DNA from: Candidatus Giovannonibacteria bacterium RIFCSPHIGHO2_12_FULL_44_22 | GTDB lineage: Bacteria > Patescibacteriota > Minisyncoccia > UBA11713 > 2-01-FULL-45-33 | Reading direction: 5' to 3' | NCBI GenBank assembly: GCA_001778695.1 | Contig: MFHU01000003.1 | Location: 1,521-65,520, forward strand | Length of the DNA stretch: 64,000 nt | Shown here: in pieces, positions 1 through 64,000 of the stretch | Numbering within the stretch: the stretch's first letter is position 1 | Layout of the letters: every line of letters starts with the position of its first letter | Notes under the pieces: generated by a model | Told to the model about the DNA's origin: nothing | Seen by the model: only the letters and a program-made list of their open reading frames with translations | Databases searched by the model: none | Position numbers and translations under genes: made by a program

Positions 1-277
1 GGGATGTTCGCGGGGCGGAGGACGGGGACAGTTTCATCATTTAAAACTTTTTCAAAATCTTTTCCTTCAAGCGAATGGTTGCCTCCGGTAAAAATATTAA
101 CTCCCGCCTCACGCAATTCATTAATTTGTTTTATACCGATTCCTTTTCCGTGCGCGATGTTTTCAATGTTGGCAATGACAACGTCCGGAGAAAATTTTTC
201 TCGCCACTTCGGCAAAATCGTTTTCACACCAGCTCTCCCAAGTTTTCCAAAAACATCGCCAAAAATTAAGAGTTTCA
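1..277 (-). CDS. ymdB: YmdB-like metallophosphoesterase (TIGR00282 family), N-terminal part only; gene continues past the window start
   Basis: Reverse-strand translation from the ATG at 277 reads MKLLIFGDVFGKLGRAGVKTILPKWREKFSPDVVIANIENIAHGKGIGIKQINELREAGVNIFTGGNHSLEGKD, the typical YmdB N-terminus. It lies downstream of rny, matching the conserved rny-ymdB pairing. Confidence 0.75.
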
Positions 278-297
278 TATTGTTTCAATATAGGGTT

Positions 298-576
298 TCA
301 CGATTTCACCTTATAAACTTTATCGTGATGATCGAAATCCAAAAAGCGGATTTCGTTTCCTAAAATTTTATAAACTAAAACGAAAGAACCAATATGAACG
401 CGTCTTAGCTGTTTCATATCATAACGAAGCGGTTTGCCCGTTTCTGGATTATTGAGAATTTTATTTATTTGTTCTTCTATTTGGCGCAGGGCTTGCCTAT
501 CTTTCTTTTCTAGTTTTTTTAAAACCCTTTTTAACTTTTCGGAAAAGAATGGAAAATAGTTAGATTGCTCGATCAT
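298..576 (-). CDS. RelE/ParE-family type II toxin
   Basis: 92 aa. C-terminal ...HIGSFVLVYKILGNEIRFLDFDHHDKVY matches the RelE/ParE fold signature. Overlaps the upstream small ORF by 1 nt. Confidence 0.7.
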   Translation of the reverse strand: MIEQSNYFPFFSEKLKRVLKKLEKKDRQALRQIEEQINKILNNPETGKPLRYDMKQLRRVHIGSFVLVYKILGNEIRFLDFDHHDKVYKVKS

Positions 577-809
577 TATGATCTTAACTTATCGAAGTAT
601 GTTTTCAGTTCTTCTCTACTGCGAAACTTAATTCCTTTCCCTTGATCCATCTCGGCGTCTATTTGAGCAAGTTTTTTTAAATATTCTGGCCTTACTTCTT
701 CAAAGGCGTGTTCATCAATGGCTTTTTTGATTATATTTAACTCAACCTCAAATCTTTTTTGAGTCTCCACAACCTTTTTAAGCTCTTTTTGAATAATCGC
801 CGTAGTCAT
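576..809 (-). CDS. putative antitoxin partner of the RelE-like toxin
   Basis: 77 aa helical acidic protein immediately upstream of, and overlapping (ATGA), the toxin ORF. Assignment is by operon position only. Confidence 0.45.
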   Translation of the reverse strand: MTTAIIQKELKKVVETQKRFEVELNIIKKAIDEHAFEEVRPEYLKKLAQIDAEMDQGKGIKFRSREELKTYFDKLRS

Positions 810-830
810 ATTGATTTTATAATATCACAA

Positions 831-2357
831 TTACCGGGCATACTCTATAGCTCTTAGCTCTCTAATTACATTTACTTTTATTTCTCCGGGATATTTTAAT
901 TCGGATTCAATGCGGTCGGCGATATCTCGCGCCATTTTTTTGGCTTCCAGATCGGTAATTTTGTCCGGCGTTATAAAAATTCTTATTTCGCGGCCGGCCT
1001 GAATAGCGTAAGTTTTTTCAACACCCGGGAAAGTATTGGCGATTCTTTCCAAATCTTCCAGCCGTTTTAAATAATTTTCAACGCTGTCTCTCCTGGCGCC
1101 CGGGCGGGATGCAGAAATCGCGTCCGCCGTCTGCACAATGATTGATTCCAAAGTTTCGTAAGGATATTCTTCGTGGTGCGATTGCATGGCTTGAATGACG
1201 CGCTGGTCCACGTTGAATTTTTGCAAAATTCTCCGGCCGATCTCAACATGCGTTCCTTGAATTTCATGGTCCACGGCTTTTCCGATATCGTGAAGAAGCG
1301 CGCCCTTTTTTGCGATGCCAACATCGGCTTTCAATTCCGAAGCCAGCATTCCGGAAATATGCGCCATTTCAACCGAATGTTGCAGAACATTTTGGCCGTA
1401 GGAAGTTCTAAATTTTAATCTGCCGACAAGCATCAGAAGCCTCGGGTCAACATCCAAAATCCTGACTTCGTAAGCCGCTTTTTCTCCCGCGTCTTTGATT
1501 ATTTTTTCAATTTCAACTTTCGCTTTTTCAACCATTTCTTCAATCCGCGCTGGCTGGATTCTGCCGTCTAAAATCAAGTTTTCCAAAGCGACTCTGGCAA
1601 TTTGGCGCCTGACTGGATCAAAACTTGAAATAATAATTACTCCGGGAGTGTCGTCAACGATCAGCTCAACTCCCGCAGCGCGCTCAAAGGCGCGAATGTT
1701 TCTACCTTCTTTTCCGATTATTTTTCCTTTAATATCGTCCGAAGGGATAGTGAGAGACGTCACCGTAACCTCGGAAGCGGTGGAAGAGGCCACGCGCTGG
1801 ATTACGGAAGCAAGAATATCTCGCGCTTTTCTTTCTAAAGTTTCCAAACCGAACTGTTCGATTTTTTGGATGCGGGCTAAAATATCGTTGGAGTGTTTTT
1901 TTTCAACTTCTTCTATAATTTTCGTTTTGGCTTCTTCTTCAGTGAGCCCGGCAACTTTTGCCAGCTCCTCGCGTTTCTGGATTTCAATCGCTTCCAACTG
2001 TTCCTTCATAGATTTCACTTTTTCAAATTTTTCCTGAAGGTTTTGCGTTTCTTTATCCAGCTCCGCGGACTTTTTTTCCAAAATCTCGTCTTTGTGGGCG
2101 AGCCGCTCCTCAATTTTTCTTAGCTCCTTTTCCTGTTCTTTTTGCTCACGCTTGGCCTCTTCCGAGATTTTTTCGGCGCGCGACTTGGCTTCGTCCAATG
2201 TCTTTTGAGCGGATTCTTTCGCATCCAGTAATATTTGTTTGGCTTTAAGCTCCAGCGTGTCCTTCCGCTGCTGAGCGATGATTTGGCGCAGAAAGTAACC
2301 GGCCGCCGCGCCCGCCACTAGCGCAATAGCCGCTTTTACAAGCGTAAGTATATCCAT
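831..2357 (-). CDS. rny: ribonuclease Y
   Basis: 508 aa. N-terminal TM helix, long coiled coil, KH domain (IIGKEGRNIRAFE), HD domain (LLHDIGKAVDHE). Confidence 0.92.
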   Translation of the reverse strand: MDILTLVKAAIALVAGAAAGYFLRQIIAQQRKDTLELKAKQILLDAKESAQKTLDEAKSRAEKISEEAKREQKEQEKELRKIEERLAHKDEILEKKSAELDKETQNLQEKFEKVKSMKEQLEAIEIQKREELAKVAGLTEEEAKTKIIEEVEKKHSNDILARIQKIEQFGLETLERKARDILASVIQRVASSTASEVTVTSLTIPSDDIKGKIIGKEGRNIRAFERAAGVELIVDDTPGVIIISSFDPVRRQIARVALENLILDGRIQPARIEEMVEKAKVEIEKIIKDAGEKAAYEVRILDVDPRLLMLVGRLKFRTSYGQNVLQHSVEMAHISGMLASELKADVGIAKKGALLHDIGKAVDHEIQGTHVEIGRRILQKFNVDQRVIQAMQSHHEEYPYETLESIIVQTADAISASRPGARRDSVENYLKRLEDLERIANTFPGVEKTYAIQAGREIRIFITPDKITDLEAKKMARDIADRIESELKYPGEIKVNVIRELRAIEYAR

Positions 2358-2455
2358 ATATTTGTTTTTGTTCGGTCTTAAAAATCATTGTTAATAAAAT
2401 TATAATCCAATCTTAGCATCCTCTGTTTCAAAAAGCAAGTATTGACTCAGCGGAT

Positions 2456-2725
2456 GTGCTTGCTAGAATGGAGACAATGAGCAATATTCATTACAACTTG
2501 TTTTTACTGCCAGAACCAGAGGGCGGATTTACCGTTGTTGTTCCTGCTTTACCCGGTTGTGTTACTTATGGTAAAAACCTTGCCGAAGCCAAGAAAATGG
2601 CGGCTGACGCGATAAAGGGTTATGTCGCCAGTCTTCGCAAGCACCGAGAATCTATTCCATTGGACGACAGTTTTATAACTTCCATTAATTTAAACTCGCC
2701 TTCTAAAGTTCCAGCGCATGCCTAG
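2456..2725 (+). CDS. hicB: HicB-family antitoxin
   Basis: N-terminus HYNLFLLPEPEGGFTVVVPALPGCVTYGKNLAEA matches the HicB/UPF0150 fold. Overlaps the downstream hicA. Confidence 0.75.
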   Translation: MLARMETMSNIHYNLFLLPEPEGGFTVVVPALPGCVTYGKNLAEAKKMAADAIKGYVASLRKHRESIPLDDSFITSINLNSPSKVPAHA

Positions 2726-2942
2726 GTTGCCGTCTTTATCGCCCAAAAAGATTATAAAAATTTTAAAACAGCATGGCTTCCAGTTGGATCATACTACGGG
2801 AAGCCATTTTATTTTCTACAACCCAGAAACCAAAAAGAGGACGACTGTTGCCTATCATGCCAAAGAACTTCCTCGCGGCACTTTGATTTCTATACTCAAA
2901 CAAACCGGAATTTCAACAGAAAATTTAGAAAAAGCTAAATAA
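2718..2942 (+). CDS. hicA: HicA-family mRNA interferase toxin
   Basis: 74 aa with KILKQHGF...TGSH...AYHAKELPRGTLISILKQTG, the HicA/YcfA signature. Confidence 0.8.
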   Translation: MPRLPSLSPKKIIKILKQHGFQLDHTTGSHFIFYNPETKKRTTVAYHAKELPRGTLISILKQTGISTENLEKAK

Positions 2943-3005
2943 AAAAAGCCCCGCGCGGTTTTACCAGGTAGGGCTATTGGGGTGACCCTTTGCGCATAAC
3001 AGCTA

Positions 3006-3224
3006 TCAATACTTGGACGTGGGGTGAAGCCTTCTGATGTAGAAATGATGATAATCAATATTTTTATCAGCTCGCTCCCAATAGCCTGCGCCAGGCACAT
3101 ATCCCATTTCTTGAGAAAGATGGGTTGTTGCCTCTTCTTCAGAATTAAAAGGTCCAATACACACTATCCTATCATCGGATACTAAAATATGCATAGGTTT
3201 CTCCTTCTCCCCATATGATAGCAA
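3006..3224 (-). CDS. hypothetical small protein
   Basis: 72-aa ORF in an otherwise empty interval. No recognisable motif or ribosome-binding site. Confidence 0.2.
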   Translation of the reverse strand: MLSYGEKEKPMHILVSDDRIVCIGPFNSEEEATTHLSQEMGYVPGAGYWERADKNIDYHHFYIRRLHPTSKY

Positions 3225-3276
3225 TATCTACGATACGTGTCAAGTGGGGTGTAGTGTGGTATAATTGAGTTAAAAT

Positions 3277-4872
3277 ATGGTCAAAAAATACAAGCCAGTT
3301 ATTTTGGTGGTGCTGGATGGGTTTGGGGTGAATGTTGGAAATCCGGAATCAACTTGGAAGCATGCCAAGATGCCAACTTTTCGCGAATTGGAAAAATTTT
3401 TTCCATTCACGACTCTTCAAGCCTCCGGGATCGCGGTGGGTTTGCCATGGGGCGAAGAAGGAAATTCCGAAGTGGGGCATTTAACCCTAGGCGCGGGCAA
3501 ACCCCTGTATCATCATCTGCCGAGAATCATCACCTCCATTCACAACGGGTCTTTTTTTCAAAACCGGGCTTTTTTGGACGCGGCGGATTTTGTAAAAAAA
3601 GGGAATGGAAAAATGCACTTGATGGGGCTTTTTTCTTCGGGTTCTGTGCACGCTTATATTGACCACCTTTACGCGCTTTTAGATTTTTGCAATGGCCAAA
3701 AAGTAAATCAAGTATATCTGCATCTTTTCACTGACGGTAAAGACGCTCCGACAAAAGAAGCAGGTTTATTTTTAAAGCAATTAGATGAACGGCTCGCGGC
3801 CAAATATCCATTTGCCAAAATTGCGACTGTAGCCGGCAGATATTTTGCTTTGGATAGAGATGAAAATTGGGACAGAATTGAAAAATTTTACAAATGCCTA
3901 ACTTTGGGCGAAGGCGAAATTTTTAAAAACGCCCCCGATTACGTTGAGGCGTCTTATGGAAAAAATATCACAGACGAATTGATTCCGCCGGCGTCTTTGG
4001 GCTCCAAAGAAGGCCGGATTGAAGCAGGGGACGCGGTGATTTTTTATAATTATAGAGAAGACTCGGAGCGGGAGCTGACCTCCGCTTTTGTTTTAAATAA
4101 TTTTTCCGGATTTTCAAGGGAAAAAATAAATAATTTGTTTTTTGTGACTATGACGGAGTACGACAAGCGTTTTCCGGCGGAGGTGGCTTTTCCGCCGATG
4201 GACATAAGCTGGCCACTTGCGCGGATAATTTCCGAGGCCGGGCTGAAACAGCTCCACATTGCCGAGACCGAAAAATACGCGCATGTCACTTATTTTTTTA
4301 ACGGCGGGCGGGAAATTCCCTATCCGGGCGAGGAGCGTATTTTGATACCTTCTCCGAAAACGGCGCGCTTTGACCAAACACCGGAGATGTCGGCCGCCAA
4401 AATTACGGACACGGTTCTGGAAAACTGGGACAAGTATGATTTTATTCTGGTGAATTTTTCCAACGGCGACATGGTAGGGCACACCGGAAATTTTGACGCT
4501 ACCGTGAAAGCCGTTGAGGCGCTAGATTTTTCCATCGGGAAAATTATTTTAAAAATTTTAGAAGCTGGCCCGCCTAGACTCGGCGAGGCTGGCGGAGCGA
4601 CGATTATAACGGCCGACCACGGCAATGCGGAAGATAAAGTTTATTCGGCTTCGGGCGAGAAGCGCACCAAGCATACCGCCAATCCAGTGCCGTTTTTTGT
4701 GGCTAGCGCGGATTTAAAAAGCCAAAAACCTCGGCCGGACAACGAAATTTTCTCGCGCTATATGGAGGTGAAGGGCGTGCTCGCCGACATCGCGCCCACG
4801 GTTTTATCTTTGATGGCGCTCCAGCAACCCGCCGATATGTCCGGCGTGAATTTACTTCCGAAGATTTTATAA
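3277..4872 (+). CDS. gpmI: 2,3-bisphosphoglycerate-independent phosphoglycerate mutase
   Basis: 531 aa. N-terminus PVILVVLDGFG...NSEVGHLTLGAGKP and C-terminus ITADHGNAE are hallmark iPGM motifs. Contains an in-frame GC-rich repeat (see repeat at 4567..4599). Confidence 0.9.
   Translation: MVKKYKPVILVVLDGFGVNVGNPESTWKHAKMPTFRELEKFFPFTTLQASGIAVGLPWGEEGNSEVGHLTLGAGKPLYHHLPRIITSIHNGSFFQNRAFLDAADFVKKGNGKMHLMGLFSSGSVHAYIDHLYALLDFCNGQKVNQVYLHLFTDGKDAPTKEAGLFLKQLDERLAAKYPFAKIATVAGRYFALDRDENWDRIEKFYKCLTLGEGEIFKNAPDYVEASYGKNITDELIPPASLGSKEGRIEAGDAVIFYNYREDSERELTSAFVLNNFSGFSREKINNLFFVTMTEYDKRFPAEVAFPPMDISWPLARIISEAGLKQLHIAETEKYAHVTYFFNGGREIPYPGEERILIPSPKTARFDQTPEMSAAKITDTVLENWDKYDFILVNFSNGDMVGHTGNFDATVKAVEALDFSIGKIILKILEAGPPRLGEAGGATIITADHGNAEDKVYSASGEKRTKHTANPVPFFVASADLKSQKPRPDNEIFSRYMEVKGVLADIAPTVLSLMALQQPADMSGVNLLPKIL
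4567..4599. repeat. GC-rich motif CCCGCCTAGACTC...GGCGAGGCTGGCGG inside gpmI; same motif family as at the clpP 3' end
   Basis: Direct sequence match of a 13-mer plus downstream CGAGGCTGNCGG with 6732..6782. Encodes the extra peptide EAGPPRLGEAGGA just upstream of the ITADHGNAE motif. Confidence 0.6.
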
Positions 4873-4881
4873 AAATTAATT

Positions 4882-5160
4882 TTACGAAATTTTGGAGTCG
4901 ACGTACGAGGGGAGCCAGTCCATCAGTTTTTTGCGATGTTTATCTATTGACCATTCGTCGCCGCGTTTAAAAAGCGTCGGGTGCAGAACCTGAAATTCTT
5001 TCAATATTTTTGCCGATACCTTGGGAAAATCCAAAGGAACGCTCTTGTTGTAAGATTCCATAAAATTCGCGAGGGTTGTCGTGTTTTGATTAAGCTCCAG
5101 TTCGCGGTCTTTTTTGCTTCTCATATTTTTAATCCTAGCGCGAATCAATATAAAAAGCAA
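4882..5160 (-). CDS. hypothetical protein
   Basis: ORF of about 80-92 aa. The likely start is an internal Met (MRSKKDRELE...). No known domain recognised. Confidence 0.3.
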   Translation of the reverse strand: MLFILIRARIKNMRSKKDRELELNQNTTTLANFMESYNKSVPLDFPKVSAKILKEFQVLHPTLFKRGDEWSIDKHRKKLMDWLPSYVDSKIS

Positions 5161-5166
5161 GTTTTA

Positions 5167-5238
5167 TGGGCGTTGTAGGGATTGAACCTACGACCTTCTC
5201 GGTGTAAACGAGACGCTCTGCCACTGAGCTAAACGCCC
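5167..5238 (-). tRNA. tRNA-Val (anticodon TAC)
   Basis: Reverse complement GGGCGTTTAGCTCAGTGGCAGAGCGTCTCGTTTACACCGAGAAGGTCGTAGGTTCAATCCCTACAACGCCCA folds as a cloverleaf. Anticodon loop TTTACAC. Confidence 0.8.
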
Positions 5239-5252
5239 GTATATTTTATTTT

Positions 5253-5324
5253 TGCCGCGGGGCAGAATCGAACTGCCGACGCCATCCTCTTCAGGGATGC
5301 GCTCTGCCACTGAGCTACCGCGGC
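5253..5324 (-). tRNA. tRNA-Phe (anticodon GAA)
   Basis: Reverse complement GCCGCGGTAGCTCAGTGGCAGAGCGCATCCCTGAAGAGGATGGCGTCGGCAGTTCGATTCTGCCCCGCGGCA. Anticodon loop CTGAAGA. Confidence 0.85.
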
Positions 5325-5372
5325 AAGCAGTACCACTCCAGCGTAAAAATATATTAGCAGAATTGACCAATC

Positions 5373-6569
5373 TTGGCAAAAAGGATAAGATATTTTCAGA
5401 GGAGACAAAATATGTTTAAAGAAAAAACTGGGTTGTCTGCAATATCGCTTTTTTTGTGTGAAATTAAACAAATTCCTTTGTTGGGCAAAGAGGGAGAGAT
5501 CGCGGCATTCGTAGAGTTGGAAAAAGCAAAAAACGTTTTGTTTAAAAAAGCTCTTTTTCTAAAGCCCGTTCGCGAACAGATGCTCTTTGATTTAAAAAAT
5601 TTTGTTTTGGGTAAGAGCCATAATTCTCGTCCAAAAACGGATGAGGATAAAGATAATATTCGCACCGATCTTAATGCGGCTAAATCGCTCTTTAAGAAAA
5701 TTAGCGGAACTCGCAAATCTTTATGGTGGAATATTATTCAGAATTCCGGAGTTTATTTTTCTCTCTGTAAACTTGAGCGGTGGATTAGCGGTTTGAAAGA
5801 TCAAAATCTTTTTTCGGACGAGCTTGCTATGGTAACCGAAATCAGAAACCGTATAATGAAAGCTAATTTAAGGTTAGTGGTTGATATTGCCAAATCTTAT
5901 CCAGCAAATTCATCTATAGATTTTTTGGATAAAATTAACGAGGGGAACATCGGGCTCATGAAAGCCGTCAGCATGTTCAATCTCTCTCTTGGCTATAAGT
6001 TTAGCACTTACGCTGTGTGGTGGATAAAGCAGTCAATTATTCGAGCTCTAGTTGAAAAAGGCCATGTAATCAGGATTCCAGTGAATAAGGCGCAAGAGAA
6101 AAGTAAAATTTCCCGAGTTTTTCTTGCTTTGGCTCAAAGTTACGGTCGCGAGCCCACCATGGTGGAACTGGCCAAAAAACTTAAGCGGTCTCAAAAACAG
6201 ATTGCGGAAGTTCTGGCAATAGTAAAAGATCCATTTAGCTTAAATGATCCTATTGAGGATGGCGAAGGCGCGGCCGAATTCATTAATATTATAAAAGACA
6301 AAATAACACCTCCACTAGAAGACTCTACGGAAGAAAAAGAGAGAATGGAACTTGTAAACTTGGCGCTGCGCGAGCTTCCGCCACGAGAAGAAATTATTTT
6401 ACGGATGCGTTTCGGAGTCGGATGCAATTATGATCATACCTTGGAAGAAGTGGGAAAAAGTTTTCATATGTCACGTGAACGGGTCAGGCAAATAGAAAAA
6501 ACAGCAAAGAGAAAACTGAGATACCGATTACTTCGCAGAGGAATCCGTCCCAAAGCATTATTTATGTGA
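5373..6569 (+). CDS. rpoD: sigma-70 family RNA polymerase sigma factor (primary-like)
   Basis: Region 2 (LRLVVDIAKSY...NEGNIGLMKAVSMFNLSLGYKFSTYAVWWIKQSI) and region 4 (TLEEVGKSFHMSRERVRQIE) present. Atypical N-terminal 100 aa. Confidence 0.85.
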   Translation: MAKRIRYFQRRQNMFKEKTGLSAISLFLCEIKQIPLLGKEGEIAAFVELEKAKNVLFKKALFLKPVREQMLFDLKNFVLGKSHNSRPKTDEDKDNIRTDLNAAKSLFKKISGTRKSLWWNIIQNSGVYFSLCKLERWISGLKDQNLFSDELAMVTEIRNRIMKANLRLVVDIAKSYPANSSIDFLDKINEGNIGLMKAVSMFNLSLGYKFSTYAVWWIKQSIIRALVEKGHVIRIPVNKAQEKSKISRVFLALAQSYGREPTMVELAKKLKRSQKQIAEVLAIVKDPFSLNDPIEDGEGAAEFINIIKDKITPPLEDSTEEKERMELVNLALRELPPREEIILRMRFGVGCNYDHTLEEVGKSFHMSRERVRQIEKTAKRKLRYRLLRRGIRPKALFM

Positions 6570-6642
6570 TCTCCGAAAAAATATGAACGCCGGTCCCCCG
6601 GCGTTTTTCTATTTGTGAGTATTTTGTTAGCATACATTTATC

Positions 6643-6714
6643 GCGCCCATAGCTCAGTGGTAGAGCGTTTGCATGACACGCAAAAGGCCTGAGGTTCGAT
6701 CCCTCATGGGCGCA
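6643..6714 (+). tRNA. tRNA-Val (anticodon GAC)
   Basis: GCGCCCATAGCTCAGTGGTAGAGCGTTTGCATGACACGCAAAAGGCCTGAGGTTCGATCCCTCATGGGCGCA. Anticodon loop ATGACAC. Confidence 0.85.
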
Positions 6715-6731
6715 AAAATTATTTTTTAGAA

Positions 6732-6782
6732 CCCGCCTAGACTCCCGTCTAGACTCGACGAGGCTGACGGCGAGGCCGGCCG
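6732..6782. repeat. GC-rich repeat CCCGCCTAGACTC (duplicated) ...CGAGGCTGACGGCGAGGCCGGCC at the clpP 3' end
   Basis: Shares a 13-mer and the downstream CGAGGCTGNCGG with gpmI 4567..4599. Contains the internal tandem CTAGACTC x2 and a GGCCGGCC palindrome. Supplies the clpP C-terminal tail and stop region. Confidence 0.6.
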
Positions 6783-7408
6783 TTTTTGGAATTTTTTCCG
6801 AGAGCGTTTTTGGATTTTACGATTTCGTCAATAACGCCGTATTTTTTGGCTTCGTCTGGATCCATATAAAAATTTCTGTCGGCGTCTCGGTCTATCTGGG
6901 AAAAGGGCTGCTTGGTATGGTGCGCTAAAATTTTATTTATTTTTTCCTTAACATGCACGATGTGCTTGGCGTCAATCGCGATATCCGAAGCCTGCCCTTC
7001 GGAGGCGCCTAAAACCTGATGAATCATAATCTCTGAATTAGGCAGAGCGTATCTTTTCCCCGCGGTGCCTCCGGCCAAAAGTATAGCAGCGCCCGAAGCC
7101 GCGAAGCCGACGCAAAGAGTCGCCACATCCGGCTTGATGTGCTGCATTGTGTCATAAACCGCGAGTGTCGCCGAAACAGAGCCTCCAGGAGAATTAATAT
7201 ATAAATAAATATCCTTTTTAGGGTCCTGCAATTCCAAAAACAAAAGCTGGGCAATAATGGTATTAGCCACGGGGTCTATAATGGGGCCGCCCAAAAAAAC
7301 AATGCGGTCCTTGAGCAATCTGGAATAAATGTCGTAGGCGCGTTCGCCGAACTGTTCTTTTTCAATGACCGTTGGGATTAAATAGGTGTTATACATTTCG
7401 TCTTCCAT
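6749..7408 (-). CDS. clpP: ATP-dependent Clp protease proteolytic subunit
   Basis: Core [17 protein letters not shown]...INSPGGSV...MIHQVLGA motifs. Start chosen at the internal Met ([16 protein letters not shown]); the longer ORF to 7507 is less likely. C-terminus carries a basic extension, [16 protein letters not shown], encoded by a GC-rich repeat. Confidence 0.88.
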
Positions 7409-7503
7409 AAAATTTATACTAACAAAAAGCATTTGTGGTTTCAAGGCGTAATATTTTTTAAATAAAAAAGGGGCGCTGATTTCAGCAACCCCGCGAATCC
7501 GTT

Positions 7504-7788
7504 TCAATCTTCATTATCGCCGATCTCAACAAAGAAGCTTCCATCATGAGTTCGGCTAAGAAAAATCGCCTGTCCACTTTCTGTTTTAAGAATCAAGGTT
7601 CCCGGATTACGCCGAGAGAAGAAACTTTCGACCAACAAGGGCGTATTTTCTCCGTCTGTTTTTCGGCCCTCCGCTAAATGGTTTCTGACCTGGCCCTCAA
7701 CAACTCGTCCAATCATTTTTCTCATTATCTTTCTCCTCCTTCCTTCGCAAAATTTTATAAAAATCTCTAATGAACTCAGCTCGTCCAC
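7504..7788 (-). CDS. hypothetical protein
   Basis: ORF of 94 aa, or about 73 aa from the internal [11 protein letters not shown] start. No domain recognised. Confidence 0.3.
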
Positions 7789-7860
7789 ATCCGCGATACA
7801 TTAAAATTTATACTAGCATGGTTGTTTTAAAAAATAAAGAGCCGCCAGGTGGCTGGCAGC

Positions 7861-8184
7861 TTAAGCGGATCGTTGAACGTTTAAATTCAAATGATCTAGG
7901 AATTTAGGTTTAAAGAGCCGGCACCTACCTTCTTCTTTGTAACACAAAACGCAATGCTCATATGCCCGCTCTTCATCCGCGACAGCAATGCCGTCTTTGT
8001 GCCACGAGCGGACAACGCCGTTTTTATCAGGTTTTCTTATGTAAGGTTTTTTCTTGCAAAGAGGATAATATCTCTCTTTTCCCATAAAACACCTTGTCAC
8101 CATGTGAAAAAATCTGCATAGCTCGTGACTAATAGCGTTTCGCCCCTTCTTTTTTGAAAGATCCAATTGTACTACCTCTCCCAT
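7861..8184 (-). CDS. hypothetical Cys/His-rich small protein
   Basis: 107-aa ORF with spaced Cys/His (CRFFHMVTRCF...YPLCKKK...HCVLCYKEEGRC). Possible zinc-binding protein. Confidence 0.3.
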   Translation of the reverse strand: MGEVVQLDLSKKKGRNAISHELCRFFHMVTRCFMGKERYYPLCKKKPYIRKPDKNGVVRSWHKDGIAVADEERAYEHCVLCYKEEGRCRLFKPKFLDHLNLNVQRSA

Positions 8185-8285
8185 TTTCTTTTTCCTTTCC
8201 GTCCATTCTCCGCCATTGTTTTTGTTTGTTTTATGCTTCCTCCTTTTTCACCCTATCATTTTTGTTTTTAAAAATCAAGTCCGCT

Positions 8286-10316
8286 CTAAATTATAAACGG
8301 AATTATGAGGAGGGCGACGATGTTGACCACTTTTATCATCGGATTAATCGCGGGACCGGCGGTGTCTTTGTATGGGTCGCCGACGGTGTCTCCGGTGACG
8401 GCGGCTTTATGCGCGTCCGAACCTTTGCCTCCGTAATTTCCTTCTTCAATAAATTTTTTGGCGTTATCCCAAGCGGCGCCTCCGGAAGTCATTGAGATCG
8501 CCATGAAAAATCCGGTAAGAATCACGCCGATTAAAAGCCCGCCCAAAGCTTTCGGTCCCAAAATAAATCCGACTAAAATTGTAACTAAAATCGGAAGCAA
8601 CGCCGGCAAAATCATTTCTTTCAAGGCCGCGCCGGTTACAATATCCACTGTTTTGGCGTAATCCGGTTTTTGGGTTCCCGCCATGATGCCCGGCAATTCT
8701 TTAAATTGTCTCCGTACTTCTAAAACCACCGCTCCAGCCGCTCTGCCAACCGCGCGCATGGCCAAAGACCCGAAAATATATGGAAGCATCCCGCCGATAA
8801 ATAAACCGGTGATGACCGAGGGGTCGGAAAGCCCAAAAACGGCGCCGGCGCCTTTTGAAATTAATTCCGAAGCGTAAGCGGAAAAAAGCACCATGGCGGC
8901 GAGCCCCGCCGAAGCGATGGCATAGCCCTTTGTGATGGCTTTGGTTGTGTTGCCCACGGCGTCCAATGGGTCGGTAATTTCGCGGACGCTTTTGGGCATA
9001 CCGGCCATCTCGGCGATTCCTCCTGCGTTGTCGGTAATCGGTCCGAATGAATCAATGGCCACGATTATTCCGGTCATGGAAAGCATTGAAACCGCTGAGA
9101 ATGCCACTCCGTAAAGACCAGCGAAATGATACGCGCCCCAAGCGGAAAAAGCGATAAGCAAAGCAGGCAAAGCGGTTGATTCCAAAGAATAGGCCAAGCC
9201 GATTATAATATTCGTGCCGTGGCCGGACTGCGAGCTTTTGGCGATATCTTTAACCGGGCGAAATTTTTTGGAAGTGTAATATTCGGTAATTAAAACAATT
9301 CCCAAAACCACAACGAGCCCCAAAAGAGACGCCAGGAAATAATCCGACGATTTGCCGGGGATTTTTACTATATTTTTAAATAATTCGTTCCCGGAGGTTC
9401 CAGGAACAATTACAAATTCTTTTATTGCGAAATAAAATCCGGCGGCCGAAAGAATCCCCGCCGCCGCCAAGCCTTTATATAATCCCAACATGATTTTTGT
9501 TTTTTCTGACACTTTTACAAAATAAAATCCGATGATTGAAGCAATAATCGCGACGCTGCCCAAAAACAAAGGAAGTAAAATTGCGGCGTCTGAACCGGAA
9601 AAAACCGAAGCGCCTAAAAGCATCGCGGCGATTAAAGTGACGGCGTAAGTTTCAAAAAGATCCGTCGCCATTCCTGCGCAATCGCCGACGTTGTCGCCGA
9701 CCAAATCGGCAATCACCGCGGGGTTCCTGGGGTCGTCCTCCGGAATTCCGACCTCCGTTTTTCCAACCAAATCCGCGCCGACATCAGCCGCTTTGGTGTA
9801 AATTCCTCCGCCCAATCGCGAAAAAACGGAAATCAAAGATCCGCCGAATCCCACGCCGACTAAGGCGGCTAAATCATTTATCCAATTCCAAAATCCCGCG
9901 ACAACCAAAAGGCCCAACCCCACAACCAAAAATCCAGTAACCGCGCCGCCTTTAAACGCCAAAGAAAAAGCCTTTTTTAAACCTGATTTCGCGCCCTCGG
10001 CAACACGGGAATTGGCCATCACGGCGGTTTTCATCCCCAAATAAGCCGCCAAGGACGATGCCAAAGCGCCGATTATGAAACCGATGGCGATATTTTTTCC
10101 CAAAAAAATCCACAAAAGCAGGGCGATTGCTACGCCTACTATTAATACGGATTTAAACTGCCTTTTTAAAAAGGCACCTGACCCAACGCGGATGGCTTCG
10201 GCGATTTCTTTCATTTTGTCATCTCCCTCCGGCGCTCTTTTTACGCTTCTCCTCAAACCCAGCGCGAAAAGTATTGATAATATTCCTGTCCCTATGGCAA
10301 AATATTCTATGGTCAT
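8286..10316 (-). CDS. hppA: membrane-bound proton/sodium-translocating pyrophosphatase
   Basis: 676 aa polytopic protein with [27 protein letters not shown] and [14 protein letters not shown] pyrophosphatase motifs. Confidence 0.92.
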
Positions 10317-10402
10317 ACCAGGTAGTAGAACTTCGCGTTAATGATAATGGCTGCTCGGTAGCGACGCGAAGTTTCACTACCTGGCATAATGGTTATTAGT
10401 AT
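10317..10402 (-). promoter_or_regulatory. long imperfect hairpin in the hppA 5' leader ending at the start codon
   Basis: CAGGTAGTAGAACTTCGCGT ... ACGCGAAGTTTCACTACCTG is an inverted repeat of about 20 bp with a 30-nt loop. The 3' arm abuts the hppA ATG. Confidence 0.4.
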
Positions 10403-10543
10403 AATAAATTTTTATAAAAAATAAAAGCCCCAGTATTGTTACCTGAAGCTTTCCAGATCCTCAGTTTGTTTATCTCTCAATTTTTCTCAAGAGAATGGCC
10501 AGCTTACAGCCTTTTACATGGGTAATCTCGGTTAACCCCACTG

Positions 10544-10900
10544 CTATAGCCATTTTCCGTACATAGCCCTGGTTTTCCCATCTGGCATCTTTTCTGTTTG
10601 ATCAAGCGTTGGCAGATGGCTAAATTGTTTGTTGGGTTCACCGGCAGGCGTGAAATCAAGAGCACATAATAGCCCCTTACTGAGATTGAGTTCATGAGTA
10701 GCCAGATAAATAGAGACATGCGCAACCAGTTTTTCAAACTCAAATCTGGAAAGTCCGGCTTCGAGTTCCATCAAACTTGCTATCGCATTCTCTGCAACTT
10801 TATTCTGACGCATTTCTGTAAGGGTTATCTTGTTACGATCCAATACTGAAGCAAGAAGTCTGTAAAACTGATTTCTTTCCTGTTCATCATTCAGATTCAT
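10544..10900 (-). CDS. hypothetical protein
   Basis: 118-aa ORF. No motif recognised. Confidence 0.35.
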   Translation of the reverse strand: MNLNDEQERNQFYRLLASVLDRNKITLTEMRQNKVAENAIASLMELEAGLSRFEFEKLVAHVSIYLATHELNLSKGLLCALDFTPAGEPNKQFSHLPTLDQTEKMPDGKTRAMYGKWL

Positions 10901-11095
10901 AATTTATTCTCCTTTTTATTTTGTCTTTCTTAGTTATTGTTTTTAAGGTACTTAGTTTCTTGTTCAATGATAGTATATTATTAAACACTTGTCAAGCGCT
11001 TTTGGTAGTTTTTAGCGAAAAAAGACCCAAAATGTCTAAAAAGCCCTTATTTAGAGCCATTTTTTGGACTGGCCATTTTTGGGTTTTAACGCCCC

Positions 11096-11172
11096 CTAGC
11101 CCCCTCTTACATTAAGAGGGGGAATTTTCTCCCCCTTAGAGTAAGGGGGATTAAGGGGGTTACTCCCCCGCG
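11096..11172. repeat. three consecutive G5/C5-stem hairpins spanning the nusA stop codon
   Basis: CCCCCTCTTA-CAT-TAAGAGGGGG; TCCCCCTTA-GAG-TAAGGGGGA; GGGGG-TTACT-CCCCC. No adjacent T-tract. Candidate REP-like element or unconventional terminator. Confidence 0.5.
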
Positions 11173-12443
11173 ATTCCTTCTCCTGAAACTTCGCCTTCGC
11201 TGGTCGCTTCGGCGACGGTTTCGCCAGTGCGCGAGCGGATGTCAATTTTATATCCGGTGAGTTTAGCGGCCAAGCGGACATTCTGCCCGCCTTTGCCGAT
11301 TGCCAGAGAAAGCTGATCTTCGGCCACGGTAACTTTAGCGTGTTTGATATCTTCGTCAATTTCCACTTCCAGCGCTTTGGCCGGAGAAATCGCGGATGAA
11401 ATAAATCTTTCCTTGTCTTCCGACCATGGGATGATGTCTATTTTTTCTCCGCCCAATTCAGCGATCACGGTTGTCACGCGGACGCCTTTTTGCCCGACGC
11501 ATGAGCCGACCGGGTCAATATTTTCTTCTTTGGATGAAACAGCAATTTTGGTGCGGCTACCGGCTTCCCGGGCAACATTTTTTATCTCAACCGCGCCCGA
11601 AGCGATTTCCGGAACTTCAATTTCAAAAAGTTTTGAAACCAGCTGAGGATGCGATCTGGAAAGATAAACACCGGGACCGCGCGGCATTTTTTCCGCTTTT
11701 AAAAGCAATACTTTGATTCTTTCGCCGATTCTGTATCTTTCGCCGCGCACCTGCTCGTCGGGCGGGAGCACGCCGATGGTTCTTCCTAAATCCAAAAATA
11801 CCAGCCGGCCTTCCACTCTTTGCACTATACCGCTGATTACCTCGCCTTCTTTTTCTTTGAATTCGTCAAACACGGAATCTCTTTCGGCTTCGCGGACTCT
11901 TTGCAAAATAACCTGTTTGGCGGTCTGCGCCGCGATTCTTCCGTAATCTTCTTTGGATTCCAGCGGAAAAGTAAGCTCATCGCCGACTTTTGCGTCCTTC
12001 TTGGTTTTTTTGGCGTCGGCCAACATAATGTGCCGGTCGGAGTTGAAGCGGACTTTTCTAATTTCGCCAGCCTCGCCGATTTCGCTTTCTCCGCCCAAAG
12101 CTTCCCGAGCCGCCTCTTTTACAGTCCATTTTTCTGTTTCCCCGCCCAAACCTGCGGATTGTGGCGGGCTCGCCTGAATGCCTTGGCTTTCGGCGAGTTC
12201 CACGGCGATTTCTTCTTCGGATTTAATCATAGATTCGTCCACAACAAGCTTTACCTGCCAAAATTCTGCTTTGCCTGTCGCGATATCAAATTTGGCGCGG
12301 ATTAACTGCGTTTTTTTGCCGTAATCTCTTTTATAAGCGGCGGCCAAAGCCATATCAATCGTCTCCAGAATTTTTTCCTTGGAGATGCCTTTTTCGGAGG
12401 CCAACTGGTCCAACGCCGCGTTGAAATTTTTTATGTCTAACAT
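11160..12443 (-). CDS. nusA: transcription termination/antitermination factor NusA
   Basis: 427 aa with N-terminal domain, S1 (GEVISGIVQRVEG) and two KH domains (KIDIIPWSED..., AIGKGGQNVRLAAKLTGYKIDI). Confidence 0.92.
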   Translation of the reverse strand: MLDIKNFNAALDQLASEKGISKEKILETIDMALAAAYKRDYGKKTQLIRAKFDIATGKAEFWQVKLVVDESMIKSEEEIAVELAESQGIQASPPQSAGLGGETEKWTVKEAAREALGGESEIGEAGEIRKVRFNSDRHIMLADAKKTKKDAKVGDELTFPLESKEDYGRIAAQTAKQVILQRVREAERDSVFDEFKEKEGEVISGIVQRVEGRLVFLDLGRTIGVLPPDEQVRGERYRIGERIKVLLLKAEKMPRGPGVYLSRSHPQLVSKLFEIEVPEIASGAVEIKNVAREAGSRTKIAVSSKEENIDPVGSCVGQKGVRVTTVIAELGGEKIDIIPWSEDKERFISSAISPAKALEVEIDEDIKHAKVTVAEDQLSLAIGKGGQNVRLAAKLTGYKIDIRSRTGETVAEATSEGEVSGEGIAGE

Positions 12444-12453
12444 ATTATTAATA

Positions 12454-13059
12454 TTATTTTGTAAAACCTATCTGTCCTTTTGGTTTACTTTCTTGTATAA
12501 GAAGCTGTTTTAATACGTCAAAAACTTGCCTTAATTTAGCGTCGTATTTTTTTTCCATATTTTCTATCTTTACCCTTAACCCTTTGTTGGTCGCCAGTAA
12601 TTCTCTTAATTTAGTAAAAGTTCTTATAACTTGGATATTTACTTGTATGGCTCTGTCGCTGTTTAAAACGCTGGAAAGCATAGCTACGCCTTGCTCAGTA
12701 AAAGCGTGCGGCAGATAGCGTCTCCCGCCCCAACTTGAGGTTTCAATTTGTGACCTCAAGTTTTTAAATTCCTTTTCTGATAGCTGAAACATAAAATCTG
12801 GCGGGAAGCGGTCAATGTTTCTTTTGACTGCTAGGTTAAGCACTTTGGTTCCAACCTCATACAGCTCGGCGAGATCTTTGTCTATCATCACCCTTCTGCC
12901 CTTGATTAAAAATATCCTACTGATAATCCGCTCGCTCGGTATTGTTATAACGCCTCTTTTATAAAAACCGCTTTTTGTTTTGCCCATATTTTTTAAAATT
13001 AAAAGCCCATCGTAATGATGGACTCTTTTAAGCTTAGCAAGGATAGGAAGAGATGTCAA
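12454..13059 (-). CDS. ORF6N-domain (KilA-N/antirepressor-related) protein
   Basis: IKGRRVMIDKDLAELYEVGTKVLNLAVKRNIDRFPPDFMFQLS...RYLPHAFTEQGVAMLSSVLNSDRAIQVNI matches the ORF6N domain. Such proteins are usually phage or mobile-element associated. Confidence 0.75.
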   Translation of the reverse strand: MTSLPILAKLKRVHHYDGLLILKNMGKTKSGFYKRGVITIPSERIISRIFLIKGRRVMIDKDLAELYEVGTKVLNLAVKRNIDRFPPDFMFQLSEKEFKNLRSQIETSSWGGRRYLPHAFTEQGVAMLSSVLNSDRAIQVNIQVIRTFTKLRELLATNKGLRVKIENMEKKYDAKLRQVFDVLKQLLIQESKPKGQIGFTK

Positions 13060-13092
13060 ATCTCCCGATTCGCTTCAGTGATAATGAAAGCT

Positions 13093-13590
13093 TTATTTAG
13101 CAGAATTTCGCCACTGATTTCTTTTGTTTTCTTCCATTCTTGACCATTGCTTCGCCATAACTTCGTCAGAAAGTTTTTTATCTTTCGGCAACATTATACT
13201 TGCCTTCTCCGATGTAGGCAGATTATCCATATGACGGATGCCGTTTGATGTCATAACAAAATATTCTCCTTCTATTTCTCTTTCTATTTTTATGTATTTG
13301 CTATCGTTTAGTGTGGAGCAATCTTTAATTTCTAGCTTGGAAAGTATTGTTTTTGTCTTATCTCTCGGTGGCAAGTTTTGAATGCGCAGTAAATCTAAAT
13401 ATTTCAATACCATTTTTTCCTCATTACTCAGAAGATTATCGGAGATACTATTAGCAAGAGTAATTTTATCTCTCCCAACAACGTCGCCATCAACATTGGC
13501 TTTTTTAATAACTTGTTTGGTGGAAGGAGAATTCTTTCTATTAAGAAAGTTTAAATGAAGTGCGCCAAGAATTTTATCAATGATATGCAT
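13093..13590 (-). CDS. hypothetical protein
   Basis: 165-aa ORF, very AT-rich. No recognised domain. Confidence 0.4.
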   Translation of the reverse strand: MHIIDKILGALHLNFLNRKNSPSTKQVIKKANVDGDVVGRDKITLANSISDNLLSNEEKMVLKYLDLLRIQNLPPRDKTKTILSKLEIKDCSTLNDSKYIKIEREIEGEYFVMTSNGIRHMDNLPTSEKASIMLPKDKKLSDEVMAKQWSRMEENKRNQWRNSAK

Positions 13591-13595
13591 ATATT

Positions 13596-14039
13596 TTATT
13601 TTTTAAACATCACATCAAGTTTTTCTTGGTTTTTGACTCTATTTATTATTTGTAAATTAGACTTATTTAGTTCCTCTTTTATATATTTAATTGTTTCTGG
13701 ATCTTTTTCTGTTTTTAACAGATCACTTATTATTTCTTTATAAAGTTTAATTGCTTTAATTCTTCCTTTAATACCACTTGCAAAAAAACAAAAAATTAAA
13801 ATCCCTAATGAAACATACCAAGGAAACACAGTTGTTCTAATGGAAACAATAACAGCGACAATAAGAATTGAATAAGCGATATAAAAATAAGCACGCGGGT
13901 TTTTTATAAAACCTTCGGGCGTTTCTGAAAGAAAACCCAACCTTGAAATAGTGAGCCACTCCTCCAGTTTGAGAGAAAACAAGAAATATATTAAAACCAA
14001 AACTAAAAATAATAAATCATACATATAATACCCCACCAT
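13596..14039 (-). CDS. hypothetical membrane protein
   Basis: 147 aa with three predicted TM helices. Confidence 0.45.
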   Translation of the reverse strand: MVGYYMYDLLFLVLVLIYFLFSLKLEEWLTISRLGFLSETPEGFIKNPRAYFYIAYSILIVAVIVSIRTTVFPWYVSLGILIFCFFASGIKGRIKAIKLYKEIISDLLKTEKDPETIKYIKEELNKSNLQIINRVKNQEKLDVMFKK

Positions 14040-14229
14040 AGCTCAAAATCACCTGATTTTCAAGGCGATGGGTATTTTATTAGGTTGAGCCTTGCGCACT
14101 TACAGTTATCAACCTTAAACTTGAATTGTAAGTTTGAGCGCTATCGCCCTCAGATTTAGAATTGGCTTAACACGGTTTTAATAATTTCAAAACCGCCGGG
14201 TTTTCAGGGCGCATGTTATACTTATTCAT

Positions 14230-15186
14230 ATGGCTGGTGGGTTTGTTGAAAGTTTGAATCTTAAAAAAACTTGCGCCGAGTATCGGGTGGGACTTTGGCA
14301 ATGCCCCCAGTTTTTATTTTTGGTAATGGGCGCGGTTATTATTTCGGCCATAATGGTCACTTATATCGTGGCTAGCCGTTACGAAGAGCCGGAAATCGCG
14401 TCCTTGGTGGTTTTAGTTCTCGCCGCGATTTTATTCGCCATCGGTAATTTAATAGTGCGCGCTTTTGAACAAGTGGCTTTGTCTTCGCGTTCCAAATCCG
14501 AGTTTATAAGTATAATGTCTCATCAATTGCGCTCGCCCTTGTCTGCAGTAAAATGGCAGGTGAATTTTTTACTTTCGGATGCTCAAAGAAAAACACCGGA
14601 TGCGGCCTCGATGCAAAAATATCTCCAAACGGTGTATGATCAAAATGAGCGGATGATTAGGTCGGTAAACGATCTTTTAGAGGTCAACCGCATAGAGGAC
14701 AACGACCTTGTTTTGCGCCCTACGCTTTTTTCCATAGAGGATATCACCAAAAAGATCGCGGGCGAATATAAAAGTTTTGCCGCGGCCAGCAATGTTAATA
14801 TAGAAGTAGCCGTCACGGGTTTGGCGCCTACCATATATGCCGATGAAGAAAGAATCAAGTATGTGATGGAGCATCTCATGGACAATGCCGTAAGATACAG
14901 TTCCATGGGTGGTAAGGTTTCCATAAGTATTGCGGTTGAAGGCGGTAAGCTGGTTTGGAAAATTATTGACCAAGGCGCCGGCATTCCGCCAAAAGATCAG
15001 AAAAGGATTTTTGAAAAATTTTTCCGCTCGGACCAAGCTTTGCGATATCAAACAGAGGGTTCGGGCGTGGGGCTTTTTATCGTAAAATCTATTATAAAAA
15101 AATCCGGCGGAGAAGTAGGTTTCACTTCGTCGCTAGGCCAAGGGTCGATGTTTTGGTTCCAATTACCAATTAAAAATAACGTATGA
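14230..15186 (+). CDS. two-component sensor histidine kinase
   Basis: Two N-terminal TM helices, HisKA H-box (SIMSHQLRSPL), HATPase_c (N, G1 DQGAGIP, G2 GSGVGL). Confidence 0.85.
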   Translation: MAGGFVESLNLKKTCAEYRVGLWQCPQFLFLVMGAVIISAIMVTYIVASRYEEPEIASLVVLVLAAILFAIGNLIVRAFEQVALSSRSKSEFISIMSHQLRSPLSAVKWQVNFLLSDAQRKTPDAASMQKYLQTVYDQNERMIRSVNDLLEVNRIEDNDLVLRPTLFSIEDITKKIAGEYKSFAAASNVNIEVAVTGLAPTIYADEERIKYVMEHLMDNAVRYSSMGGKVSISIAVEGGKLVWKIIDQGAGIPPKDQKRIFEKFFRSDQALRYQTEGSGVGLFIVKSIIKKSGGEVGFTSSLGQGSMFWFQLPIKNNV

Positions 15187-15560
15187 AAAAGATTTTATTT
15201 GTTGAAGACGAGGAAGCTCTGCAGCGCGCCATGGGCGACATGCTGGAGCGGGCTGGCTATACTGTGCTCAAGGCTTTGGACGGAGAGGCGGGGCTCGCCA
15301 TGGCCAAAAAAGAAATTCCCGATTTGATTCTTTTGGATTTGGTTTTGCCGAAAAAGAACGGCTTTGAATTTCTTGAGGAAATAAAAAAAGACGCATCTGC
15401 TAAAAATATTCCGGTGATCGTGCTGACCAATTTGGAGGGCAGCGCCGAAGTGGAGCGGGCTTTATCTTTGGGCGCCACCACTTATTTGGTTAAAGCTAAT
15501 TACAAATTAGACGAACTTCTCGGAAAAATTGAGATAATCTTGGGCCATCACGCAAAATAA
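15183..15560 (+). CDS. single-domain response regulator (receiver only)
   Basis: 125-aa CheY-like receiver (DLILLDLVLP, phospho-Asp context, KNIPVIVLT). Translationally coupled to the kinase, and directly upstream of pilB. Confidence 0.85.
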   Translation: MKKILFVEDEEALQRAMGDMLERAGYTVLKALDGEAGLAMAKKEIPDLILLDLVLPKKNGFEFLEEIKKDASAKNIPVIVLTNLEGSAEVERALSLGATTYLVKANYKLDELLGKIEIILGHHAK

Positions 15561-15563
15561 AAA

Positions 15564-17315
15564 ATGAAAATAGAAGAGCAACAATTGAAGGCCTTCCTCT
15601 TAGATTCGGAGCTGGTAAAAAAAGAAGATATTAAAAAGGCCGAAACGGAAGCCAAGAAAAGCGGCAAAAAAATAGACGATGTTCTTTTAGCTTGGGGAAA
15701 AATAAACGAGGAAGAGCTGGCGCGATTAAAAGCTTATATTTTAGGGATTCCCTTCGTGAACCTGGAAGGGGAAAAAATTGACGCGAAAGTGCTGGCCGTG
15801 ATTCCCGAGCCCATCGCCAAAAAACATAATATTGTTTCATTTAAAAAAAACGGCAGCAATTTGGAGGTGGCTATGCTGGATCCAGAAGATCTTGTGACTA
15901 TTGAATTTATCAAAAAAACCGCGGATTTTAAAATTTTTCCACGCCTGACCAATGTCGCTTCCATGAAATACGTCCTTTCGCAGTACCAGAAAAGCTTGGC
16001 GGCGGAATTTGGAGAAATTATAAAAGTGGATAGCGAGACGCTGGCCACGGTGCTTAAAGAACCTGGTGACGAAGTTGATGTTGAAGATTTAAAAAAAACC
16101 GCGGAGGATTTGCCCATCGTCCGCATCGTGGATACTTTAATAAGGCACGCAATTTTACAGCGCTCTTCCGACATTCATATTGAGCCCACGGAAAAAGAAG
16201 TTTTGGTAAGATATCGCATAGACGGAATTTTGCACAACGCCATGGTTCTGCCCAAGCAGGTGACTTCTGGAATTGTGGCTCGCATCAAAGTTTTGGCAAA
16301 TTTAAAATTGGACGAGCATCGCCTGCCGCAGGACGGCCGTTTTAAAATTGAAACTACAGAGTACAAATATTCTTTGCGCGTTTCCATACTGCCTGTTTTT
16401 GACGGCGAAAAAGTCGTAATGCGGCTCCTTCCGGAAAATGCCAAAGGGTTCACTTTAGAAGATTTGGGTTTTCACGGAGAAGCTTTGGAGGCGCTTTATA
16501 AAAATATTAAAAAGCCATTGGGGATGATTTTGGCCACAGGCCCCACGGGCTCCGGGAAAACCACCACGCTTTACACTATTTTATCTTTGCTCAACCTTCC
16601 CGGAGTAAATATTTCAACAATTGAGGACCCGGTTGAATACAGGATGCCAAGAGTCAATCAAACGCAGGTCAGGCCGGATATCGGACTTTCTTTTGCTACT
16701 GGACTTCGTTCGCTGGTTCGCCAGGACCCGGATATTATTATGGTGGGAGAAATTCGCGATACCGAAACCGCCAACTTGGCCATCAATGCGGCGCTCACCG
16801 GCCATTTGGTGCTTTCATCGCTCCACACCAATTCCGCCGCCGGGTCTTTGCCTAGACTTTTGGATATGAAAGTGGAGCCGTTTTTAATAGTTTCCACCAC
16901 CAATGCCATAATTGCCCAAAGATTAGTGCGAAAGCTCTGTGGGGAGCCGGAAAAACATATTCTTACCGAAGCCGAGATAAAAAAATTAGGCGAGCACGTG
17001 GATTTGGAGCGGGTTTTGGAATTTTTGAAAAAAGAAAAAATAGTTTCGCTCAAAGCAGTTTGGAAAGATATTCCCTTTTTTAGGCCGAAGCTTACGGCGG
17101 AATGCCAAGACGGCTATTCCGACCGCATCGGCATTCATGAGGTTTTGGAAATGACTCCGACAATCAAGGATTTGCTTATGAAGAGCGCCACCTCCGACCA
17201 GATTGAGGAGCAGGCAAAAAAAGAAGGCATGATGACCATGGTGGAGGATGGCATAACGAAATGCGTTCAAGGGCTCACAACCATAGAAGAAGTGTTTAGG
17301 GTGACAATGGAATAA
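15564..17315 (+). CDS. pilB: type IV pilus assembly ATPase PilB/GspE
   Basis: 583 aa. N-terminal GSPII_E_N domain, Walker A GPTGSGKTTT, Asp box, His box. Confidence 0.9.
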   Translation: MKIEEQQLKAFLLDSELVKKEDIKKAETEAKKSGKKIDDVLLAWGKINEEELARLKAYILGIPFVNLEGEKIDAKVLAVIPEPIAKKHNIVSFKKNGSNLEVAMLDPEDLVTIEFIKKTADFKIFPRLTNVASMKYVLSQYQKSLAAEFGEIIKVDSETLATVLKEPGDEVDVEDLKKTAEDLPIVRIVDTLIRHAILQRSSDIHIEPTEKEVLVRYRIDGILHNAMVLPKQVTSGIVARIKVLANLKLDEHRLPQDGRFKIETTEYKYSLRVSILPVFDGEKVVMRLLPENAKGFTLEDLGFHGEALEALYKNIKKPLGMILATGPTGSGKTTTLYTILSLLNLPGVNISTIEDPVEYRMPRVNQTQVRPDIGLSFATGLRSLVRQDPDIIMVGEIRDTETANLAINAALTGHLVLSSLHTNSAAGSLPRLLDMKVEPFLIVSTTNAIIAQRLVRKLCGEPEKHILTEAEIKKLGEHVDLERVLEFLKKEKIVSLKAVWKDIPFFRPKLTAECQDGYSDRIGIHEVLEMTPTIKDLLMKSATSDQIEEQAKKEGMMTMVEDGITKCVQGLTTIEEVFRVTME

Positions 17316-17319
17316 ACCT

Positions 17320-18543
17320 ATGCCTCTCTATCATTATAAAGCGCGGGATAAGGAAGGGCGGGATGTTGAAGGTGAAAGGGAAGGAAAAGACAAATATGAT
17401 TTGGCTCATGCTTTGCGCGCGGAGGGAATGACGCCGCTTTTTGTTTTGGAAGCAGGAGTGTCTGGCAGGAAAAAAACTTTAAACAATTATATTCCGGATT
17501 TTCTTAAAAGGATTTCTTTGGAGGAAAAGCTGAATTTCACCAGAAACATCGCCGTGATGATTGGCGCAGGCGTGAGCTTGGCCAAGGCTTTGGAAGTCAT
17601 GGCGCGGCAGACCGCGAACGAAAAATTTAAAATAGTCATACTCACCATGGCAGAGGCCATCAAAAAAGGCAAAAATTTTTCGGACGCTCTGGGGGAGCAC
17701 CCAGAAGTTTTTCCGAAATTTTATCAGGAGATGGCCAGAGCCGGCGAAAAATCTGGAAAACTGGAGGAATCTTTAAAGCTGGTAGCTTTGCAGTTAAAAA
17801 AAGATTACACGCTTCGGAGAAAAATTAGAAGCGCGATGGTATATCCAGCCATTATAATGATTGCCATGGTCGGCATCGGAATTTTAATGATGATTTATGT
17901 GGTGCCGACATTAGTTTCAACTTTTAAAGAGCTTAATGTGACATTGCCGCTCTCAACTAGATTTATTATTTTTATAAGCGAATCTATTTTGCAAAGCGGC
18001 CTGATTTTTTTATTGGCCACGGCTATCTTGGGATATTTTATTTACCGCTGGGGAAAATCACAAATTGGCAAAGAACAGATTGATTGGATTCTTACCCGCC
18101 TGCCGGTGATCAAGGGCATCAACCAAAAATTCAACGCGGCCAGGACTTGCCGCACCTTGAGCTCTCTGATTTCTTCCGGCGTGAATATTTTGGAAGCTAT
18201 ATCAATCACTAAAGAAGTTTTGCAAAATCATTTTTATCAAAATATTTTGGAAGACGCCCGCCTGAAAATCCAGCGCGGCGAAACCATCTCGCGGGCATTT
18301 TTGAGTTCAGAGAGTCTTTACCCTCCACTGGTGGGAGAAATGACGGCCATTGGAGAGGAAACCGGAGAACTTTCCCAGATGCTTTTGCGGCTCGCGTCAT
18401 TTTATGAAAGCGAGGTCAGCCAGGCCACTAAAGACCTCTCCACAATTATTGAGCCCTTGCTGATGATTGTCATTGGCATTATCGTTGGATTTTTCGCCGT
18501 GTCCATGATTTCTCCGATGTATAATTTAGTGGGAGCGTTTTAA
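17320..18543 (+). CDS. pilC: type IV pilus platform protein PilC/GspF
   Basis: 407 aa with duplicated T2SF domains and three TM segments. Confidence 0.88.
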   Translation: MPLYHYKARDKEGRDVEGEREGKDKYDLAHALRAEGMTPLFVLEAGVSGRKKTLNNYIPDFLKRISLEEKLNFTRNIAVMIGAGVSLAKALEVMARQTANEKFKIVILTMAEAIKKGKNFSDALGEHPEVFPKFYQEMARAGEKSGKLEESLKLVALQLKKDYTLRRKIRSAMVYPAIIMIAMVGIGILMMIYVVPTLVSTFKELNVTLPLSTRFIIFISESILQSGLIFLLATAILGYFIYRWGKSQIGKEQIDWILTRLPVIKGINQKFNAARTCRTLSSLISSGVNILEAISITKEVLQNHFYQNILEDARLKIQRGETISRAFLSSESLYPPLVGEMTAIGEETGELSQMLLRLASFYESEVSQATKDLSTIIEPLLMIVIGIIVGFFAVSMISPMYNLVGAF

Positions 18544-18546
18544 TTT

Positions 18547-18993
18547 ATGAAAGGCATAACACTAATTGAGCTTTTGGTGAGTATTTCAATAATCGCGGTA
18601 ATAGCTACGATTTTTATTTCCGCTTTTTCAACATTTCGCGAAAATAGCCAGCTTTCGGAAGCGCAATCCGCGATTATCGGCTTGTTAAAAGACGCGCGGA
18701 GCCGGACGCTTTCTTCGCAAAATAAAAGCAACTACGGCATTCATTTTGAAACGGCCAAAGCAGTTCTTTTTAAGGGCGATATTTATAATTCGGCAGACGC
18801 TTCTAACGAGCCATATTTTCTGCCAACTGCCGTTCAAATTGGCGCCATAAATCTTACCAATGGGGTGGTGGACACGGTTTTTACCCGCCTTTTGGGCACA
18901 ACAACCGCTTCGGGCACCGTGACTATTTCTTCAAAACGCACTGGCGGCTCCTTCCGCGTCATAACGATTCTGGGCACAGGCAACGCGCAATAA
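18547..18993 (+). CDS. prepilin-type N-terminal cleavage/methylation domain pilin
   Basis: MKGITLIELLVSISIIAVIA class III signal sequence. Confidence 0.75.
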   Translation: MKGITLIELLVSISIIAVIATIFISAFSTFRENSQLSEAQSAIIGLLKDARSRTLSSQNKSNYGIHFETAKAVLFKGDIYNSADASNEPYFLPTAVQIGAINLTNGVVDTVFTRLLGTTTASGTVTISSKRTGGSFRVITILGTGNAQ

Positions 18994-19012
18994 TTTATGG
19001 TAAAATAACATC

Positions 19013-19489
19013 ATGAAAGGTTTTGGCATTTTAGAAATTGTAATTGCGGTTTCAATAATCAGCGCCACGATTTTTTCGCTGTCCTTTGTTTTTATTATTT
19101 CCAGCCGCCTGGAAGAAGCATCTTTAAATAAAATCCGGGCCAATTTTCTTGCCGAAGAAGGTCTGGAAGCTACGCGATTTTTGCGCGACCAAAGCTGGGC
19201 AACTAATCTAGGAGGCCTTTCAATCGGCACAACTTATTATCTATCCTTCAACGCAGTAAACTCCGTTTGGTCTATCAATACATCCAACCCTGGCCTTATT
19301 GATAATTTATTTTTAAGAAAAGTGACGGCGGAAAATGTTTGTAGAAACGACTCTTATGACATTGTAAGCTCCTGCGGGACATTGGATCCGGATACAAAAA
19401 AAATAAATGTATCCGTTGAGTGGCTGGAGCGCGGCTCAACCGCAACTATAAGCGCGAGCACGTATTTATCGGATATTTTTGATAATTAA
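19013..19489 (+). CDS. pilin-like (prepilin-type N-terminal domain) protein
   Basis: MKGFGILEIVIAVSIISATIF N-terminus. Confidence 0.65.
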   Translation: MKGFGILEIVIAVSIISATIFSLSFVFIISSRLEEASLNKIRANFLAEEGLEATRFLRDQSWATNLGGLSIGTTYYLSFNAVNSVWSINTSNPGLIDNLFLRKVTAENVCRNDSYDIVSSCGTLDPDTKKINVSVEWLERGSTATISASTYLSDIFDN

Positions 19490-19492
19490 AAT

Positions 19493-19960
19493 ATGCGCGG
19501 ATATACATTATTGGAAACAGTGATCTATGTGGGTATTTTAGCGGTTATCGCCGTCTTGGCTTTGGGGTCAATACTTTCCGTTTACAAAGCTTTCGGAAAA
19601 ACAAAAATAGAAAGAAAACTGGCTTTGAACGGTGACATCGCTGTTGAGAGAATGGTGCGCAGTGTCCGTTCGGCGACCAGCACTGATACATCGGTGAGCG
19701 TTTTCGGCATCCACCCCGGAATTTTAAAAATCGGCGGGACGAAATTTTCGCTTTTGGGGTCGGTTTTACAAGTTACAGAGAACGGAGAAGCTCCGCAAGA
19801 TTTAACATCTGACGTGAATGTCAGCAGTTTAGTATTTTACCGCACAGTTTCCGCGAATTCCGAAATAATAAAAATAGAGCTGGCGCTTCAGGCTGGGACT
19901 GGAATATTCCAAAAAAGTAAAAATTTTTACGGGTCGGCGGTATTAAGAGGAGCGTATTAA
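19493..19960 (+). CDS. pilin-like (prepilin-type N-terminal domain) protein
   Basis: MRGYTLLETVIYVGILAVIAV N-terminus. Confidence 0.65.
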   Translation: MRGYTLLETVIYVGILAVIAVLALGSILSVYKAFGKTKIERKLALNGDIAVERMVRSVRSATSTDTSVSVFGIHPGILKIGGTKFSLLGSVLQVTENGEAPQDLTSDVNVSSLVFYRTVSANSEIIKIELALQAGTGIFQKSKNFYGSAVLRGAY

Positions 19961-19970
19961 ATCTTGAAAC

Positions 19971-21737
19971 ATGAAACTTAAAACGCAAAATCAGGAACAA
20001 GTCCGGCAAAAAACAGGGCAAGCAGCTTTGATTGCGGTGATGCTAATGCTGATAATTATGCTTTCGGCTATTTTTGGAGCTTCGTCAGTTGCTTTAAAAG
20101 AGGCCAAGGTTGCCGAAGAAAATAAAAAATCAAAGCTCTCATTTTTTGCGGCCGAAGCCGGATTGGAAGACGCCGTTTACAGGCTGAAAAGGGGCAAAAT
20201 CGTCAGTTCTTCTTTTTCCATTTTGCTAAACGGCGCGACTTCCAACACCACCGTCACTTCTGCCGGCGGTCGGCGAGACGTGTATTCCGAAGGTGATCTT
20301 GCTGGAAATGTGCGTGCCTTAAACGCCGCGCTTTTAAATAGCGACGGGGTGAGCTTTTATTACGGAGTGCAAGTGGGAGACGGCGGGCTTGAAATGAGCA
20401 ATAACTCCACAATCAACGGCAATGTTTTTTCAAACGGAAGTATTGTCGGAAGCAACGGGACGATTATTACGGGGGACGCGATTGTGGCAGGAGGCATCAA
20501 CACAAATCCCAGCTTGGAATGGGCAATTCAAAATTCGGACAATTTTTTTGCCACAGCGACCGGAAATAGGGATATAACGCAGTCTTTTATCGCCAACGCC
20601 ACCAATAAGCTTAACAAGGTTGCGGTTTATTTGGGAAAAGTCGGCAATCCCACATCAAATATCACTTTGAGAATAAATACCGACAATGGAAATAAGCCAT
20701 CAACAACAAGCATCGCGAGCGCCACAATACAATACACGTCAGTCGGATTGACGCCAGGATGGATAGGTGTCGCGCTTCCTTCCCCGCCGAATATCACTAA
20801 TGGCACAAAATACTGGATAGTTTTGGATTATGGTTCAAACTCCGCTTCCAATTATTGGAATTGGAGAAAAGATTCTTCCGACAATTATTTAAATAACACC
20901 GGCAAATATACTTCAAACTGCTGTTCCGGAAACCCTGTTTGGACGAACGTGGGCGGTGATTTGGCATTTCAAGCTTGGATAGGTGGAGTAAACACAAAAA
21001 TTGATGGATTAACCATAGGAAACGCGAGTTCAGGAACCGGGCGCGCGAATTTATTTGTTAACACAACAATACACGGCTCCGCGTGCCCGAACCAATATTG
21101 CATAGTGGAAAATCCAGCAAGAGAAGAAATGCCTATATCGGCTGGGCTGATACAGGATTGGAAAGACGCTGCGGCGACGGGAGGCATATGTGTACAACCG
21201 CAATGCGATGCACTTGGCAACCTTTTTCTTTCCAATGGAGCATCAGCCAATCTCGGCCCGATAAAAATAAACGGAAATTTAACACTTTCAAATAATGCCA
21301 CATTGACTGTTACTGGAGTCATTTGGGTAGCGGGAAATATAAACGTTTCAAATAATTGCAATGTGCGCTTAAGCCCGAGTTACGGAAGTTTATCTGGCAT
21401 GATAGTTACTGATGGAACGGTGCGCGTGTCTAATAACTGCGTTTTTTCCGGGTCGGGGACTACAGGGAGTTATATAATGCTCCTTTCAGCTAAAAACGCT
21501 CCGACATCCGATGTTATAGAAGTAAACAACAACGCGACCGGAGTAATTTATTACGCCAGCAACGGACGGATTGAATTTGAAAATAACGCTGCCGCCAAAG
21601 AAGCCGTCGCTTACGGAATAGATATGGAAAACGGGGCTACGATTACTTACGAAACCGGCTTGGCTAACATCAATTTTTCCTCCGGACCGTCGGGAGGATG
21701 GGATATTAATAGCTGGCAAGAAACTTTACCGCAATGA
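19971..21737 (+). CDS. large pilus-associated protein with PilX-like N-terminal hydrophobic segment and Asn/Gly/Ser-rich repetitive body (putative minor pilin/tip adhesin)
   Basis: 588 aa. N-terminus QAALIAVMLMLIIMLSAIFGASSVAL. Long low-complexity N/G/S/T-rich beta-rich region. Sits inside the pilus operon. Confidence 0.5.
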   Translation: MKLKTQNQEQVRQKTGQAALIAVMLMLIIMLSAIFGASSVALKEAKVAEENKKSKLSFFAAEAGLEDAVYRLKRGKIVSSSFSILLNGATSNTTVTSAGGRRDVYSEGDLAGNVRALNAALLNSDGVSFYYGVQVGDGGLEMSNNSTINGNVFSNGSIVGSNGTIITGDAIVAGGINTNPSLEWAIQNSDNFFATATGNRDITQSFIANATNKLNKVAVYLGKVGNPTSNITLRINTDNGNKPSTTSIASATIQYTSVGLTPGWIGVALPSPPNITNGTKYWIVLDYGSNSASNYWNWRKDSSDNYLNNTGKYTSNCCSGNPVWTNVGGDLAFQAWIGGVNTKIDGLTIGNASSGTGRANLFVNTTIHGSACPNQYCIVENPAREEMPISAGLIQDWKDAAATGGICVQPQCDALGNLFLSNGASANLGPIKINGNLTLSNNATLTVTGVIWVAGNINVSNNCNVRLSPSYGSLSGMIVTDGTVRVSNNCVFSGSGTTGSYIMLLSAKNAPTSDVIEVNNNATGVIYYASNGRIEFENNAAAKEAVAYGIDMENGATITYETGLANINFSSGPSGGWDINSWQETLPQ

Positions 21738-22786
21738 TGATGCCAAGTTTTTTACGGCTTCCCATTTACGCTTTTGAGCTTTCCGACAAGTCTTACAAAT
21801 ACCTGCGCTTGAAAGAAGAGCGCGGCGGGATTGTGTTGGACGATTTTGGCGAGGGCGAGATCGCCGCCGGAGTTATAGAGCACGGAGAAATCAAAAAAAA
21901 GGACATACTCAAAGCGCTTTTAAAAGAACTTTTTTCCAAAAAAAATATACATTTTACGGCAATTTCTTTGCCGGAAGAAAAAGGATTTTTGGAAAACATC
22001 CAGCTTACGGGAATTAAAGAGAGTGAACTGCGCCAAGCCTTGGAACTGCAATTGGAAGAGCACGTGCCCTTGCCGCCTTCCGAGGTGATTTTTGATTATA
22101 TTTTGGCGCGTAACGAAAAAAATCATTTAGACGTGGCGCTCAACGCTTTTCCGCGCGCTTTGGTTGAAGATTATCTTGAAGTTTTTTCCTCGGCTGGCGT
22201 TTCGCCGACTTTTATGGAATCAGAGCTCACCGCCGCGACAAGATCAATAGTGCCACAGGACTTCGCTTCGCCCGCCATGGTGCTGGATTGGGGCAAAACC
22301 AGAATTAGTTTTTTTATCGTGGAGAACCGCGTTTTAAGATTCGCCTCCACAGTGCCTATAGGCGGCGAGATGCTGGATCAAGCCATAGCCAAAAATTTAA
22401 ACGTGAGCCTTGAAGAAGCCCAAAAATTAAAAGCCAAAAAAGGATTTTTGCAGGACAAGGATTCTTTACCGGTGTTTCAGGCGATTGTGCCAGTTGTTAC
22501 AGCCATACGCGAAGAAGCGGAAAAATATATTAATTTTTGGCAAACCCATTCGGAAAATAAGGAAGCGCCAAAAAAACTTTTTCTTTCGGGTGGGGACGCT
22601 AATCTGCCTGGCTTGCCGCAATATCTGGAGCAAGAGCTGGGTTTGCCGGTGGTTATGGCCAATCCTTGGGTCAACGTGAAATTTCCAAAATACTATCTGC
22701 CCAATTTGGAATTTAAAGACGCCGTCCGTTTCTCGATTTCCATCGGCATGGCTTTGGCCGCGATGGATAAAGAAAAAACCATATGA
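21734..22786 (+). CDS. pilM: type IV pilus assembly protein PilM (actin-like ATPase fold)
   Basis: 350 aa with PilM/FtsA-like architecture. Overlaps the upstream gene by 4 nt. Confidence 0.8.
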   Translation: MMMPSFLRLPIYAFELSDKSYKYLRLKEERGGIVLDDFGEGEIAAGVIEHGEIKKKDILKALLKELFSKKNIHFTAISLPEEKGFLENIQLTGIKESELRQALELQLEEHVPLPPSEVIFDYILARNEKNHLDVALNAFPRALVEDYLEVFSSAGVSPTFMESELTAATRSIVPQDFASPAMVLDWGKTRISFFIVENRVLRFASTVPIGGEMLDQAIAKNLNVSLEEAQKLKAKKGFLQDKDSLPVFQAIVPVVTAIREEAEKYINFWQTHSENKEAPKKLFLSGGDANLPGLPQYLEQELGLPVVMANPWVNVKFPKYYLPNLEFKDAVRFSISIGMALAAMDKEKTI

Positions 22787-23349
22787 ACTTACTTACTCCA
22801 AATTATGAAAAAGAATTCCGCCACGAGAAAATTATCCGTGTTTGGATAAGCTTCCTTATAATTTTGATAATCGTCGCCGCTACCGGACTGGTTTTTATGC
22901 TGCCGTCTTATTTCGCGCTCGCGCTTTCCAAGGACGATATTTTGCGCAGGCTTCAGGCCGAAGAAAAAGTATTTGAAAAAAAAGAATTTAAAAGCCTGGA
23001 AGAAAAAATAACGTCTTTAAACGAGAAAATTTTCACTTTTGAAAAGAGCGAAAAAAGGCGGCATGATTTCGCGCCACTTTTAAATAAAATCGCGATCAAT
23101 ACCGTTTCCGGCATCAGCTTAACTTTGATTACTTTAAGTAAAAATGAGCAGGGGCTCTTCACTTTTTCCGTGACGGGAGAAACGGACGCCAGAGACAATC
23201 TTTTAAAATACATCGATCGTTTGAGAGCGGTTAAGGAATTTTCTTCGATAAATTCTCCAGTTGCTAATTTGCTTAAGGAAAATAAAGCTTCTTTTTCCTT
23301 GGAAATTAAAATTAATCCCGAGGCCTACAAATATGAATCTGTTAAATAA
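22783..23349 (+). CDS. pilN: PilN-like bitopic membrane protein
   Basis: 188 aa with a single TM helix after a short cytoplasmic N-terminus, then coiled coil. Position is after pilM. Confidence 0.55.
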   Translation: MNLLTPNYEKEFRHEKIIRVWISFLIILIIVAATGLVFMLPSYFALALSKDDILRRLQAEEKVFEKKEFKSLEEKITSLNEKIFTFEKSEKRRHDFAPLLNKIAINTVSGISLTLITLSKNEQGLFTFSVTGETDARDNLLKYIDRLRAVKEFSSINSPVANLLKENKASFSLEIKINPEAYKYESVK

Positions 23350-23869
23350 CAAAAAACCCTTTTGGGCGCTGGCGGCGGGATTTACGATACTGGCCATATT
23401 GGGCGCTTTGATTTGGTTTACTTACGGAAAAATACAGCAGGCCAGCGCCGTTTCCGCGGAAGCCGAAGGCAAAATCGCCCTCTTGGAAAAAAAGGAGCGT
23501 GAATTTTCTTTAGCCGAATCAAACCTCAAAGATTTCGGCCCGGAAATTGATCTTTTGGACGGTGCTTTTCTTTCTGAGGGCACTTTCGTTGATTTTTTAC
23601 GCCTTTTGGAAAGCCTGGCCAAAAAAACGGGAGTTAAATTTTCCGCCCAGAACGCCAAGCTGCCTCAATCGGATAAAGAAATAGCCAGCTTGAATTTTGA
23701 AATAACTGGAAATTTCCGCGGAGTTGCCGATTTTTTCGCGCTGCTTGATAAAATTCCCTACGCTGGCATTGTTGATAGCGCCATTATTTCTCCCAAAGCC
23801 GATGGGCAAAAAAGAACCGGCGTGATTACCGCTAGGATAAATTATATTATATTTAATTTCAAAATATGA
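23333..23869 (+). CDS. PilO-like bitopic membrane protein
   Basis: Start set at the internal Met (MNLLNNKKPFWALAAGFTILAILGALIWF). One TM helix plus coiled coil. Position is after pilN. Confidence 0.45.
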   Translation: MNLLNNKKPFWALAAGFTILAILGALIWFTYGKIQQASAVSAEAEGKIALLEKKEREFSLAESNLKDFGPEIDLLDGAFLSEGTFVDFLRLLESLAKKTGVKFSAQNAKLPQSDKEIASLNFEITGNFRGVADFFALLDKIPYAGIVDSAIISPKADGQKRTGVITARINYIIFNFKI

Positions 23870-24162
23870 AGTTAAAAAATTTATTTTCAAAAATAGGGCG
23901 CAGGCCGCAGGGTCCCGTAACCATAGAATCAATCTGGACAGCGGGTTTGGTAATCGCCCTAGTTTTACTTTTAGCGGCGCTTTGGGCGGATTATTTTCTT
24001 ATCTATAAAAAATTCGTGGTGGAGAAATTATTACCGGCGCAATTTGAGGCTTCCGGGTCTTTTCTTAAAAAAACCAATCTGGAAAATGCCGGGAAAAAAC
24101 TCCGCGAGAGAAAAACATTTTTGGATAATCCAACTTCTCAATTTGTGGAAAGCCCTTTTTGA
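23866..24162 (+). CDS. small membrane protein, last gene of the pilus operon
   Basis: 98 aa with one TM helix. Overlaps the upstream gene. Confidence 0.35.
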   Translation: MKLKNLFSKIGRRPQGPVTIESIWTAGLVIALVLLLAALWADYFLIYKKFVVEKLLPAQFEASGSFLKKTNLENAGKKLRERKTFLDNPTSQFVESPF

Positions 24163-24191
24163 TGTTAGAATTTTTCCGAGTACGAGCTTTT

Positions 24192-24263
24192 CTCCTCGTA
24201 GTTCAATGGATAGAACGGCGCTCTTCTAAGGCGTATATGGGGGTTCGATTCCCTCCGAGGGGA
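24192..24263 (+). tRNA. tRNA-Arg (anticodon TCT)
   Basis: Cloverleaf with anticodon loop CTTCTAA and T-arm GGGGGTTCGATTCCCTC. Acceptor has one G-U pair. Confidence 0.65.
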
Positions 24264-24368
24264 TAAAAAATATTTAAATTTAAAAAATCGTATTAAAAAC
24301 TTGCTGTTTTAGGCACAAACATTTGTCGAGTTTGAATGAGAATGTAAGTTATATTATGATTACGATAC

Positions 24369-24617
24369 ATGAGCTATGAACTTACAAAACACGCGAGAGA
24401 ACGAATGGAGGAACGGACTATATCTAAAGAGCTCATTGAGGAGGCCTTGCGTAACCCTACAAAAGTTTGGTATGATGAAGATGGCAGGATTCTTATCAAA
24501 AAGTTATATAAGAAAAAAGACAAGGAAAGGCTTTTGCTCATCATCGGCGAGAAAGCTAACGGAAAATTAAAAATTATTACTATTATTGAGACATCAAAGA
24601 TTAAAAAATATTTATGA
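24369..24617 (+). CDS. DUF4258-family toxin-like protein
   Basis: LTKHARERMEERTISKELIEEAL N-terminus is typical of DUF4258. Translationally coupled to the downstream DUF2283 gene. Confidence 0.55.
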   Translation: MSYELTKHARERMEERTISKELIEEALRNPTKVWYDEDGRILIKKLYKKKDKERLLLIIGEKANGKLKIITIIETSKIKKYL

Positions 24618-24853
24618 AAAAGAATAAACCCAAAATTTCATATGACAAAGAGAGCAAGGTGCTAATGGTAGAACTGAAACCAGCAAAAAGCGTGGATTCA
24701 GATATTCATGGCAACATTGTTATTGATTATGACAAAAAAGGAGAAGCCATCAGAGTTAATTTCTATCAGTTTAACTTTGAGGAATTTGCGAAAGGGCTTA
24801 GATCCTTAAAAGAATTTGCACGAGATTCCCGCGCCGCCCTCATTACCAGATAA
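24614..24853 (+). CDS. DUF2283-family protein (putative antitoxin partner)
   Basis: ISYDKESKVLMVEL...GNIVIDYDKKGEAIRVNF matches the DUF2283 pattern. Confidence 0.6.
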   Translation: MKKNKPKISYDKESKVLMVELKPAKSVDSDIHGNIVIDYDKKGEAIRVNFYQFNFEEFAKGLRSLKEFARDSRAALITR

Positions 24854-24975
24854 AGAACCCGGAGAAAAACATCGGCGCGAACCATATTTTGATTTTGGGG
24901 GACGGGAAATTTTTTAATCCTAGAATCTATAAAATTTAGGCCTTGAAACAGCAGAGATGCTGATTTTTTGTGGGC

Positions 24976-25004
24976 TTGACTTCCAGTCCATAATATGCTA
25001 TTCT
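24976..25004 (+). promoter_or_regulatory. sigma-70-like promoter for the high-GC cassette gene
   Basis: TTGACT, 17-bp spacer, TATTCT, about 95 nt upstream of the ATG. The leader contains the hairpin CCACGAGGGCATCGTGG and a strong GAAGGAGG Shine-Dalgarno. Confidence 0.4.
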
Positions 25005-25097
25005 CAACGGCATCGGAATCATGGTAGAAACCTTGTAAATCCGGTAACCCCGCCACGAGGGCATCGTGGTAACTCAGTACCTTGAAGGAGGAGTCAA

Positions 25098-25463
25098 ATG
25101 ACTCAAAACAATCAGGTCGTTGCCAGTGTTCTGGAAGTTCTCGAAGGAGTGGGGCTCAATCACTCCTGTACGATGGGCAAGGCGGTCATCCTGGAGGGAG
25201 GTCTCAGTGATCACATGAAAGCCCTTCGCGTCTCCACCTTTCGTGACGCCATCACGGGCGGCACCGGATTCATCAACCGCCCTGTCGTCCAGCAGAACAT
25301 GCTTCCGGCTCGCCGAGCTTTGCTCGCCCATGTCGCGAGTGTCCTGCAGGAGAAGGGAGCCACTCTCAAGAGTAAGGAGGACTTTCACGGCCCTACGGTG
25401 GACGAGGTTTACCACTTCGTCATCGAGGGTCAGGAAGTCGACCTCGTGCTCATGCCGGGCTGA
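25098..25463 (+). CDS. hypothetical protein encoded by a high-GC cassette
   Basis: 121-aa ORF. Local GC is far above the window average. Perfect Shine-Dalgarno GAAGGAGG 7 nt upstream. Followed by a strong intrinsic terminator. Confidence 0.6.
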   Translation: MTQNNQVVASVLEVLEGVGLNHSCTMGKAVILEGGLSDHMKALRVSTFRDAITGGTGFINRPVVQQNMLPARRALLAHVASVLQEKGATLKSKEDFHGPTVDEVYHFVIEGQEVDLVLMPG

Positions 25464-25480
25464 ACCAGGCATGCGACATT

Positions 25481-25527
25481 CCCCGAGCCCTTGCGAAACA
25501 CGTTTTCGCTCGGGGCTCTTCTTTTTT
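25481..25527 (+). terminator. rho-independent terminator
   Basis: CCCCGAGC...GCGAAA-CACG-TTTCGC...GCTCGGGG compound hairpin, followed by CTCTTCTTTTTTC. Confidence 0.6.
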
Positions 25528-25730
25528 CTAAAATCATTGTAATTTTCATAAAAATTGATTATTCTTTAGGTATTCGCTTTGCGAATTCTGAATTAGTTGC
25601 CGCCAAAGAAAAATTGGAAATTGTTATCGGTGCGGCTTCGCCGCAAATTCTAAATTTTTTCGTGGGGGGAATTCCTCGCCGCCTGCGGCGGCGAAAACCG
25701 TTCGAACTATCTCAAGAATACCGCGAAAAC

Positions 25731-26075
25731 ATGAAATTGACAGAAAAAATATCAAAAGTATTTATAGAAACACTGCCAATATTTTTTGGAATACTCTTGT
25801 CATATTTATTTTGGGAAAATAATATGTTGCTTTTTATAATTTATCTTGCGTTAACTTTGGGCTTGATTTATTTTCATAAGGACAAAATCGAATTTATTAT
25901 TTTCGCATATGGTATTTTGGTCGGCGCAATCGTTGAAATTATCGGCACTCAAGTTAGTGGCTATCAATCTTTTACGAAACCTGATTTTGGGGGTATTCCT
26001 ATATGGCTGCCTGTTGTTTGGGGATATGGCTTTGTTGCAATGAAACGAATCAGTTTCGTTCTTAAAAACTTATAA
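25731..26075 (+). CDS. hypothetical membrane protein
   Basis: Start set at the internal Met after the terminator. About 114 aa with three or four TM helices. Confidence 0.4.
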   Translation: MKLTEKISKVFIETLPIFFGILLSYLFWENNMLLFIIYLALTLGLIYFHKDKIEFIIFAYGILVGAIVEIIGTQVSGYQSFTKPDFGGIPIWLPVVWGYGFVAMKRISFVLKNL

Positions 26076-26236
26076 GTTTCTAATTTGCAATCTCCACACT
26101 ATAGCTGGCAAATTGCAAATTCTATTTATCGCTAAAAAATTTAATGTGATGAGTATACTCGTTTTTGCTCGATCGTAGCAAATTGAGTATATATGTTTTT
26201 GTCTTTAGTTTCTTTAGTTTTAAGTATTTTTACTAT

Positions 26237-26677
26237 TTACTCATTCTTCACTTTGAGTTTTGAGATGCGGGCTTTGTCCAGTTTGGGGAGTTTGATAGTT
26301 AAAAGGCCGTTTTTCATTGTCGCTTCCGCTTCGTCGGAATCAACTTCCTGCGGAAGCAAAATGGAACGTGAAAACGCGCCCCAATAAAGTTCTTGATAAA
26401 AATAGTCGTTGCCGGAAATTTCCTTTTGGCGCTCGCGCTTTCCGCGGAGCGTTACCATATCATGCGTTACCTCCACATCCAAATCATCTAATCTTACCCC
26501 ACCCACAATCGCTTGCACCATAATTTCTTCCGGCGTTTGCCAGACGTCAATCGTAAGCTGGCCTTCCTCGTCTTGAGGCAGGTCATGTTTCTGGGTTTTG
26601 TGGAGCATTCCGGATTCCTCAACCGGTTCCACTTTAACGCTCCCGGTAAGCCGTTCAAAAAATGATCTTTTTTCCAT
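26237..26677 (-). CDS. Hsp20/alpha-crystallin family small heat-shock protein
   Basis: 146 aa with alpha-crystallin domain (DVWQTPEEIMVQA..., GLLTIKLPK). Confidence 0.88.
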   Translation of the reverse strand: MEKRSFFERLTGSVKVEPVEESGMLHKTQKHDLPQDEEGQLTIDVWQTPEEIMVQAIVGGVRLDDLDVEVTHDMVTLRGKRERQKEISGNDYFYQELYWGAFSRSILLPQEVDSDEAEATMKNGLLTIKLPKLDKARISKLKVKNE

Positions 26678-26682
26678 ATAAG

Positions 26683-27399
26683 TTATATTTTAGCACGTTT
26701 AGCTCTTTCAAATAAAACCAGGGCAATGGCGGCGCCCAAAATTACGAATGATGTAATCCAAATCTGGTTCAGCACGCCACCTACGCTTTTTATTATAAAA
26801 AAATTATAAAAACCGTGCAACAAGGTGGCGAAAAATAACCCAATAAACAGCTCTCGGAGCCGTCGCTCCTTGTGAAAAAACGAAAAAGCGAACGCGGAGC
26901 CTATGATTGCCGTGGCCGAAACGTGAATCAATAGGGCATTGATAAACCGGAAAGCGCTGACCATGACGGATTGGGTTACGCCGACTTTCAGAGACTCGCC
27001 CAAAAATAAAATATTTTCCAGCGCCGCGAAACCCAAAGCGGCCGCGACCATGTAAATCATGGCGTCCACGGGCTCGTCAAAATATTTGCTGCGGATGGCC
27101 GTAAAAAAAGCCGCGGCGGTTTTGGTGATTTCCTCCAAAAAAGCGAACCCGAAAATATTTAATATTGAGAACCAAAAAGCTCCGTATCCGAAAAATTTTT
27201 GGAAAACATTATTTGCCGAAGAAAAACTATTTTCCAAAATTATCGCCACAACCACTCCTAGCATGCCGGCAAGAAACACTAGTAAAATTTCCCGGCGCGG
27301 CTCTGGATGGTCATCCTCTTTCAGCCAAAACCAAAGCCAAAAAAGTGAAGGCAGAAATGCCAGCGCTCCCGCCAAAAAAATATAAGCTAGGAAATCCAT
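26683..27399 (-). CDS. PrsW/CPBP-like intramembrane metalloprotease
   Basis: 238 aa polytopic protein. Motifs EEITK (EExxK), FAALENILF and HGFYN (HxxxN). Confidence 0.6.
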   Translation of the reverse strand: MDFLAYIFLAGALAFLPSLFWLWFWLKEDDHPEPRREILLVFLAGMLGVVVAIILENSFSSANNVFQKFFGYGAFWFSILNIFGFAFLEEITKTAAAFFTAIRSKYFDEPVDAMIYMVAAALGFAALENILFLGESLKVGVTQSVMVSAFRFINALLIHVSATAIIGSAFAFSFFHKERRLRELFIGLFFATLLHGFYNFFIIKSVGGVLNQIWITSFVILGAAIALVLFERAKRAKI

Positions 27400-29459
27400 G
27401 ATTCTGTCATCAGCATAGTCCTGTTAAATTTTTGCCAGACGGTTTCGGTGATGAATGGCATGAAGGGGTGCAAAAGTTTTAAAGATTCTTTTAAGGCGCG
27501 CGCCAAAACTTCCGGGTTTGGATTTTTTTTGGATTCCTCCAGATAAATATCGCAAAAATCGTGCCAGAAAAATTCGTAAAGAATATGGAGCGCTTTCCCG
27601 AAATCGTATTTTTCTATAAGTTTATTAACTTGTTTTTGCGTTTTTCGGAGCCTTACAATAATTTTTTTGTCAGCTACAGTTTTCCCGCCCAGGAAGAAGT
27701 CCGACTTCTTTTGGGATCCGAAGTCGGACTTCGAGGATGGTGGACATTGCCCTAAAACAAATCTCGCAGCGTTCCAAATTTTGTTGCAAAACTTTTTTCC
27801 GGCCATCACGTGTTCTTCAGACCATTTTATATCTTGCCCGCCCATGGCTTGCCAGATAAGCCCGAAACGCGTCGCGTCGGCGCCGTATTTATTTATCAGA
27901 TCCATCGGGTCAATTCCCGTGCCTAAAGATTTGGACATTCTCTCTCCGGATTTTGCTAAAATTGTGGCATGAATGATCACATCAGAAAAAGGCACATAGC
28001 CCAAAAATTCTTCGGATGAAAAAACCATCCGTGCCACCCAAAGATTGATGATATCGCGCGCGGTGGAAAGAACCTGCGTCGGATAATAATTTTTTAAATC
28101 TGCGGAATTTTCTGGCCATCCCAAAATCGCGAACGGCCAAAGGGCGGAAGAAAACCAGGTGTCCAAAACATCGTCAACTCCTTCAATCGGAATTTTGTGC
28201 CCCCACCAGATTTGGCGGGAAATGCACCAATCTCTGACATTTTTTAACCAATCAAAATAAATTTTTTCCCAGCGCTTGGGATGAAATTTTATTTTGCCCT
28301 TTTTGACATCTTGAATCGCTAGCTTGGCGAGCTCTTCCATTTTTAAAAACCATTGTTTACTTCTTAAGGGCTCAATGGCTGTGCCACATCGATAACATTT
28401 GGCTACATTATGCGAATAATCTTCTATTTTTTCTATCAGGCCGAGCTTTTCTAATTTTTTCACAACCTTTTCCCGGGCTTCCAAAATTTTAAGCCCATCA
28501 AATTCTGCGCCGGCTTCTTTTGTCATTCGCCCCTTTTCATTAATAACTTGGATGACAGGCAGTTTGTGGGTAATTGCGATTTGTTCGTCTAGCATATCGT
28601 GCGCGGGAGTAATTTTCACAGCGCCAGTCCCGAAATCTATCTCTATTCTCCTATCGGATACAATCGGGATCTCTTTATTTTGAATTGGTAGAATAACTTT
28701 TTTGCTAATTAAGCTTTTATATTTTTTATCTTTGGGGTTTACCGCCACGGCGGTATCTCCCAGCATAGTTTCAGGTCTTGTCGTAGCAATAATGATGAAT
28801 TTATTTTTTTCTTCCGCCAACAGATATTTAATAAACCAAAGTTTCCCTTTTTCTTCATAATATTCCAATTCCAAATCGGAAAGTGACGTTTGGCATCTTA
28901 CACACCAGTTGATAACGCGCTCGCCTTGGTAAATCCAACTCTTTTTTTGGTAATGCAAAAAAGCGGTTTTCACAGCTTCTTGGTACTCCGGGTCCATAGT
29001 AAAGCGGGTTCTAGACCAATCGCAGCTTGCCCCCAGTTTTTTTAATTGGTCTAAAATGATGTTTCCGTATTTCTCTTTCCACTCCCAAACTTTTTCCAAA
29101 AATTTTTTCCGTCCCAAGTCGTGCCGGCTCACGCCTTGTTTTTTTAAATCTTTTTCAACAACATTTTGCGTGGCGATTCCGGCGTGGTCCGTCCCCGGAA
29201 TCCAAAGGACGCGGTAGCCCTCCATCCTTTTTTTACGGATTAAAATATCTTGGATGGCAGCGTTCAGTGCGTGCCCCATGTGCAATGACCCCGTAATGTT
29301 CGGTGGCGGCAAAGCGATAGTGAAAGTTTTATTTTTATTTGGATTTTCAGCCTGAGGCTGATGCGCCTCGGACGCAAAAAAACCGCTCTTTTCCCAGAGC
29401 TTATATATTTTATCTTCATGTTCTTTCGGGTTATACGGCTTATCAAAATCGGAAAGCAT
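27387..29459 (-). CDS. valS: valine--tRNA ligase (short form, 690 aa)
   Basis: PPPNITGSLHMGHA (HIGH region), KMSKS (MSKSLGTG), editing and anticodon-binding regions. Lacks the long C-terminal coiled coil. Contains the in-frame repeat at 27696..27732. Confidence 0.9.
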   Translation of the reverse strand: MLSDFDKPYNPKEHEDKIYKLWEKSGFFASEAHQPQAENPNKNKTFTIALPPPNITGSLHMGHALNAAIQDILIRKKRMEGYRVLWIPGTDHAGIATQNVVEKDLKKQGVSRHDLGRKKFLEKVWEWKEKYGNIILDQLKKLGASCDWSRTRFTMDPEYQEAVKTAFLHYQKKSWIYQGERVINWCVRCQTSLSDLELEYYEEKGKLWFIKYLLAEEKNKFIIIATTRPETMLGDTAVAVNPKDKKYKSLISKKVILPIQNKEIPIVSDRRIEIDFGTGAVKITPAHDMLDEQIAITHKLPVIQVINEKGRMTKEAGAEFDGLKILEAREKVVKKLEKLGLIEKIEDYSHNVAKCYRCGTAIEPLRSKQWFLKMEELAKLAIQDVKKGKIKFHPKRWEKIYFDWLKNVRDWCISRQIWWGHKIPIEGVDDVLDTWFSSALWPFAILGWPENSADLKNYYPTQVLSTARDIINLWVARMVFSSEEFLGYVPFSDVIIHATILAKSGERMSKSLGTGIDPMDLINKYGADATRFGLIWQAMGGQDIKWSEEHVMAGKKFCNKIWNAARFVLGQCPPSSKSDFGSQKKSDFFLGGKTVADKKIIVRLRKTQKQVNKLIEKYDFGKALHILYEFFWHDFCDIYLEESKKNPNPEVLARALKESLKLLHPFMPFITETVWQKFNRTMLMTESWIS
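27696..27732. repeat. palindromic repeat GAAGTCCGACTTC-TTTTGGGATCC-GAAGTCGGACTTC inside valS
   Basis: Two 13-mers that are exact reverse complements of each other; each is itself a mini-palindrome. In-frame (peptide SSKSDFGSQKKSDFF). Confidence 0.75.
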
Positions 29460-29471
29460 AATCTAAAATTA

Positions 29472-30509
29472 TCATAATTTTAGATTTCCGTCAGCTCTGA
29501 TAGTTTTGGGATTTTTTGAGAATTTTTTAGCTTTGAAACGATAATATCCCGCCACGGCGATCATCGCGGCATTATCGCCGCAAAGCCAGAGAGGGGAGAT
29601 ATAAAGCGAGATTTTGGGGAATGATTTTTTGATCATATTTTCCAAAGCCGAGCGGAGTTTTTTGTTTGCGGCAACGCCTCCGCCGACAACTAACGATTTT
29701 GATTTATATTTTCGCAAAGCATCGCCGGTTTTTTTAACCAAAACATCAACCACGGCTTGCTGAAATTCGTTGGCTACGGCTGATTTATCGGCGTTGGGGT
29801 TATCCCGAAGATAATAAAGAACGGCGGTTTTGAGTCCTGAAAAACTAAAATCAAAATCACTGGAATTAATCATCGGGCGAGGAAATAATCCCTTACCCGA
29901 GGTTTTCAATCTCTCCGCCAATTTTGAAATCAAAGGCCCGCCCGGGTAGCCAAGCTTCAACATTCTCGCTACTTTATCAAATGCTTCGCCGGTGGCGTCG
30001 TCTCTAGTTTCTCCCAAAATTTTATAATCTAGATGTTTTTTCATTAAAACCAATTCCGTATGCCCGCCGGAGACGATTAGGGCAATAAGCGGAAATTGAG
30101 GAGATATGCGTCGGAGCCAGCTCGCATAAATATGCCCTTCCAAATGATTTACCGGGACCAGCGGAACACGCCATTTTTTTGCCAAGTCCTTCGCAAAATT
30201 GATTCCCTCCCAAAGCGCCGGCTCCAAGCCTGGGCCCGAGGTTACGGCTATCGCGTTGAACTTAGACGTCCGACGTCCAAGTGGACGTCGGACGTCTTTC
30301 ATAACCCGCGCGAGAATTATCGGCAGATTTTTTCTGTGTTCTCTCATCGCCAAATTTGGCACTACTCCTCCGAATGGCTTATGTATTTTTATCTGCGACA
30401 AAACTTGATTGGAAAGCAAATTAAACTTAGGTGAATTTTGTTTTTCGCTTATTTCCAAAACCGCGATTGCCGTCTCATCGCAGGATGTCTCAATAGCTAG
30501 GATTTTCAT
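29472..30509 (-). CDS. tsaD: tRNA N6-adenosine threonylcarbamoyltransferase
   Basis: MKILAIETSCDETAIAVL N-terminus, His pair, AIAVTSGPGL motif. Contains the in-frame repeat at 30258..30296. Confidence 0.9.
   Translation of the reverse strand: MKILAIETSCDETAIAVLEISEKQNSPKFNLLSNQVLSQIKIHKPFGGVVPNLAMREHRKNLPIILARVMKDVRRPLGRRTSKFNAIAVTSGPGLEPALWEGINFAKDLAKKWRVPLVPVNHLEGHIYASWLRRISPQFPLIALIVSGGHTELVLMKKHLDYKILGETRDDATGEAFDKVARMLKLGYPGGPLISKLAERLKTSGKGLFPRPMINSSDFDFSFSGLKTAVLYYLRDNPNADKSAVANEFQQAVVDVLVKKTGDALRKYKSKSLVVGGGVAANKKLRSALENMIKKSFPKISLYISPLWLCGDNAAMIAVAGYYRFKAKKFSKNPKTIRADGNLKL
30258..30296. repeat. palindromic repeat ACTTAGACGTCCGACGTC-CAAGTG-GACGTCGGACGTCT inside tsaD
   Basis: GACGTCCGACGTC and its reverse complement GACGTCGGACGTC separated by 6 nt. 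Encodes the extra peptide around DVRRPLGRRTSK, next to the conserved AIAVTSGPG motif. Confidence 0.75.
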
Positions 30510-30554
30510 AACGTATAATTGATTTTACGGCTATTTGTTGTAAAATCAATGCGA

Positions 30555-30628
30555 GGCCCTATCGTCTAGCCTGGTTAGGACACCACGCTTTCAATGTGGG
30601 AACACGGGTTCGAATCCCGTTGGGGCCA
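30555..30628 (+). tRNA. tRNA-Glu (anticodon TTC)
   Basis: GGCCCTATCGTCTAGCCTGGTTAGGACACCACGCTTTCAATGTGGGAACACGGGTTCGAATCCCGTTGGGGCCA. Anticodon loop CTTTCAA. Confidence 0.85.
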
Positions 30629-30634
30629 AAAATT

Positions 30635-31294
30635 ATGGAAATTATTTACGAAGATAAAAATCTTATCGCCCTAAATAAACCGGCTGGGGCGAATTTTGAT
30701 TGGGCACTGAAGGAAAAGCCAGAACTTTTGCCCATCCATAGATTGGATAAAGACACTTCCGGGATTATTCTTTTCGCGAAGAGCGAAAAGACGCAAGAGT
30801 ATTTGAGAGAACTTTTTAAAAATCATAAAATCAAAAAAACTTACAAGGCGCTGGTTGTTGGAAATATAAAAAATAATACGGGAGTGATCGATTTAGCAAT
30901 CGGACGCTCCAAAAAAACTCCACTAAAGCGTGTGGCGATAGGAGAGCAACGCGGAAAAATTCGCGAAGCAATAACGGAGTACAAAGTGCTGAAAAGATTT
31001 AACGGACGTCCGACGTCCACTTGGACGTCGGACGTCCAAGTGGGATTCACGCTTATTGAAGCTTATCCAAAAACTGGTCGCACCCATCAAATTCGTTCGC
31101 ATTTTTCCGCGATCGGGCATCCGATAGTTTGCGACAAGCTTTATGCTGGAAAAAAGTTTATCTGCCCCGCCGGGCTTACTCGTCAATTCCTGCACGCCTA
31201 TGCCATAGAATTTAATTTACAAAACGGCTCTCGATTAAGGCTCGAGGCCGATTTGCCGGAGGATTTGAAAAAAGTTTTAGATATGTTATCTTAA
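30635..31294 (+). CDS. RluA-family pseudouridine synthase
   Basis: LIALNKPAG, HRLDKDTSGIILFAKS (catalytic Asp), KTGRTHQIRSHF. Start moved to the Met after the tRNA. Contains the in-frame repeat at 31004..31044. Confidence 0.85.
   Translation: MEIIYEDKNLIALNKPAGANFDWALKEKPELLPIHRLDKDTSGIILFAKSEKTQEYLRELFKNHKIKKTYKALVVGNIKNNTGVIDLAIGRSKKTPLKRVAIGEQRGKIREAITEYKVLKRFNGRPTSTWTSDVQVGFTLIEAYPKTGRTHQIRSHFSAIGHPIVCDKLYAGKKFICPAGLTRQFLHAYAIEFNLQNGSRLRLEADLPEDLKKVLDMLS
31004..31044. repeat. palindromic repeat GACGTCCGACGTC-CACTTG-GACGTCGGACGTC-CAAGTG inside the rluA-family gene
   Basis: Same 13-mer pair as in tsaD, plus flanking CACTTG/CAAGTG inverted hexamers. In-frame peptide GRPTSTWTSDVQ. Confidence 0.75.
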
Positions 31295-31300
31295 TTCATT

Positions 31301-31753
31301 ATGCCATCGCTAAATTTAATACATTCGCCAGTGGATATTGAAGCTAGAAAAAAGCTTTCTTTTCGGGCCGGAGACACTATTCGCGTCACCCAAAAAGTGA
31401 AGGAGGGCGACCCGTCTCGCAAAGGCGGAGCCGAGGCGGAAAAGACACGCCTCCAAGCCTTTGAGGGGATAGTGCTCGCCAGAAAACATGGCTATGAGCC
31501 GGGTGCTACTTTTACCATGCGCAAAGTTTTGGACGGAATCGGCGTGGAGCGAGTTTTTCCATTGTATTCCCCGGATATTGATAAAATAGAAATCAAATCC
31601 AAGACGAAATTCAAACGGGCCAAGCTTTATTATGTCCGCGACCGCGCCGCCAGAGAAATCAGAAAAAAAATGAAGCAAACCCGTTTTGACCCTCGGCTGG
31701 ATTCGGCCCGACAGACCACCCAACCTCCGCAGGTTGAAGTATCTTCACAATAA
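31301..31753 (+). CDS. rplS: 50S ribosomal protein L19
   Basis: FRAGDTIRVTQKV...FEGIVLARKHG...TFTMRKVLDGIGVERVFPLYSP...AKLYYVRD is the typical bL19 pattern, with a short insertion and C-terminal tail. Confidence 0.88.
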   Translation: MPSLNLIHSPVDIEARKKLSFRAGDTIRVTQKVKEGDPSRKGGAEAEKTRLQAFEGIVLARKHGYEPGATFTMRKVLDGIGVERVFPLYSPDIDKIEIKSKTKFKRAKLYYVRDRAAREIRKKMKQTRFDPRLDSARQTTQPPQVEVSSQ

Positions 31754-31758
31754 AATAC

Positions 31759-31842
31759 GCCCAGGTGGAGGAACTGGCAGACTCGCAGGCTTGAGGTGCC
31801 TGTGGCCGCAAGGCCGTGGGGGTTCAAATCCCCCCTTGGGCA
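31759..31842 (+). tRNA. tRNA-Leu (anticodon GAG)
   Basis: Long variable arm. Anticodon stem CAGGC/GCCTG, loop TTGAGGT. T-arm GGGGGTTCAAATCCCCC. Confidence 0.85.
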
Positions 31843-31934
31843 AAAACGAAATAATTTGACTTGTCGGCGTTTTTTGCTAAGATTAAAGCGCAAGGCCGAG
31901 TTTTATAATTAACATTGCTAAATATTTCAATTTT

Positions 31935-32183
31935 ATGGAAAAAGAAATCGGCAAAATCACCCATTGGTACGATAAATTGGGTGTGGCCGTGTTGGATCTG
32001 AAGGGCTCGCTGAAAGTGGGGAATATCGTGAAAGTGCGGAAAGGCGCCGAAGAATTTGAAGACACAATCGTTTCCATGCAGATTGACCACAAAAACGTTT
32101 CCTCCGCCAAAAAAGGCGACGAGGTGGCTGTGAAATTTTCCCAAAAAACCAAAGAGGGCGCGGTGATTTATAAGGTGGAGTAA
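31935..32183 (+). CDS. hypothetical small beta-barrel protein
   Basis: 82 aa, KVGNIVKVRKG...GDEVAVKF pattern suggestive of an OB or EF-Tu-domain-2-like barrel. No firm assignment. Confidence 0.45.
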   Translation: MEKEIGKITHWYDKLGVAVLDLKGSLKVGNIVKVRKGAEEFEDTIVSMQIDHKNVSSAKKGDEVAVKFSQKTKEGAVIYKVE

Positions 32184-32188
32184 TAGTT

Positions 32189-32263
32189 GGTGCCTATAGC
32201 TTAGTGGTAAAGCACCGCTCTGTGGCAGCGGTAACGAGGGTTCGATCCCCTCTAGGCACCCCA
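32189..32263 (+). tRNA. tRNA-His (anticodon GTG), with encoded G-1 and CCA
   Basis: G-GTGCCTATAGCTTAGTGGTAAAGCACCGCTCTGTGGCAGCGGTAACGAGGGTTCGATCCCCTCTAGGCAC-C-CCA. Anticodon loop CTGTGGC. The 3' end overlaps the recombinase stop. Confidence 0.88.
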
Positions 32264-33865
32264 TCGTGCACGAATGGATGCGAAAGCGTCCATTTTTGCT
32301 TGTGCTGTAAGGGTTTTCTCCAGTTCTAACCTTTTATATTCTTGCTCCAGTGCCGGATAGCCATTATTGATGGGTTGAAACCATTCATTCGGCTCAATAA
32401 AGAGCTTTTCGCCTTGTATTATCGGGGTTTTTCCAAGCGCTAGTAAAATTTCCTTTTGCAGTTCTAACCTTCCTTTCGCTTTTGCCTTAAGAAACTCCGC
32501 ACGGGCGTAAGTTGCGAAATGAAATGTCTTTTCCGTAAGCTCCAGCCATTTATCTGCTCTGCTCTCGGTTTCCCTTAGTTTGCTTTTCATATCGCTTATT
32601 TTGGCTTTAAGCTCGCTTTTTTCTTTGAGGTAAGCCTCATCATCAATAAGTTTGCGGTATCGCATTTTGGTAAGCTCATCTAAATTCGCCTGTGCTTCGG
32701 TTAAAGCCTTGTGGCGAGCTTCGTAAATTTTAGTTCGGTCTTCAATCTCGGTATCATTCTTGCTGTTTAGTCCTTCCAAAGCCCATTCCAAGAACTTCGG
32801 CAAAATAGTGTATTTGTCTATTTCTTGCTTAATTTGCGATTCTAAATTATCTGCCGGTATGTTTTTTATCTGCGGACACTTAAAATCCTTTTTTCTTTTG
32901 GTGCAATGGTAATACGTAAAGGTTTTTGCTTCGCTGGTCTTCTTTATAATTTTAGTATGGCTTTCTGCTGTGTAGAGGCATCCGCATTTCCCGCACCTAA
33001 TCGCTCCAGTAAATGCGAAATTATGCGTTTTGGGTCTAGGTTTGCCACTTTTGCCGAGTATGACTTGCACTTGGTCAAATTCTTCAAGAGAAATCATCGG
33101 TTCGTGCTTGCCTTGATATTGTGAGCCGTCTTTTCGCGCTATAAGCCCTGCGTAAAAAGAATTATTGAAAATTTTGTATATTCCGCTTTGGGAAAGCACG
33201 TTATCACTACTCTTTTTGATTTTTCGTGTCCTAAAACCCCATTCGCTAGTGGCAATTCCCAAAACTTTCATTGCGGAGTAATGACCAGTTAACATCAAAC
33301 TCCACATTTTCTTTACCAAGTTAAATCGCTCTGGGTCTTTGATAATGGTATGGTTAATTTTGTCGTTTAAGTATCCAAGCGGTGCTAGGCTCGGTAGCCA
33401 CCCTTTTTCTAGCTTGCTTTGTAAGCCTCGCTTAGTGTTCTTACTTAAATCCAAAATAAATTGGTTGGCCACGCCGGTCTCAACGCTGAATATCAAGACA
33501 TTGTCTTCCGGCACATACTCTCGGTCTATGGTGCGGATGGATTTTAATATGCCTTGCTGGAGCATCCAGCTTAAGTTCCCGCTATCAATAGGATTGCGGG
33601 ACAAGCGGTTAATTTGCCAGCACAAAATACCTTCTGCCTCACCGCTTTTAATTTTATTTAACACCTCGTCAAATACAGGGCGGTTGTCAGGTTGCTTGGC
33701 TGACTTTGCTTCCGTATAGATTTTTACAATATGCAAATTTAAGTCCTTGGCTAACTGCTTTAGCCGGTTTACTTGGTCATCAATGGACTGCACCTGCCGG
33801 TCTTCGCTTTCCGACGACTTCCTTGCGTATAAAAAGTATTTAATTTTTGGTTTATCTTGATTCAT
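32252..33865 (-). CDS. large serine recombinase (phage-integrase type)
   Basis: 537 aa. Resolvase catalytic domain (YARKSSESEDRQVQSIDDQ with catalytic Ser), recombinase domain, Cys-rich zinc ribbon (CGKCGC...HC), C-terminal coiled coil. Confidence 0.88.
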   Translation of the reverse strand: MNQDKPKIKYFLYARKSSESEDRQVQSIDDQVNRLKQLAKDLNLHIVKIYTEAKSAKQPDNRPVFDEVLNKIKSGEAEGILCWQINRLSRNPIDSGNLSWMLQQGILKSIRTIDREYVPEDNVLIFSVETGVANQFILDLSKNTKRGLQSKLEKGWLPSLAPLGYLNDKINHTIIKDPERFNLVKKMWSLMLTGHYSAMKVLGIATSEWGFRTRKIKKSSDNVLSQSGIYKIFNNSFYAGLIARKDGSQYQGKHEPMISLEEFDQVQVILGKSGKPRPKTHNFAFTGAIRCGKCGCLYTAESHTKIIKKTSEAKTFTYYHCTKRKKDFKCPQIKNIPADNLESQIKQEIDKYTILPKFLEWALEGLNSKNDTEIEDRTKIYEARHKALTEAQANLDELTKMRYRKLIDDEAYLKEKSELKAKISDMKSKLRETESRADKWLELTEKTFHFATYARAEFLKAKAKGRLELQKEILLALGKTPIIQGEKLFIEPNEWFQPINNGYPALEQEYKRLELEKTLTAQAKMDAFASIRARWGA

Positions 33866-33997
33866 AAAAACTTGAAGGGACGGTCTGGTTCACCCAATCA
33901 CTTGCTCCGAAGAGTAGCCTACTGGCAGACCGCCCCTTAAAGGACAGTAAGCAATAAAAAATCTTCGGACATTTATTGTGATTAAAGGTGAACATTA

Positions 33998-35224
33998 TCA
34001 TTGTATATTGTCTTTTTTGTCCTTGCAAGTGGATAAATACTCTAACGAGATTGGCTCAAATTTTTGCAACTCTTGGCCTATGTATAGTGTTCCATCCGAG
34101 AGCGGCAAATCGTTGGCCAGTTTTTGTGCCGTAGCCAACTTTTCATCCAAGCGGCTATCTGATTTTTTAGACCACACCTTGCCCATTTCTTTGCGGAGTG
34201 TTTTTGCCCCGTGTTTTTTTATAATTGAAGCAAGGGCGTAGCTGATAAGTGCCTTATTATAGCTATGGACGCTTTGCTCTTTCTCTTTTGCTCTTTTCAA
34301 AATGTGAAGTAATAAATCTATATCGCCGTTTGAGTTTAATAATGCAATTTGATTTTCTGGTTTAGCAAGTATTCTTTGCCACGATGCATTCAAAATGTCT
34401 TTCCACAAATTTTCGGTAAATAAATCGGAAAGTTTTACAGGCGTGGCATAGGGTCTTTTAAGAAATCGGTTAACTTCACTCCTAATGGTCTGCGCCTTAT
34501 TTAGACGATATTCGTATCTGAAAACCTCCGTATTTTGTAAATTATAAAGTTCAATGACTTCTTTTTCATATGCCGTTTTTTGTTTTTCCAAACTTTTACC
34601 GCTTGGCCGGAGCATTTCTTGTATTTTATCGTAAAAAGCCCATTCTCTAGTTCCGCAAAAAAGATGGAGCGTTTCGTTTTCGTTTTGGTTTTTGCTTCGT
34701 ATGTCCTTTGTATTTCCATACGCCTTGCCAATATCTACGCGCGACAACTCTGCTAATATGGGGCGCAACGGACGGTCTGCGGGCAGTGGTATATTTTTAC
34801 AAAAATGCACCACGGATACAGAAGCATCGGCAATGGTTTGCGAAGTGATGTATATACCAATCTCTGGCAAGCGTTCCATCAGCGTAGTTAACAATTTGTG
34901 GTAGTCGCTCGGTAGGGCTTCCTGTAGGCTGTTTTCGTTTATCAGCTTTGGCGCAGAGAACTTTAATTTCATATCGTAATATATGCTTCTGCTTCGGTTG
35001 TCTGCGTTTTCGTATATTTCAACCCCCGGGTAAGTTAGACCATTATCTATGTCGGCGTGTAGAACAAAACTCCGCAGGTAGGGGACTTTTTTATTGTCTG
35101 CTCGCTTTCGGTCTTTTGGTGTCAAATCCGCGTAAGGTCTGGTGGAAAATTCGTGATTAAACATAGCCCAGTCTGCTACTCGGAATTTATCTATGCCGCG
35201 AATGCGAATTATGACTGTATCCAT
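33998..35224 (-). CDS. putative rolling-circle replication initiator (Rep_trans-like)
   Basis: 408 aa. HLFCGTREWAFYDKIQE resembles the Rep_trans motif (xYIGSRxSxxFxRVYDK). Assignment tentative. Confidence 0.4.
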   Translation of the reverse strand: MDTVIIRIRGIDKFRVADWAMFNHEFSTRPYADLTPKDRKRADNKKVPYLRSFVLHADIDNGLTYPGVEIYENADNRSRSIYYDMKLKFSAPKLINENSLQEALPSDYHKLLTTLMERLPEIGIYITSQTIADASVSVVHFCKNIPLPADRPLRPILAELSRVDIGKAYGNTKDIRSKNQNENETLHLFCGTREWAFYDKIQEMLRPSGKSLEKQKTAYEKEVIELYNLQNTEVFRYEYRLNKAQTIRSEVNRFLKRPYATPVKLSDLFTENLWKDILNASWQRILAKPENQIALLNSNGDIDLLLHILKRAKEKEQSVHSYNKALISYALASIIKKHGAKTLRKEMGKVWSKKSDSRLDEKLATAQKLANDLPLSDGTLYIGQELQKFEPISLEYLSTCKDKKDNIQ

Positions 35225-35229
35225 ATTTA

Positions 35230-35529
35230 TTAAATTATTTTGTTGTCCTTAAATTTCTTGGAATCCTTCTGCGGTGTTTCTTGGCGGTCTCTTTGCACCG
35301 CTTCGTATTCTTCTTGGGTTATCGGCTTATAAACCAGCTCAACTAGACGCATCAGCTTAATCCCTTTTTCAAGGGCTTCTTTCCGGCTGATTTCTTTTCC
35401 GAATTGCTCTTTATAGAGCGTTTGGAATTTGGTTATCTGTGCGTCTGACAGCATATACAGCCATTCTAAAAAACCCTCTAAGCCAAAAAGAGCCAGAGGG
35501 TTTGAGAGGGTTTTTGGGCATTCAGACAC
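35230..35529 (-). CDS. hypothetical small helical protein
   Basis: 99-aa ORF between the rep-like and large hypothetical genes. Confidence 0.35.
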   Translation of the reverse strand: MSECPKTLSNPLALFGLEGFLEWLYMLSDAQITKFQTLYKEQFGKEISRKEALEKGIKLMRLVELVYKPITQEEYEAVQRDRQETPQKDSKKFKDNKII

Positions 35530-35595
35530 AAAAAATAAAAGGGCTTTTTGTCAGCCCCTCAATACCGAAACAAGCTGTTGTCCAAAATTTACTCT

Positions 35596-37239
35596 CTAAC
35601 CCTCTACTTCAAGCCACATATTTTGCTTCCTGTCGTCAAACTGATATTTTAATTTACCCCGTAGTTTCTCGTATCTTTCCTTTTGCAATTCCTTTTTTGT
35701 ATTTTCTATAATCTGCAACATTCTTTGTGCTCTGGTATTAGAATCGTTTAGCGTTGTGTCGTTTTTGTCTTTAGGCAACCTTATTGATTCAAAAACAGAA
35801 GCAATAGTTCTATGTGCGCCAAATGGACTGCAAAGTATATCTAACAACCTATAATGTCTTGAATTTAGCCCGCCTATTTTTATTGGGGTTGCTTGTTTGT
35901 AAAACTTAAAATAACCCTGCCCATTTCTAGCTTCTGTATAGGGTTTAGGGTTGTCTTGCATTAAGACTTCGTCTGCGGCGGGTTTTGGTGATACCATCTC
36001 ACTCACGCTATGCAAAGGCGTAAATGCGTCAAATTGAAGGCGAAGTATATTTATTTTTAATAGAGCATTGTTTTCAAGCTTGAGCACAAATTTATAAATA
36101 AAATCGTCCAGTTGTAACCCCAATTTTTTGCCTTCCGTTTCAAGCCATTCGTTCAAGATTTCTGCTCTGTATTGTTCTGAATCTCTATTAAATTCCCCTG
36201 CCGCTACACCAAACTCTGCGTTTGATATATTTGGACTTTGTGAGCTTTGCGTCCCCTTACGCCTCAACTTGTCTATTTCATAAATTTCATCTCGCAATAT
36301 TACAATAAGTTTTTCTCCAACAATTCTGTTTACGGCGTTCACCATAATTTTAGCTTCTTCTTTATCAAATTCTGCCCTGTTTAGTGTTGATAATGGTATT
36401 TTAACAATGCATTGCAATTTACCGCAGTCAGCTAACTCTATTTGGTTATAAACCAATTCAACAAATTTTTTGATTTTTCTTAAGTTATCTTCAGAAAACC
36501 CGTCTAAATTTGCTTTATTTTTTACTCCGGCTATCATTCTGGTTTGCATTGCCTCGCCAGATTTTTTGGCGGCTGTATATTTTGCCGCTTCTTTCAACCA
36601 TTCTTGGTAGTCGTCTTTGCTGGCTGAGGCGGTCAATACACTATTTATATATTCAAAAAGTTTATTTGCGGTTTCCTTGCCGTTAATATCGTAATAAATA
36701 GGATTGAGAAATTCGGTGAGAACTACCGACAAGGGTTTTGCCCGCTTTCTCGCATAGGCGTGCCGAAACAACAAATCCGTAAGCGTGTAACTTCCCTCAT
36801 TAAGAAACAACGCAACATTATCAAATTGAGCAAATGCGACAACAGCCCTCAACCATTCGTCTTTGCTAAATAATTTTTCAATTTGTTTGGCAATAGAAAA
36901 AACCGCCTCTCTTGGTATAAACGGTGTTTGCCGCAACACATAGTGCTCCTTTAGGTATGCTACTTGCTTTTTGACCGCTTCTTGGTCAACCAGTAATGCG
37001 TCATAAGACATTTCGTGGGCTAGATTCCCATACTTATCCTCAATTTCTACTGGCTTGTCTTCCCAAACAAGCAGTTTCTCATATTCAAATTGCTCGCAAA
37101 TCTCCTTTGCTTCGTTGGCGGTCATATCAAATTGTTTTGCAAAAGCATCGGTTATGTCGGGGAGTTCATAGTAGCCATCCCGCAAAAGTTTTTCTGCGAA
37201 ATAAAGCATTTTTGTGCACGAGAGATAATCAATTTTCAT
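35596..37239 (-). CDS. hypothetical protein (547 aa) with LVWEDKP motif shared with the Type III Mod N-terminus
   Basis: No NTPase or nuclease motif seen. Segment EKLLVWEDKPVEIEDKY parallels KKYGLVWEDKPEDVVEQ at the start of the adjacent mod gene. Confidence 0.45.
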   Translation of the reverse strand: MKIDYLSCTKMLYFAEKLLRDGYYELPDITDAFAKQFDMTANEAKEICEQFEYEKLLVWEDKPVEIEDKYGNLAHEMSYDALLVDQEAVKKQVAYLKEHYVLRQTPFIPREAVFSIAKQIEKLFSKDEWLRAVVAFAQFDNVALFLNEGSYTLTDLLFRHAYARKRAKPLSVVLTEFLNPIYYDINGKETANKLFEYINSVLTASASKDDYQEWLKEAAKYTAAKKSGEAMQTRMIAGVKNKANLDGFSEDNLRKIKKFVELVYNQIELADCGKLQCIVKIPLSTLNRAEFDKEEAKIMVNAVNRIVGEKLIVILRDEIYEIDKLRRKGTQSSQSPNISNAEFGVAAGEFNRDSEQYRAEILNEWLETEGKKLGLQLDDFIYKFVLKLENNALLKINILRLQFDAFTPLHSVSEMVSPKPAADEVLMQDNPKPYTEARNGQGYFKFYKQATPIKIGGLNSRHYRLLDILCSPFGAHRTIASVFESIRLPKDKNDTTLNDSNTRAQRMLQIIENTKKELQKERYEKLRGKLKYQFDDRKQNMWLEVEG

Positions 37240-37394
37240 AGTGATAGTAATTTAACAAACTAAGCCATTTTTCTCAATGTTGTCCCGAATTTTGAGCTAT
37301 TACTTCAATTTGCGCCCAAATAGTGATATTTTACATTTATACAATTAAATATGGTTATTGCCTAACCCTCGTGAATTAAAAACTCCGAGGTATG

Positions 37395-37537
37395 GCAGAA
37401 AAACTGTTCAGGTATATTAAGCTCTTCGTCCAGAGCACCTGAACAGTCATATTCCGAAAGGAGTATGGGTGGCGAAAGCCATCGCTGGCGGAGAGCTTTG
37501 TGTTTTCCGCCAACAAGGCATAAATAAAACTGTTCAG
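37395..37537. promoter_or_regulatory. three copies of a CTGTTCAGGT 10-mer (two direct, one inverted) upstream of mod
   Basis: AAAACTGTTCAGGTAT at about 37400 and again immediately before the mod ATG. ACCTGAACAGT (inverted) at about 37440. Candidate operator or phase-control sites. Confidence 0.35.
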
Positions 37538-37539
37538 GT

Positions 37540-39147
37540 ATGCCAAAAAAATTACAATTACAAGATTGGACAAAAGAGCAACTCGTTGATGAGGTTGCGC
37601 GACTTCGTAAACGCAAGAAATACGGCCTTGTCTGGGAAGATAAGCCGGAAGATGTTGTTGAGCAATGCAAGACGGAATTGCCGGTGCTCAAGGAAGTGAA
37701 GAATAAGGCGATTGCGAAAGACAAAAACGGCCCCGTGAACATTCTGATTGAGGGCGACAATTACCACGCTCTCTCGGTCCTTAATTACACGCATAAAGGC
37801 AAGATTGATGTCATCTACATTGACCCGCCGTATAACACTGGAAATAAAGATTTTATTTACAATGACAATTTTGTAGATGCGGAAGACCCATACCGACATA
37901 GCAAATGGCTTTCGTTTATAGAAAAGCGATTAAAATTGGCACATTCTCTATTAAAAAATAGTGGTGCGATATTTATTTCTATTGATGATAACGAGGTGAC
38001 GCAATTGAAATTATTATGTGATGAGATTTTTGGCAAGAGAAATTTTGTTGAATGTATATCTTGGGAAAAGAAATCATCTGCAAAAGGAGTGCCTCCAAAG
38101 AATATGATTGTAAATGTCCACGAGTATATTTTGGTCTATCAAAAATCAGATAAATTTTCATTCTTGGGCGAGCCGAGAAGTGAAGAAAGTTTTAGCAATC
38201 CAGACAATGACCCACGAGGGCCGTGGCGAAATACGAATATAAAAAGCACGGTAAAGGACAGGTCTCACGCATTTTTAATCACCGACCCAAAAACTGGCAA
38301 TGTTTTTACTGACACTTGGGCGTTTAGCAAAAATGAGCTTGAAAGATTGATAAAAGAAAGGTATTTAATTTTCCCAAAAAATAAAAACGGCCAAGTAAGA
38401 GCAAAAGAATTTTACAATGAATTTAAAAATGCAAACATTCCGATAAAATCATCTTGGGGTTTGTTTGATAATCAAAAAAATACCGAGATGTTAAAAAAAA
38501 TTCTCGGCGATATAGTTTTCTTAAATCCCAAGCCGTTAGATTTGATAATTTATTTACTGAAAAGCGCGGCCAGCAAGGATGCTGTTGTTTTGGATTTTTT
38601 TGCTGGTTCGGGGACAACTGTTCACGCTTTATTAGTGGTTAATAGGCAGGATAAGGGTAAGCGTAAGTTTATTCTTTGCACTAACAATGAAAATAATATC
38701 GCAACCGATGTTTGCTATCCAAGAATAAAAGCAGTGATTGACGGGCATAAAGATTATCGGGACATTACAGGAATACCAAGCAATCTCAAATACTTCCGCA
38801 CAGCGTTTGTCGGCGCAGAGCCGAATGATAAAAACAAAGAAGCGTTGACCAAGCAAGCAACCGAAATGCTCTGTATGCGCGAAGATACCTTTGAGTCGGT
38901 AAAAGAGACAGGTGCGGTAAAGATTTTCAAAAACCCAAAACAGCATACGGGCATTGTTTTTGACGAGGATGCTATCCCCGCACTCAAAAAAGAAATTTCC
39001 AAGATTGGCGGCGTATGGAGCGTGTATATCTTCTCTCTTGGTGATGACACTTTTGAGGACGAGTTTGAGGATATGAAAGAGAAAATAACTGTTGCGCCGA
39101 TACCCGAAGCGATTTTGCGGGTCTATCGGCGTTTATTCAAACCATAA
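37540..39147 (+). CDS. mod: Type III restriction-modification system methyltransferase (Mod), beta-class N6A/N4C MTase
   Basis: DVIYIDPPYN (motif IV) precedes FFAGSGTT (motif I). 535 aa. Confidence 0.85.
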   Translation: MPKKLQLQDWTKEQLVDEVARLRKRKKYGLVWEDKPEDVVEQCKTELPVLKEVKNKAIAKDKNGPVNILIEGDNYHALSVLNYTHKGKIDVIYIDPPYNTGNKDFIYNDNFVDAEDPYRHSKWLSFIEKRLKLAHSLLKNSGAIFISIDDNEVTQLKLLCDEIFGKRNFVECISWEKKSSAKGVPPKNMIVNVHEYILVYQKSDKFSFLGEPRSEESFSNPDNDPRGPWRNTNIKSTVKDRSHAFLITDPKTGNVFTDTWAFSKNELERLIKERYLIFPKNKNGQVRAKEFYNEFKNANIPIKSSWGLFDNQKNTEMLKKILGDIVFLNPKPLDLIIYLLKSAASKDAVVLDFFAGSGTTVHALLVVNRQDKGKRKFILCTNNENNIATDVCYPRIKAVIDGHKDYRDITGIPSNLKYFRTAFVGAEPNDKNKEALTKQATEMLCMREDTFESVKETGAVKIFKNPKQHTGIVFDEDAIPALKKEISKIGGVWSVYIFSLGDDTFEDEFEDMKEKITVAPIPEAILRVYRRLFKP

Positions 39148-39148
39148 T

Positions 39149-41398
39149 ATGGCTTTTCAACTTACAAAATATCAAGACAAAGCGGCCCGCGAACTTCTGA
39201 TTAAATCAGAAGAACTTTTGAGCACTGGCAATCCCAAGACACTTGTCTTTAAGGCACCAACTGGCTCTGGAAAAACAATAATTATAGCAGAGTTTTTGAC
39301 ACGATTTTCGGATGACCACGACCATTCGCCTTGTGCGTTTATATGGGCCGCTCCTCACAAATTGCACGAGCAGAGCAAGGAGAAACTTGAGCAGTATTTT
39401 GAAAACACGCGAGCAATGGAATGTTCGTTTTTTGAGGATTTGGACGACCGGCAAATCGGCGAAAACGAAATCTTATTTTTTAACTGGGAGAGCATCCGGC
39501 GCGAAGACCTTATTTATATCCGAGAAAACGAACAGGACAATAACCTTTCAAGCGTTCTTGAACGAACACACAAAGCTGGACGAAAAATTATTTTAATTAT
39601 TGATGAAAGCCATCTCCACGCACCTGCCGAAACTTCTCAAAATCTCAAAAACGATATTGCGCCTGACCTGATTATAGAAACATCCGCAACCCCAACCCTT
39701 CCCGGAGACGATAATGTTACGGTGCAAATTGAAGCTGTTAAAGCGGAAGAAATGATAAAGAAAGCAGTGATACTCAATGAGGATTTCAAAAGCGTGGTGC
39801 GCCGTGGCCGCACCGAAACCATAAAGAGCGAGCTTGCCGGTAGTACCGATGATACTGTTTTGCGAGAAGCGTTGAAGAAGCGCGAGGAGCTTGTCCGAGC
39901 ATATAAAGCAGAAGGTGTTGCCGTAAATCCATTACTTCTTATCCAGTTGCCGAACCGTATTGGTCAGGCGGAGGAAGACCGCCAAACAATAATTGTACGG
40001 ACTCTCAATGATAAGCACGGCATCAGTGTTGAAAATGGCAAACTTGCCTTCTATATTTCAGAAAATAAAGAGAACTCTGAAAATATCTCTCGGAATGATA
40101 ACGAAGCCGAGGTTTTGATATTCAAGCAGGCCGTTGCACACGGCTGGGATTGCCCGCGAGCGCATATACTTGTGCTCTTTCGTGAGTGGCATAGCCCTGT
40201 GTTTTCCATTCAAACGCTCGGCCGGATTATGAGAGTGTCGGAGCCGGAGCACGGGTATTACGATAACGACATACTCAATTTTGCTTATGTTTATACGAAC
40301 ATTGACGACATTGTAATTCAAGAGGACATCGGTGGCGGATATGTAGTGATACATACCAGCAAACGAATTGCGAAATACAAGTCGGTTGAATTGCCATCGG
40401 TTCACCGCAAACGGCATCGTGAGCAGACGCGCTTGAGCCCGCTTTTTACACGGCTATTTCTTATGGAAGCGCAAAAATATACAAGCAAGGATAAAAAGAA
40501 AAAGGGCCTTGAAAAGATAATAAAACCCAAAGGCCAGCGTGTTCAGCAGGCGTTTATTTCTGACTGGAAAGCAGAAAACATAGATACTATTGCAGGCGAG
40601 CGCATACAAGCAGATGTGCAGATTGAAAGAGCAAGCGATATGGACCTTCAAAGGTTGTTTGATTATTTTGTGCGCAAAAATCTCTCTCCGTTTCACCCCG
40701 AAGACCGGTCCGTGGGCCGTCTGAAAGAGTCAATCTATAAGTTTTTTGATAAAGAGATGAGAATGACGAGGGCCGAGCATTTCCGGGATATCATAAACAT
40801 TGTCTTGAGCGAAGATAACCGGCCGCATTTTGAGGCAGTGATAGATAGTGCCAAACGCGCCTATATTGCGACAGCAGAGAAACGAGAGAAAGAAATAGTG
40901 GAAGATGTTTGGGAAGTGCCGGAGCGTGTCGCTTTCGGAAAAGGATATGTTGAAGCAAAACCAAAAAAGAAAAAATCCGTAATGAAGCCGTTTTTTTCTG
41001 ACGAACGCTGGCAATCTGAAAAAGCATTTATTGACTTTTTGGATAAGCCGCGAAATGATGTATCGTGGTGGTTCAAAAATGGAGACCGAGATGCGACTTT
41101 CTTCGCCGTGCAGTATAAAGATGGCAATGACTCGGCCCCGTTTTATGTTGATTTCGTGGTTATGATGAAAGACGGGAGTATCGGGCTATTTGACCCACAC
41201 GGGCTTCATCTGGCCGATTTTGGTGCGAAATCAGATGGTCTGCGAGCATACATAGCCCACTTGAAGAAAAAGGGCCGCAAGGTATCCGGTGGTATTATTG
41301 CGAATACCAAACCCGATTATACCGGCCAGTGGATGGTCTATGAAGGCAACGGAAAAAACGCGCGAGAGGGCAACTGGGATAACTGGAAACAACTTTAA
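39149..41398 (+). CDS. res: Type III restriction enzyme Res subunit (SF2 helicase-nuclease)
   Basis: Walker A KAPTGSGKTII, DEAH-like IIDESH, further helicase motifs. Start immediately after the mod stop. Confidence 0.82.
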   Translation: MAFQLTKYQDKAARELLIKSEELLSTGNPKTLVFKAPTGSGKTIIIAEFLTRFSDDHDHSPCAFIWAAPHKLHEQSKEKLEQYFENTRAMECSFFEDLDDRQIGENEILFFNWESIRREDLIYIRENEQDNNLSSVLERTHKAGRKIILIIDESHLHAPAETSQNLKNDIAPDLIIETSATPTLPGDDNVTVQIEAVKAEEMIKKAVILNEDFKSVVRRGRTETIKSELAGSTDDTVLREALKKREELVRAYKAEGVAVNPLLLIQLPNRIGQAEEDRQTIIVRTLNDKHGISVENGKLAFYISENKENSENISRNDNEAEVLIFKQAVAHGWDCPRAHILVLFREWHSPVFSIQTLGRIMRVSEPEHGYYDNDILNFAYVYTNIDDIVIQEDIGGGYVVIHTSKRIAKYKSVELPSVHRKRHREQTRLSPLFTRLFLMEAQKYTSKDKKKKGLEKIIKPKGQRVQQAFISDWKAENIDTIAGERIQADVQIERASDMDLQRLFDYFVRKNLSPFHPEDRSVGRLKESIYKFFDKEMRMTRAEHFRDIINIVLSEDNRPHFEAVIDSAKRAYIATAEKREKEIVEDVWEVPERVAFGKGYVEAKPKKKKSVMKPFFSDERWQSEKAFIDFLDKPRNDVSWWFKNGDRDATFFAVQYKDGNDSAPFYVDFVVMMKDGSIGLFDPHGLHLADFGAKSDGLRAYIAHLKKKGRKVSGGIIANTKPDYTGQWMVYEGNGKNAREGNWDNWKQL

Positions 41399-41400
41399 CT

Positions 41401-41586
41401 TTGAATATGGCAACATTTGGTAGCGGGACGCCGGAGAGCCCGGACAACAAATCTATAAGAGCCCAGCTTGAGGAGCTCAAGAAGCTCAACTCATCTACTG
41501 CTTCTTACAACAAGCTCATCATTGGCATAGCGTTGTCCACGCTTATCGTGAGCATTGTCGGCGTGATAATTGCGCTATGGAAATAA
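41401..41586 (+). CDS. small single-TM protein
   Basis: 61 aa with a C-terminal TM helix. Tightly packed after res. Confidence 0.3.
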   Translation: MNMATFGSGTPESPDNKSIRAQLEELKKLNSSTASYNKLIIGIALSTLIVSIVGVIIALWK

Positions 41587-42098
41587 ACAAAGAAACAATA
41601 AAAGAGTATGCCAATAGATACGATAGGCGTAGTAAGGGAACAGATGATGAGATTGCGGCAAATGAAATAACGAAATGGTTTAAGACGCATAGGTATTTGG
41701 ACAAGGAAAGATTTATGAGAGTTGCGCTTTGGAAGTCAAAAAGACCACAAAGGCATTACGCAAGCAATGACAATGCGATTGTTAAAGAAATCACCCAGTT
41801 TAGTTTGGCAACGAAAAACGAGGAGGTAAGATTAAAAGTCCTTTTTGCCATCAACGGCGTGTCATATCCTATCGCCTCGGTCATTCTTCACTTCGCATTT
41901 CCAGATAAATACCCGATATTGGATTTCAGAGTGATATGGTCTCTCGGTATAAAACAGCCCAAAAGCTATAATTTTGCTTTTTGGCAAAAGTATTGTGATA
42001 ATGTAAGGGATATTTCAAAAGAAATGGGCGAAAGCATAAGAACGGTGGATAAAGCTCTATGGGAGTATTCAAAAGAGCATCAAACTAAAGAGAAATAA
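41577..42098 (+). CDS. hypothetical protein with helix-hairpin-helix-like segment (OGG/EndoIII-like pattern)
   Basis: LKVLFAINGVSYPIASVILHFAFPDKYPILDFRVIWSLGI resembles the LxGVGxxTAxxIL...PVDxHV HhH-GPD pattern. Tentative. Confidence 0.35.
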   Translation: MEINKETIKEYANRYDRRSKGTDDEIAANEITKWFKTHRYLDKERFMRVALWKSKRPQRHYASNDNAIVKEITQFSLATKNEEVRLKVLFAINGVSYPIASVILHFAFPDKYPILDFRVIWSLGIKQPKSYNFAFWQKYCDNVRDISKEMGESIRTVDKALWEYSKEHQTKEK

Positions 42099-42266
42099 TG
42101 ATGTAATCACTTTGCATTTCTTCCCAATAGTAATTGAAGATATATATTTAGATTGGGAATCAAAAATAAAAGAAGATGGGACTATTGAAGTTTTGCTCAC
42201 CAATTTTTATAAGCCATAAATAACACAATTAGTGCGAGATGGTAAATGGTATAGTATGTTAGAAAT

Positions 42267-42710
42267 ATGACCAAATTATTAAAGGAGCAATTTGTTCAGG
42301 ATTGTATTTCTAACTATTTATCAAAACTCGGCTACCACAAACAAGAGCCGAAAGGATTAAGAGAGCACGGAGTTGATATAAAAGTTAAGCATAAAAATTT
42401 CGGCAGGTATTATTTGGTTGAGGTTAAGGGAGACCCCGGTAAAGACGTAAAATCACCGGGCGGTAGCAGGAATAGCTGTATGAACTCGGCAATCGGGCAA
42501 ATTATTACCAGAATGCATACCAACCGCAAAAGGGGCTATAAATATGGTTACAAATACGGCATCGGTTTCCCGATTTCTTTTAAGGAAAGAGTTATTAACA
42601 AAATACCCTACGATGTCTGCGACAAACTAAATCTTAATTTGTTTTTTGTTCACCCGTCTGGGGTAGTTGAAGCATATAATGATAAAAAATTAAAAGCATT
42701 ACAAAAATGA
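42267..42710 (+). CDS. hypothetical PD-(D/E)xK-like nuclease-fold protein
   Basis: HGVDIKVKH...YYLVEVKGD gives a D...E-x-K arrangement typical of restriction-endonuclease-like folds. Tentative. Confidence 0.35.
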   Translation: MTKLLKEQFVQDCISNYLSKLGYHKQEPKGLREHGVDIKVKHKNFGRYYLVEVKGDPGKDVKSPGGSRNSCMNSAIGQIITRMHTNRKRGYKYGYKYGIGFPISFKERVINKIPYDVCDKLNLNLFFVHPSGVVEAYNDKKLKALQK

Positions 42711-42988
42711 TTTCCAATTCAAACGAAGAAAAATCAGCGAAGAAAACCGATGATTTTAAGTTGAGCGATTTGTGTAAGTGCGGACATACATACGGCTCGC
42801 ATCCCTTCCTAAAAATACGCACCGAAGGCTTTCCAATGCCGCCCGCTTATTCTTGCATTAGTTGTAAATGCCAAAAATTTGAACTAAGTAGCAAGTATAT
42901 TACCGAAGACCGGAAACAAGAACTGCAACAGCTATTAGTAAATGCCGTGAAAGAAAAGCTAAGGAACAAGAGTGAAAATAACGAGTAG
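42707..42988 (+). CDS. Cys-rich small protein (putative zinc-binding)
   Basis: CKCGH...CISCKC arrangement. 93 aa. Confidence 0.4.
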   Translation: MISNSNEEKSAKKTDDFKLSDLCKCGHTYGSHPFLKIRTEGFPMPPAYSCISCKCQKFELSSKYITEDRKQELQQLLVNAVKEKLRNKSENNE

Positions 42989-43027
42989 CGGTAGAAAAAC
43001 TTTTTAGAACAAGTTAGATTTGGCTAT

Positions 43028-43225
43028 ATGAAAACAATCAAAGAAATATCGGAAAAGTGGGTTAAAAACTCACTTCGGGCATATCTTGAGGGCGAAAAAG
43101 ACCTCAAGTGGATTCAAGGCATTTTACGAGGAATGAGCAAGAACGAAGTAATGGGGCTTTTAAGCTCTCTACAATATGGCTTACCGGAGAGGCGCAATGA
43201 ATTGAATCAATGGCTCAATACTTAG
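43028..43225 (+). CDS. hypothetical small protein
   Basis: 65-aa ORF in a co-directional tight array. Confidence 0.3.
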   Translation: MKTIKEISEKWVKNSLRAYLEGEKDLKWIQGILRGMSKNEVMGLLSSLQYGLPERRNELNQWLNT

Positions 43226-43237
43226 TTAAGATAATTT

Positions 43238-43510
43238 ATGTTTTTCAAAAGCAGATTAAAGGAAATAGAAGAGGAAATTCTGAGAAAACGGAATGGTATT
43301 TTTGGGGATGGCACTGTCAATTTTGGCAATTCTTTTAATGCACGAAAAACAGAAATTGAGGCACAGGTTGCGATTTTAGAAGCGGAAAGACGTTTCATTA
43401 TAGATAGGAGAAATGGTTGGAAACCGAAAGTTATTTGGGATGTGCTTGTCCCAATTGTCGTAGCTGTGGCAACTGCTTATATCGTGGCCACTTTCGTCTC
43501 CGGGGCTTAA
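43238..43510 (+). CDS. hypothetical protein with C-terminal TM anchor
   Basis: 90 aa. Coiled-coil N-terminus, then TM helix (VIWDVLVPIVVAVATAYIVATFV). Confidence 0.35.
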   Translation: MFFKSRLKEIEEEILRKRNGIFGDGTVNFGNSFNARKTEIEAQVAILEAERRFIIDRRNGWKPKVIWDVLVPIVVAVATAYIVATFVSGA

Positions 43511-43689
43511 TAGTTTATGACCAAACATTACGACAAAGAAACGAGCGAAGAAATAGACGAAAATATCCACGAGCTGATGGAAAGCCACAATTTAGACAAA
43601 GATGAAGCGGAAAAAGTCCAAGAAATTATGGACGATTACGACTTGGACGAAAGCGATGCCGTTGAACTCAAAGATGACTTATAAAATTT

Positions 43690-43965
43690 ATGTTAAATTT
43701 CAGCCCCAAAAAATGCCTTTGTAATGTTGCCGATTGCGGCAAATGTTTAACTCTGGGGTGCACAAATGATAGCTGTAGCACTCATCGCATAGTAACTAAA
43801 TGGCGATACAGAAAACACCTTTTGGAAAGTTTAACAAACAAGATTGAAAAAATGCGTGACAGCAAACCTGAAAAAGAATTGGCGACTTTACGAAAAGATA
43901 TAAAAACTTGCAAAGAAGAAGTTAAAAGGTTGGGCGAGGTTATGGGTATGAAAAATAATGAGTAG
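43690..43965 (+). CDS. zinc-ribbon small protein
   Basis: N-terminal CLCNVADCGKCLTLGCTNDSCSTH (six Cys plus His), then a coiled coil. Confidence 0.4.
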   Translation: MLNFSPKKCLCNVADCGKCLTLGCTNDSCSTHRIVTKWRYRKHLLESLTNKIEKMRDSKPEKELATLRKDIKTCKEEVKRLGEVMGMKNNE

Positions 43966-44015
43966 CGGGATGAGGCTGAGTAGTAAAAATTACAAAAACC
44001 TGATATTTATTAAAT

Positions 44016-44612
44016 ATGCCTTTGGACAATTCTCAAAATCAAGCAACAAACGCAATCTATGTCTTTATTGACGCATCCAATTTGTGGGAGGCATTCAAGG
44101 CGAAGGGTAGATTTTTAGATTTTGAGAAGACGACAAAGTATATTAAAGAAAAGTTTAGCGGAACATCTATAAAAGCTTTTTACTATACGGCTTATCCAGC
44201 AGAGGGCACAAGAAATTACAGTTTGGACGGCAAACATAAATTTTTTACATACCTAAAAAAGGCATTGGGATTCGCAGTTATAAAGAAGGAGCTGAAAAGA
44301 ATCAGTGTAATAAATGAGCACGGCGAAGCAATAGAAGAAAAAGGCAATATGGATGTAGAGATGACCATAGATGCTATGCTTCATTTCAAAAAATATGACA
44401 CGGCGATTTTCTTTACTGGAGATTCCGATTTTCTGGCACTTGTAACATATTTGAAAAATCACGGGAAAAAAGTTTTTATATTTTCTTCAGAAAACAATGT
44501 GTCGCAGGAGTTGAGAACTGGCGCAAATGGCTATACCGATATTCTGGATGTTGATGGTGTCTGGGGCAAAGAGTTGAAACACAGAGCCGAATTAGAAAAG
44601 GAGGGTAGATAA
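44016..44612 (+). CDS. NYN-domain (LabA-like PIN-fold) putative RNase
   Basis: IYVFIDASNL, VEMTIDAM and FTGDSDF acidic residues match the NYN/LabA pattern. Confidence 0.78.
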   Translation: MPLDNSQNQATNAIYVFIDASNLWEAFKAKGRFLDFEKTTKYIKEKFSGTSIKAFYYTAYPAEGTRNYSLDGKHKFFTYLKKALGFAVIKKELKRISVINEHGEAIEEKGNMDVEMTIDAMLHFKKYDTAIFFTGDSDFLALVTYLKNHGKKVFIFSSENNVSQELRTGANGYTDILDVDGVWGKELKHRAELEKEGR

Positions 44613-44615
44613 AAA

Positions 44616-44639
44616 GCAACCCTCCTCGCGGAGGGTTGC
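44616..44639 (+). terminator. stem-loop after the NYN gene (terminator-like, no T-tract)
   Basis: GCAACCCTCC-TCGC-GGAGGGTTGC perfect 10-bp stem. Confidence 0.4.
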
Positions 44640-45060
44640 CCTTGGATGTTATACCCTTTCAGTTATGACTAACCGAAAGACAATATTAGTGTAGCAAATC
44701 AGCATACCCCGTCAATAACAAGTATTGGGTATAAATAGTGAATAGCGGGGGCGGGGTAAGTTTATGCGTTGGAGTAAGTTCTTAAATCCGGCACATAAAT
44801 ATATTCCTTTTGTCTTGCTATAATAGTTCTAACGTCCTCTACAATGCGACCCAAAATTATAAAAACAAAATTTCTAAATAAAAAAGGGCCCCGCGCGTGA
44901 AAGCGAAGGGCCTCAAAAGATGATAAACATAGCAAAGATAATTTTTTAATCGCAAGTCAGGATTATTAGTCCGACTAAAGTCTTTCGACTTCCCGCAAGG
45001 TTTGATCTTATCTCCCCCGGGGCCAATTAATATTTTATATTTGCCAGTTTTGTTTGGAAA

Positions 45061-45876
45061 CTACGCTGCTTCAAGGTCTTCTATATAGACCTGGGCGTAA
45101 TGTATGTCGTCTAAATGCCCACCACAATTTTGGTCCTTAAGATTATTCTCTCCACAAAGGGGGCAACAACGGCGTGGAACTATTTTCCCGGACGCGCTTA
45201 GATCGGACCTGTTAGAAATCGGAAATGTATATTTTTTTCCGAATTTCCAAACAATAATGCTATGATCTACAATCTCTTTGTTTCTGAGATTCCAATGGTT
45301 TATCCCAAGAGCCCCTCCTAGGCCAAGTATGAAAGCAACAATTAACCATACCTGATCCATAAAAGACCATTCGCCAAACCTAGTCACGGTCTGTTCCTTG
45401 GCGAGCAAGGCCTCCTTTAGCTTAACGTTTTCTACGCTCAACCTATCTCTTTCGCGAGCTCTTTCAACCAGTTCTTGACGTATTCTTTGTAATTCGTTTT
45501 CTTTCTTGTCGCGATCCGCGTTGGCCGTTTTTAGGTCATTTTCAAGCGTCGCTATCCGCGCAGATCTAGCTTGGTTTTCACCTCTTTCAGCATCCGCCAT
45601 ATAAATTTGGGCGGACACATTGGCCATTCTCTCTTCCGGAGATTGGCTGCAATTTTTCGGTAGAACAATCTCTTGGCCGATTGGTAATTTTCGCGGGTTG
45701 GCCAACGTCAAATTGCTGTCAATCATTATATCCGCAATCCATCCCGGATGGCAACCGGCTTTTTTCATAACAGAACTTAATGTCTGGCCTCTGGCCAGCT
45801 TCACAACATCTTGCGCTGAAGCCATTCGCGGCTCCAGCGCTCCAAACAAAATAAACAAACCGAGTACTAATTTCAT
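45061..45876 (-). CDS. LysM-domain membrane protein with coiled coil and C-terminal Cys cluster
   Basis: Start at the Met after FtsZ. Signal/TM N-terminus, LysM-like VKLARGQTLSSVMKK...IGQEIVLP, coiled coil, TM helix, C-terminus RRCCPLCGEN...CGGH. Confidence 0.55.
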   Translation of the reverse strand: MKLVLGLFILFGALEPRMASAQDVVKLARGQTLSSVMKKAGCHPGWIADIMIDSNLTLANPRKLPIGQEIVLPKNCSQSPEERMANVSAQIYMADAERGENQARSARIATLENDLKTANADRDKKENELQRIRQELVERARERDRLSVENVKLKEALLAKEQTVTRFGEWSFMDQVWLIVAFILGLGGALGINHWNLRNKEIVDHSIIVWKFGKKYTFPISNRSDLSASGKIVPRRCCPLCGENNLKDQNCGGHLDDIHYAQVYIEDLEAA

Positions 45877-45877
45877 A

Positions 45878-47311
45878 TCACCGTCCTCCTTTGTTGGTAT
45901 TGATTCCAATGAAATGCGGTTGATCGGCCGCTTCCACTTTCCTTTGGTTACTATCATTTCCATCGGCAATTCTTTTGCCGGTGTATGCCTCTACTCTTTT
46001 TCGGACATCTTCTTTTCTATCTATAAATTCTTGGCGGGGTTTTTTCCCACACCACCTAGGAAGAATGCCCCTTTGCATTTCCAACCACTCATTCGCTAAA
46101 GATTGAGGAACTTTAAGCTGGGTCATCTTCGCGGAGCTCCTGCCATTTTCTGCGACTATGACAGGAAAAGATATTGACACCAGAGCATCCTCCGTGTCTT
46201 CAGGAAACGGTACTTTGATCACCGGTTTGAGCCGGACGATTTCCGGCGGCTTTTCTTTTTTAGCCACGCCAACAACTCCAGTTTTTTCAATTGGCTGATC
46301 AGATGGCGGTTCCTTTGCTACAACGATCATGGCAACCCATTTCTTGCGGTCCTCAACTTGTTCGCGAGTGCTTACGTGAAATTCTACATTCGGCCTTCTG
46401 TCAGGATTTATAGCCTCTTTCACTTGGCCCGTAACTTTTTCAACTTCTCCCACAGACCAATTTCCATGAAATAAAATTAGTCCGCTTTCGGCCTTTTTCA
46501 CTATCTCTGTATCCTGATATCTGTTCTGAACGAGCTCTTTTCCTATTATTTTAGGATCGCACGGGGCGTCTTTATCTTCAAAGAAAAAGCTCCCGTACTG
46601 GACGTAATGTCCAAGAGCCAGGCGCGTCGTATAATCTTTAAGATCGGAATTTATGCCGTCTCCGACCTCCAGAATTAATTCGCGGAGAAAAACCATTACC
46701 AGCTGTTCTAAACAGCTTTTATTGATTATATTCCACGCTTCGCTTACCAATACATCCCTGTTCTCGATGTTATTATTGTATATCACAATCGTCGGAACAG
46801 CGTCTCGTATCGTATTTAAAGCGTCGTTGGCCCTGTTCATCCTGCCTTCAAATGGAAAGGGCATTGTGACTATTGTCAGCATGGGGATCTCTTTATCTTT
46901 CGCCATTTGCGCCACCGCTGGAACACCGCCAGTGCCCGTTCCGCCTCCGAGTCCCGCAACAATCAAGAGCGTTTGCAGTTTGTCTAAAAAATGCGATATC
47001 TCTTCTCTATCTTCTTCGATGGCTTTGGCTCCTATTTGCGGATCGCCACCAGCGCCCAGGCCTTTCGTTAGTTCATAGCCCAATTGGCACATGTACAACC
47101 TCTCGCTATTTTCCCATCCCTCGCAGCCTTTATTCTCTTGAAACAGTTTTAAATGTCCGGCATCTGTGTTCGCGGCCAAAATGTGCACGTGAGGATGATT
47201 TTCCGGCGGGAATGAATTAATTATTAGGCCGGCGTTGTTCACGCCGCACCCGCCAATAAACGCTATTCCTAAATTAACCGGACCTGTTTTTAGTTCTTTG
47301 TTTGGCTCCAT
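45878..47311 (-). CDS. ftsZ: FtsZ/tubulin-family GTPase with long charged C-terminal extension
   Basis: IGGCGVNNAG, NTDAGHL, AGLGGGTGTGGVPAVAQMAKD (tubulin signature GGGTGTG), T7-loop region. About 160 extra C-terminal residues rich in K/E/P. Confidence 0.8.
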   Translation of the reverse strand: MEPNKELKTGPVNLGIAFIGGCGVNNAGLIINSFPPENHPHVHILAANTDAGHLKLFQENKGCEGWENSERLYMCQLGYELTKGLGAGGDPQIGAKAIEEDREEISHFLDKLQTLLIVAGLGGGTGTGGVPAVAQMAKDKEIPMLTIVTMPFPFEGRMNRANDALNTIRDAVPTIVIYNNNIENRDVLVSEAWNIINKSCLEQLVMVFLRELILEVGDGINSDLKDYTTRLALGHYVQYGSFFFEDKDAPCDPKIIGKELVQNRYQDTEIVKKAESGLILFHGNWSVGEVEKVTGQVKEAINPDRRPNVEFHVSTREQVEDRKKWVAMIVVAKEPPSDQPIEKTGVVGVAKKEKPPEIVRLKPVIKVPFPEDTEDALVSISFPVIVAENGRSSAKMTQLKVPQSLANEWLEMQRGILPRWCGKKPRQEFIDRKEDVRKRVEAYTGKRIADGNDSNQRKVEAADQPHFIGINTNKGGR

Positions 47312-47706
47312 GTCATACTACCTCCATTTTTTTGGATTTTTGTTATTTTTAACCCTACTAAGAATTTTGGGCCGTTATTGGTCGTATCTCTAATGAAGAT
47401 CGTTGCCGCATTTTTGACCTCTTCTTTTTTGATTTCTTCGGAGAGCAAAGATATTTCAAGAACGATTCGTGAAAAGCGTCTTAAAATCAGACCTTCTCTT
47501 CTCCAAATTTTTTCAACGCGGGAATGGATTTTCATCCCGTCTCTAAGTCGAGGTGAAACAGAGTTTATGAAAAGATTGTGAAGAGTTTTCGCTAAACTCT
47601 TTCCATCTTCTTCAAGCTTATCGGTACGTTCTTTTTTCCCGATATATTTGATGTATGCAATAAACCCCGCAATCAGAACCGCAAAAAACACAAAGAATTT
47701 ATTCAT
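47290..47706 (-). CDS. small membrane-anchored hypothetical protein
   Basis: 138 aa with N-terminal TM helix. Lies upstream of, and overlapping, the ftsZ-like gene. Confidence 0.4.
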   Translation of the reverse strand: MNKFFVFFAVLIAGFIAYIKYIGKKERTDKLEEDGKSLAKTLHNLFINSVSPRLRDGMKIHSRVEKIWRREGLILRRFSRIVLEISLLSEEIKKEEVKNAATIFIRDTTNNGPKFLVGLKITKIQKNGGSMTWSQTKN

Positions 47707-47869
47707 TTTCCCCCCTTTTCTGTTATTCGGTTTTAGTTTGTTTATTTTCCTTTAGTTTTCAAGGTATTTGAACCTGAAACGATGCTAGCAAATAGCCGAT
47801 TTTCTGTCAATATCTGCTTTTTTATTTGAAATAAAAAATATATAATGGATATGTTAGCAGAAAATTATT

Positions 47870-48382
47870 ATGTCAAGGACAAGTTTTTACATCGGCGATC
47901 TGGTTTTAGGCGCGAACGACGGAATTATCACTTCTTTCGCCGTCATCTCTGGCGCGGCTGGAGCGGGGCTGCCAGCTTTTGTGGTTATTGTTTTGGGCTT
48001 GGCGAATTTGGTAGCCGACGGCATCTCCATGGGCCTTTCAAATTATTTATCTTTAGAGTCAATGAAAGAAGCCGAGGAAATGGTAGGTGTCAGTGAAAAA
48101 AGATTGGATCATCCTTCAAAGCATGGCTTGGCTACCGCGTTCGCGTTCAGCTCCGCCGGAATTCTCCCGCTCATTCCTTATTTTTTTAACATTTCTCCGA
48201 GTACGCAATTTTTTGTGGCGATTGCGGCAACGGCAATCTCTCTTTTTGCGGTCGGCGCTTCAAGGACAATCGTAACAGGCGCGCATTGGTTTCGCTCTGG
48301 CATGGAAATGCTTTTAGTGGGCGGGTTCGCTGCTCTGGCGGCTTACAGCGTGGGAGCGGCGGTCAAAGCATATCTCGGATGA
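47870..48382 (+). CDS. VIT1/CCC1-family membrane protein (putative iron/manganese transporter)
   Basis: GANDGIITSFAVISG...LANLVADGISMG motifs and TM topology. Confidence 0.78.
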   Translation: MSRTSFYIGDLVLGANDGIITSFAVISGAAGAGLPAFVVIVLGLANLVADGISMGLSNYLSLESMKEAEEMVGVSEKRLDHPSKHGLATAFAFSSAGILPLIPYFFNISPSTQFFVAIAATAISLFAVGASRTIVTGAHWFRSGMEMLLVGGFAALAAYSVGAAVKAYLG

Positions 48383-48888
48383 ACTTCTGCGACGCCTGTT
48401 TTTTTATTTACATATCTGGCCAAAACGAAAAGCAGGCTGGAAAGGCGGTTTAAATATGCGAGCGACGCCGGACTTATTTTTTCTTTTACGGATGCCACGC
48501 GCCTTTCGGCTTTCCGCGCGAGCGCCCTTGCGTAGTCTAGGCGCGCCGAAAGAGGATTGCCTCCGGGGATTGTAAATTTAGTTATTTGTCCGACGAAGCC
48601 ACCGAATTCATCAATTGTTTTTTCCAAATTTTTAGTTTTATCTTCGGCTAATGCCATATTTTTAGCCCCTCCGAGCTCAGCTTGTATTATAAACAAATTT
48701 TCCTGCGCGTTTTCCAGCGCGCTTTTAATGTTATCTCCGTCGGCCAGCGATTTACATACCCCCAAATACGAATTTAACTCATCTAGCGCGCCCAAAGCTT
48801 CAAACCTCGGGTCGGTTTTTGGTATTCTGTCGCCTGAACCGAAAAGTGCGGTTTGTCCGTTATCTCCTTGCCCTGTATAAAATCTCAT
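48343..48888 (-). CDS. PduO-type ATP:cob(I)alamin adenosyltransferase family protein
   Basis: [18 protein letters not shown]...DELNSYLG...[15 protein letters not shown] matches the Cob_adeno_trans pattern. Confidence 0.78.
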
Positions 48889-48903
48889 ACTATTATATTC
48901 TAT

Positions 48904-50229
48904 ATGAATAAAAAATATTTTATAGCTTTAGCTATCGCCAGTTTCCTTGTGGCTAGCGCGTCTTATGCGCACGATGTGGATTTGGGCGTTGACCCGGGCA
49001 CTTTACCCACAAGCCCATTTTATTTCGTTAAAGAGTGGCGGCGCGCTATCCAGCGGGTGTTTACTTTCAACGCCATCAAAAGGGCGGATTTGGAGCTCAA
49101 TATTTTAAACGAACGGGCGGCCGAGGCGCAAAAAATAAGCGAGGACGACTCGCAAAATATTGAGGCGGTGAAAAGCGCGCTCCAAAACTATATAGAGGCG
49201 CATAACCGCTTGGCTAATAAATTGAAGGCGCTTAAAGAAACCTCTCAAAATCCAAATATGGACAAATTGCTTGATAAGCTGGTTGAAAAAACCGCGAAAC
49301 ACAAAAAACTTTTTGAAGACGTCTCTAAAGAGTTTGATGATAACGACGAAATCAAAAAGCTCACGAAGTTCGCGCAAGACAACTTGGATGAAACAGTTTC
49401 TTTGGCCTCGGAAAAGGACGAAGAAAAAAAATTCTCCGAGCGCCTAAAGAAAGACGCCGAAGAGGAGATTGATGACAAAGAAGACGCTTACGAAAAAGTC
49501 GCGGAGCAGATAAAAGAGGCGGAGGAGAAGATAAATGAGCTTGAAAAGAAAATAATAAAGAAAGCGTCATCAACGCCGGAGCTTGCTACAAACTTGGCGG
49601 CGAAGCATTTAATGTCTGCTAAAGAGCATCTAGGCGCGGCTAAAAAAGCTTTTGAAGAAAAGAAATATGGCGAGGCATTCGGTCAGGCGCGCTCGGCAGA
49701 GGTTTTGGCCAGAAACGGAATGAAAGTTTTGGAACGTGAAGAAGAAGAGGAAGAAGAAAAAGAAGAAATTAAAGACGATAAAGATGATGAAGATTTTAGC
49801 AATGTAGTTTGCACTCAAGAGTTTAAGCCGGTTTGCGGGGCGGATGGAAAAACTTATTCCAATTCTTGCCATGCTAGAGTCGCGGGAATAACTATAAAGC
49901 GCGAAGGAGAATGCGCAGTTGCGCCCAGTCCGGTTTCTAGGGACGAATTGATGAGTGTTTTTGTGGTAATTGATGAAAGCGGAAAATTTTCGCCGAGGGA
50001 AATTAAAATAAAAAAAGGCGGGAAAGTTACCTGGGTCAATAAAAGCCAGAATCGAGTTTGGCCGGCGTCCAACCCGCATCCAATTCACACTGACTACTCC
50101 GGCTTTGACGCTTTGCGCGGCTTAGCTGCCGGAGAATCATATTCATTCACCTTTGAAAAAGTTGGCTCGTGGGGTTATCACGACCATTTCAACCCCGGCA
50201 CGAGAGGCGAGGTAAAAGTTGTTGAGTAA
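48904..50229 (+). CDS. secreted protein with coiled-coil region, Kazal-type inhibitor domain and C-terminal cupredoxin-like domain
   Basis: Signal peptide [22 protein letters not shown]. Kazal signature [22 protein letters not shown]...GEC. C-terminus [17 protein letters not shown]...[15 protein letters not shown] is cupredoxin-like. Confidence 0.6.
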
Positions 50230-50242
50230 ATAGAAATTCTTA

Positions 50243-51148
50243 ATGAATAAAAAACTTTTAGCTTTTCTGATATTTTTGGCTTTGGGGGCTTACTTGATTT
50301 ACGGCAATTTTTTCAAGAACGCTCTGCCGGCAGTACCGGTTTACACTCCTAACAAGGTTGCGGAGCAGGCCAAAGACTTGCCCAAAAAAGAAGTTGCCGC
50401 CCCGCCACCATTAAAAGCCAAGAAAGAAGCGCCGACCGCCGAGATAATTTTGACTGCCGACGGAGTTTTCTTTCGGGCAAATCAAGAAAGAAAAAAAGCC
50501 GATTTGCCAGATCTGGCGCCAAATTCTAAACTTACAGCTTCTGCCTTGGCCAAAATCCGCGATATGTTTAAAAATCAATATTTCGCGCACGAATCGCCTG
50601 CGGGCAAAGGAGTCGGCGATTTGGCGGAAACAGAAGGTTACGATTTTATTTTAATCGGCGAAAATCTCGCCTTGGGAAATTTTGAAGGGGATAATGCGTT
50701 GGTGGATGCTTGGATGGCGAGTCCCGGACACCGCGCCAATATTTTGGGGAGCCGTTATAAAGAAATTGGCATCGCGGTGGGGCGGGGAATGTTTCCCGCC
50801 GAAGGCGGGTCCGCCTTTGGCGGAGAAATTCGGGAGACCTGGCTCGCGGTCCAGCATTTCGGGCTTCCGCTTTCGACTTGCCTCAAACCCGATGAAAATT
50901 TAAAAACCGGCATTGAATCTTTTGAAGCGCAGATTAAAAAATTAGGAGTTACTGCTTCGGCCCTTAAAGCCGAACTTGAATCCGAAAAACCGCAAAACAG
51001 AAACGAATACGAGGCCTATAACACCAAAGTTGAAGAATACAACGCTCTAGCTCAACAAATGAATTCTTTAATTGACCAGGTAAAGAGCATTATTCCTGTT
51101 TATAACCAGCAAATAAAAACATTCAACCAATGCGCGGGAATAAATTAA
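50243..51148 (+). CDS. secreted CAP/SCP/PR1-domain protein
   Basis: Signal/TM N-terminus. GENLALGNF...WMASPGHRANIL...YKEIGIAV is the CAP signature. Confidence 0.75.
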   Translation: MNKKLLAFLIFLALGAYLIYGNFFKNALPAVPVYTPNKVAEQAKDLPKKEVAAPPPLKAKKEAPTAEIILTADGVFFRANQERKKADLPDLAPNSKLTASALAKIRDMFKNQYFAHESPAGKGVGDLAETEGYDFILIGENLALGNFEGDNALVDAWMASPGHRANILGSRYKEIGIAVGRGMFPAEGGSAFGGEIRETWLAVQHFGLPLSTCLKPDENLKTGIESFEAQIKKLGVTASALKAELESEKPQNRNEYEAYNTKVEEYNALAQQMNSLIDQVKSIIPVYNQQIKTFNQCAGIN

Positions 51149-51741
51149 TTTCTACGTATTTTTTTAGCAGCTTTTTTTACTTGTGTTTTCCAGTTTTGGG
51201 AGGTGGTGTCAATTTCGGCAATAAATTTTATCGGCAATTTTTTTAGTAAAAATGTCCCGCCGTTTTTTTCAGACCATCGGTAGTGATGCGGAGTTCTTCG
51301 CCACATCTCGCGCAAAGCTACCACCGCGCCTTTATTTTTCCCCAGCCAATCGGTTGATGCGCCTCCAAATAAATCATTCGGCGTGTATTTTGCGGAAATT
51401 AGGCGACCAATCATGATATCCCGATCGGAGAAAACGCGGATGTAAAAAACTTTTATGCCGTTTGCCCGAGCCGTTTTTTCCAAACTTTTACATTTTTTGG
51501 GGTCAACAAAATCCGAATCCAAAACCACGCTTTGTTCATTTTTTAATGTTGAAGTAGCAGTTTTTTCAACAATATTTCTCACTTGCCCGAAATTTTTGCC
51601 GTGTTTTCTAAGCGCGACCCGAACAACATCTCCCTCTATTACTTTTGCGTTTATTGCTTTGGCCAATGCCTTAGCAACCGAACTTTTGCCTGAACCGACT
51701 AAACCGACTATCGCCACGACTTTAGGTTTTTTAGATTTCAT
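51145..51741 (-). CDS. P-loop NTPase, putative small-molecule or nucleotide kinase (AAA_33-like)
   Basis: VVAIVGLVGSGKSSVAKALA Walker A. About 200 aa. Confidence 0.55.
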   Translation of the reverse strand: MKSKKPKVVAIVGLVGSGKSSVAKALAKAINAKVIEGDVVRVALRKHGKNFGQVRNIVEKTATSTLKNEQSVVLDSDFVDPKKCKSLEKTARANGIKVFYIRVFSDRDIMIGRLISAKYTPNDLFGGASTDWLGKNKGAVVALREMWRRTPHHYRWSEKNGGTFLLKKLPIKFIAEIDTTSQNWKTQVKKAAKKIRRN

Positions 51742-51743
51742 GC

Positions 51744-52319
51744 TTGAATATTATCATGAAACAGGTTCCGCGCGCAATGGTTTTGGGTCAAAAATTTTTT
51801 AATCGGACGGCGATTAAGGTGGCGCGGGAACTTTTGGGAAAATTTTTATGCCGCCGAGCCTCACTTAGACGTCGGACGTCTAAGTGCTATATGGTCACTG
51901 AAACCGAAGCTTATGTCGGGCCGGAAGATAAAGCTTCGCACGCGCACAGAGGAAAAACTTTGCGTAATACTCCTATGTTTGGCCCCGCCGGCCGGTGGTA
52001 TGTTTATTTTACTTACGGAATGCATTGGATGCTCAATATTGTAACCGGATCAGATGGTTATCCGGCGGCGGTTTTAATCCGTGCTCTTGGAAGTCCGACT
52101 TCCCCTGGAAGTATGACTTCCGTAGACGGCCCAGGGCGCGTTACTAAATTTTTAAAAATTGATAGGCGTTTTAACGATAAAAGGGCTGATAAAAAGATTG
52201 GATTATGGATAGAAAACCATGGAATTAAAATAAAAAAGCATAAAATTAAAAGTATGCCGCGCGTGGGCGTAGATTATGCCGGAAAATGGGCAAAAAAACC
52301 GCTTCGCTTTACTTTTTAG
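51744..52319 (+). CDS. mpg: DNA-3-methyladenine glycosylase (Mpg/AAG family)
   Basis: ARELLGKFL...VTETEAY...ASHAHRGKT...MFGP...VYFTYGMHWMLNIV...AVLIRAL. Carries two in-frame repeat insertions. Confidence 0.85.
   Translation: MNIIMKQVPRAMVLGQKFFNRTAIKVARELLGKFLCRRASLRRRTSKCYMVTETEAYVGPEDKASHAHRGKTLRNTPMFGPAGRWYVYFTYGMHWMLNIVTGSDGYPAAVLIRALGSPTSPGSMTSVDGPGRVTKFLKIDRRFNDKRADKKIGLWIENHGIKIKKHKIKSMPRVGVDYAGKWAKKPLRFTF
51862..51886. repeat. 25-nt perfect palindrome CACTTAGACGTC-G-GACGTCTAAGTG inside mpg
   Basis: Related to the tsaD and rluA units (GACGTC core, ACTTAG/CAAGTG flanks). Encodes RRASLRRRTSKC, inserted between the LLGKFL and VTETEAY motifs. Confidence 0.75.
52089..52121. repeat. GGAAGTCCGACTTCC-CCTG-GAAGTATGACTTCC imperfect palindromic repeat inside mpg
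   Basis: Same GAAGTCCGACTTC unit as in valS. Encodes GSPTSPGSMTSVDG, inserted after the AVLIRAL motif. Confidence 0.7.
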
Positions 52320-52343
52320 TTGTTTCTCATCTATAATAAATAT

Positions 52344-52580
52344 ATGAAAAAAGTTTCAATTTACTCAACTCCCTGGTGCGTCTACTGCAAGATGGCCAAA
52401 AAGTTTTTTGAGGCCAATAAAATTGCTTTTGAAGAGCATGATGTTGCAACGGACGTCAAAAGCCGAGATGAGATGATAAAAAAAACCGGCCAGATGGGCG
52501 TTCCTGTGATTGATATCGACGGCGAGCTGACCATCGGCTTCGATCAGCCCAAATTAAAAGAGCTTTTGGGGTTAAAATAA
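52344..52580 (+). CDS. glutaredoxin-like protein (NrdH/YruB-like)
   Basis: VSIYSTPWCVYCKMAKKFF...GVPVIDIDGE has the thioredoxin fold with a CxxC motif. Confidence 0.8.
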   Translation: MKKVSIYSTPWCVYCKMAKKFFEANKIAFEEHDVATDVKSRDEMIKKTGQMGVPVIDIDGELTIGFDQPKLKELLGLK

Positions 52581-52586
52581 AAAAAT

Positions 52587-53648
52587 TTAGCTAAATTTCG
52601 CGCGGTCTTCCAGTTTGACGCTGAAAGACATATTTTTTCCGTGCCGCAGAACTCCGAGTTTCAGCTCGTCTCCGATCGCGCAGGTGTCCAAAACGTCTTC
52701 CAGGGTTTCTTTTTCCGTAATTTCTTTATTATTTGCGGTTAAAATTATGTCGTGCTCTTTTAAGCCCGCTTCATAGGCTGCGCTCCCTGGCAAAACGGCG
52801 TGATCTCCCGGGAGCTCTTCCCGCACAATGAGGGCGCCCCGCTCCACCGGAATTTTAAAATGCCGGCCGATATTTTTATTCAATAAAACATATCTTATTC
52901 CCAAAAATGGCGCCCGGATGTGCCCGTATTTTTTAATTTCATCCAGATCTTTTTTCGCGCGGTCAATCGGTATGGCGAATCCAATATTTTGCGCGCCGTA
53001 GACCACGGCCGCGTTGATGCCGATGGCGTTTCCTTCCAAATTTATCAATGGTCCGCCGGAGTTTCCGGGGTTTATCGCGGCGTCGGTTTGGATGAGTCCC
53101 CGCAACCTTTGCTGGTGACCTTCAATATCAGTAATGGCGGAAAGAAGCCGCGAAAGGCCAGAAACGATGCCGGTGGAAACCGTGTTTTGAAATTCTCCCA
53201 AAGCGTTGCCGATGGCGATGACGGTTCTGCCTAATTTTATATTTTTGGAAGTTCCCAAAGAAATTACGGTGAGATCTTTAGGCGGGTTCACGATTTTTAA
53301 TATGGCGATATCTGCCAAGGGGTCTGCTCCCACAATTTCCACGTCATATTTATCTTCTCCGATGACGGCTTTATAATGAGCTTCTTTATCTTGAATAACA
53401 TGTTTATTGGTAAGAATGATCCCGGATGAGTCCACAATAAACCCCGAACCGCCAGATACCGAAACATTGCCTTTTTTATCGGCTTCGCCGAAAAGTTTTT
53501 CTTCAAACATCTTCAGGTCCATGCCTATTTTCATTAAATCTTTTTCAACCAGTTCAACATTTTTGGAGGCGGCGATGCTTACCACTCCGGGAAGAACGCG
53601 CTCTATTATTTTTATAATTTTTTCTTCGTGTTCGGTCATCTTCTTCAA
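52587..53648 (-). CDS. htrA: HtrA/DegP-family serine protease with PDZ domain
   Basis: GSGFIVDSSGIILTNKHV (His), catalytic Asp region, GNSGGPL (Ser), C-terminal PDZ. Confidence 0.88.
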   Translation of the reverse strand: MKKMTEHEEKIIKIIERVLPGVVSIAASKNVELVEKDLMKIGMDLKMFEEKLFGEADKKGNVSVSGGSGFIVDSSGIILTNKHVIQDKEAHYKAVIGEDKYDVEIVGADPLADIAILKIVNPPKDLTVISLGTSKNIKLGRTVIAIGNALGEFQNTVSTGIVSGLSRLLSAITDIEGHQQRLRGLIQTDAAINPGNSGGPLINLEGNAIGINAAVVYGAQNIGFAIPIDRAKKDLDEIKKYGHIRAPFLGIRYVLLNKNIGRHFKIPVERGALIVREELPGDHAVLPGSAAYEAGLKEHDIILTANNKEITEKETLEDVLDTCAIGDELKLGVLRHGKNMSFSVKLEDRAKFS

Positions 53649-53680
53649 TATAACAAAAATTTATGCTATAAGGAAACTAT

Positions 53681-53752
53681 TGCCCCCATAGTTCAAGGGA
53701 TAGAACGAGGGACTCCTAAGCCCTAGATCTCCGTTCAACTCGGGGTGGGGGC
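53681..53752 (+). tRNA. tRNA-Arg (anticodon CCT)
   Basis: GCCCCCATAGTTCAAGGGATAGAACGAGGGACTCCTAAGCCCTAGATCTCCGTTCAACTCGGGGTGGGGGCA. Anticodon loop CTCCTAA. One mismatch at the base of the anticodon stem. Confidence 0.6.
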
Positions 53753-53796
53753 ACAATTTGACAGCATAGTTTGATAAAGATATGCTTTAAAATATT

Positions 53797-53970
53797 ATGG
53801 TCAAGAAAAAATTTAATGCGGTTTATGAATTAAACAAAGCGATAAAAAACGGTTTCGATGTTGCTAGAAAATCAGATACCGATAAGCTAATTGGACGCCG
53901 CGAATTTAAAAACGCCTTGGCGCGCATTTCTCTTTTGGAGAAAAAGGTTGGCGTAAAAAGCGGGAAATAA
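53797..53970 (+). CDS. hypothetical small protein (57 aa)
   Basis: ATGGTCAAGAAAAAATTT... ORF. Below the ORF-track size cutoff. Codon usage looks native. Low confidence. Confidence 0.25.
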   Translation: MVKKKFNAVYELNKAIKNGFDVARKSDTDKLIGRREFKNALARISLLEKKVGVKSGK

Positions 53971-54156
53971 AACCATATTTTAGGAGAAAAAAGAAAAGAA
54001 AATTTTTTCATAATGATTTTGGAACAGAAACTCGAAAAGGGTTTCTTTATTGTTTTGGTTGATTTTTCTTGGCATCTTTGTTAATGTAGTTTTAGTAATC
54101 AGCTGGATAATCTGACTGTGATCGTACATTCCCAACCGAAAAGGAGGTGAACGGAA

Positions 54157-54558
54157 ATGAAAAATGGTATCAAACTTCTCTTGGAGCCTGGGACTGGGGT
54201 GCGAGACTGGGTCAGGTATCAAACACTAAATGTCGAGATTGGCCGAGAACGGCTCAATGGAAGAAGTGTCAGTTTTGTTAAGATTCGCAATGGGGAAGCA
54301 CAGTTCTTTCCCAGTGGTGGTGTCGAGGTGAAGATGCCCGGCGCTGATGAGTTCCGGGTCGCGTTTCAACCACGGAAGGTTCTGGAGATTCGCGACCTAA
54401 AAGGGAGCCTCATCGAGCGTAACCACTATCTCTGCACCGAGTGCGCTACTCTCACCGGCAAAATGGAAAACTACGAGCCGAGTACCGTCGTCGCTGGTCG
54501 TGTGAATGCAAACTTCAAGTGCACCAAGTGCGGACATCAATGGGAGAAGAGGGTATGA
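54157..54558 (+). CDS. hypothetical protein with C-terminal zinc ribbon, encoded by a high-GC cassette
   Basis: 133 aa. CTEC...CTKCGH zinc ribbon. Elevated GC. Strong AAAGGAGGTG Shine-Dalgarno. Candidate promoter TTGGCA-N17-TTAGTA upstream. Confidence 0.55.
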   Translation: MKNGIKLLLEPGTGVRDWVRYQTLNVEIGRERLNGRSVSFVKIRNGEAQFFPSGGVEVKMPGADEFRVAFQPRKVLEIRDLKGSLIERNHYLCTECATLTGKMENYEPSTVVAGRVNANFKCTKCGHQWEKRV

Positions 54559-54732
54559 CATCTTCCTTCTGTGCTCCCGATCCAAGGGGCCGTGCGCGAA
54601 TTCTTGCGCCGGCTCTTTTTCTTTTCAAAGAATTTGCCGCCAAACCCACCAAAAGTTTCGTATTTAGGCGGGCAGAGAAAAACTTGAAATTGGCAACTGG
54701 AAATTTTGGCCGATAGATGCTAGTATAAAAAC

Positions 54733-54978
54733 ATGAATAATTGGTTTTATGGTTCATATGGCCATTGGGCCAGCCCCTTTTGGGGAGGATTTGGCGTGGG
54801 ATTTTTGGCGCCGATTTTATTGGTTTTGATTCTGTGGAGTTTCTATTGGAAAACCAGAGCCTTGTGGCGCGCCGCCAAAAACGGGGACAAAGCTTGGTTT
54901 GTCGTTTTGATTTTGGTCCAATCCCTCGGTCTTCTGGACATTCTCTACCTCTACGTTTTCGGCAAAAAATCGGAGTAA
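54733..54978 (+). CDS. small two-TM membrane protein
   Basis: 81 aa with two hydrophobic helices (FGVGFLAPILLVLILWSF, WFVVLILVQSLGLLDILYLYVF). Confidence 0.4.
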   Translation: MNNWFYGSYGHWASPFWGGFGVGFLAPILLVLILWSFYWKTRALWRAAKNGDKAWFVVLILVQSLGLLDILYLYVFGKKSE

Positions 54979-55278
54979 GGGGCCTACCCCCACACCAACT
55001 TATGTTTTATGTGTATGTTCTGAAAAGCAAGAAAGATGGCGAGTTTTACATTGGCTCTACCAACGATTTACGTAGAAGGTTTAAAGAACATAATGATGGA
55101 AAGGTTTTTTCAACAAAATCTCACATACCATTTGAAATTATTTATTACGAGGCGTATAAAAAAGAGGAAGATGCTAGACGCAGAGAATCAAATCTGAAGT
55201 TGCGATCGCGAGCCTTTGCACAACTTAAGAAACGAATAGGCGCATCTTCCAAAACATAAGTTGGTGTGGGGGCCTATA
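54979..55278. mobile_element. GIY-YIG mini-element: nuclease gene flanked by about 20-bp inverted repeats, abutting the tRNA-Ala 5' end
   Basis: Left GGGGCCTA-CCCCCACACCAACTTATG; right CATAAGTTGGTGTGGGGG-CCTA. The right repeat merges into the tRNA-Ala acceptor (GGGCCTA). The left end carries a copy of GGGGCCTA, a possible target duplication. Confidence 0.45.
55002..55259 (+). CDS. GIY-YIG nuclease-family protein
   Basis: FYVYVLKSKKDGEFYIGSTNDLRRRFKEHNDG... is the classic GIY-YIG (UPF0213-like) motif. 85 aa. Confidence 0.8.
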   Translation: MFYVYVLKSKKDGEFYIGSTNDLRRRFKEHNDGKVFSTKSHIPFEIIYYEAYKKEEDARRRESNLKLRSRAFAQLKKRIGASSKT

Positions 55279-55340
55279 GTAAAATGGTATTACGCGTCCA
55301 TGGCATGGACGAGGTGCGAGTTCGATTCTCGCTAGGTCCA
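55270..55340 (+). tRNA. tRNA-Ala (anticodon GGC)
   Basis: GGGCCTATAGTAAAATGGTATTACGCGTCCATGGCATGGACGAGGTGCGAGTTCGATTCTCGCTAGGTCCA. G3:U70 identity pair present. Anticodon loop ATGGCAT. Confidence 0.82.
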
Positions 55341-55360
55341 AAACAATAAATTATTATTTT

Positions 55361-55395
55361 ATCAACCTCCACACCAACACATTTTGGTGTGGGGG
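55361..55395. repeat. third copy of the CCACACCAA / TTGGTGTGGGGG hairpin downstream of tRNA-Ala
   Basis: CTCCACACCAACAC-ATTT-TGGTGTGGGGGTC. Same arm sequence as the GIY-YIG element inverted repeats. Confidence 0.45.
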
Positions 55396-55442
55396 TCAAG
55401 ATAGCGGGTAGAGAAAAGTTATGGTATTTTAAATTTATTAAT

Positions 55443-56027
55443 ATGTATTTGGATTTGAAGACAAATTTCGCGGATCTCGCGGACGATGAAATTCTGAAGA
55501 AGTCACAGGACAATCCTTCGCTTTTTTCGGTTTTGATTGATAAATACCAGCTTCCTTTCGTGAGAAAAGCGCAGGGAATAGTCCACTCCAAAGAGGAAGC
55601 CGAAGACATTGTGCAGGAGACTTTCACCAAAATTTATTTAAACGCGGGAAAATTTAAAAAACAGCCGGGCGTGGAATTTAAAAGCTGGGCCTGGCGGATT
55701 TTGGTGAATACTTCACTTACTCATTATAGAAAGCTCAAAAAAAGTTTCGGAGACGTAGGTTATCTGGACGAAATTTTGGCGGACGACGAAAAAACCGAAT
55801 CGCTTTTTTCCATGGAAGATAATCTGGACAGAAACGAGAATATAGGCGAGGTGCGTGAGGCGATTGAGAAAATGCCTTCCGAGGCGGCCGAGCTTTTGCG
55901 GGCGCATTATGTGGAGGACCGGCCTTACGCCGAAATTGCCAGAAAACAGGGGATTTCCATAGGCGCTTTAAAGATGAAACTTTTTCGCGCGCGCAAGGTT
56001 TTAAAGGATATCATGAAGCAGGCTTAA
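55443..56027 (+). CDS. ECF-type (sigma-24 family) RNA polymerase sigma factor
   Basis: Region 2 (EEAEDIVQETFTKIY...WAWRILVNTSLTHYR) and region 4 (PYAEIARKQGISIGALKMKLFRAR). Start at the internal Met. Confidence 0.8.
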   Translation: MYLDLKTNFADLADDEILKKSQDNPSLFSVLIDKYQLPFVRKAQGIVHSKEEAEDIVQETFTKIYLNAGKFKKQPGVEFKSWAWRILVNTSLTHYRKLKKSFGDVGYLDEILADDEKTESLFSMEDNLDRNENIGEVREAIEKMPSEAAELLRAHYVEDRPYAEIARKQGISIGALKMKLFRARKVLKDIMKQA

Positions 56028-56031
56028 ACTG

Positions 56032-56388
56032 ATGGCTAACGATCTAAAAAAGCGAATAATGAGGCGGGTTTACGGGATTTGGTTCGTCAAACGGGTCATT
56101 CCCATGGCTGGCGGTAGCGCTCTTTTTATGGGTATTGCCATGAAAGAGACAGCCGGTAGGTTTTTTGTGGCCAAAATCTTCTCCAATTTTATGGAAGTGG
56201 CCGGAACCAACGCTTGGGCGATTCCAAATTTCATCGCTTCGGCATTAAATAAACTTGAGCCTTCGGCGCTGGTTTTGACGGCTGGAGCCGGATTGGTTGG
56301 TTTTGTCTTGGCGGTAAAGTTATTGCGAAGCATTAGAGTAATGTCGCAAAATCCAGGAATGGTACGCGCCGCGTACGCCAAGAAGTAA
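56032..56388 (+). CDS. small membrane protein, candidate anti-sigma factor
   Basis: 118 aa with two TM helices, immediately downstream of the ECF sigma gene. Positional inference only. Confidence 0.35.
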   Translation: MANDLKKRIMRRVYGIWFVKRVIPMAGGSALFMGIAMKETAGRFFVAKIFSNFMEVAGTNAWAIPNFIASALNKLEPSALVLTAGAGLVGFVLAVKLLRSIRVMSQNPGMVRAAYAKK

Positions 56389-56416
56389 TTTAATTTGAAA
56401 GGTCGTTTTTAATAAA

Positions 56417-56443
56417 TTAAGAAAATCTCCGCAAGAGCGGAGG
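56417..56443 (+). terminator. rho-independent terminator
   Basis: CTCCGC-AAGA-GCGGAG, followed by GTTTTCTTTTT. Confidence 0.7.
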
Positions 56444-56479
56444 TTTTCTTTTTGGTAAAAAGTTGTATAATTTCAAAAT

Positions 56480-56552
56480 CCGCCCATAGCTCAATTGGCA
56501 GAGCAGGTCCCTCTTAAGGACAAGGTTGTAGGTTCAACTCCTACTGGGCGGA
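56480..56552 (+). tRNA. tRNA-Lys (anticodon CTT)
   Basis: CCGCCCATAGCTCAATTGGCAGAGCAGGTCCCTCTTAAGGACAAGGTTGTAGGTTCAACTCCTACTGGGCGGA. Anticodon loop CTCTTAA. C1:G72 and one anticodon-stem mismatch. Confidence 0.7.
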
Positions 56553-56560
56553 AAAATATT

Positions 56561-56648
56561 GGAGGTGTGGCTGAGTGGTTGAAGGCGCCGCTCTCGAAAA
56601 GCGGTGTCGCCGACAAGGCGACCGGAGGTTCGAATCCTCCCACCTCCG
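56561..56648 (+). tRNA. tRNA-Ser (anticodon CGA)
   Basis: Class II tRNA with long variable arm. Anticodon stem CCGCT/AGCGG, loop CTCGAAA. Acceptor GGAGGTG/CACCTCC. Confidence 0.85.
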
Positions 56649-56665
56649 AAAATAAATTAAAATAA

Positions 56666-57202
56666 ATGAAACAAAATTTAAAAAAAGAATTTATGGAATT
56701 TGAAATATTGGCTTGGTCGATAATAGCTGGTTTTTCGAGAGGCATAAATATATATAAAAACAACACAGAGGATTTTAACAAGGCAGAGTTCAAAAAATTT
56801 TTAAAGAAAGAGCTTCGTGATAGATTTGGAAACAATTACCATACTGATTCAAAGACTCATATTAAAAAGCTAAGCAAATTAAAAGAAGATATCGATAGAA
56901 AATTTGGTAAAATATTGGATAACGGAGAGCAAATTTATTTCGGTCGGGTACAAAAAATTGTAAATCTTTATCTTAAATACCGTTGGGTATGTTTTAATGA
57001 ACGCAAACCTGTCCATTGCCCCTTCGATTCCAATATTTTGAATGAGTTGGGTTTGTTTGGTATTAGATTTACTAGAATGACAGAAGATCAGTATAGAGAA
57101 GCTATAAAAAAAGTTGAAGAAAAAGCTAACAGATTTGAGAATATTGCTGAATGGGAAATAAAAGTATTTAATAGTAAAAATCCGTTTTATCAGAACTTAT
57201 AG
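56666..57202 (+). CDS. hypothetical protein (178 aa), very AT-rich
   Basis: ORF directly after the tRNA pair. No domain recognised. Composition is AT-skewed relative to neighbours. Confidence 0.4.
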   Translation: MKQNLKKEFMEFEILAWSIIAGFSRGINIYKNNTEDFNKAEFKKFLKKELRDRFGNNYHTDSKTHIKKLSKLKEDIDRKFGKILDNGEQIYFGRVQKIVNLYLKYRWVCFNERKPVHCPFDSNILNELGLFGIRFTRMTEDQYREAIKKVEEKANRFENIAEWEIKVFNSKNPFYQNL

Positions 57203-57246
57203 TATTTTCTTTTAATCTGTTTTTATGTTAAGCTTTTTATATTCAA

Positions 57247-57723
57247 ATGAACCAGCTGATAAACTTATTCGCTAAATACGGGTTTTATTTTTTTCTGGGG
57301 CTTTTGGCGCTGGAGGCGACCACTTTGATATGGATGTTTGTTTTGCGCAAGAATTTCAGAAAAATTTTCGGCGGCTCTCCGGCAGGCGGAGTGAATCTGG
57401 AAAAAATCCTTTTGGAACTGCGGGAAAACCAGAATATCTCGGCTGTAAATTTTGATGAGCTGAAAAAGAGAATCGAGATTTTAGAAGAAGCTTTGCCAAA
57501 AAATTTAAGAAAAATCGGGCTCGTGAGATACAATCCATTTTCCGACGCCGGCGGCGACCAAAGCTTCGCTTTAGCATTGCTTAATGAAAAAAATGACGGC
57601 TTAATAATTTCATCGCTTTACGGCCGGGAAATGAACCGCGTTTACGCCAAGCCGATTATGAACGGCGTCTCACAATATCAATTAACAGACGAGGAAAAAG
57701 AGGCGATACAAAATGCACAATGA
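57247..57723 (+). CDS. DUF4446-like membrane-anchored protein
   Basis: N-terminal TM helix. VRYNPFSDAGGDQSFALALLNEKNDGLIISSLYGREMNRVYAKP resembles the DUF4446 core. Confidence 0.5.
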   Translation: MNQLINLFAKYGFYFFLGLLALEATTLIWMFVLRKNFRKIFGGSPAGGVNLEKILLELRENQNISAVNFDELKKRIEILEEALPKNLRKIGLVRYNPFSDAGGDQSFALALLNEKNDGLIISSLYGREMNRVYAKPIMNGVSQYQLTDEEKEAIQNAQ

Positions 57724-59261
57724 AAGAAGAAACAAAAAAAATCTCGCGCCCGCCGATCGTGGTAATAATGGGCCATATTGACCATGGCAAGACCACGCTT
57801 TTGGATTACATCAGAAAATCCAGCGTCGCGGCTTCGGAAGCGGGAGGCATCACTCAGCATATTGGCGCTTATGAAGTGAAAATCCCGACGCCAGCTAACG
57901 CTGGGTCGGAACCCCGACCGCAAGCGTCGGGGATCACTTTTCTGGACACGCCGGGGCATGAAGCTTTTTCTAAAATGCGATCCCGCGGCGCGAAAGTTGC
58001 CGACATTGCTATTTTAGTTGTGGCGGCGGACGACGGAGTGAAGCCCCAAACCAAGGAAGCGTTGGAAGCAATAAAAAATGCCGCGATTCCATTTATGGTG
58101 GCGATTAATAAAATAGACAAGCCAGCGGTGGATTTGGAAAAAGTAAAAAACGAACTGGCGGAACAGCAAGTTTTCTTGGAAGGGCGGGGAGGAACGGTTC
58201 CCTGCGCCGAAATTTCGGCAAAACAAGGAATCGGAGTTGACCATCTTTTGGAAATAATTTTACTTTTGGCCGAGATGGAAGATATCACAGCCGATCCGAA
58301 AAGTTTCGCTTCCGGCTTGGTGATAGAATCGCACAGGGACCCCAAAAGAGGCGTCACCTCAACTTTGCTTATCATAAATGGCACGCTGAAAAAAGGGGAA
58401 TACGTGGCGGCCGGGGAAGCCGTGGCCAAGGTCAAGATTTTGGAAAATTTCAAAGGCGAGGCGATGGATTTGGCAGGGCCATCCCAGCCAGCGGTGGTTG
58501 TCGGCTTTGATAAAACTCCACAAGTTGGGGCGGAATTCAAAACTTTTTTTTCGCAAAAAGACGCTTTACTGGCTTCTTCGGTATCGGTAGAAAAAAACGC
58601 GCCCAAAAAACAAAATGAAGCAAAAACCGCGGAGACTCCATCAACAATTCTAGGCGTGGTTATAAAAACCGATGTTTTGGGCTCGGCTGAAGCTATTTTG
58701 CATGAAATTGAAAAACTGAAAAACGAAAAACTTGACCTTAAAATTTTGCGCGCCGGAGCCGGTGATTTGTCCGAAGACGATATTAAAATGGCAGCTTCTT
58801 CCGCCCTGCCCCTAGCTGTCGCTTTTAAAGTTGAGATTTCTGCGGCCACCCGGGAGCTGGCTCGGCGCATGGGAGTGGAGATTGCCGAATTCGAAATTAT
58901 TTATGACGTCGCTGATTTTTTGAAAAAGAAAATTGAAGCAATTTTGCCCAAGGAGGAAAATAAAATTCTTTTGGGGCGCGCCAAGATTTTAAAAATTTTT
59001 CACGCCAAAGCCGCGACTGCGCCGCGGGGGCAGATTATCGGCGGGAAAGTATCAGAGGGAGTTTTGAAAAAGGGAGCTGTTTTTGATGTTTTAAGGCGCA
59101 ATAAAAAAATCGGCGAAGGTAAAATTGAAAATCTGCAGCAGGGGAAAATCAATATCCCTGAGGTTCCGGCGGGCGGGGAATTCGGGGCGCTGGCAAATTC
59201 CAAAATTTCAATAGCCGAAGGAGATGAATTGGAAACCTTTTCCGCCAAAGGCGGAGAATAA
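57720..59261 (+). CDS. infB: translation initiation factor IF-2, minimal form lacking N-terminal domains
   Basis: G domain begins at residue 10 (PPIVVIMGHIDHGKTTLLD). DTPGHEAF, NKID, then beta-barrel and C-terminal domains. Only 513 aa. Carries a GC-rich in-frame insert at 57884..57932. Confidence 0.9.
   Translation: MKEETKKISRPPIVVIMGHIDHGKTTLLDYIRKSSVAASEAGGITQHIGAYEVKIPTPANAGSEPRPQASGITFLDTPGHEAFSKMRSRGAKVADIAILVVAADDGVKPQTKEALEAIKNAAIPFMVAINKIDKPAVDLEKVKNELAEQQVFLEGRGGTVPCAEISAKQGIGVDHLLEIILLLAEMEDITADPKSFASGLVIESHRDPKRGVTSTLLIINGTLKKGEYVAAGEAVAKVKILENFKGEAMDLAGPSQPAVVVGFDKTPQVGAEFKTFFSQKDALLASSVSVEKNAPKKQNEAKTAETPSTILGVVIKTDVLGSAEAILHEIEKLKNEKLDLKILRAGAGDLSEDDIKMAASSALPLAVAFKVEISAATRELARRMGVEIAEFEIIYDVADFLKKKIEAILPKEENKILLGRAKILKIFHAKAATAPRGQIIGGKVSEGVLKKGAVFDVLRRNKKIGEGKIENLQQGKINIPEVPAGGEFGALANSKISIAEGDELETFSAKGGE
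57884..57932. repeat. GC-rich nested palindrome inside the infB G domain
   Basis: CCCGACG-CCAGC-TAA-GCTGG-GTCGG-AACC-CCGACC-GCAAG-CGTCGGGG. Encodes KIPTPANAGSEPRPQASG, an insertion between the switch region and DTPGHEAF. Confidence 0.6.
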
Positions 59262-59262
59262 A

Positions 59263-59598
59263 ATGGCGCACCAACAAGAAAGATTCGCGTCGTTTTTAAG
59301 AAAAGAAATTGCCGGATTTCTCCAGCAAAACACTCCGCATAATGAAGACGCGTTTATATCTGTAACCAGAGTTATTACAAAGGAGCGGTCGGACAAAGCC
59401 GATGTATTAATTTCTATTTTCCCGGATAAAAACGCTGACGCGATTTTTCACAACATAAAACGGATGGAAAAAAGCGCTCGCAAATACATTGCTTCCAGGT
59501 CGCGCCGGCATTTTATACCGCTGATTAAATTTGTTTTATACGGTGGAGACAAATCGGCTAACCTTGAAAATTTGTTGGAAAAAGTCAAGAATGAATAA
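59263..59598 (+). CDS. rbfA: ribosome-binding factor A
   Basis: Position immediately after infB. FISVTRVITKERSDKADVLISIF and RRHFIPLIKFV are consistent with the RbfA KH-like fold. Confidence 0.75.
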   Translation: MAHQQERFASFLRKEIAGFLQQNTPHNEDAFISVTRVITKERSDKADVLISIFPDKNADAIFHNIKRMEKSARKYIASRSRRHFIPLIKFVLYGGDKSANLENLLEKVKNE

Positions 59599-59600
59599 AT

Positions 59601-59672
59601 GGCGCCGTAGCCAAGTGGTAAGGCAAGGGACTGCAAATCCCTTATACGAGGGTTCAATTCCCTCCGGCGCCT
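59601..59672 (+). tRNA. tRNA-Cys (anticodon GCA)
   Basis: GGCGCCGTAGCCAAGTGGTAAGGCAAGGGACTGCAAATCCCTTATACGAGGGTTCAATTCCCTCCGGCGCCT. Anticodon loop CTGCAAA. U73 discriminator. Confidence 0.85.
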
Positions 59673-59683
59673 CAAAATCTTTC

Positions 59684-59765
59684 GCCGGGGTGGTGAAATT
59701 GGCAGACACACTAGCTTTAGGAGCTAGCGCCGAAAGGCATGCGGGTCCAAATCCCGCCCCCGGCA
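59684..59765 (+). tRNA. tRNA-Leu (anticodon TAG)
   Basis: Class II tRNA. Anticodon stem CTAGC/GCTAG, loop TTTAGGA. Long variable arm. Confidence 0.85.
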
Positions 59766-59772
59766 TTAGAAC

Positions 59773-59843
59773 GCGGCCATGGTTTAGTGGCAGAACATAT
59801 CCTTGCCAAGGATAGGATGGGGGTTCGATTCCCCCTGGCCGCA
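59773..59843 (+). tRNA. tRNA-Gly (anticodon GCC)
   Basis: GCGGCCATGGTTTAGTGGCAGAACATATCCTTGCCAAGGATAGGATGGGGGTTCGATTCCCCCTGGCCGCA. Anticodon loop TTGCCAA. Confidence 0.85.
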
Positions 59844-59906
59844 AAAAATTAGAAAAATAAAACTTAAAATCGTGACTATGCCAGCTTTCGGTTGTTATTA
59901 TAAAAT

Positions 59907-60185
59907 ATGGCTCAAAAAAGAATAACCGCCCGCATCGCGGGGCGGGTGCAGATGGTAATGTTTCGGGATTTCGCTTCCAGAAAAGCGCGGGGGTTGGGGC
60001 TCACGGGATTTGTAAAAAATGACGCCGACGGAAGCGTAAAAGTTGTGGCGGAGGGCGATGAGGACGTTCTTAAGCAATTTATTGAGTTATTGCGCGAAGG
60101 GCCTCTCTTTGCTAAAGTAGAAAACATTATGGTTGATTGGGAAGAGCCGACTTTTGAATTTACTTCGTTTGAAATTATCTATTAA
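59907..60185 (+). CDS. acyP: acylphosphatase
   Basis: ARIAGRVQMVMFRDFASRKARGLGLTGFVKNDADGSVKVVAEG is the acylphosphatase signature. Confidence 0.85.
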   Translation: MAQKRITARIAGRVQMVMFRDFASRKARGLGLTGFVKNDADGSVKVVAEGDEDVLKQFIELLREGPLFAKVENIMVDWEEPTFEFTSFEIIY

Positions 60186-60205
60186 ATTAAACAATTTTCA
60201 CGGTT

Positions 60206-60874
60206 ATGAATTGCATCGGCATTATTATGGACGGCAACCGGCGATGGGCAAAAGAAAAAAACCTCCCGCAATTTGCTGGCCACGAAGCAGGTTATCAAAA
60301 ATTACTTGAAGTTCTAGGGTGGGCGCGCGAAGCCGGAGCGCGCAATTTGATTGTCTACGCGTTTTCCACGGAAAACTGGAACCGTCCCGATGAAGAAGTT
60401 TCATATCTAATGAAGCTGATTGAGATGGTTATTGAAGAGCGCGTCCAAAAAATCGCGGAAGAAAAGGTGCGGGTTCGGTTCATTGGGGAACTTGATAAAT
60501 TTCCCGAGCGCGTTAGGAAAAGCATGAGAGTGCTTGAAGAAAAAACTGCAATTTTTAAAGAGTACACTTTGGGAATCGCTGTTTCTTACGGAGGAAAAGC
60601 GGAAATCATCTCCGCTGTAAAGCGCCTCCCGCAGAATATTATGCAAAATTTGACCGAAGAAGAATTTTCAAAATATTTATGGACCGGCGATTTTCCGGAT
60701 CCGGAGCTTATCATACGCACCGGCGGGCAAAAACGCCTTTCTAATTTTCTTTTGTGGCGGGCCGCTTATTCCGAACTTTATTTTACCGATACCTATTGGC
60801 CGGCACTTTCTAAAGAAGAATTTTTATCGGCAATAAAATTTTTCGCCGGAACCCAGCGCAATTTCGGGAAATAA
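60206..60874 (+). CDS. uppS: undecaprenyl-diphosphate synthase (isoprenyl transferase)
   Basis: IIMDGNRRWA...LIVYAFSTENW...LRTGG..RLSNFLLWRAAYSELYF motifs. Confidence 0.9.
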   Translation: MNCIGIIMDGNRRWAKEKNLPQFAGHEAGYQKLLEVLGWAREAGARNLIVYAFSTENWNRPDEEVSYLMKLIEMVIEERVQKIAEEKVRVRFIGELDKFPERVRKSMRVLEEKTAIFKEYTLGIAVSYGGKAEIISAVKRLPQNIMQNLTEEEFSKYLWTGDFPDPELIIRTGGQKRLSNFLLWRAAYSELYFTDTYWPALSKEEFLSAIKFFAGTQRNFGK

Positions 60875-60886
60875 AAATTTACCATA

Positions 60887-60967
60887 TGCCGGAGGAGAGA
60901 TTCGAACTCTCACGCCTTTCGGCACTCGATCTTAAGTCGAGCGTGTCTGCCATTTCACCACTCCGGC
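60887..60967 (-). tRNA. tRNA-Leu (anticodon TAA)
   Basis: Reverse complement GCCGGAGTGGTGAAATGGCAGACACGCTCGACTTAAGATCGAGTGCCGAAAGGCGTGAGAGTTCGAATCTCTCCTCCGGCA. Anticodon loop CTTAAGA. Confidence 0.85.
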
Positions 60968-61043
60968 AAAATTAGTGCGGAGAAAAAATTAACTATTCGC
61001 ATCCCGGTTGGCCTAACATGCCTGGCCCGCAACGGTTGAAGGT

Positions 61044-61286
61044 TCAAGTATTAAATAGCGTATTCCTGACTGCCGTAACAATTCCCCACATTGAGAGCAT
61101 CACAAAAAGCCCGACCAATCCGTAGATTATATATTTTTTCCCTTCCGCCAGTTTCTTTTCATCTCCTGAAGCAAGGATATATTGTATCACTCCCCACAAA
61201 AATGCAAGAGTGGCGACAATAAATAAAAGTCCAATCAGCTGATTGAGCACTAGGGTTATATTGCCGAAGAGTTTGGATATAGTCAT
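61044..61286 (-). CDS. VirB2/TrbC-like T4SS-pilin-family small membrane protein (paralog 1)
   Basis: 80 aa. Two hydrophobic helices flanking W-GVIQYILASGDEKKLAEGKK. The pattern recurs in the adjacent paralogs. Confidence 0.5.
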   Translation of the reverse strand: MTISKLFGNITLVLNQLIGLLFIVATLAFLWGVIQYILASGDEKKLAEGKKYIIYGLVGLFVMLSMWGIVTAVRNTLFNT

Positions 61287-61287
61287 A

Positions 61288-61581
61288 TTAGGTGAAAAAA
61301 TTTTGTAATATGGCGATAATGGCTTTTACGGAAACCATAATCAAAAGGCCAAAAAGCCCCCATACAATATGTTTTTTCCCTCTGGCGCGAGTGGCGTAGC
61401 TTATGCTCCCGGATGAAGAAGTCTGGCCTGCCGAGGCTCCGGCGATAAACTCCACCACGCCGTAAAGAAACACCACCCCGCCCAAGACCAGAAGCAAATT
61501 AGTGATAGGGTCTAAAATGGATTGTTGTATAGTGACGATTAGTTCGTCAATGGTTTTAGCAGATGCTATGGCAATCATCAC
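61288..61581 (-). CDS. T4SS-pilin-like small membrane protein (paralog 2)
   Basis: 97 aa. Similar architecture (LLVLGGVVFLYGVVEFIAGASAG...HIVWGLFGLLIMVSV). Confidence 0.45.
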   Translation of the reverse strand: MMIAIASAKTIDELIVTIQQSILDPITNLLLVLGGVVFLYGVVEFIAGASAGQTSSSGSISYATRARGKKHIVWGLFGLLIMVSVKAIIAILQNFFT

Positions 61582-61593
61582 TTTGTTTGGTGA

Positions 61594-61944
61594 TTATGGC
61601 GAAGGCCTTACGTCTCCAGGACCCGGCGGGATTATTCCTCCTCCTACTCCGAATTGGGAAACCAGCGCTCGGACTACTCCCCAGATCGCCACCATAACGA
61701 AAAGGCCGATCAAGCCAAAAACTATAAATCTGCGCCCTTCGGTTAATTTTTCCTCGTCACCGCTCGCGGTAATATATCTGATAACGCCCCAAAGGAAAAC
61801 AATGGTGGCGATAATCATAAGAATCGGAATAACCCTGTTCAAAATGATTTCCGTTTGTTGAAGAATTGAGGTCACATCTGCGGCGTAGGCGAAAAGCGGC
61901 GCCAGCAATGCTGTTGAAAGCGAAATCTTAGCTAATGTTTTCAT
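61594..61944 (-). CDS. T4SS-pilin-like small membrane protein (paralog 3) with signal peptide and Gly/Pro-rich tail
   Basis: 116 aa. Signal peptide, FLWGVIRYITASGDEEKLTEGRRFIVFGLIGLFVMVAIWGVV, closely similar to paralog 1. Confidence 0.55.
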   Translation of the reverse strand: MKTLAKISLSTALLAPLFAYAADVTSILQQTEIILNRVIPILMIIATIVFLWGVIRYITASGDEEKLTEGRRFIVFGLIGLFVMVAIWGVVRALVSQFGVGGGIIPPGPGDVRPSP

Positions 61945-62011
61945 AATACTAATCTACTAATTTATACTAATGCTACTAATAATTTTTTTACTAACTCGAC
62001 CTTTTTATATT

Positions 62012-62437
62012 TTATAATTTTTCGGCGAAATTTACTATAGCCGAGGCGATGGCATAAGCGCCCACTAAAATAGCCGTGCCCACTACTGTCCAGTAAAATG
62101 TGCCTTTGGCTTTTTTAAGCTGATCGTCGTTGCCTCTCGCGGTCACAAAAAGCAAGCCCGACCAGATAAGAAAAACCGTCGCTATGGGGATGCCTATTTT
62201 GGTAAGAAGCTGGGCGAATTTTTCCACAACCTGCCCGAAAGTCCCGGCGTTTATGGGATTAACCAGCATATATTCTTCCGCGTAAGCCGTGCCTATGTTT
62301 AACATAGCATAAATTATAGAAAAAAGGAAGATTTTTGTTTTGTTTATAAACATGGTTTTATTATAACTCATTTTTATAGTTATTATAATTAAATTTAAGG
62401 CCAAACAACATGTACGTGGCTTGTCCCCCCGTCGCAA
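62012..62437 (-). CDS. T4SS-pilin-like membrane protein (paralog 4)
   Basis: 141 aa. Signal peptide, FLIWSGLLFVTARGNDDQLKKAKGTFYWTVVGTAILV. Same motif arrangement. Confidence 0.45.
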   Translation of the reverse strand: MRRGDKPRTCCLALNLIIITIKMSYNKTMFINKTKIFLFSIIYAMLNIGTAYAEEYMLVNPINAGTFGQVVEKFAQLLTKIGIPIATVFLIWSGLLFVTARGNDDQLKKAKGTFYWTVVGTAILVGAYAIASAIVNFAEKL

Positions 62438-63270
62438 TTAGAATATCGTATAGTGCCACCTGAATTTTCACAATAAGCTTGCCCACCAAGACCGCTAATT
62501 TGATTTCTTAATTGTAGAAAATCTGATGGCGTGTTGTTACGCGGAGTGCCGCCAGTTGGTGTTGCTGGTACTAAATCTACAACCGGCTTGCCTGACCCAT
62601 GCTCTTTATGACCGACTTCAGTTCCTCCTATTATAAAAAAGTTTAATCCTGTAGTTTTTAGATCCGTTAAGTGTTGAGCCGTTGAAATTGGCAATCCCAC
62701 AACACTAGTGCAGCCAGGGTCTGATTGAATATGGCAATTACTTCCGCTCTGATTTATAACTAATATGCCCGCTTTATTTAGAAAAGTCTCACCTTCAGTT
62801 TCGGTGCTGAATACCGCTCCAATTGGCTTTGGAATTGTAGTAATTCCTCCGCTCGGGGTTCCGCCGATTGGGGCGGTTTGTATTGCTACTGGGCATTGTT
62901 CCATTTCATTCCAGCTAATAATACCCTTCCCTTCGGCTAAAGTTTGAATTATGGAATTGACTATTAGCCATCCACCGAAAGCAATGAAAATCCCGACTAT
63001 TGAAGATGTTAAGATTTTTTTGCCTTTTTCAATTTGCGCTGGATTTCCGGAGCTAGTAAGCCATACAATTCCTCCAGCCAAGAGGGCAATCACTAAAATT
63101 GGAGTTGCCAATTGAAATAATAAAAAACTTACAATACGGCTTGACAGCAGCCATAAATGGCAAGGCGTGCACGGGATAAATTGCGTGCCGCAAGGAACAA
63201 GCGGTAGAGCGAAAACTGGCAATGCCAAAATCAATAAAAGACCGCTGATTAATAAAATTTTATTTTTCAT
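62395..63270 (-). CDS. pilin-like N-terminal module fused to a Gly/Thr-rich C-terminal domain (paralog 5, candidate tip or adhesin subunit)
   Basis: 291 aa. N-terminus ILVIALLAGGIVWLTSSGNPAQIEKGKKILTSSIVGIFIAFGGWLIV repeats the pilin-like pattern. C-terminal 180 aa domain with Cys pairs and GGT repeats. Confidence 0.45.
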   Translation of the reverse strand: MKNKILLISGLLLILALPVFALPLVPCGTQFIPCTPCHLWLLSSRIVSFLLFQLATPILVIALLAGGIVWLTSSGNPAQIEKGKKILTSSIVGIFIAFGGWLIVNSIIQTLAEGKGIISWNEMEQCPVAIQTAPIGGTPSGGITTIPKPIGAVFSTETEGETFLNKAGILVINQSGSNCHIQSDPGCTSVVGLPISTAQHLTDLKTTGLNFFIIGGTEVGHKEHGSGKPVVDLVPATPTGGTPRNNTPSDFLQLRNQISGLGGQAYCENSGGTIRYSNCDGGTSHVHVVWP

Positions 63271-64000
63271 TTTAATTCCATAAACCTGGCTTTAGCTTTT
63301 TCCAAAGAATCCCGCAAAGTGAATCGCCCAATAGCCATGTCTTCTATTAAAGTTCTGAAAATTTGGTCGGCGCGCTGGGGGTCGGGATTCGGCCAAAGCT
63401 TAAGCGCCAAAACCGAATTCGCGAAAACCGAGAGTATGGACTCTTTTTGATAAACCGGCAGGACATCGCGCCGCGGAGAAACATTTCCGGTTTTATCCGC
63501 ATAGCTGGCTGAATTTTCCGCGCTAGCCAAAAATTGTATGAATTGCCAGGCTTGCAGTTGCGCTTTTGAAGCCTTTGGCACGGCCAGGGCGAAAATTTCC
63601 CCGCCGGTCACGGGGCGCTGGGCCCCTGCCAATTGCGGCAAGAGCGCCACGGAAAAAGACAGATGCGCGTTTTTATTTTTTATTTCATTATATTCCGAAA
63701 TTTTGCCGAAATACATAGCCAGTTTTCCATTTATGAAAGCATCTCTGGCTTCCGGCAGCGCCCCCGACCAACTTTGAGAATTTTTCTTAGGATTCGCGAA
63801 ATCGATAACGAACTGCAAAGAAGATTCGGCAGGATGAAGCGTAACTTCGCCGATGTTAAGCGGTTCGTTTAGCGTGATTTCTCCGGAATCATTTATAATT
63901 TTTTCTCCGGATTGCAAAAAAAGCGTGGTTAAAATAAGCGGGGCGTTTTGTATGTTTTCCGCTCTGCCCAAAGCCGCTCCGGATATCACGATATTTCCGG
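63267..64000 (-). CDS. ABC-transporter extracellular solute-binding protein (C-terminal part; gene continues beyond the window end)
   Basis: C-terminal region typical of family-1 solute-binding proteins (GKLAMYFG, FALAVPKASK, AWQFIQFL). N-terminus lies outside the window. Confidence 0.55.
   Translation of the reverse strand, partial: GNIVISGAALGRAENIQNAPLILTTLFLQSGEKIINDSGEITLNEPLNIGEVTLHPAESSLQFVIDFANPKKNSQSWSGALPEARDAFINGKLAMYFGKISEYNEIKNKNAHLSFSVALLPQLAGAQRPVTGGEIFALAVPKASKAQLQAWQFIQFLASAENSASYADKTGNVSPRRDVLPVYQKESILSVFANSVLALKLWPNPDPQRADQIFRTLIEDMAIGRFTLRDSLEKAKARFMELK

What the first reader, a model, noticed from the sequence alone, without database searches (positions are those of the whole stretch)
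61044..63270. Tandem array of five VirB2/T4SS-pilin-like small membrane proteins, the last fused to a large extracellular domain
Five consecutive minus-strand genes share a hydrophobic helix, then W-G-(V/I)-x-YI-x-(S/A)-G-(D/N)-(D/E)-x-K, then a second helix. Some have signal peptides. Paralogs 1 and 3 are near-identical over the core. The fifth carries a 180-aa Gly/Thr/Cys-containing C-terminal domain, as expected for a tip or adhesin subunit. Such arrays suggest antigenic or functional diversification of a conjugative-type or competence-type pilus. In episymbiotic CPR this could mediate host contact. No cognate VirB4 or VirB6 gene lies in this window.
Basis: partly seen in the sequence, partly recalled or inferred. 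Interest (0 to 1): 0.6.

Follow-up and report, generated by a model that had tools for sequence, protein, structure and literature searches.

The report
Secretion-pilin gene array with enzyme-tipped lead pilin
Five neighbouring genes in a tiny groundwater bacterium (Candidatus Giovannonibacteria) do encode VirB2-like secretion-system pilins, an arrangement already described for this bacterial group, but the large extra domain on one of them looks like a zinc cell-wall-cutting enzyme, not an adhesin.

Summary
Five co-directional minus-strand genes (61044-63270) all match the VirB2-type pilin families PF18895/PF04956, and each has two hydrophobic helices around a Lys/Arg-rich loop.

The kind is known. 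Tandem arrays of 2-11 VirB2-like pilins are published for Patescibacteria, and one such array is essential in Southlakia epibionticum. The last 11 kb of the window are identical to GCA_001778835.1. A published table lists that assembly as VirB4-positive. No VirB4 lies in the window or within 10 kb of the array.

- **The 291-aa gene is first in the operon, not last.** Its C-terminal domain is a divergent Hedgehog/DD-peptidase (LAS) zinc-peptidase fold with conserved H221, H224, D232, H285 and H287. No Pfam model covers it. It has 1,734 cluster representatives, and 118 of the top 147 are fused to a pilin domain. In other lineages the fusion sits about 1.1 kb downstream of virB4.
- **A sugar-binding-protein-like gene is coupled upstream.** It overlaps the lead pilin start by 4 nt. 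Its orthologue sits immediately upstream in 15 of 18 related loci from species-representative genomes.
- **The five paralogs are old.** Each has a 1:1 orthologue in another species (61-77% identity for the four short pilins), which argues against antigenic variation.

Verdict: a new variant of a known kind, of moderate interest.

The parts
63267..64000 (-). 3' part of a 429-aa membrane-anchored SBP_bac_1/SBP_bac_8-like (sugar-binding-protein-like) gene. It continues beyond the window end, and its stop overlaps the g5 start by 4 nt (ATGA).
   Evidence: Pfam SBP_bac_8 55.1 bits and SBP_bac_1 39.7 bits. The full gene is seen in L001 at 8715-10004. The closest solved relatives are sugar-binding proteins, e.g. 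4r9f at 1e-16. Orthologues (28-87% identity) sit immediately upstream of the lead pilin in 15 of the 18 species-representative genome loci, and also in complete genome CP066687.1.
62395..63270 (-). g5, the lead gene of the array: signal-peptide-like N-terminus, Cys-rich N-segment, VirB2-like helical hairpin, Pro/Gly/Thr linker and LAS-fold zinc-peptidase-like domain (291 aa).
   Evidence: PF18895 29.5 bits. 100% identical to a Giovannonibacteria protein. Full-length AF2 model has pLDDT 75.9 with helices 36-72 and 77-113.
62932..63165 (-). Pilin hairpin of g5 (residues 36-113): two long helices flanking the loop SSGNPAQIEKGKK.
62398..62823 (-). C-terminal domain of g5 (residues 150-291), Hedgehog/DD-peptidase (LAS) fold. 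Motif residues: H221 (62608-62610), H224 (62599-62601), D232 (62575-62577), H285 (62416-62418), H287 (62410-62412).
   Evidence: Domain model pLDDT 89.3, pTM 0.86. Foldseek PDB hits are Hedgehog N-domains, BaLdcB/VanY-like, Ply500, LysB4, MepA and LdcB, with probability up to 0.98. BFVD hits are Peptidase M15/M15B, DD-carboxypeptidase and endolysin. The motif residues are invariant or over 90% conserved. hhalign places them on Shh H135/H141/D148/H181/H183.
62012..62353 (-). g4, a 113-aa pilin paralog with a signal-peptide-like N-terminus. It is the most TrbC/VirB2-like member.
   Evidence: PF04956 40.2 bits and PF18895 33.8 bits. Orthologue is 70% identical.
61594..61944 (-). g3, a 116-aa pilin paralog with a signal-peptide-like N-terminus and a Gly/Pro-rich C-tail.
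   Evidence: PF18895 35.9 bits. Orthologue is 77% identical.
61288..61581 (-). g2, a 96/97-aa divergent pilin paralog with a Ser-rich insertion in the loop and no signal peptide.
   Evidence: PF18895 25.0 bits, below the 26.6 cutoff. The family HMM built here scores 61 bits. Orthologue is 64% identical.
61044..61286 (-). g1, an 80-aa minimal pilin paralog without a signal peptide. It is the last gene of the operon.
   Evidence: PF18895 40.7 bits. Orthologue is 61% identical.

Best explanation
This is a chromosomal operon, read on the minus strand as SBP-like gene, then g5, g4, g3, g2 and g1. It supplies the VirB2-like pilin set of the Patescibacteria-type type IV secretion system. The ATPase and channel genes of that system lie elsewhere in the genome.

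Shown directly:
- The family assignment of the five genes.
- The two-helix topology with a K/R-rich loop.
- The tight gene spacing: a 4-nt overlap, then gaps of about 41, 67, 12-15 and 1 nt.
- The 1:1 orthology of all five genes across species.

Inferred by homology with VirB2/TraA:
- The proteins insert as hairpins with both ends outside the cell.
- A VirB4-driven machine extracts them from the membrane and assembles them into a filament or conduit through the cell wall.
- The five conserved paralogs have distinct, non-redundant roles, such as major and minor subunits.

The lead pilin g5 carries a zinc peptidase of the Hedgehog/DD-peptidase (LAS) fold on a flexible linker outside the membrane. 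I infer that it cuts peptidoglycan peptides. It would act either as the local wall-opening enzyme of the system (the VirB1 role) or, if g5 primes assembly and ends up at the tip, on the host's wall.

The coupled sugar-binding-like protein is a conserved partner of unknown role. Glycan recognition at the cell surface is my guess.
For: - Pfam matches for all five genes, and the two-helix topology.
- The same five-gene order behind the same SBP gene is found in complete genome CP066687.1 and in five other Giovannonibacteria-type genomes. The SBP orthologue sits directly upstream of the lead pilin in 15 of the 18 species-representative genome loci.
- LAS assignment: a confident domain model; top fold hits in the PDB and the viral structure library are LAS enzymes; the only PDB sequence-profile hits are Hedgehog N-domains, aligned on the zinc motif; D232 is invariant and H221, H224, H285 and H287 are over 90% conserved across 147 cluster representatives; hhalign puts the motif on the Shh catalytic residues.
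- Link between the peptidase domain and T4SS: 118 of the top 147 representatives carry PF18895. One fusion lies two genes after VirB4, next to a weak TrbL_3 (VirB6-family) match and a TraC-like gene. In metagenome loci, 15 of 21 pilin-peptidase fusions have VirB4 1.0-1.25 kb upstream on the same strand, and the other six have at most 2.1 kb of upstream sequence (VirB4 verified).
- In S. epibionticum, a Hedgehog/DD-peptidase-domain protein (SEML1_0007) sits next to VirB4 in the same locus as six PF18895 pilins. That pilin series is reported essential.
- VirB4 is listed as present in this assembly.
Against: - No VirB4, VirB6 or VirD4 lies in the window or within 10 kb on either side. The link to a T4SS in this genome rests on a published table, not on my own inspection.
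- No PF18895 protein has been shown to form a pilus.
- g2 falls just below the Pfam cutoff.
- g1 and g2 lack signal peptides.
- The fold matches are modest (TM about 0.45, E 0.002-0.02).
- No sequence model of any known peptidase family matches the C-domain.
- g5 is only 22-43% identical (local BLASTP segments) to the virB4-linked fusions and belongs to a different pilin subfamily.
Confidence: 0.68

Rival explanations
1. The pilin-like hairpins are only two-helix membrane anchors and no filament is made. On this view g5 is a membrane-tethered housekeeping peptidoglycan peptidase for the bacterium's own wall growth or division. The four small paralogs are accessory membrane proteins unrelated to secretion.
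For: - The array is unlinked to virB4 and sits among housekeeping genes. In Giovannonibacteria these are ftsA and ftsZ upstream and uppS downstream; in other Paceibacteria gyrA lies upstream.
- PF18895 domains are widely used as N-terminal modules of 250-820-aa proteins with varied extracellular domains.
Against: - The same fusion family is strictly virB4-linked in other lineages: all 28 loci with at least 4.5 kb of upstream sequence have VirB4.
- g4 matches TrbC/VirB2 itself.
- Short PF18895 pilins are reported essential together with the T4SS in S. epibionticum.
- Five conserved short paralogs are hard to explain as anchors of nothing.
Confidence: 0.17
2. The array is a variation cassette. 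On this view the multiple pilin paralogs diversify rapidly for antigenic variation or for switching between host strains, as proposed for Bartonella and Anaplasma VirB2 arrays.
For: Low within-array identity of 23-51%. The literature suggests this idea for Patescibacteria arrays.
Against: - Copy number, order and 1:1 orthology are fixed across at least seven genomes.
- Short-pilin orthologues are 61-77% identical, like neighbouring housekeeping proteins.
- There are no DNA repeats or gene-conversion tracts.
Confidence: 0.08
3. The locus is a lysis or bacteriocin-type cassette. On this view the small two-helix membrane proteins act as holin-like pore formers that release the peptidase.
For: Small two-transmembrane proteins sit next to a cell-wall peptidase domain. 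The fold resembles phage M15 endolysins.
Against: - No holin family matches, whereas pilin families do.
- No PHROG matches the peptidase domain.
- The peptidase is itself fused behind a signal-peptide-like N-terminus and a hairpin.
- Chromosomal synteny is conserved across Paceibacteria and there are no phage genes nearby.
Confidence: 0.03

Closest known systems
VirB2-like pilin arrays of Patescibacteria (S. epibionticum SEML1_0014-0019; the 441 arrays catalogued by Quinonero-Coronel et al. 2025, PMC12102498)
   Same: Tandem PF18895/TrbC-type genes, 2-11 per array, with low mutual identity (published mean 25%, maximum 54%; here 23-51%). They are chromosomal and occur in a monoderm lineage without a relaxase-type conjugation context.
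   Different: Here the array is more than 10 kb from any virB4 and is headed by a coupled SBP-like gene. Its first pilin is fused to a peptidase domain. I found none of these three points in the four papers I read. The published arrays are said to be most abundant in Microgenomatia and Saccharimonadia, whereas this one is in Paceibacteria.
VirB2 / TrbC / TraA conjugative pilins of diderm T4SS (Pfam PF04956)
   Same: Small size, a signal peptide in some members, two hydrophobic helices and a basic inter-helix loop. g4 scores above the PF04956 cutoff.
   Different: The host has no outer membrane. No VirB5, VirB7, VirB9 or VirB10 context is present. There are five paralogs rather than one. Pilus formation is unproven.
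T4SS-associated Hedgehog/DD-peptidase proteins of Patescibacteria (SEML1_0007 next to VirB4 in S. epibionticum) and the pilin-peptidase fusions found here downstream of virB4
   Same: The same fold class of peptidase domain is tied to the T4SS. The same GGTExGHxxH...D...HxH motif is present.
   Different: g5 is not next to virB4. Its pilin part belongs to another subfamily (WLIVN versus YLILNTINP), and it is only 22-43% identical in local segments. SEML1_0007 is over 1,100 aa long, and no pilin domain is reported for it.
VirB1-type T4SS wall hydrolases (VirB1, PrgK, TcpG; SLT, lysozyme or CHAP domains)
   Same: The proposed role is the same: local opening of peptidoglycan for a T4SS.
   Different: The chemistry and fold differ: a zinc peptidase of the LAS fold rather than a glycosidase or cysteine peptidase. 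It is also covalently attached to a pilin module. Only 2 of 147 relatives also carry an SLT domain.
LAS zinc peptidases (VanY/LdcB, phage Ply500 and LysB4 endolysins, MepA, Hedgehog N-domain)
   Same: The predicted fold and the H...D...HxH metal and catalytic constellation.
   Different: No sequence model of M15, M23 or M74 matches. It carries extra conserved cysteines (C179, C187) and a GGTE motif. It is a separate, undescribed sequence family with 1,734 cluster representatives.
Mbov_0395 family pilin-like conjugal transfer proteins of Mycoplasma ICEs (NCBIfam NF045849)
   Same: g3 (32.9 bits) and g1 (25.1 bits) align end to end with this 80-residue monoderm ICE protein.
   Different: The scores are below the 40-bit cutoff, so this is a resemblance and not membership.

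Membership tests
VirB2/TrbC-type T4SS pilin (PF18895, PF04956) | Profile match above the curated cutoff | tested here: met
   g1, g3, g4 and g5 score above the PF18895 cutoff, and g4 above the PF04956 cutoff. g2 scores 25.0 against 26.6, just below.
VirB2/TrbC-type T4SS pilin (PF18895, PF04956) | Two hydrophobic helices separated by a short basic loop | tested here: met
   Hydropathy segments and alignment. The AF2 model shows a hairpin at residues 36-72 and 77-113 in g5.
VirB2/TrbC-type T4SS pilin (PF18895, PF04956) | Cleavable N-terminal signal peptide | tested here: inconclusive
   By inspection, g3, g4 and g5 have a positive n-region, a hydrophobic core and an A-x-A-like site. g1 and g2 and their orthologues have none. 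No signal-peptide predictor was available.
VirB2/TrbC-type T4SS pilin (PF18895, PF04956) | Encoded with VirB4/VirB6 machinery | tested here: not met
   There is none in the 64-kb window or within 10 kb on either side. VirB4 is listed as present elsewhere in this assembly in Table S1 of PMC12102498.
VirB2/TrbC-type T4SS pilin (PF18895, PF04956) | Polymerises into a pilus | not testable with these tools
   Needs microscopy or biochemistry.
Patescibacteria VirB2 array (as defined in PMC12102498) | 2-11 pilin genes in tandem or separated by one gene, with low mutual identity | tested here: met
   Five genes with gaps of 1-67 nt and 23-51% identity.
LAS / Hedgehog-DD-peptidase fold zinc peptidases | Fold | tested here: met
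   Domain model pLDDT 89.3. Foldseek probability is 0.82-0.98 to Hedgehog N-domains and 0.91 to VanY-like LdcB, and 0.85-0.99 to viral M15-type proteins. TM-scores are only about 0.4-0.5.
LAS / Hedgehog-DD-peptidase fold zinc peptidases | Metal and catalytic motif H-x(n)-D ... H-x-H | tested here: met
   H224-x7-D232 and H285-x-H287. D232 is invariant and the histidines are over 90% conserved in 147 representatives. They align to Shh H141, D148, H181 and H183.
LAS / Hedgehog-DD-peptidase fold zinc peptidases | Membership of a curated sequence family (Peptidase_M15, M23, M74, HH_signal) | tested here: not met
   No Pfam hit for g5. The best hit among 13 relatives is Peptidase_M15_4 at E 0.18. 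None appears among the 25 most frequent families listed for the 147 representatives. No PHROG matches.
LAS / Hedgehog-DD-peptidase fold zinc peptidases | Zinc-dependent peptidase activity | not testable with these tools
   Needs an enzyme assay.
VirB1-like T4SS lytic transglycosylase | SLT or lysozyme-like domain | tested here: not met
   No SLT match in g5. It is a possible functional analogue only.
ABC-transporter solute-binding protein (SBP_bac_1), for the upstream gene | Profile match | tested here: met
ABC-transporter solute-binding protein (SBP_bac_1), for the upstream gene | Adjacent permease and ATPase genes | tested here: not met
   Neighbouring genes are a methyltransferase, Fic and FtsZ, or gyrA in other lineages. 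No permease lies within 10 kb.
Type IV pilus (competence-type) pilins | N-terminal methylation motif (class III signal peptide) | tested here: not met
   No N_methyl match in g1-g5. The window's real type IV pilins at 18547-18993 and 19493-19960 do match it.
Holins | Match to a holin family | tested here: not met
   No holin family was returned for g1-g5 by Pfam or NCBIfam at E up to 1.

The most novel reading that the evidence does not exclude
The SBP-pilin operon may build a wall-piercing contact or feeding organelle. In this reading g5 primes assembly and rides at the tip, so its zinc peptidase cuts first through the bacterium's own wall and then through the host's peptidoglycan. The four short pilins form the shaft. 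The coupled sugar-binding-like protein recognises or captures host-wall glycan or muropeptide products. That would explain how these episymbionts, which lack VirB5 and mostly lack VirB1, breach two cell walls.
Probability: 0.12. Interest if true: 0.8.

Novelty: new variant of a known kind. Interest (0 to 1): 0.45.

Why it matters
Patescibacteria depend on a T4SS that is reported essential in the one genetically tractable species. How that system crosses cell walls, and what its unusual VirB2-like pilins do, is open.

This locus shows that a large, uncurated family of zinc-peptidase-like domains is covalently joined to pilin modules. The family has 1,734 cluster representatives at 50% identity. 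In other lineages it is positioned about 1.1 kb after virB4.

That gives a concrete candidate for the wall-opening activity said to be missing in most of these genomes. It is also directly testable with point mutants of H224, D232 and H287.

The locus also reveals a conserved SBP-pilin gene pair in Paceibacteria that I did not find in the T4SS survey (no 'solute', 'substrate-binding' or 'ABC' in its text). The fixed, slowly evolving five-paralog set argues for structural specialisation and against antigenic variation.

Tried and rejected
Structure libraries:
- Foldseek with the full-length g5 model was dominated by helical-hairpin noise from histidine kinases. Re-modelling the C-domain alone fixed this.

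Sequence searches on the C-domain:
- Pfam and PHROG scans gave nothing significant.

Locus and genome searches:
- A 60-sequence alignment (A5) was too diverse for the locus scan, so the 18-sequence alignment was used instead.
- To find this genome's own VirB4, I took a Pfam-verified type of VirB4 from a Jorgensenbacteria locus as the query. It returned 8,000 hits, of which only the best 120 were listed (77-100% identical). No listed hit was named Giovannonibacteria. VirB4 presence in this genome therefore rests on the published table.
- The virB4-linked contig of P0044 had no DNA on file. The shorter copies carry only the last 50-56 residues of VirB4.
- The cluster look-up gave almost no organism names.

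Region scans:
- The promoter and terminator scan of 60800-64000 was no better than shuffled sequence.
- The Rfam scan found only the tRNA in this region.

Hypotheses rejected:
- Holin or lysis cassette.
- Type IV (competence) pilins.
- Recent duplication or gene conversion.
Full report
**What is there**

Window positions 61044-63270 carry five co-directional minus-strand ORFs:
- g1: 61044-61286, 80 aa.
- g2: 61288-61581, 96/97 aa.
- g3: 61594-61944, 116 aa.
- g4: 62012-62353, 113 aa.
- g5: 62395-63270, 291 aa.

Transcription runs g5, g4, g3, g2, g1, with gaps of about 41, 67, 12-15 and 1 nt.

All five match Pfam PF18895 (T4SS_pilin). Four exceed the 26.6-bit curated cutoff, at 40.7, 35.9, 33.8 and 29.5 bits. 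g2 scores 25.0. g4 additionally exceeds the cutoff of PF04956 TrbC/VirB2 at 40.2 bits. No holin or other unrelated family competes.

Each protein has two hydrophobic segments around a short Lys/Arg-rich loop. g3, g4 and g5 begin with signal-peptide-like sequences, and g1 and g2 do not.

Within the array, identity is 23-34% except for g1 and g3 at 51% over 71 aa, so 'near-identical' is overstated. There are no DNA-level repeats between the genes. An HMM built from these sequences finds no further copy in the window.

**Where it comes from and what surrounds it**

g5 is 100% identical to a protein named for a Candidatus Giovannonibacteria genome from Rifle groundwater. The last 11 kb of the window are identical to GCA_001778835.1 contig MFIJ01000016.1.

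On the promoter side the operon is preceded by a 429-aa SBP_bac_1-like gene. Its stop codon overlaps the g5 start (ATGA). The window contains only its last 240 codons. Further out lie a methyltransferase, Fic, ftsZ and ftsA. Downstream lie tRNA-Leu, uppS, rbfA and infB.

No VirB4, VirB6 or VirD4 is present in the window or within 10 kb beyond it. The window does contain a separate type IV pilus cluster (PilB, PilC, PilM) with its own N-methyl-motif pilins. The array is therefore not a competence or type IV pilin set.

**It is a known kind**

Quinonero-Coronel et al. 2025 (PMC12102498) searched 3,035 Patescibacteria genomes with PF04956 and PF18895. They report 441 arrays of 2-11 VirB2-like genes, with mean identity 25% and maximum 54%.

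Wang et al. [quoted passage not shown] Their Table S2 annotates six PF18895 genes, SEML1_0014-0019, in that cluster.

Table S1 of the first paper lists GCA_001778835.1 as VirB4-positive. I could not verify this independently.

**The large domain is a predicted zinc peptidase, not an adhesin**

Eighteen close homologues share a C-terminal motif, GGTE-G-H-x2-H ... D ... H-x-H. Some read S-x-H-x2-G-x-A-x-D, the classic VanY/M15 signature.

Modelled alone, residues 145-291 give a confident structure with pLDDT 89.3 and pTM 0.86. Its best PDB matches are all Hedgehog/DD-peptidase (LAS) fold proteins:
- Sonic, Indian and Desert hedgehog N-domains (probability up to 0.98).
- The VanY-like carboxypeptidase BaLdcB (0.91).
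- The phage endolysins Ply500 and LysB4.
- MepA and LdcB.

Named matches in the viral structure library are 'Peptidase M15', 'M15B', 'D-alanyl-D-alanine carboxypeptidase', 'Endolysin' and tape-measure proteins.

A sequence profile of the domain hits only Hedgehog N-domains in the PDB, weakly (E 0.4-1.4), aligned on the zinc-binding H...D stretch. hhalign against the ShhN sequence places H221, H224, D232, H285 and H287 on Shh H135, H141, D148, H181 and H183, with pairwise E 7.5e-4.

Across 147 cluster representatives D232 is invariant. The four histidines, E218, C179 and C187 are over 90% conserved. The fold scores are modest (TM about 0.45), and no curated peptidase family matches by sequence. 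I therefore call it a new sequence family with a LAS fold and an intact catalytic constellation. I do not call it a member of M15.

**The peptidase domain belongs with pilin modules and with the T4SS**

An exhaustive profile search finds 1,734 cluster representatives at 50% identity with E up to 1e-3, and 583 with E up to 1e-10. Most are 260-340 aa with the domain at the C-terminus. Of the top 147, 118 carry PF18895 and 11 carry TrbC.

One relative, P0044, lies two genes after VirB4. Its cluster also holds a weak TrbL_3 (VirB6-family) match and a TraC-like gene, next to dnaA.

A metagenome scan returned 80 loci of a related pilin subfamily:
- 21 loci carry the peptidase fusion.
- 15 of those 21 have a VirB4 1.0-1.25 kb upstream on the same strand. 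Three VirB4s of this type were verified by Pfam.
- The other six have at most 2.1 kb of upstream sequence.
- All 28 loci with at least 4.5 kb upstream have VirB4.

In S. epibionticum the gene next to VirB4 (SEML1_0007) is annotated by structure as Hedgehog/DD-peptidase. The T4SS survey states that the peptidase and lysozyme homologues downstream of virB4 are essential there. It also states that most VirB2-bearing genomes lack VirB1.

g5 is a diverged member. It is 22-43% identical in local segments to the virB4-linked fusions and has a different pilin subfamily.

**Comparative anatomy of this array type**

A scan of species-representative genomes gave 18 loci.
- Six loci carry exactly one fusion followed by four short pilins: complete genome CP066687.1 and five of the 18 scan loci, four named Giovannonibacteria and one 'Parcubacteria group'.
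- One further scan locus has the fusion followed by five short pilins.
- Other Paceibacteria have 2-7 pilins whose lead pilin lacks the peptidase.
- In 15 of the 18 loci a roughly 430-aa gene sits immediately upstream, overlapping by 4 nt or separated by at most 18 nt in 14 of them.
- These genes are orthologues of the window's SBP-like gene (28-87% identical, all E below 1e-50). They are anchored by an N-terminal helix and are most similar to sugar-binding proteins.
- They have no permease nearby. The further neighbours are gyrA, ftsH and S1.

Against complete genome CP066687.1 the five genes are 1:1 orthologues, at 61, 64, 77, 70 and 44% local identity for g1 to g5. In a global comparison:

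| Protein set | Identity |
|---|---|
| Short pilins g1-g4 | 61-77% |
| Neighbouring housekeeping proteins | 60-85% |
| SBP-like protein | 67% |
| g5 pilin part | 70% |
| g5 peptidase domain | 41.5% |

The paralogs are ancient and individually conserved. This speaks for specialised roles and against antigenic variation.

**Most likely mechanism**

Shown: the operon structure, the family membership, the hairpin topology, the extracellular-type domain with eight cysteines, and the conservation.

Inferred by homology with VirB2/TraA: the proteins are membrane-inserted with both termini outside. A VirB4-driven T4SS encoded elsewhere, reported to be near the replication origin in Paceibacteria, extracts and assembles them.

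Inferred from fold and motif: the g5 domain is an active zinc peptidase acting on peptidoglycan peptides. It would serve as the wall-opening enzyme of the system. If the lead pilin primes assembly, it would sit as a tip enzyme facing the host.

The SBP-like partner is conserved but its role is unknown.

**Rivals**

- The hairpins are mere anchors and g5 is a housekeeping wall peptidase (0.17).
- The array is a variation cassette (0.08).
- The array is a holin or lysis cassette (0.03).

**Verdict**

The array itself is an ordinary member of a published class. The variant features are the peptidase-fused lead pilin, the coupled SBP-like gene and the virB4-unlinked housekeeping location. The scale of the uncurated pilin-peptidase family makes it moderately interesting. 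I rate it a new variant of a known kind, with interest 0.45.

Noticed in passing
window 14230-23869: A type IV pilus cluster. It holds a histidine kinase and response regulator (14230-15560), PilB (15564-17315), PilC (17320-18543), three small pilin-like ORFs of which two have N-methyl motifs (18547-19960), a 588-aa unknown protein and PilM (21734-22786). It is a second filament system, unrelated to the VirB2-like array.
   Followed up: partly
window 32190-44600: A possible integrated element beside tRNA-His. It holds a large serine recombinase (32252-33865), two unknown proteins of 408 and 547 aa with no Pfam match, a DNA methylase (37540-39147) overlapping a ResIII helicase (39092-41398), which looks like type III restriction-modification, and a NYN-domain protein (44016-44612). 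GC content dips to 0.37-0.41 in parts of this region.
   Followed up: partly
window 37359-37483 (+): A LOOT RNA (Rfam RF03000) at 91.2 bits against a gathering score of 46.4. It lies just upstream of the DNA methylase gene.
   Followed up: no
window 45878-47311 (-): A 477-aa protein with only a Tubulin/FtsZ GTPase domain (96.9 bits). The canonical ftsA-ftsZ pair lies just beyond the window end (L001 4695-7122), so this is a second, divergent FtsZ-like gene.
   Followed up: no
window 48853-50229 (+): A protein combining DUF5667 with Kazal-type serine protease inhibitor domains, which is unusual in bacteria.
   Followed up: no
metagenome loci L055, L059, L080, L109 and others: Many PF18895 pilin modules sit at the N-terminus of 250-820-aa proteins with C-terminal domains other than the peptidase, for example a Lamin Tail Domain in L080 6229-8661. 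They often occur as two or three in a row directly after virB4. The pilin module appears to be a general carrier for extracellular domains in these T4SS loci.
   Followed up: partly
L025 8574-9710, L026 1785-2924, L027 1982-3142, L029 2903-4051: A 378-386-aa gene with no convincing Pfam match follows the virB4-type pilin-peptidase fusion in the five loci checked (also in P0044's 62.9-kb contig). It lies near yidC, rnpA and dnaA.
   Followed up: no
proteins P0172-P0291: The 120 listed VirB4 relatives are 77-100% identical to a Jorgensenbacteria VirB4. The named ones include Jorgensenbacteria, Brennerbacteria, Paceibacterota and Patescibacteria group bacteria. This is much more conserved than the pilins or the peptidase fusions next to it.
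   Followed up: no
window 61044-61286 and 61594-61944: g1 and g3 align end to end with NCBIfam NF045849, the Mbov_0395 pilin-like conjugal transfer protein of Mycoplasma ICEs, at 25.1 and 32.9 bits (cutoff 40). This hints that monoderm MPF-FATA-type elements also have VirB2-like proteins, whereas the T4SS survey treats these as absent from that class.
   Followed up: no
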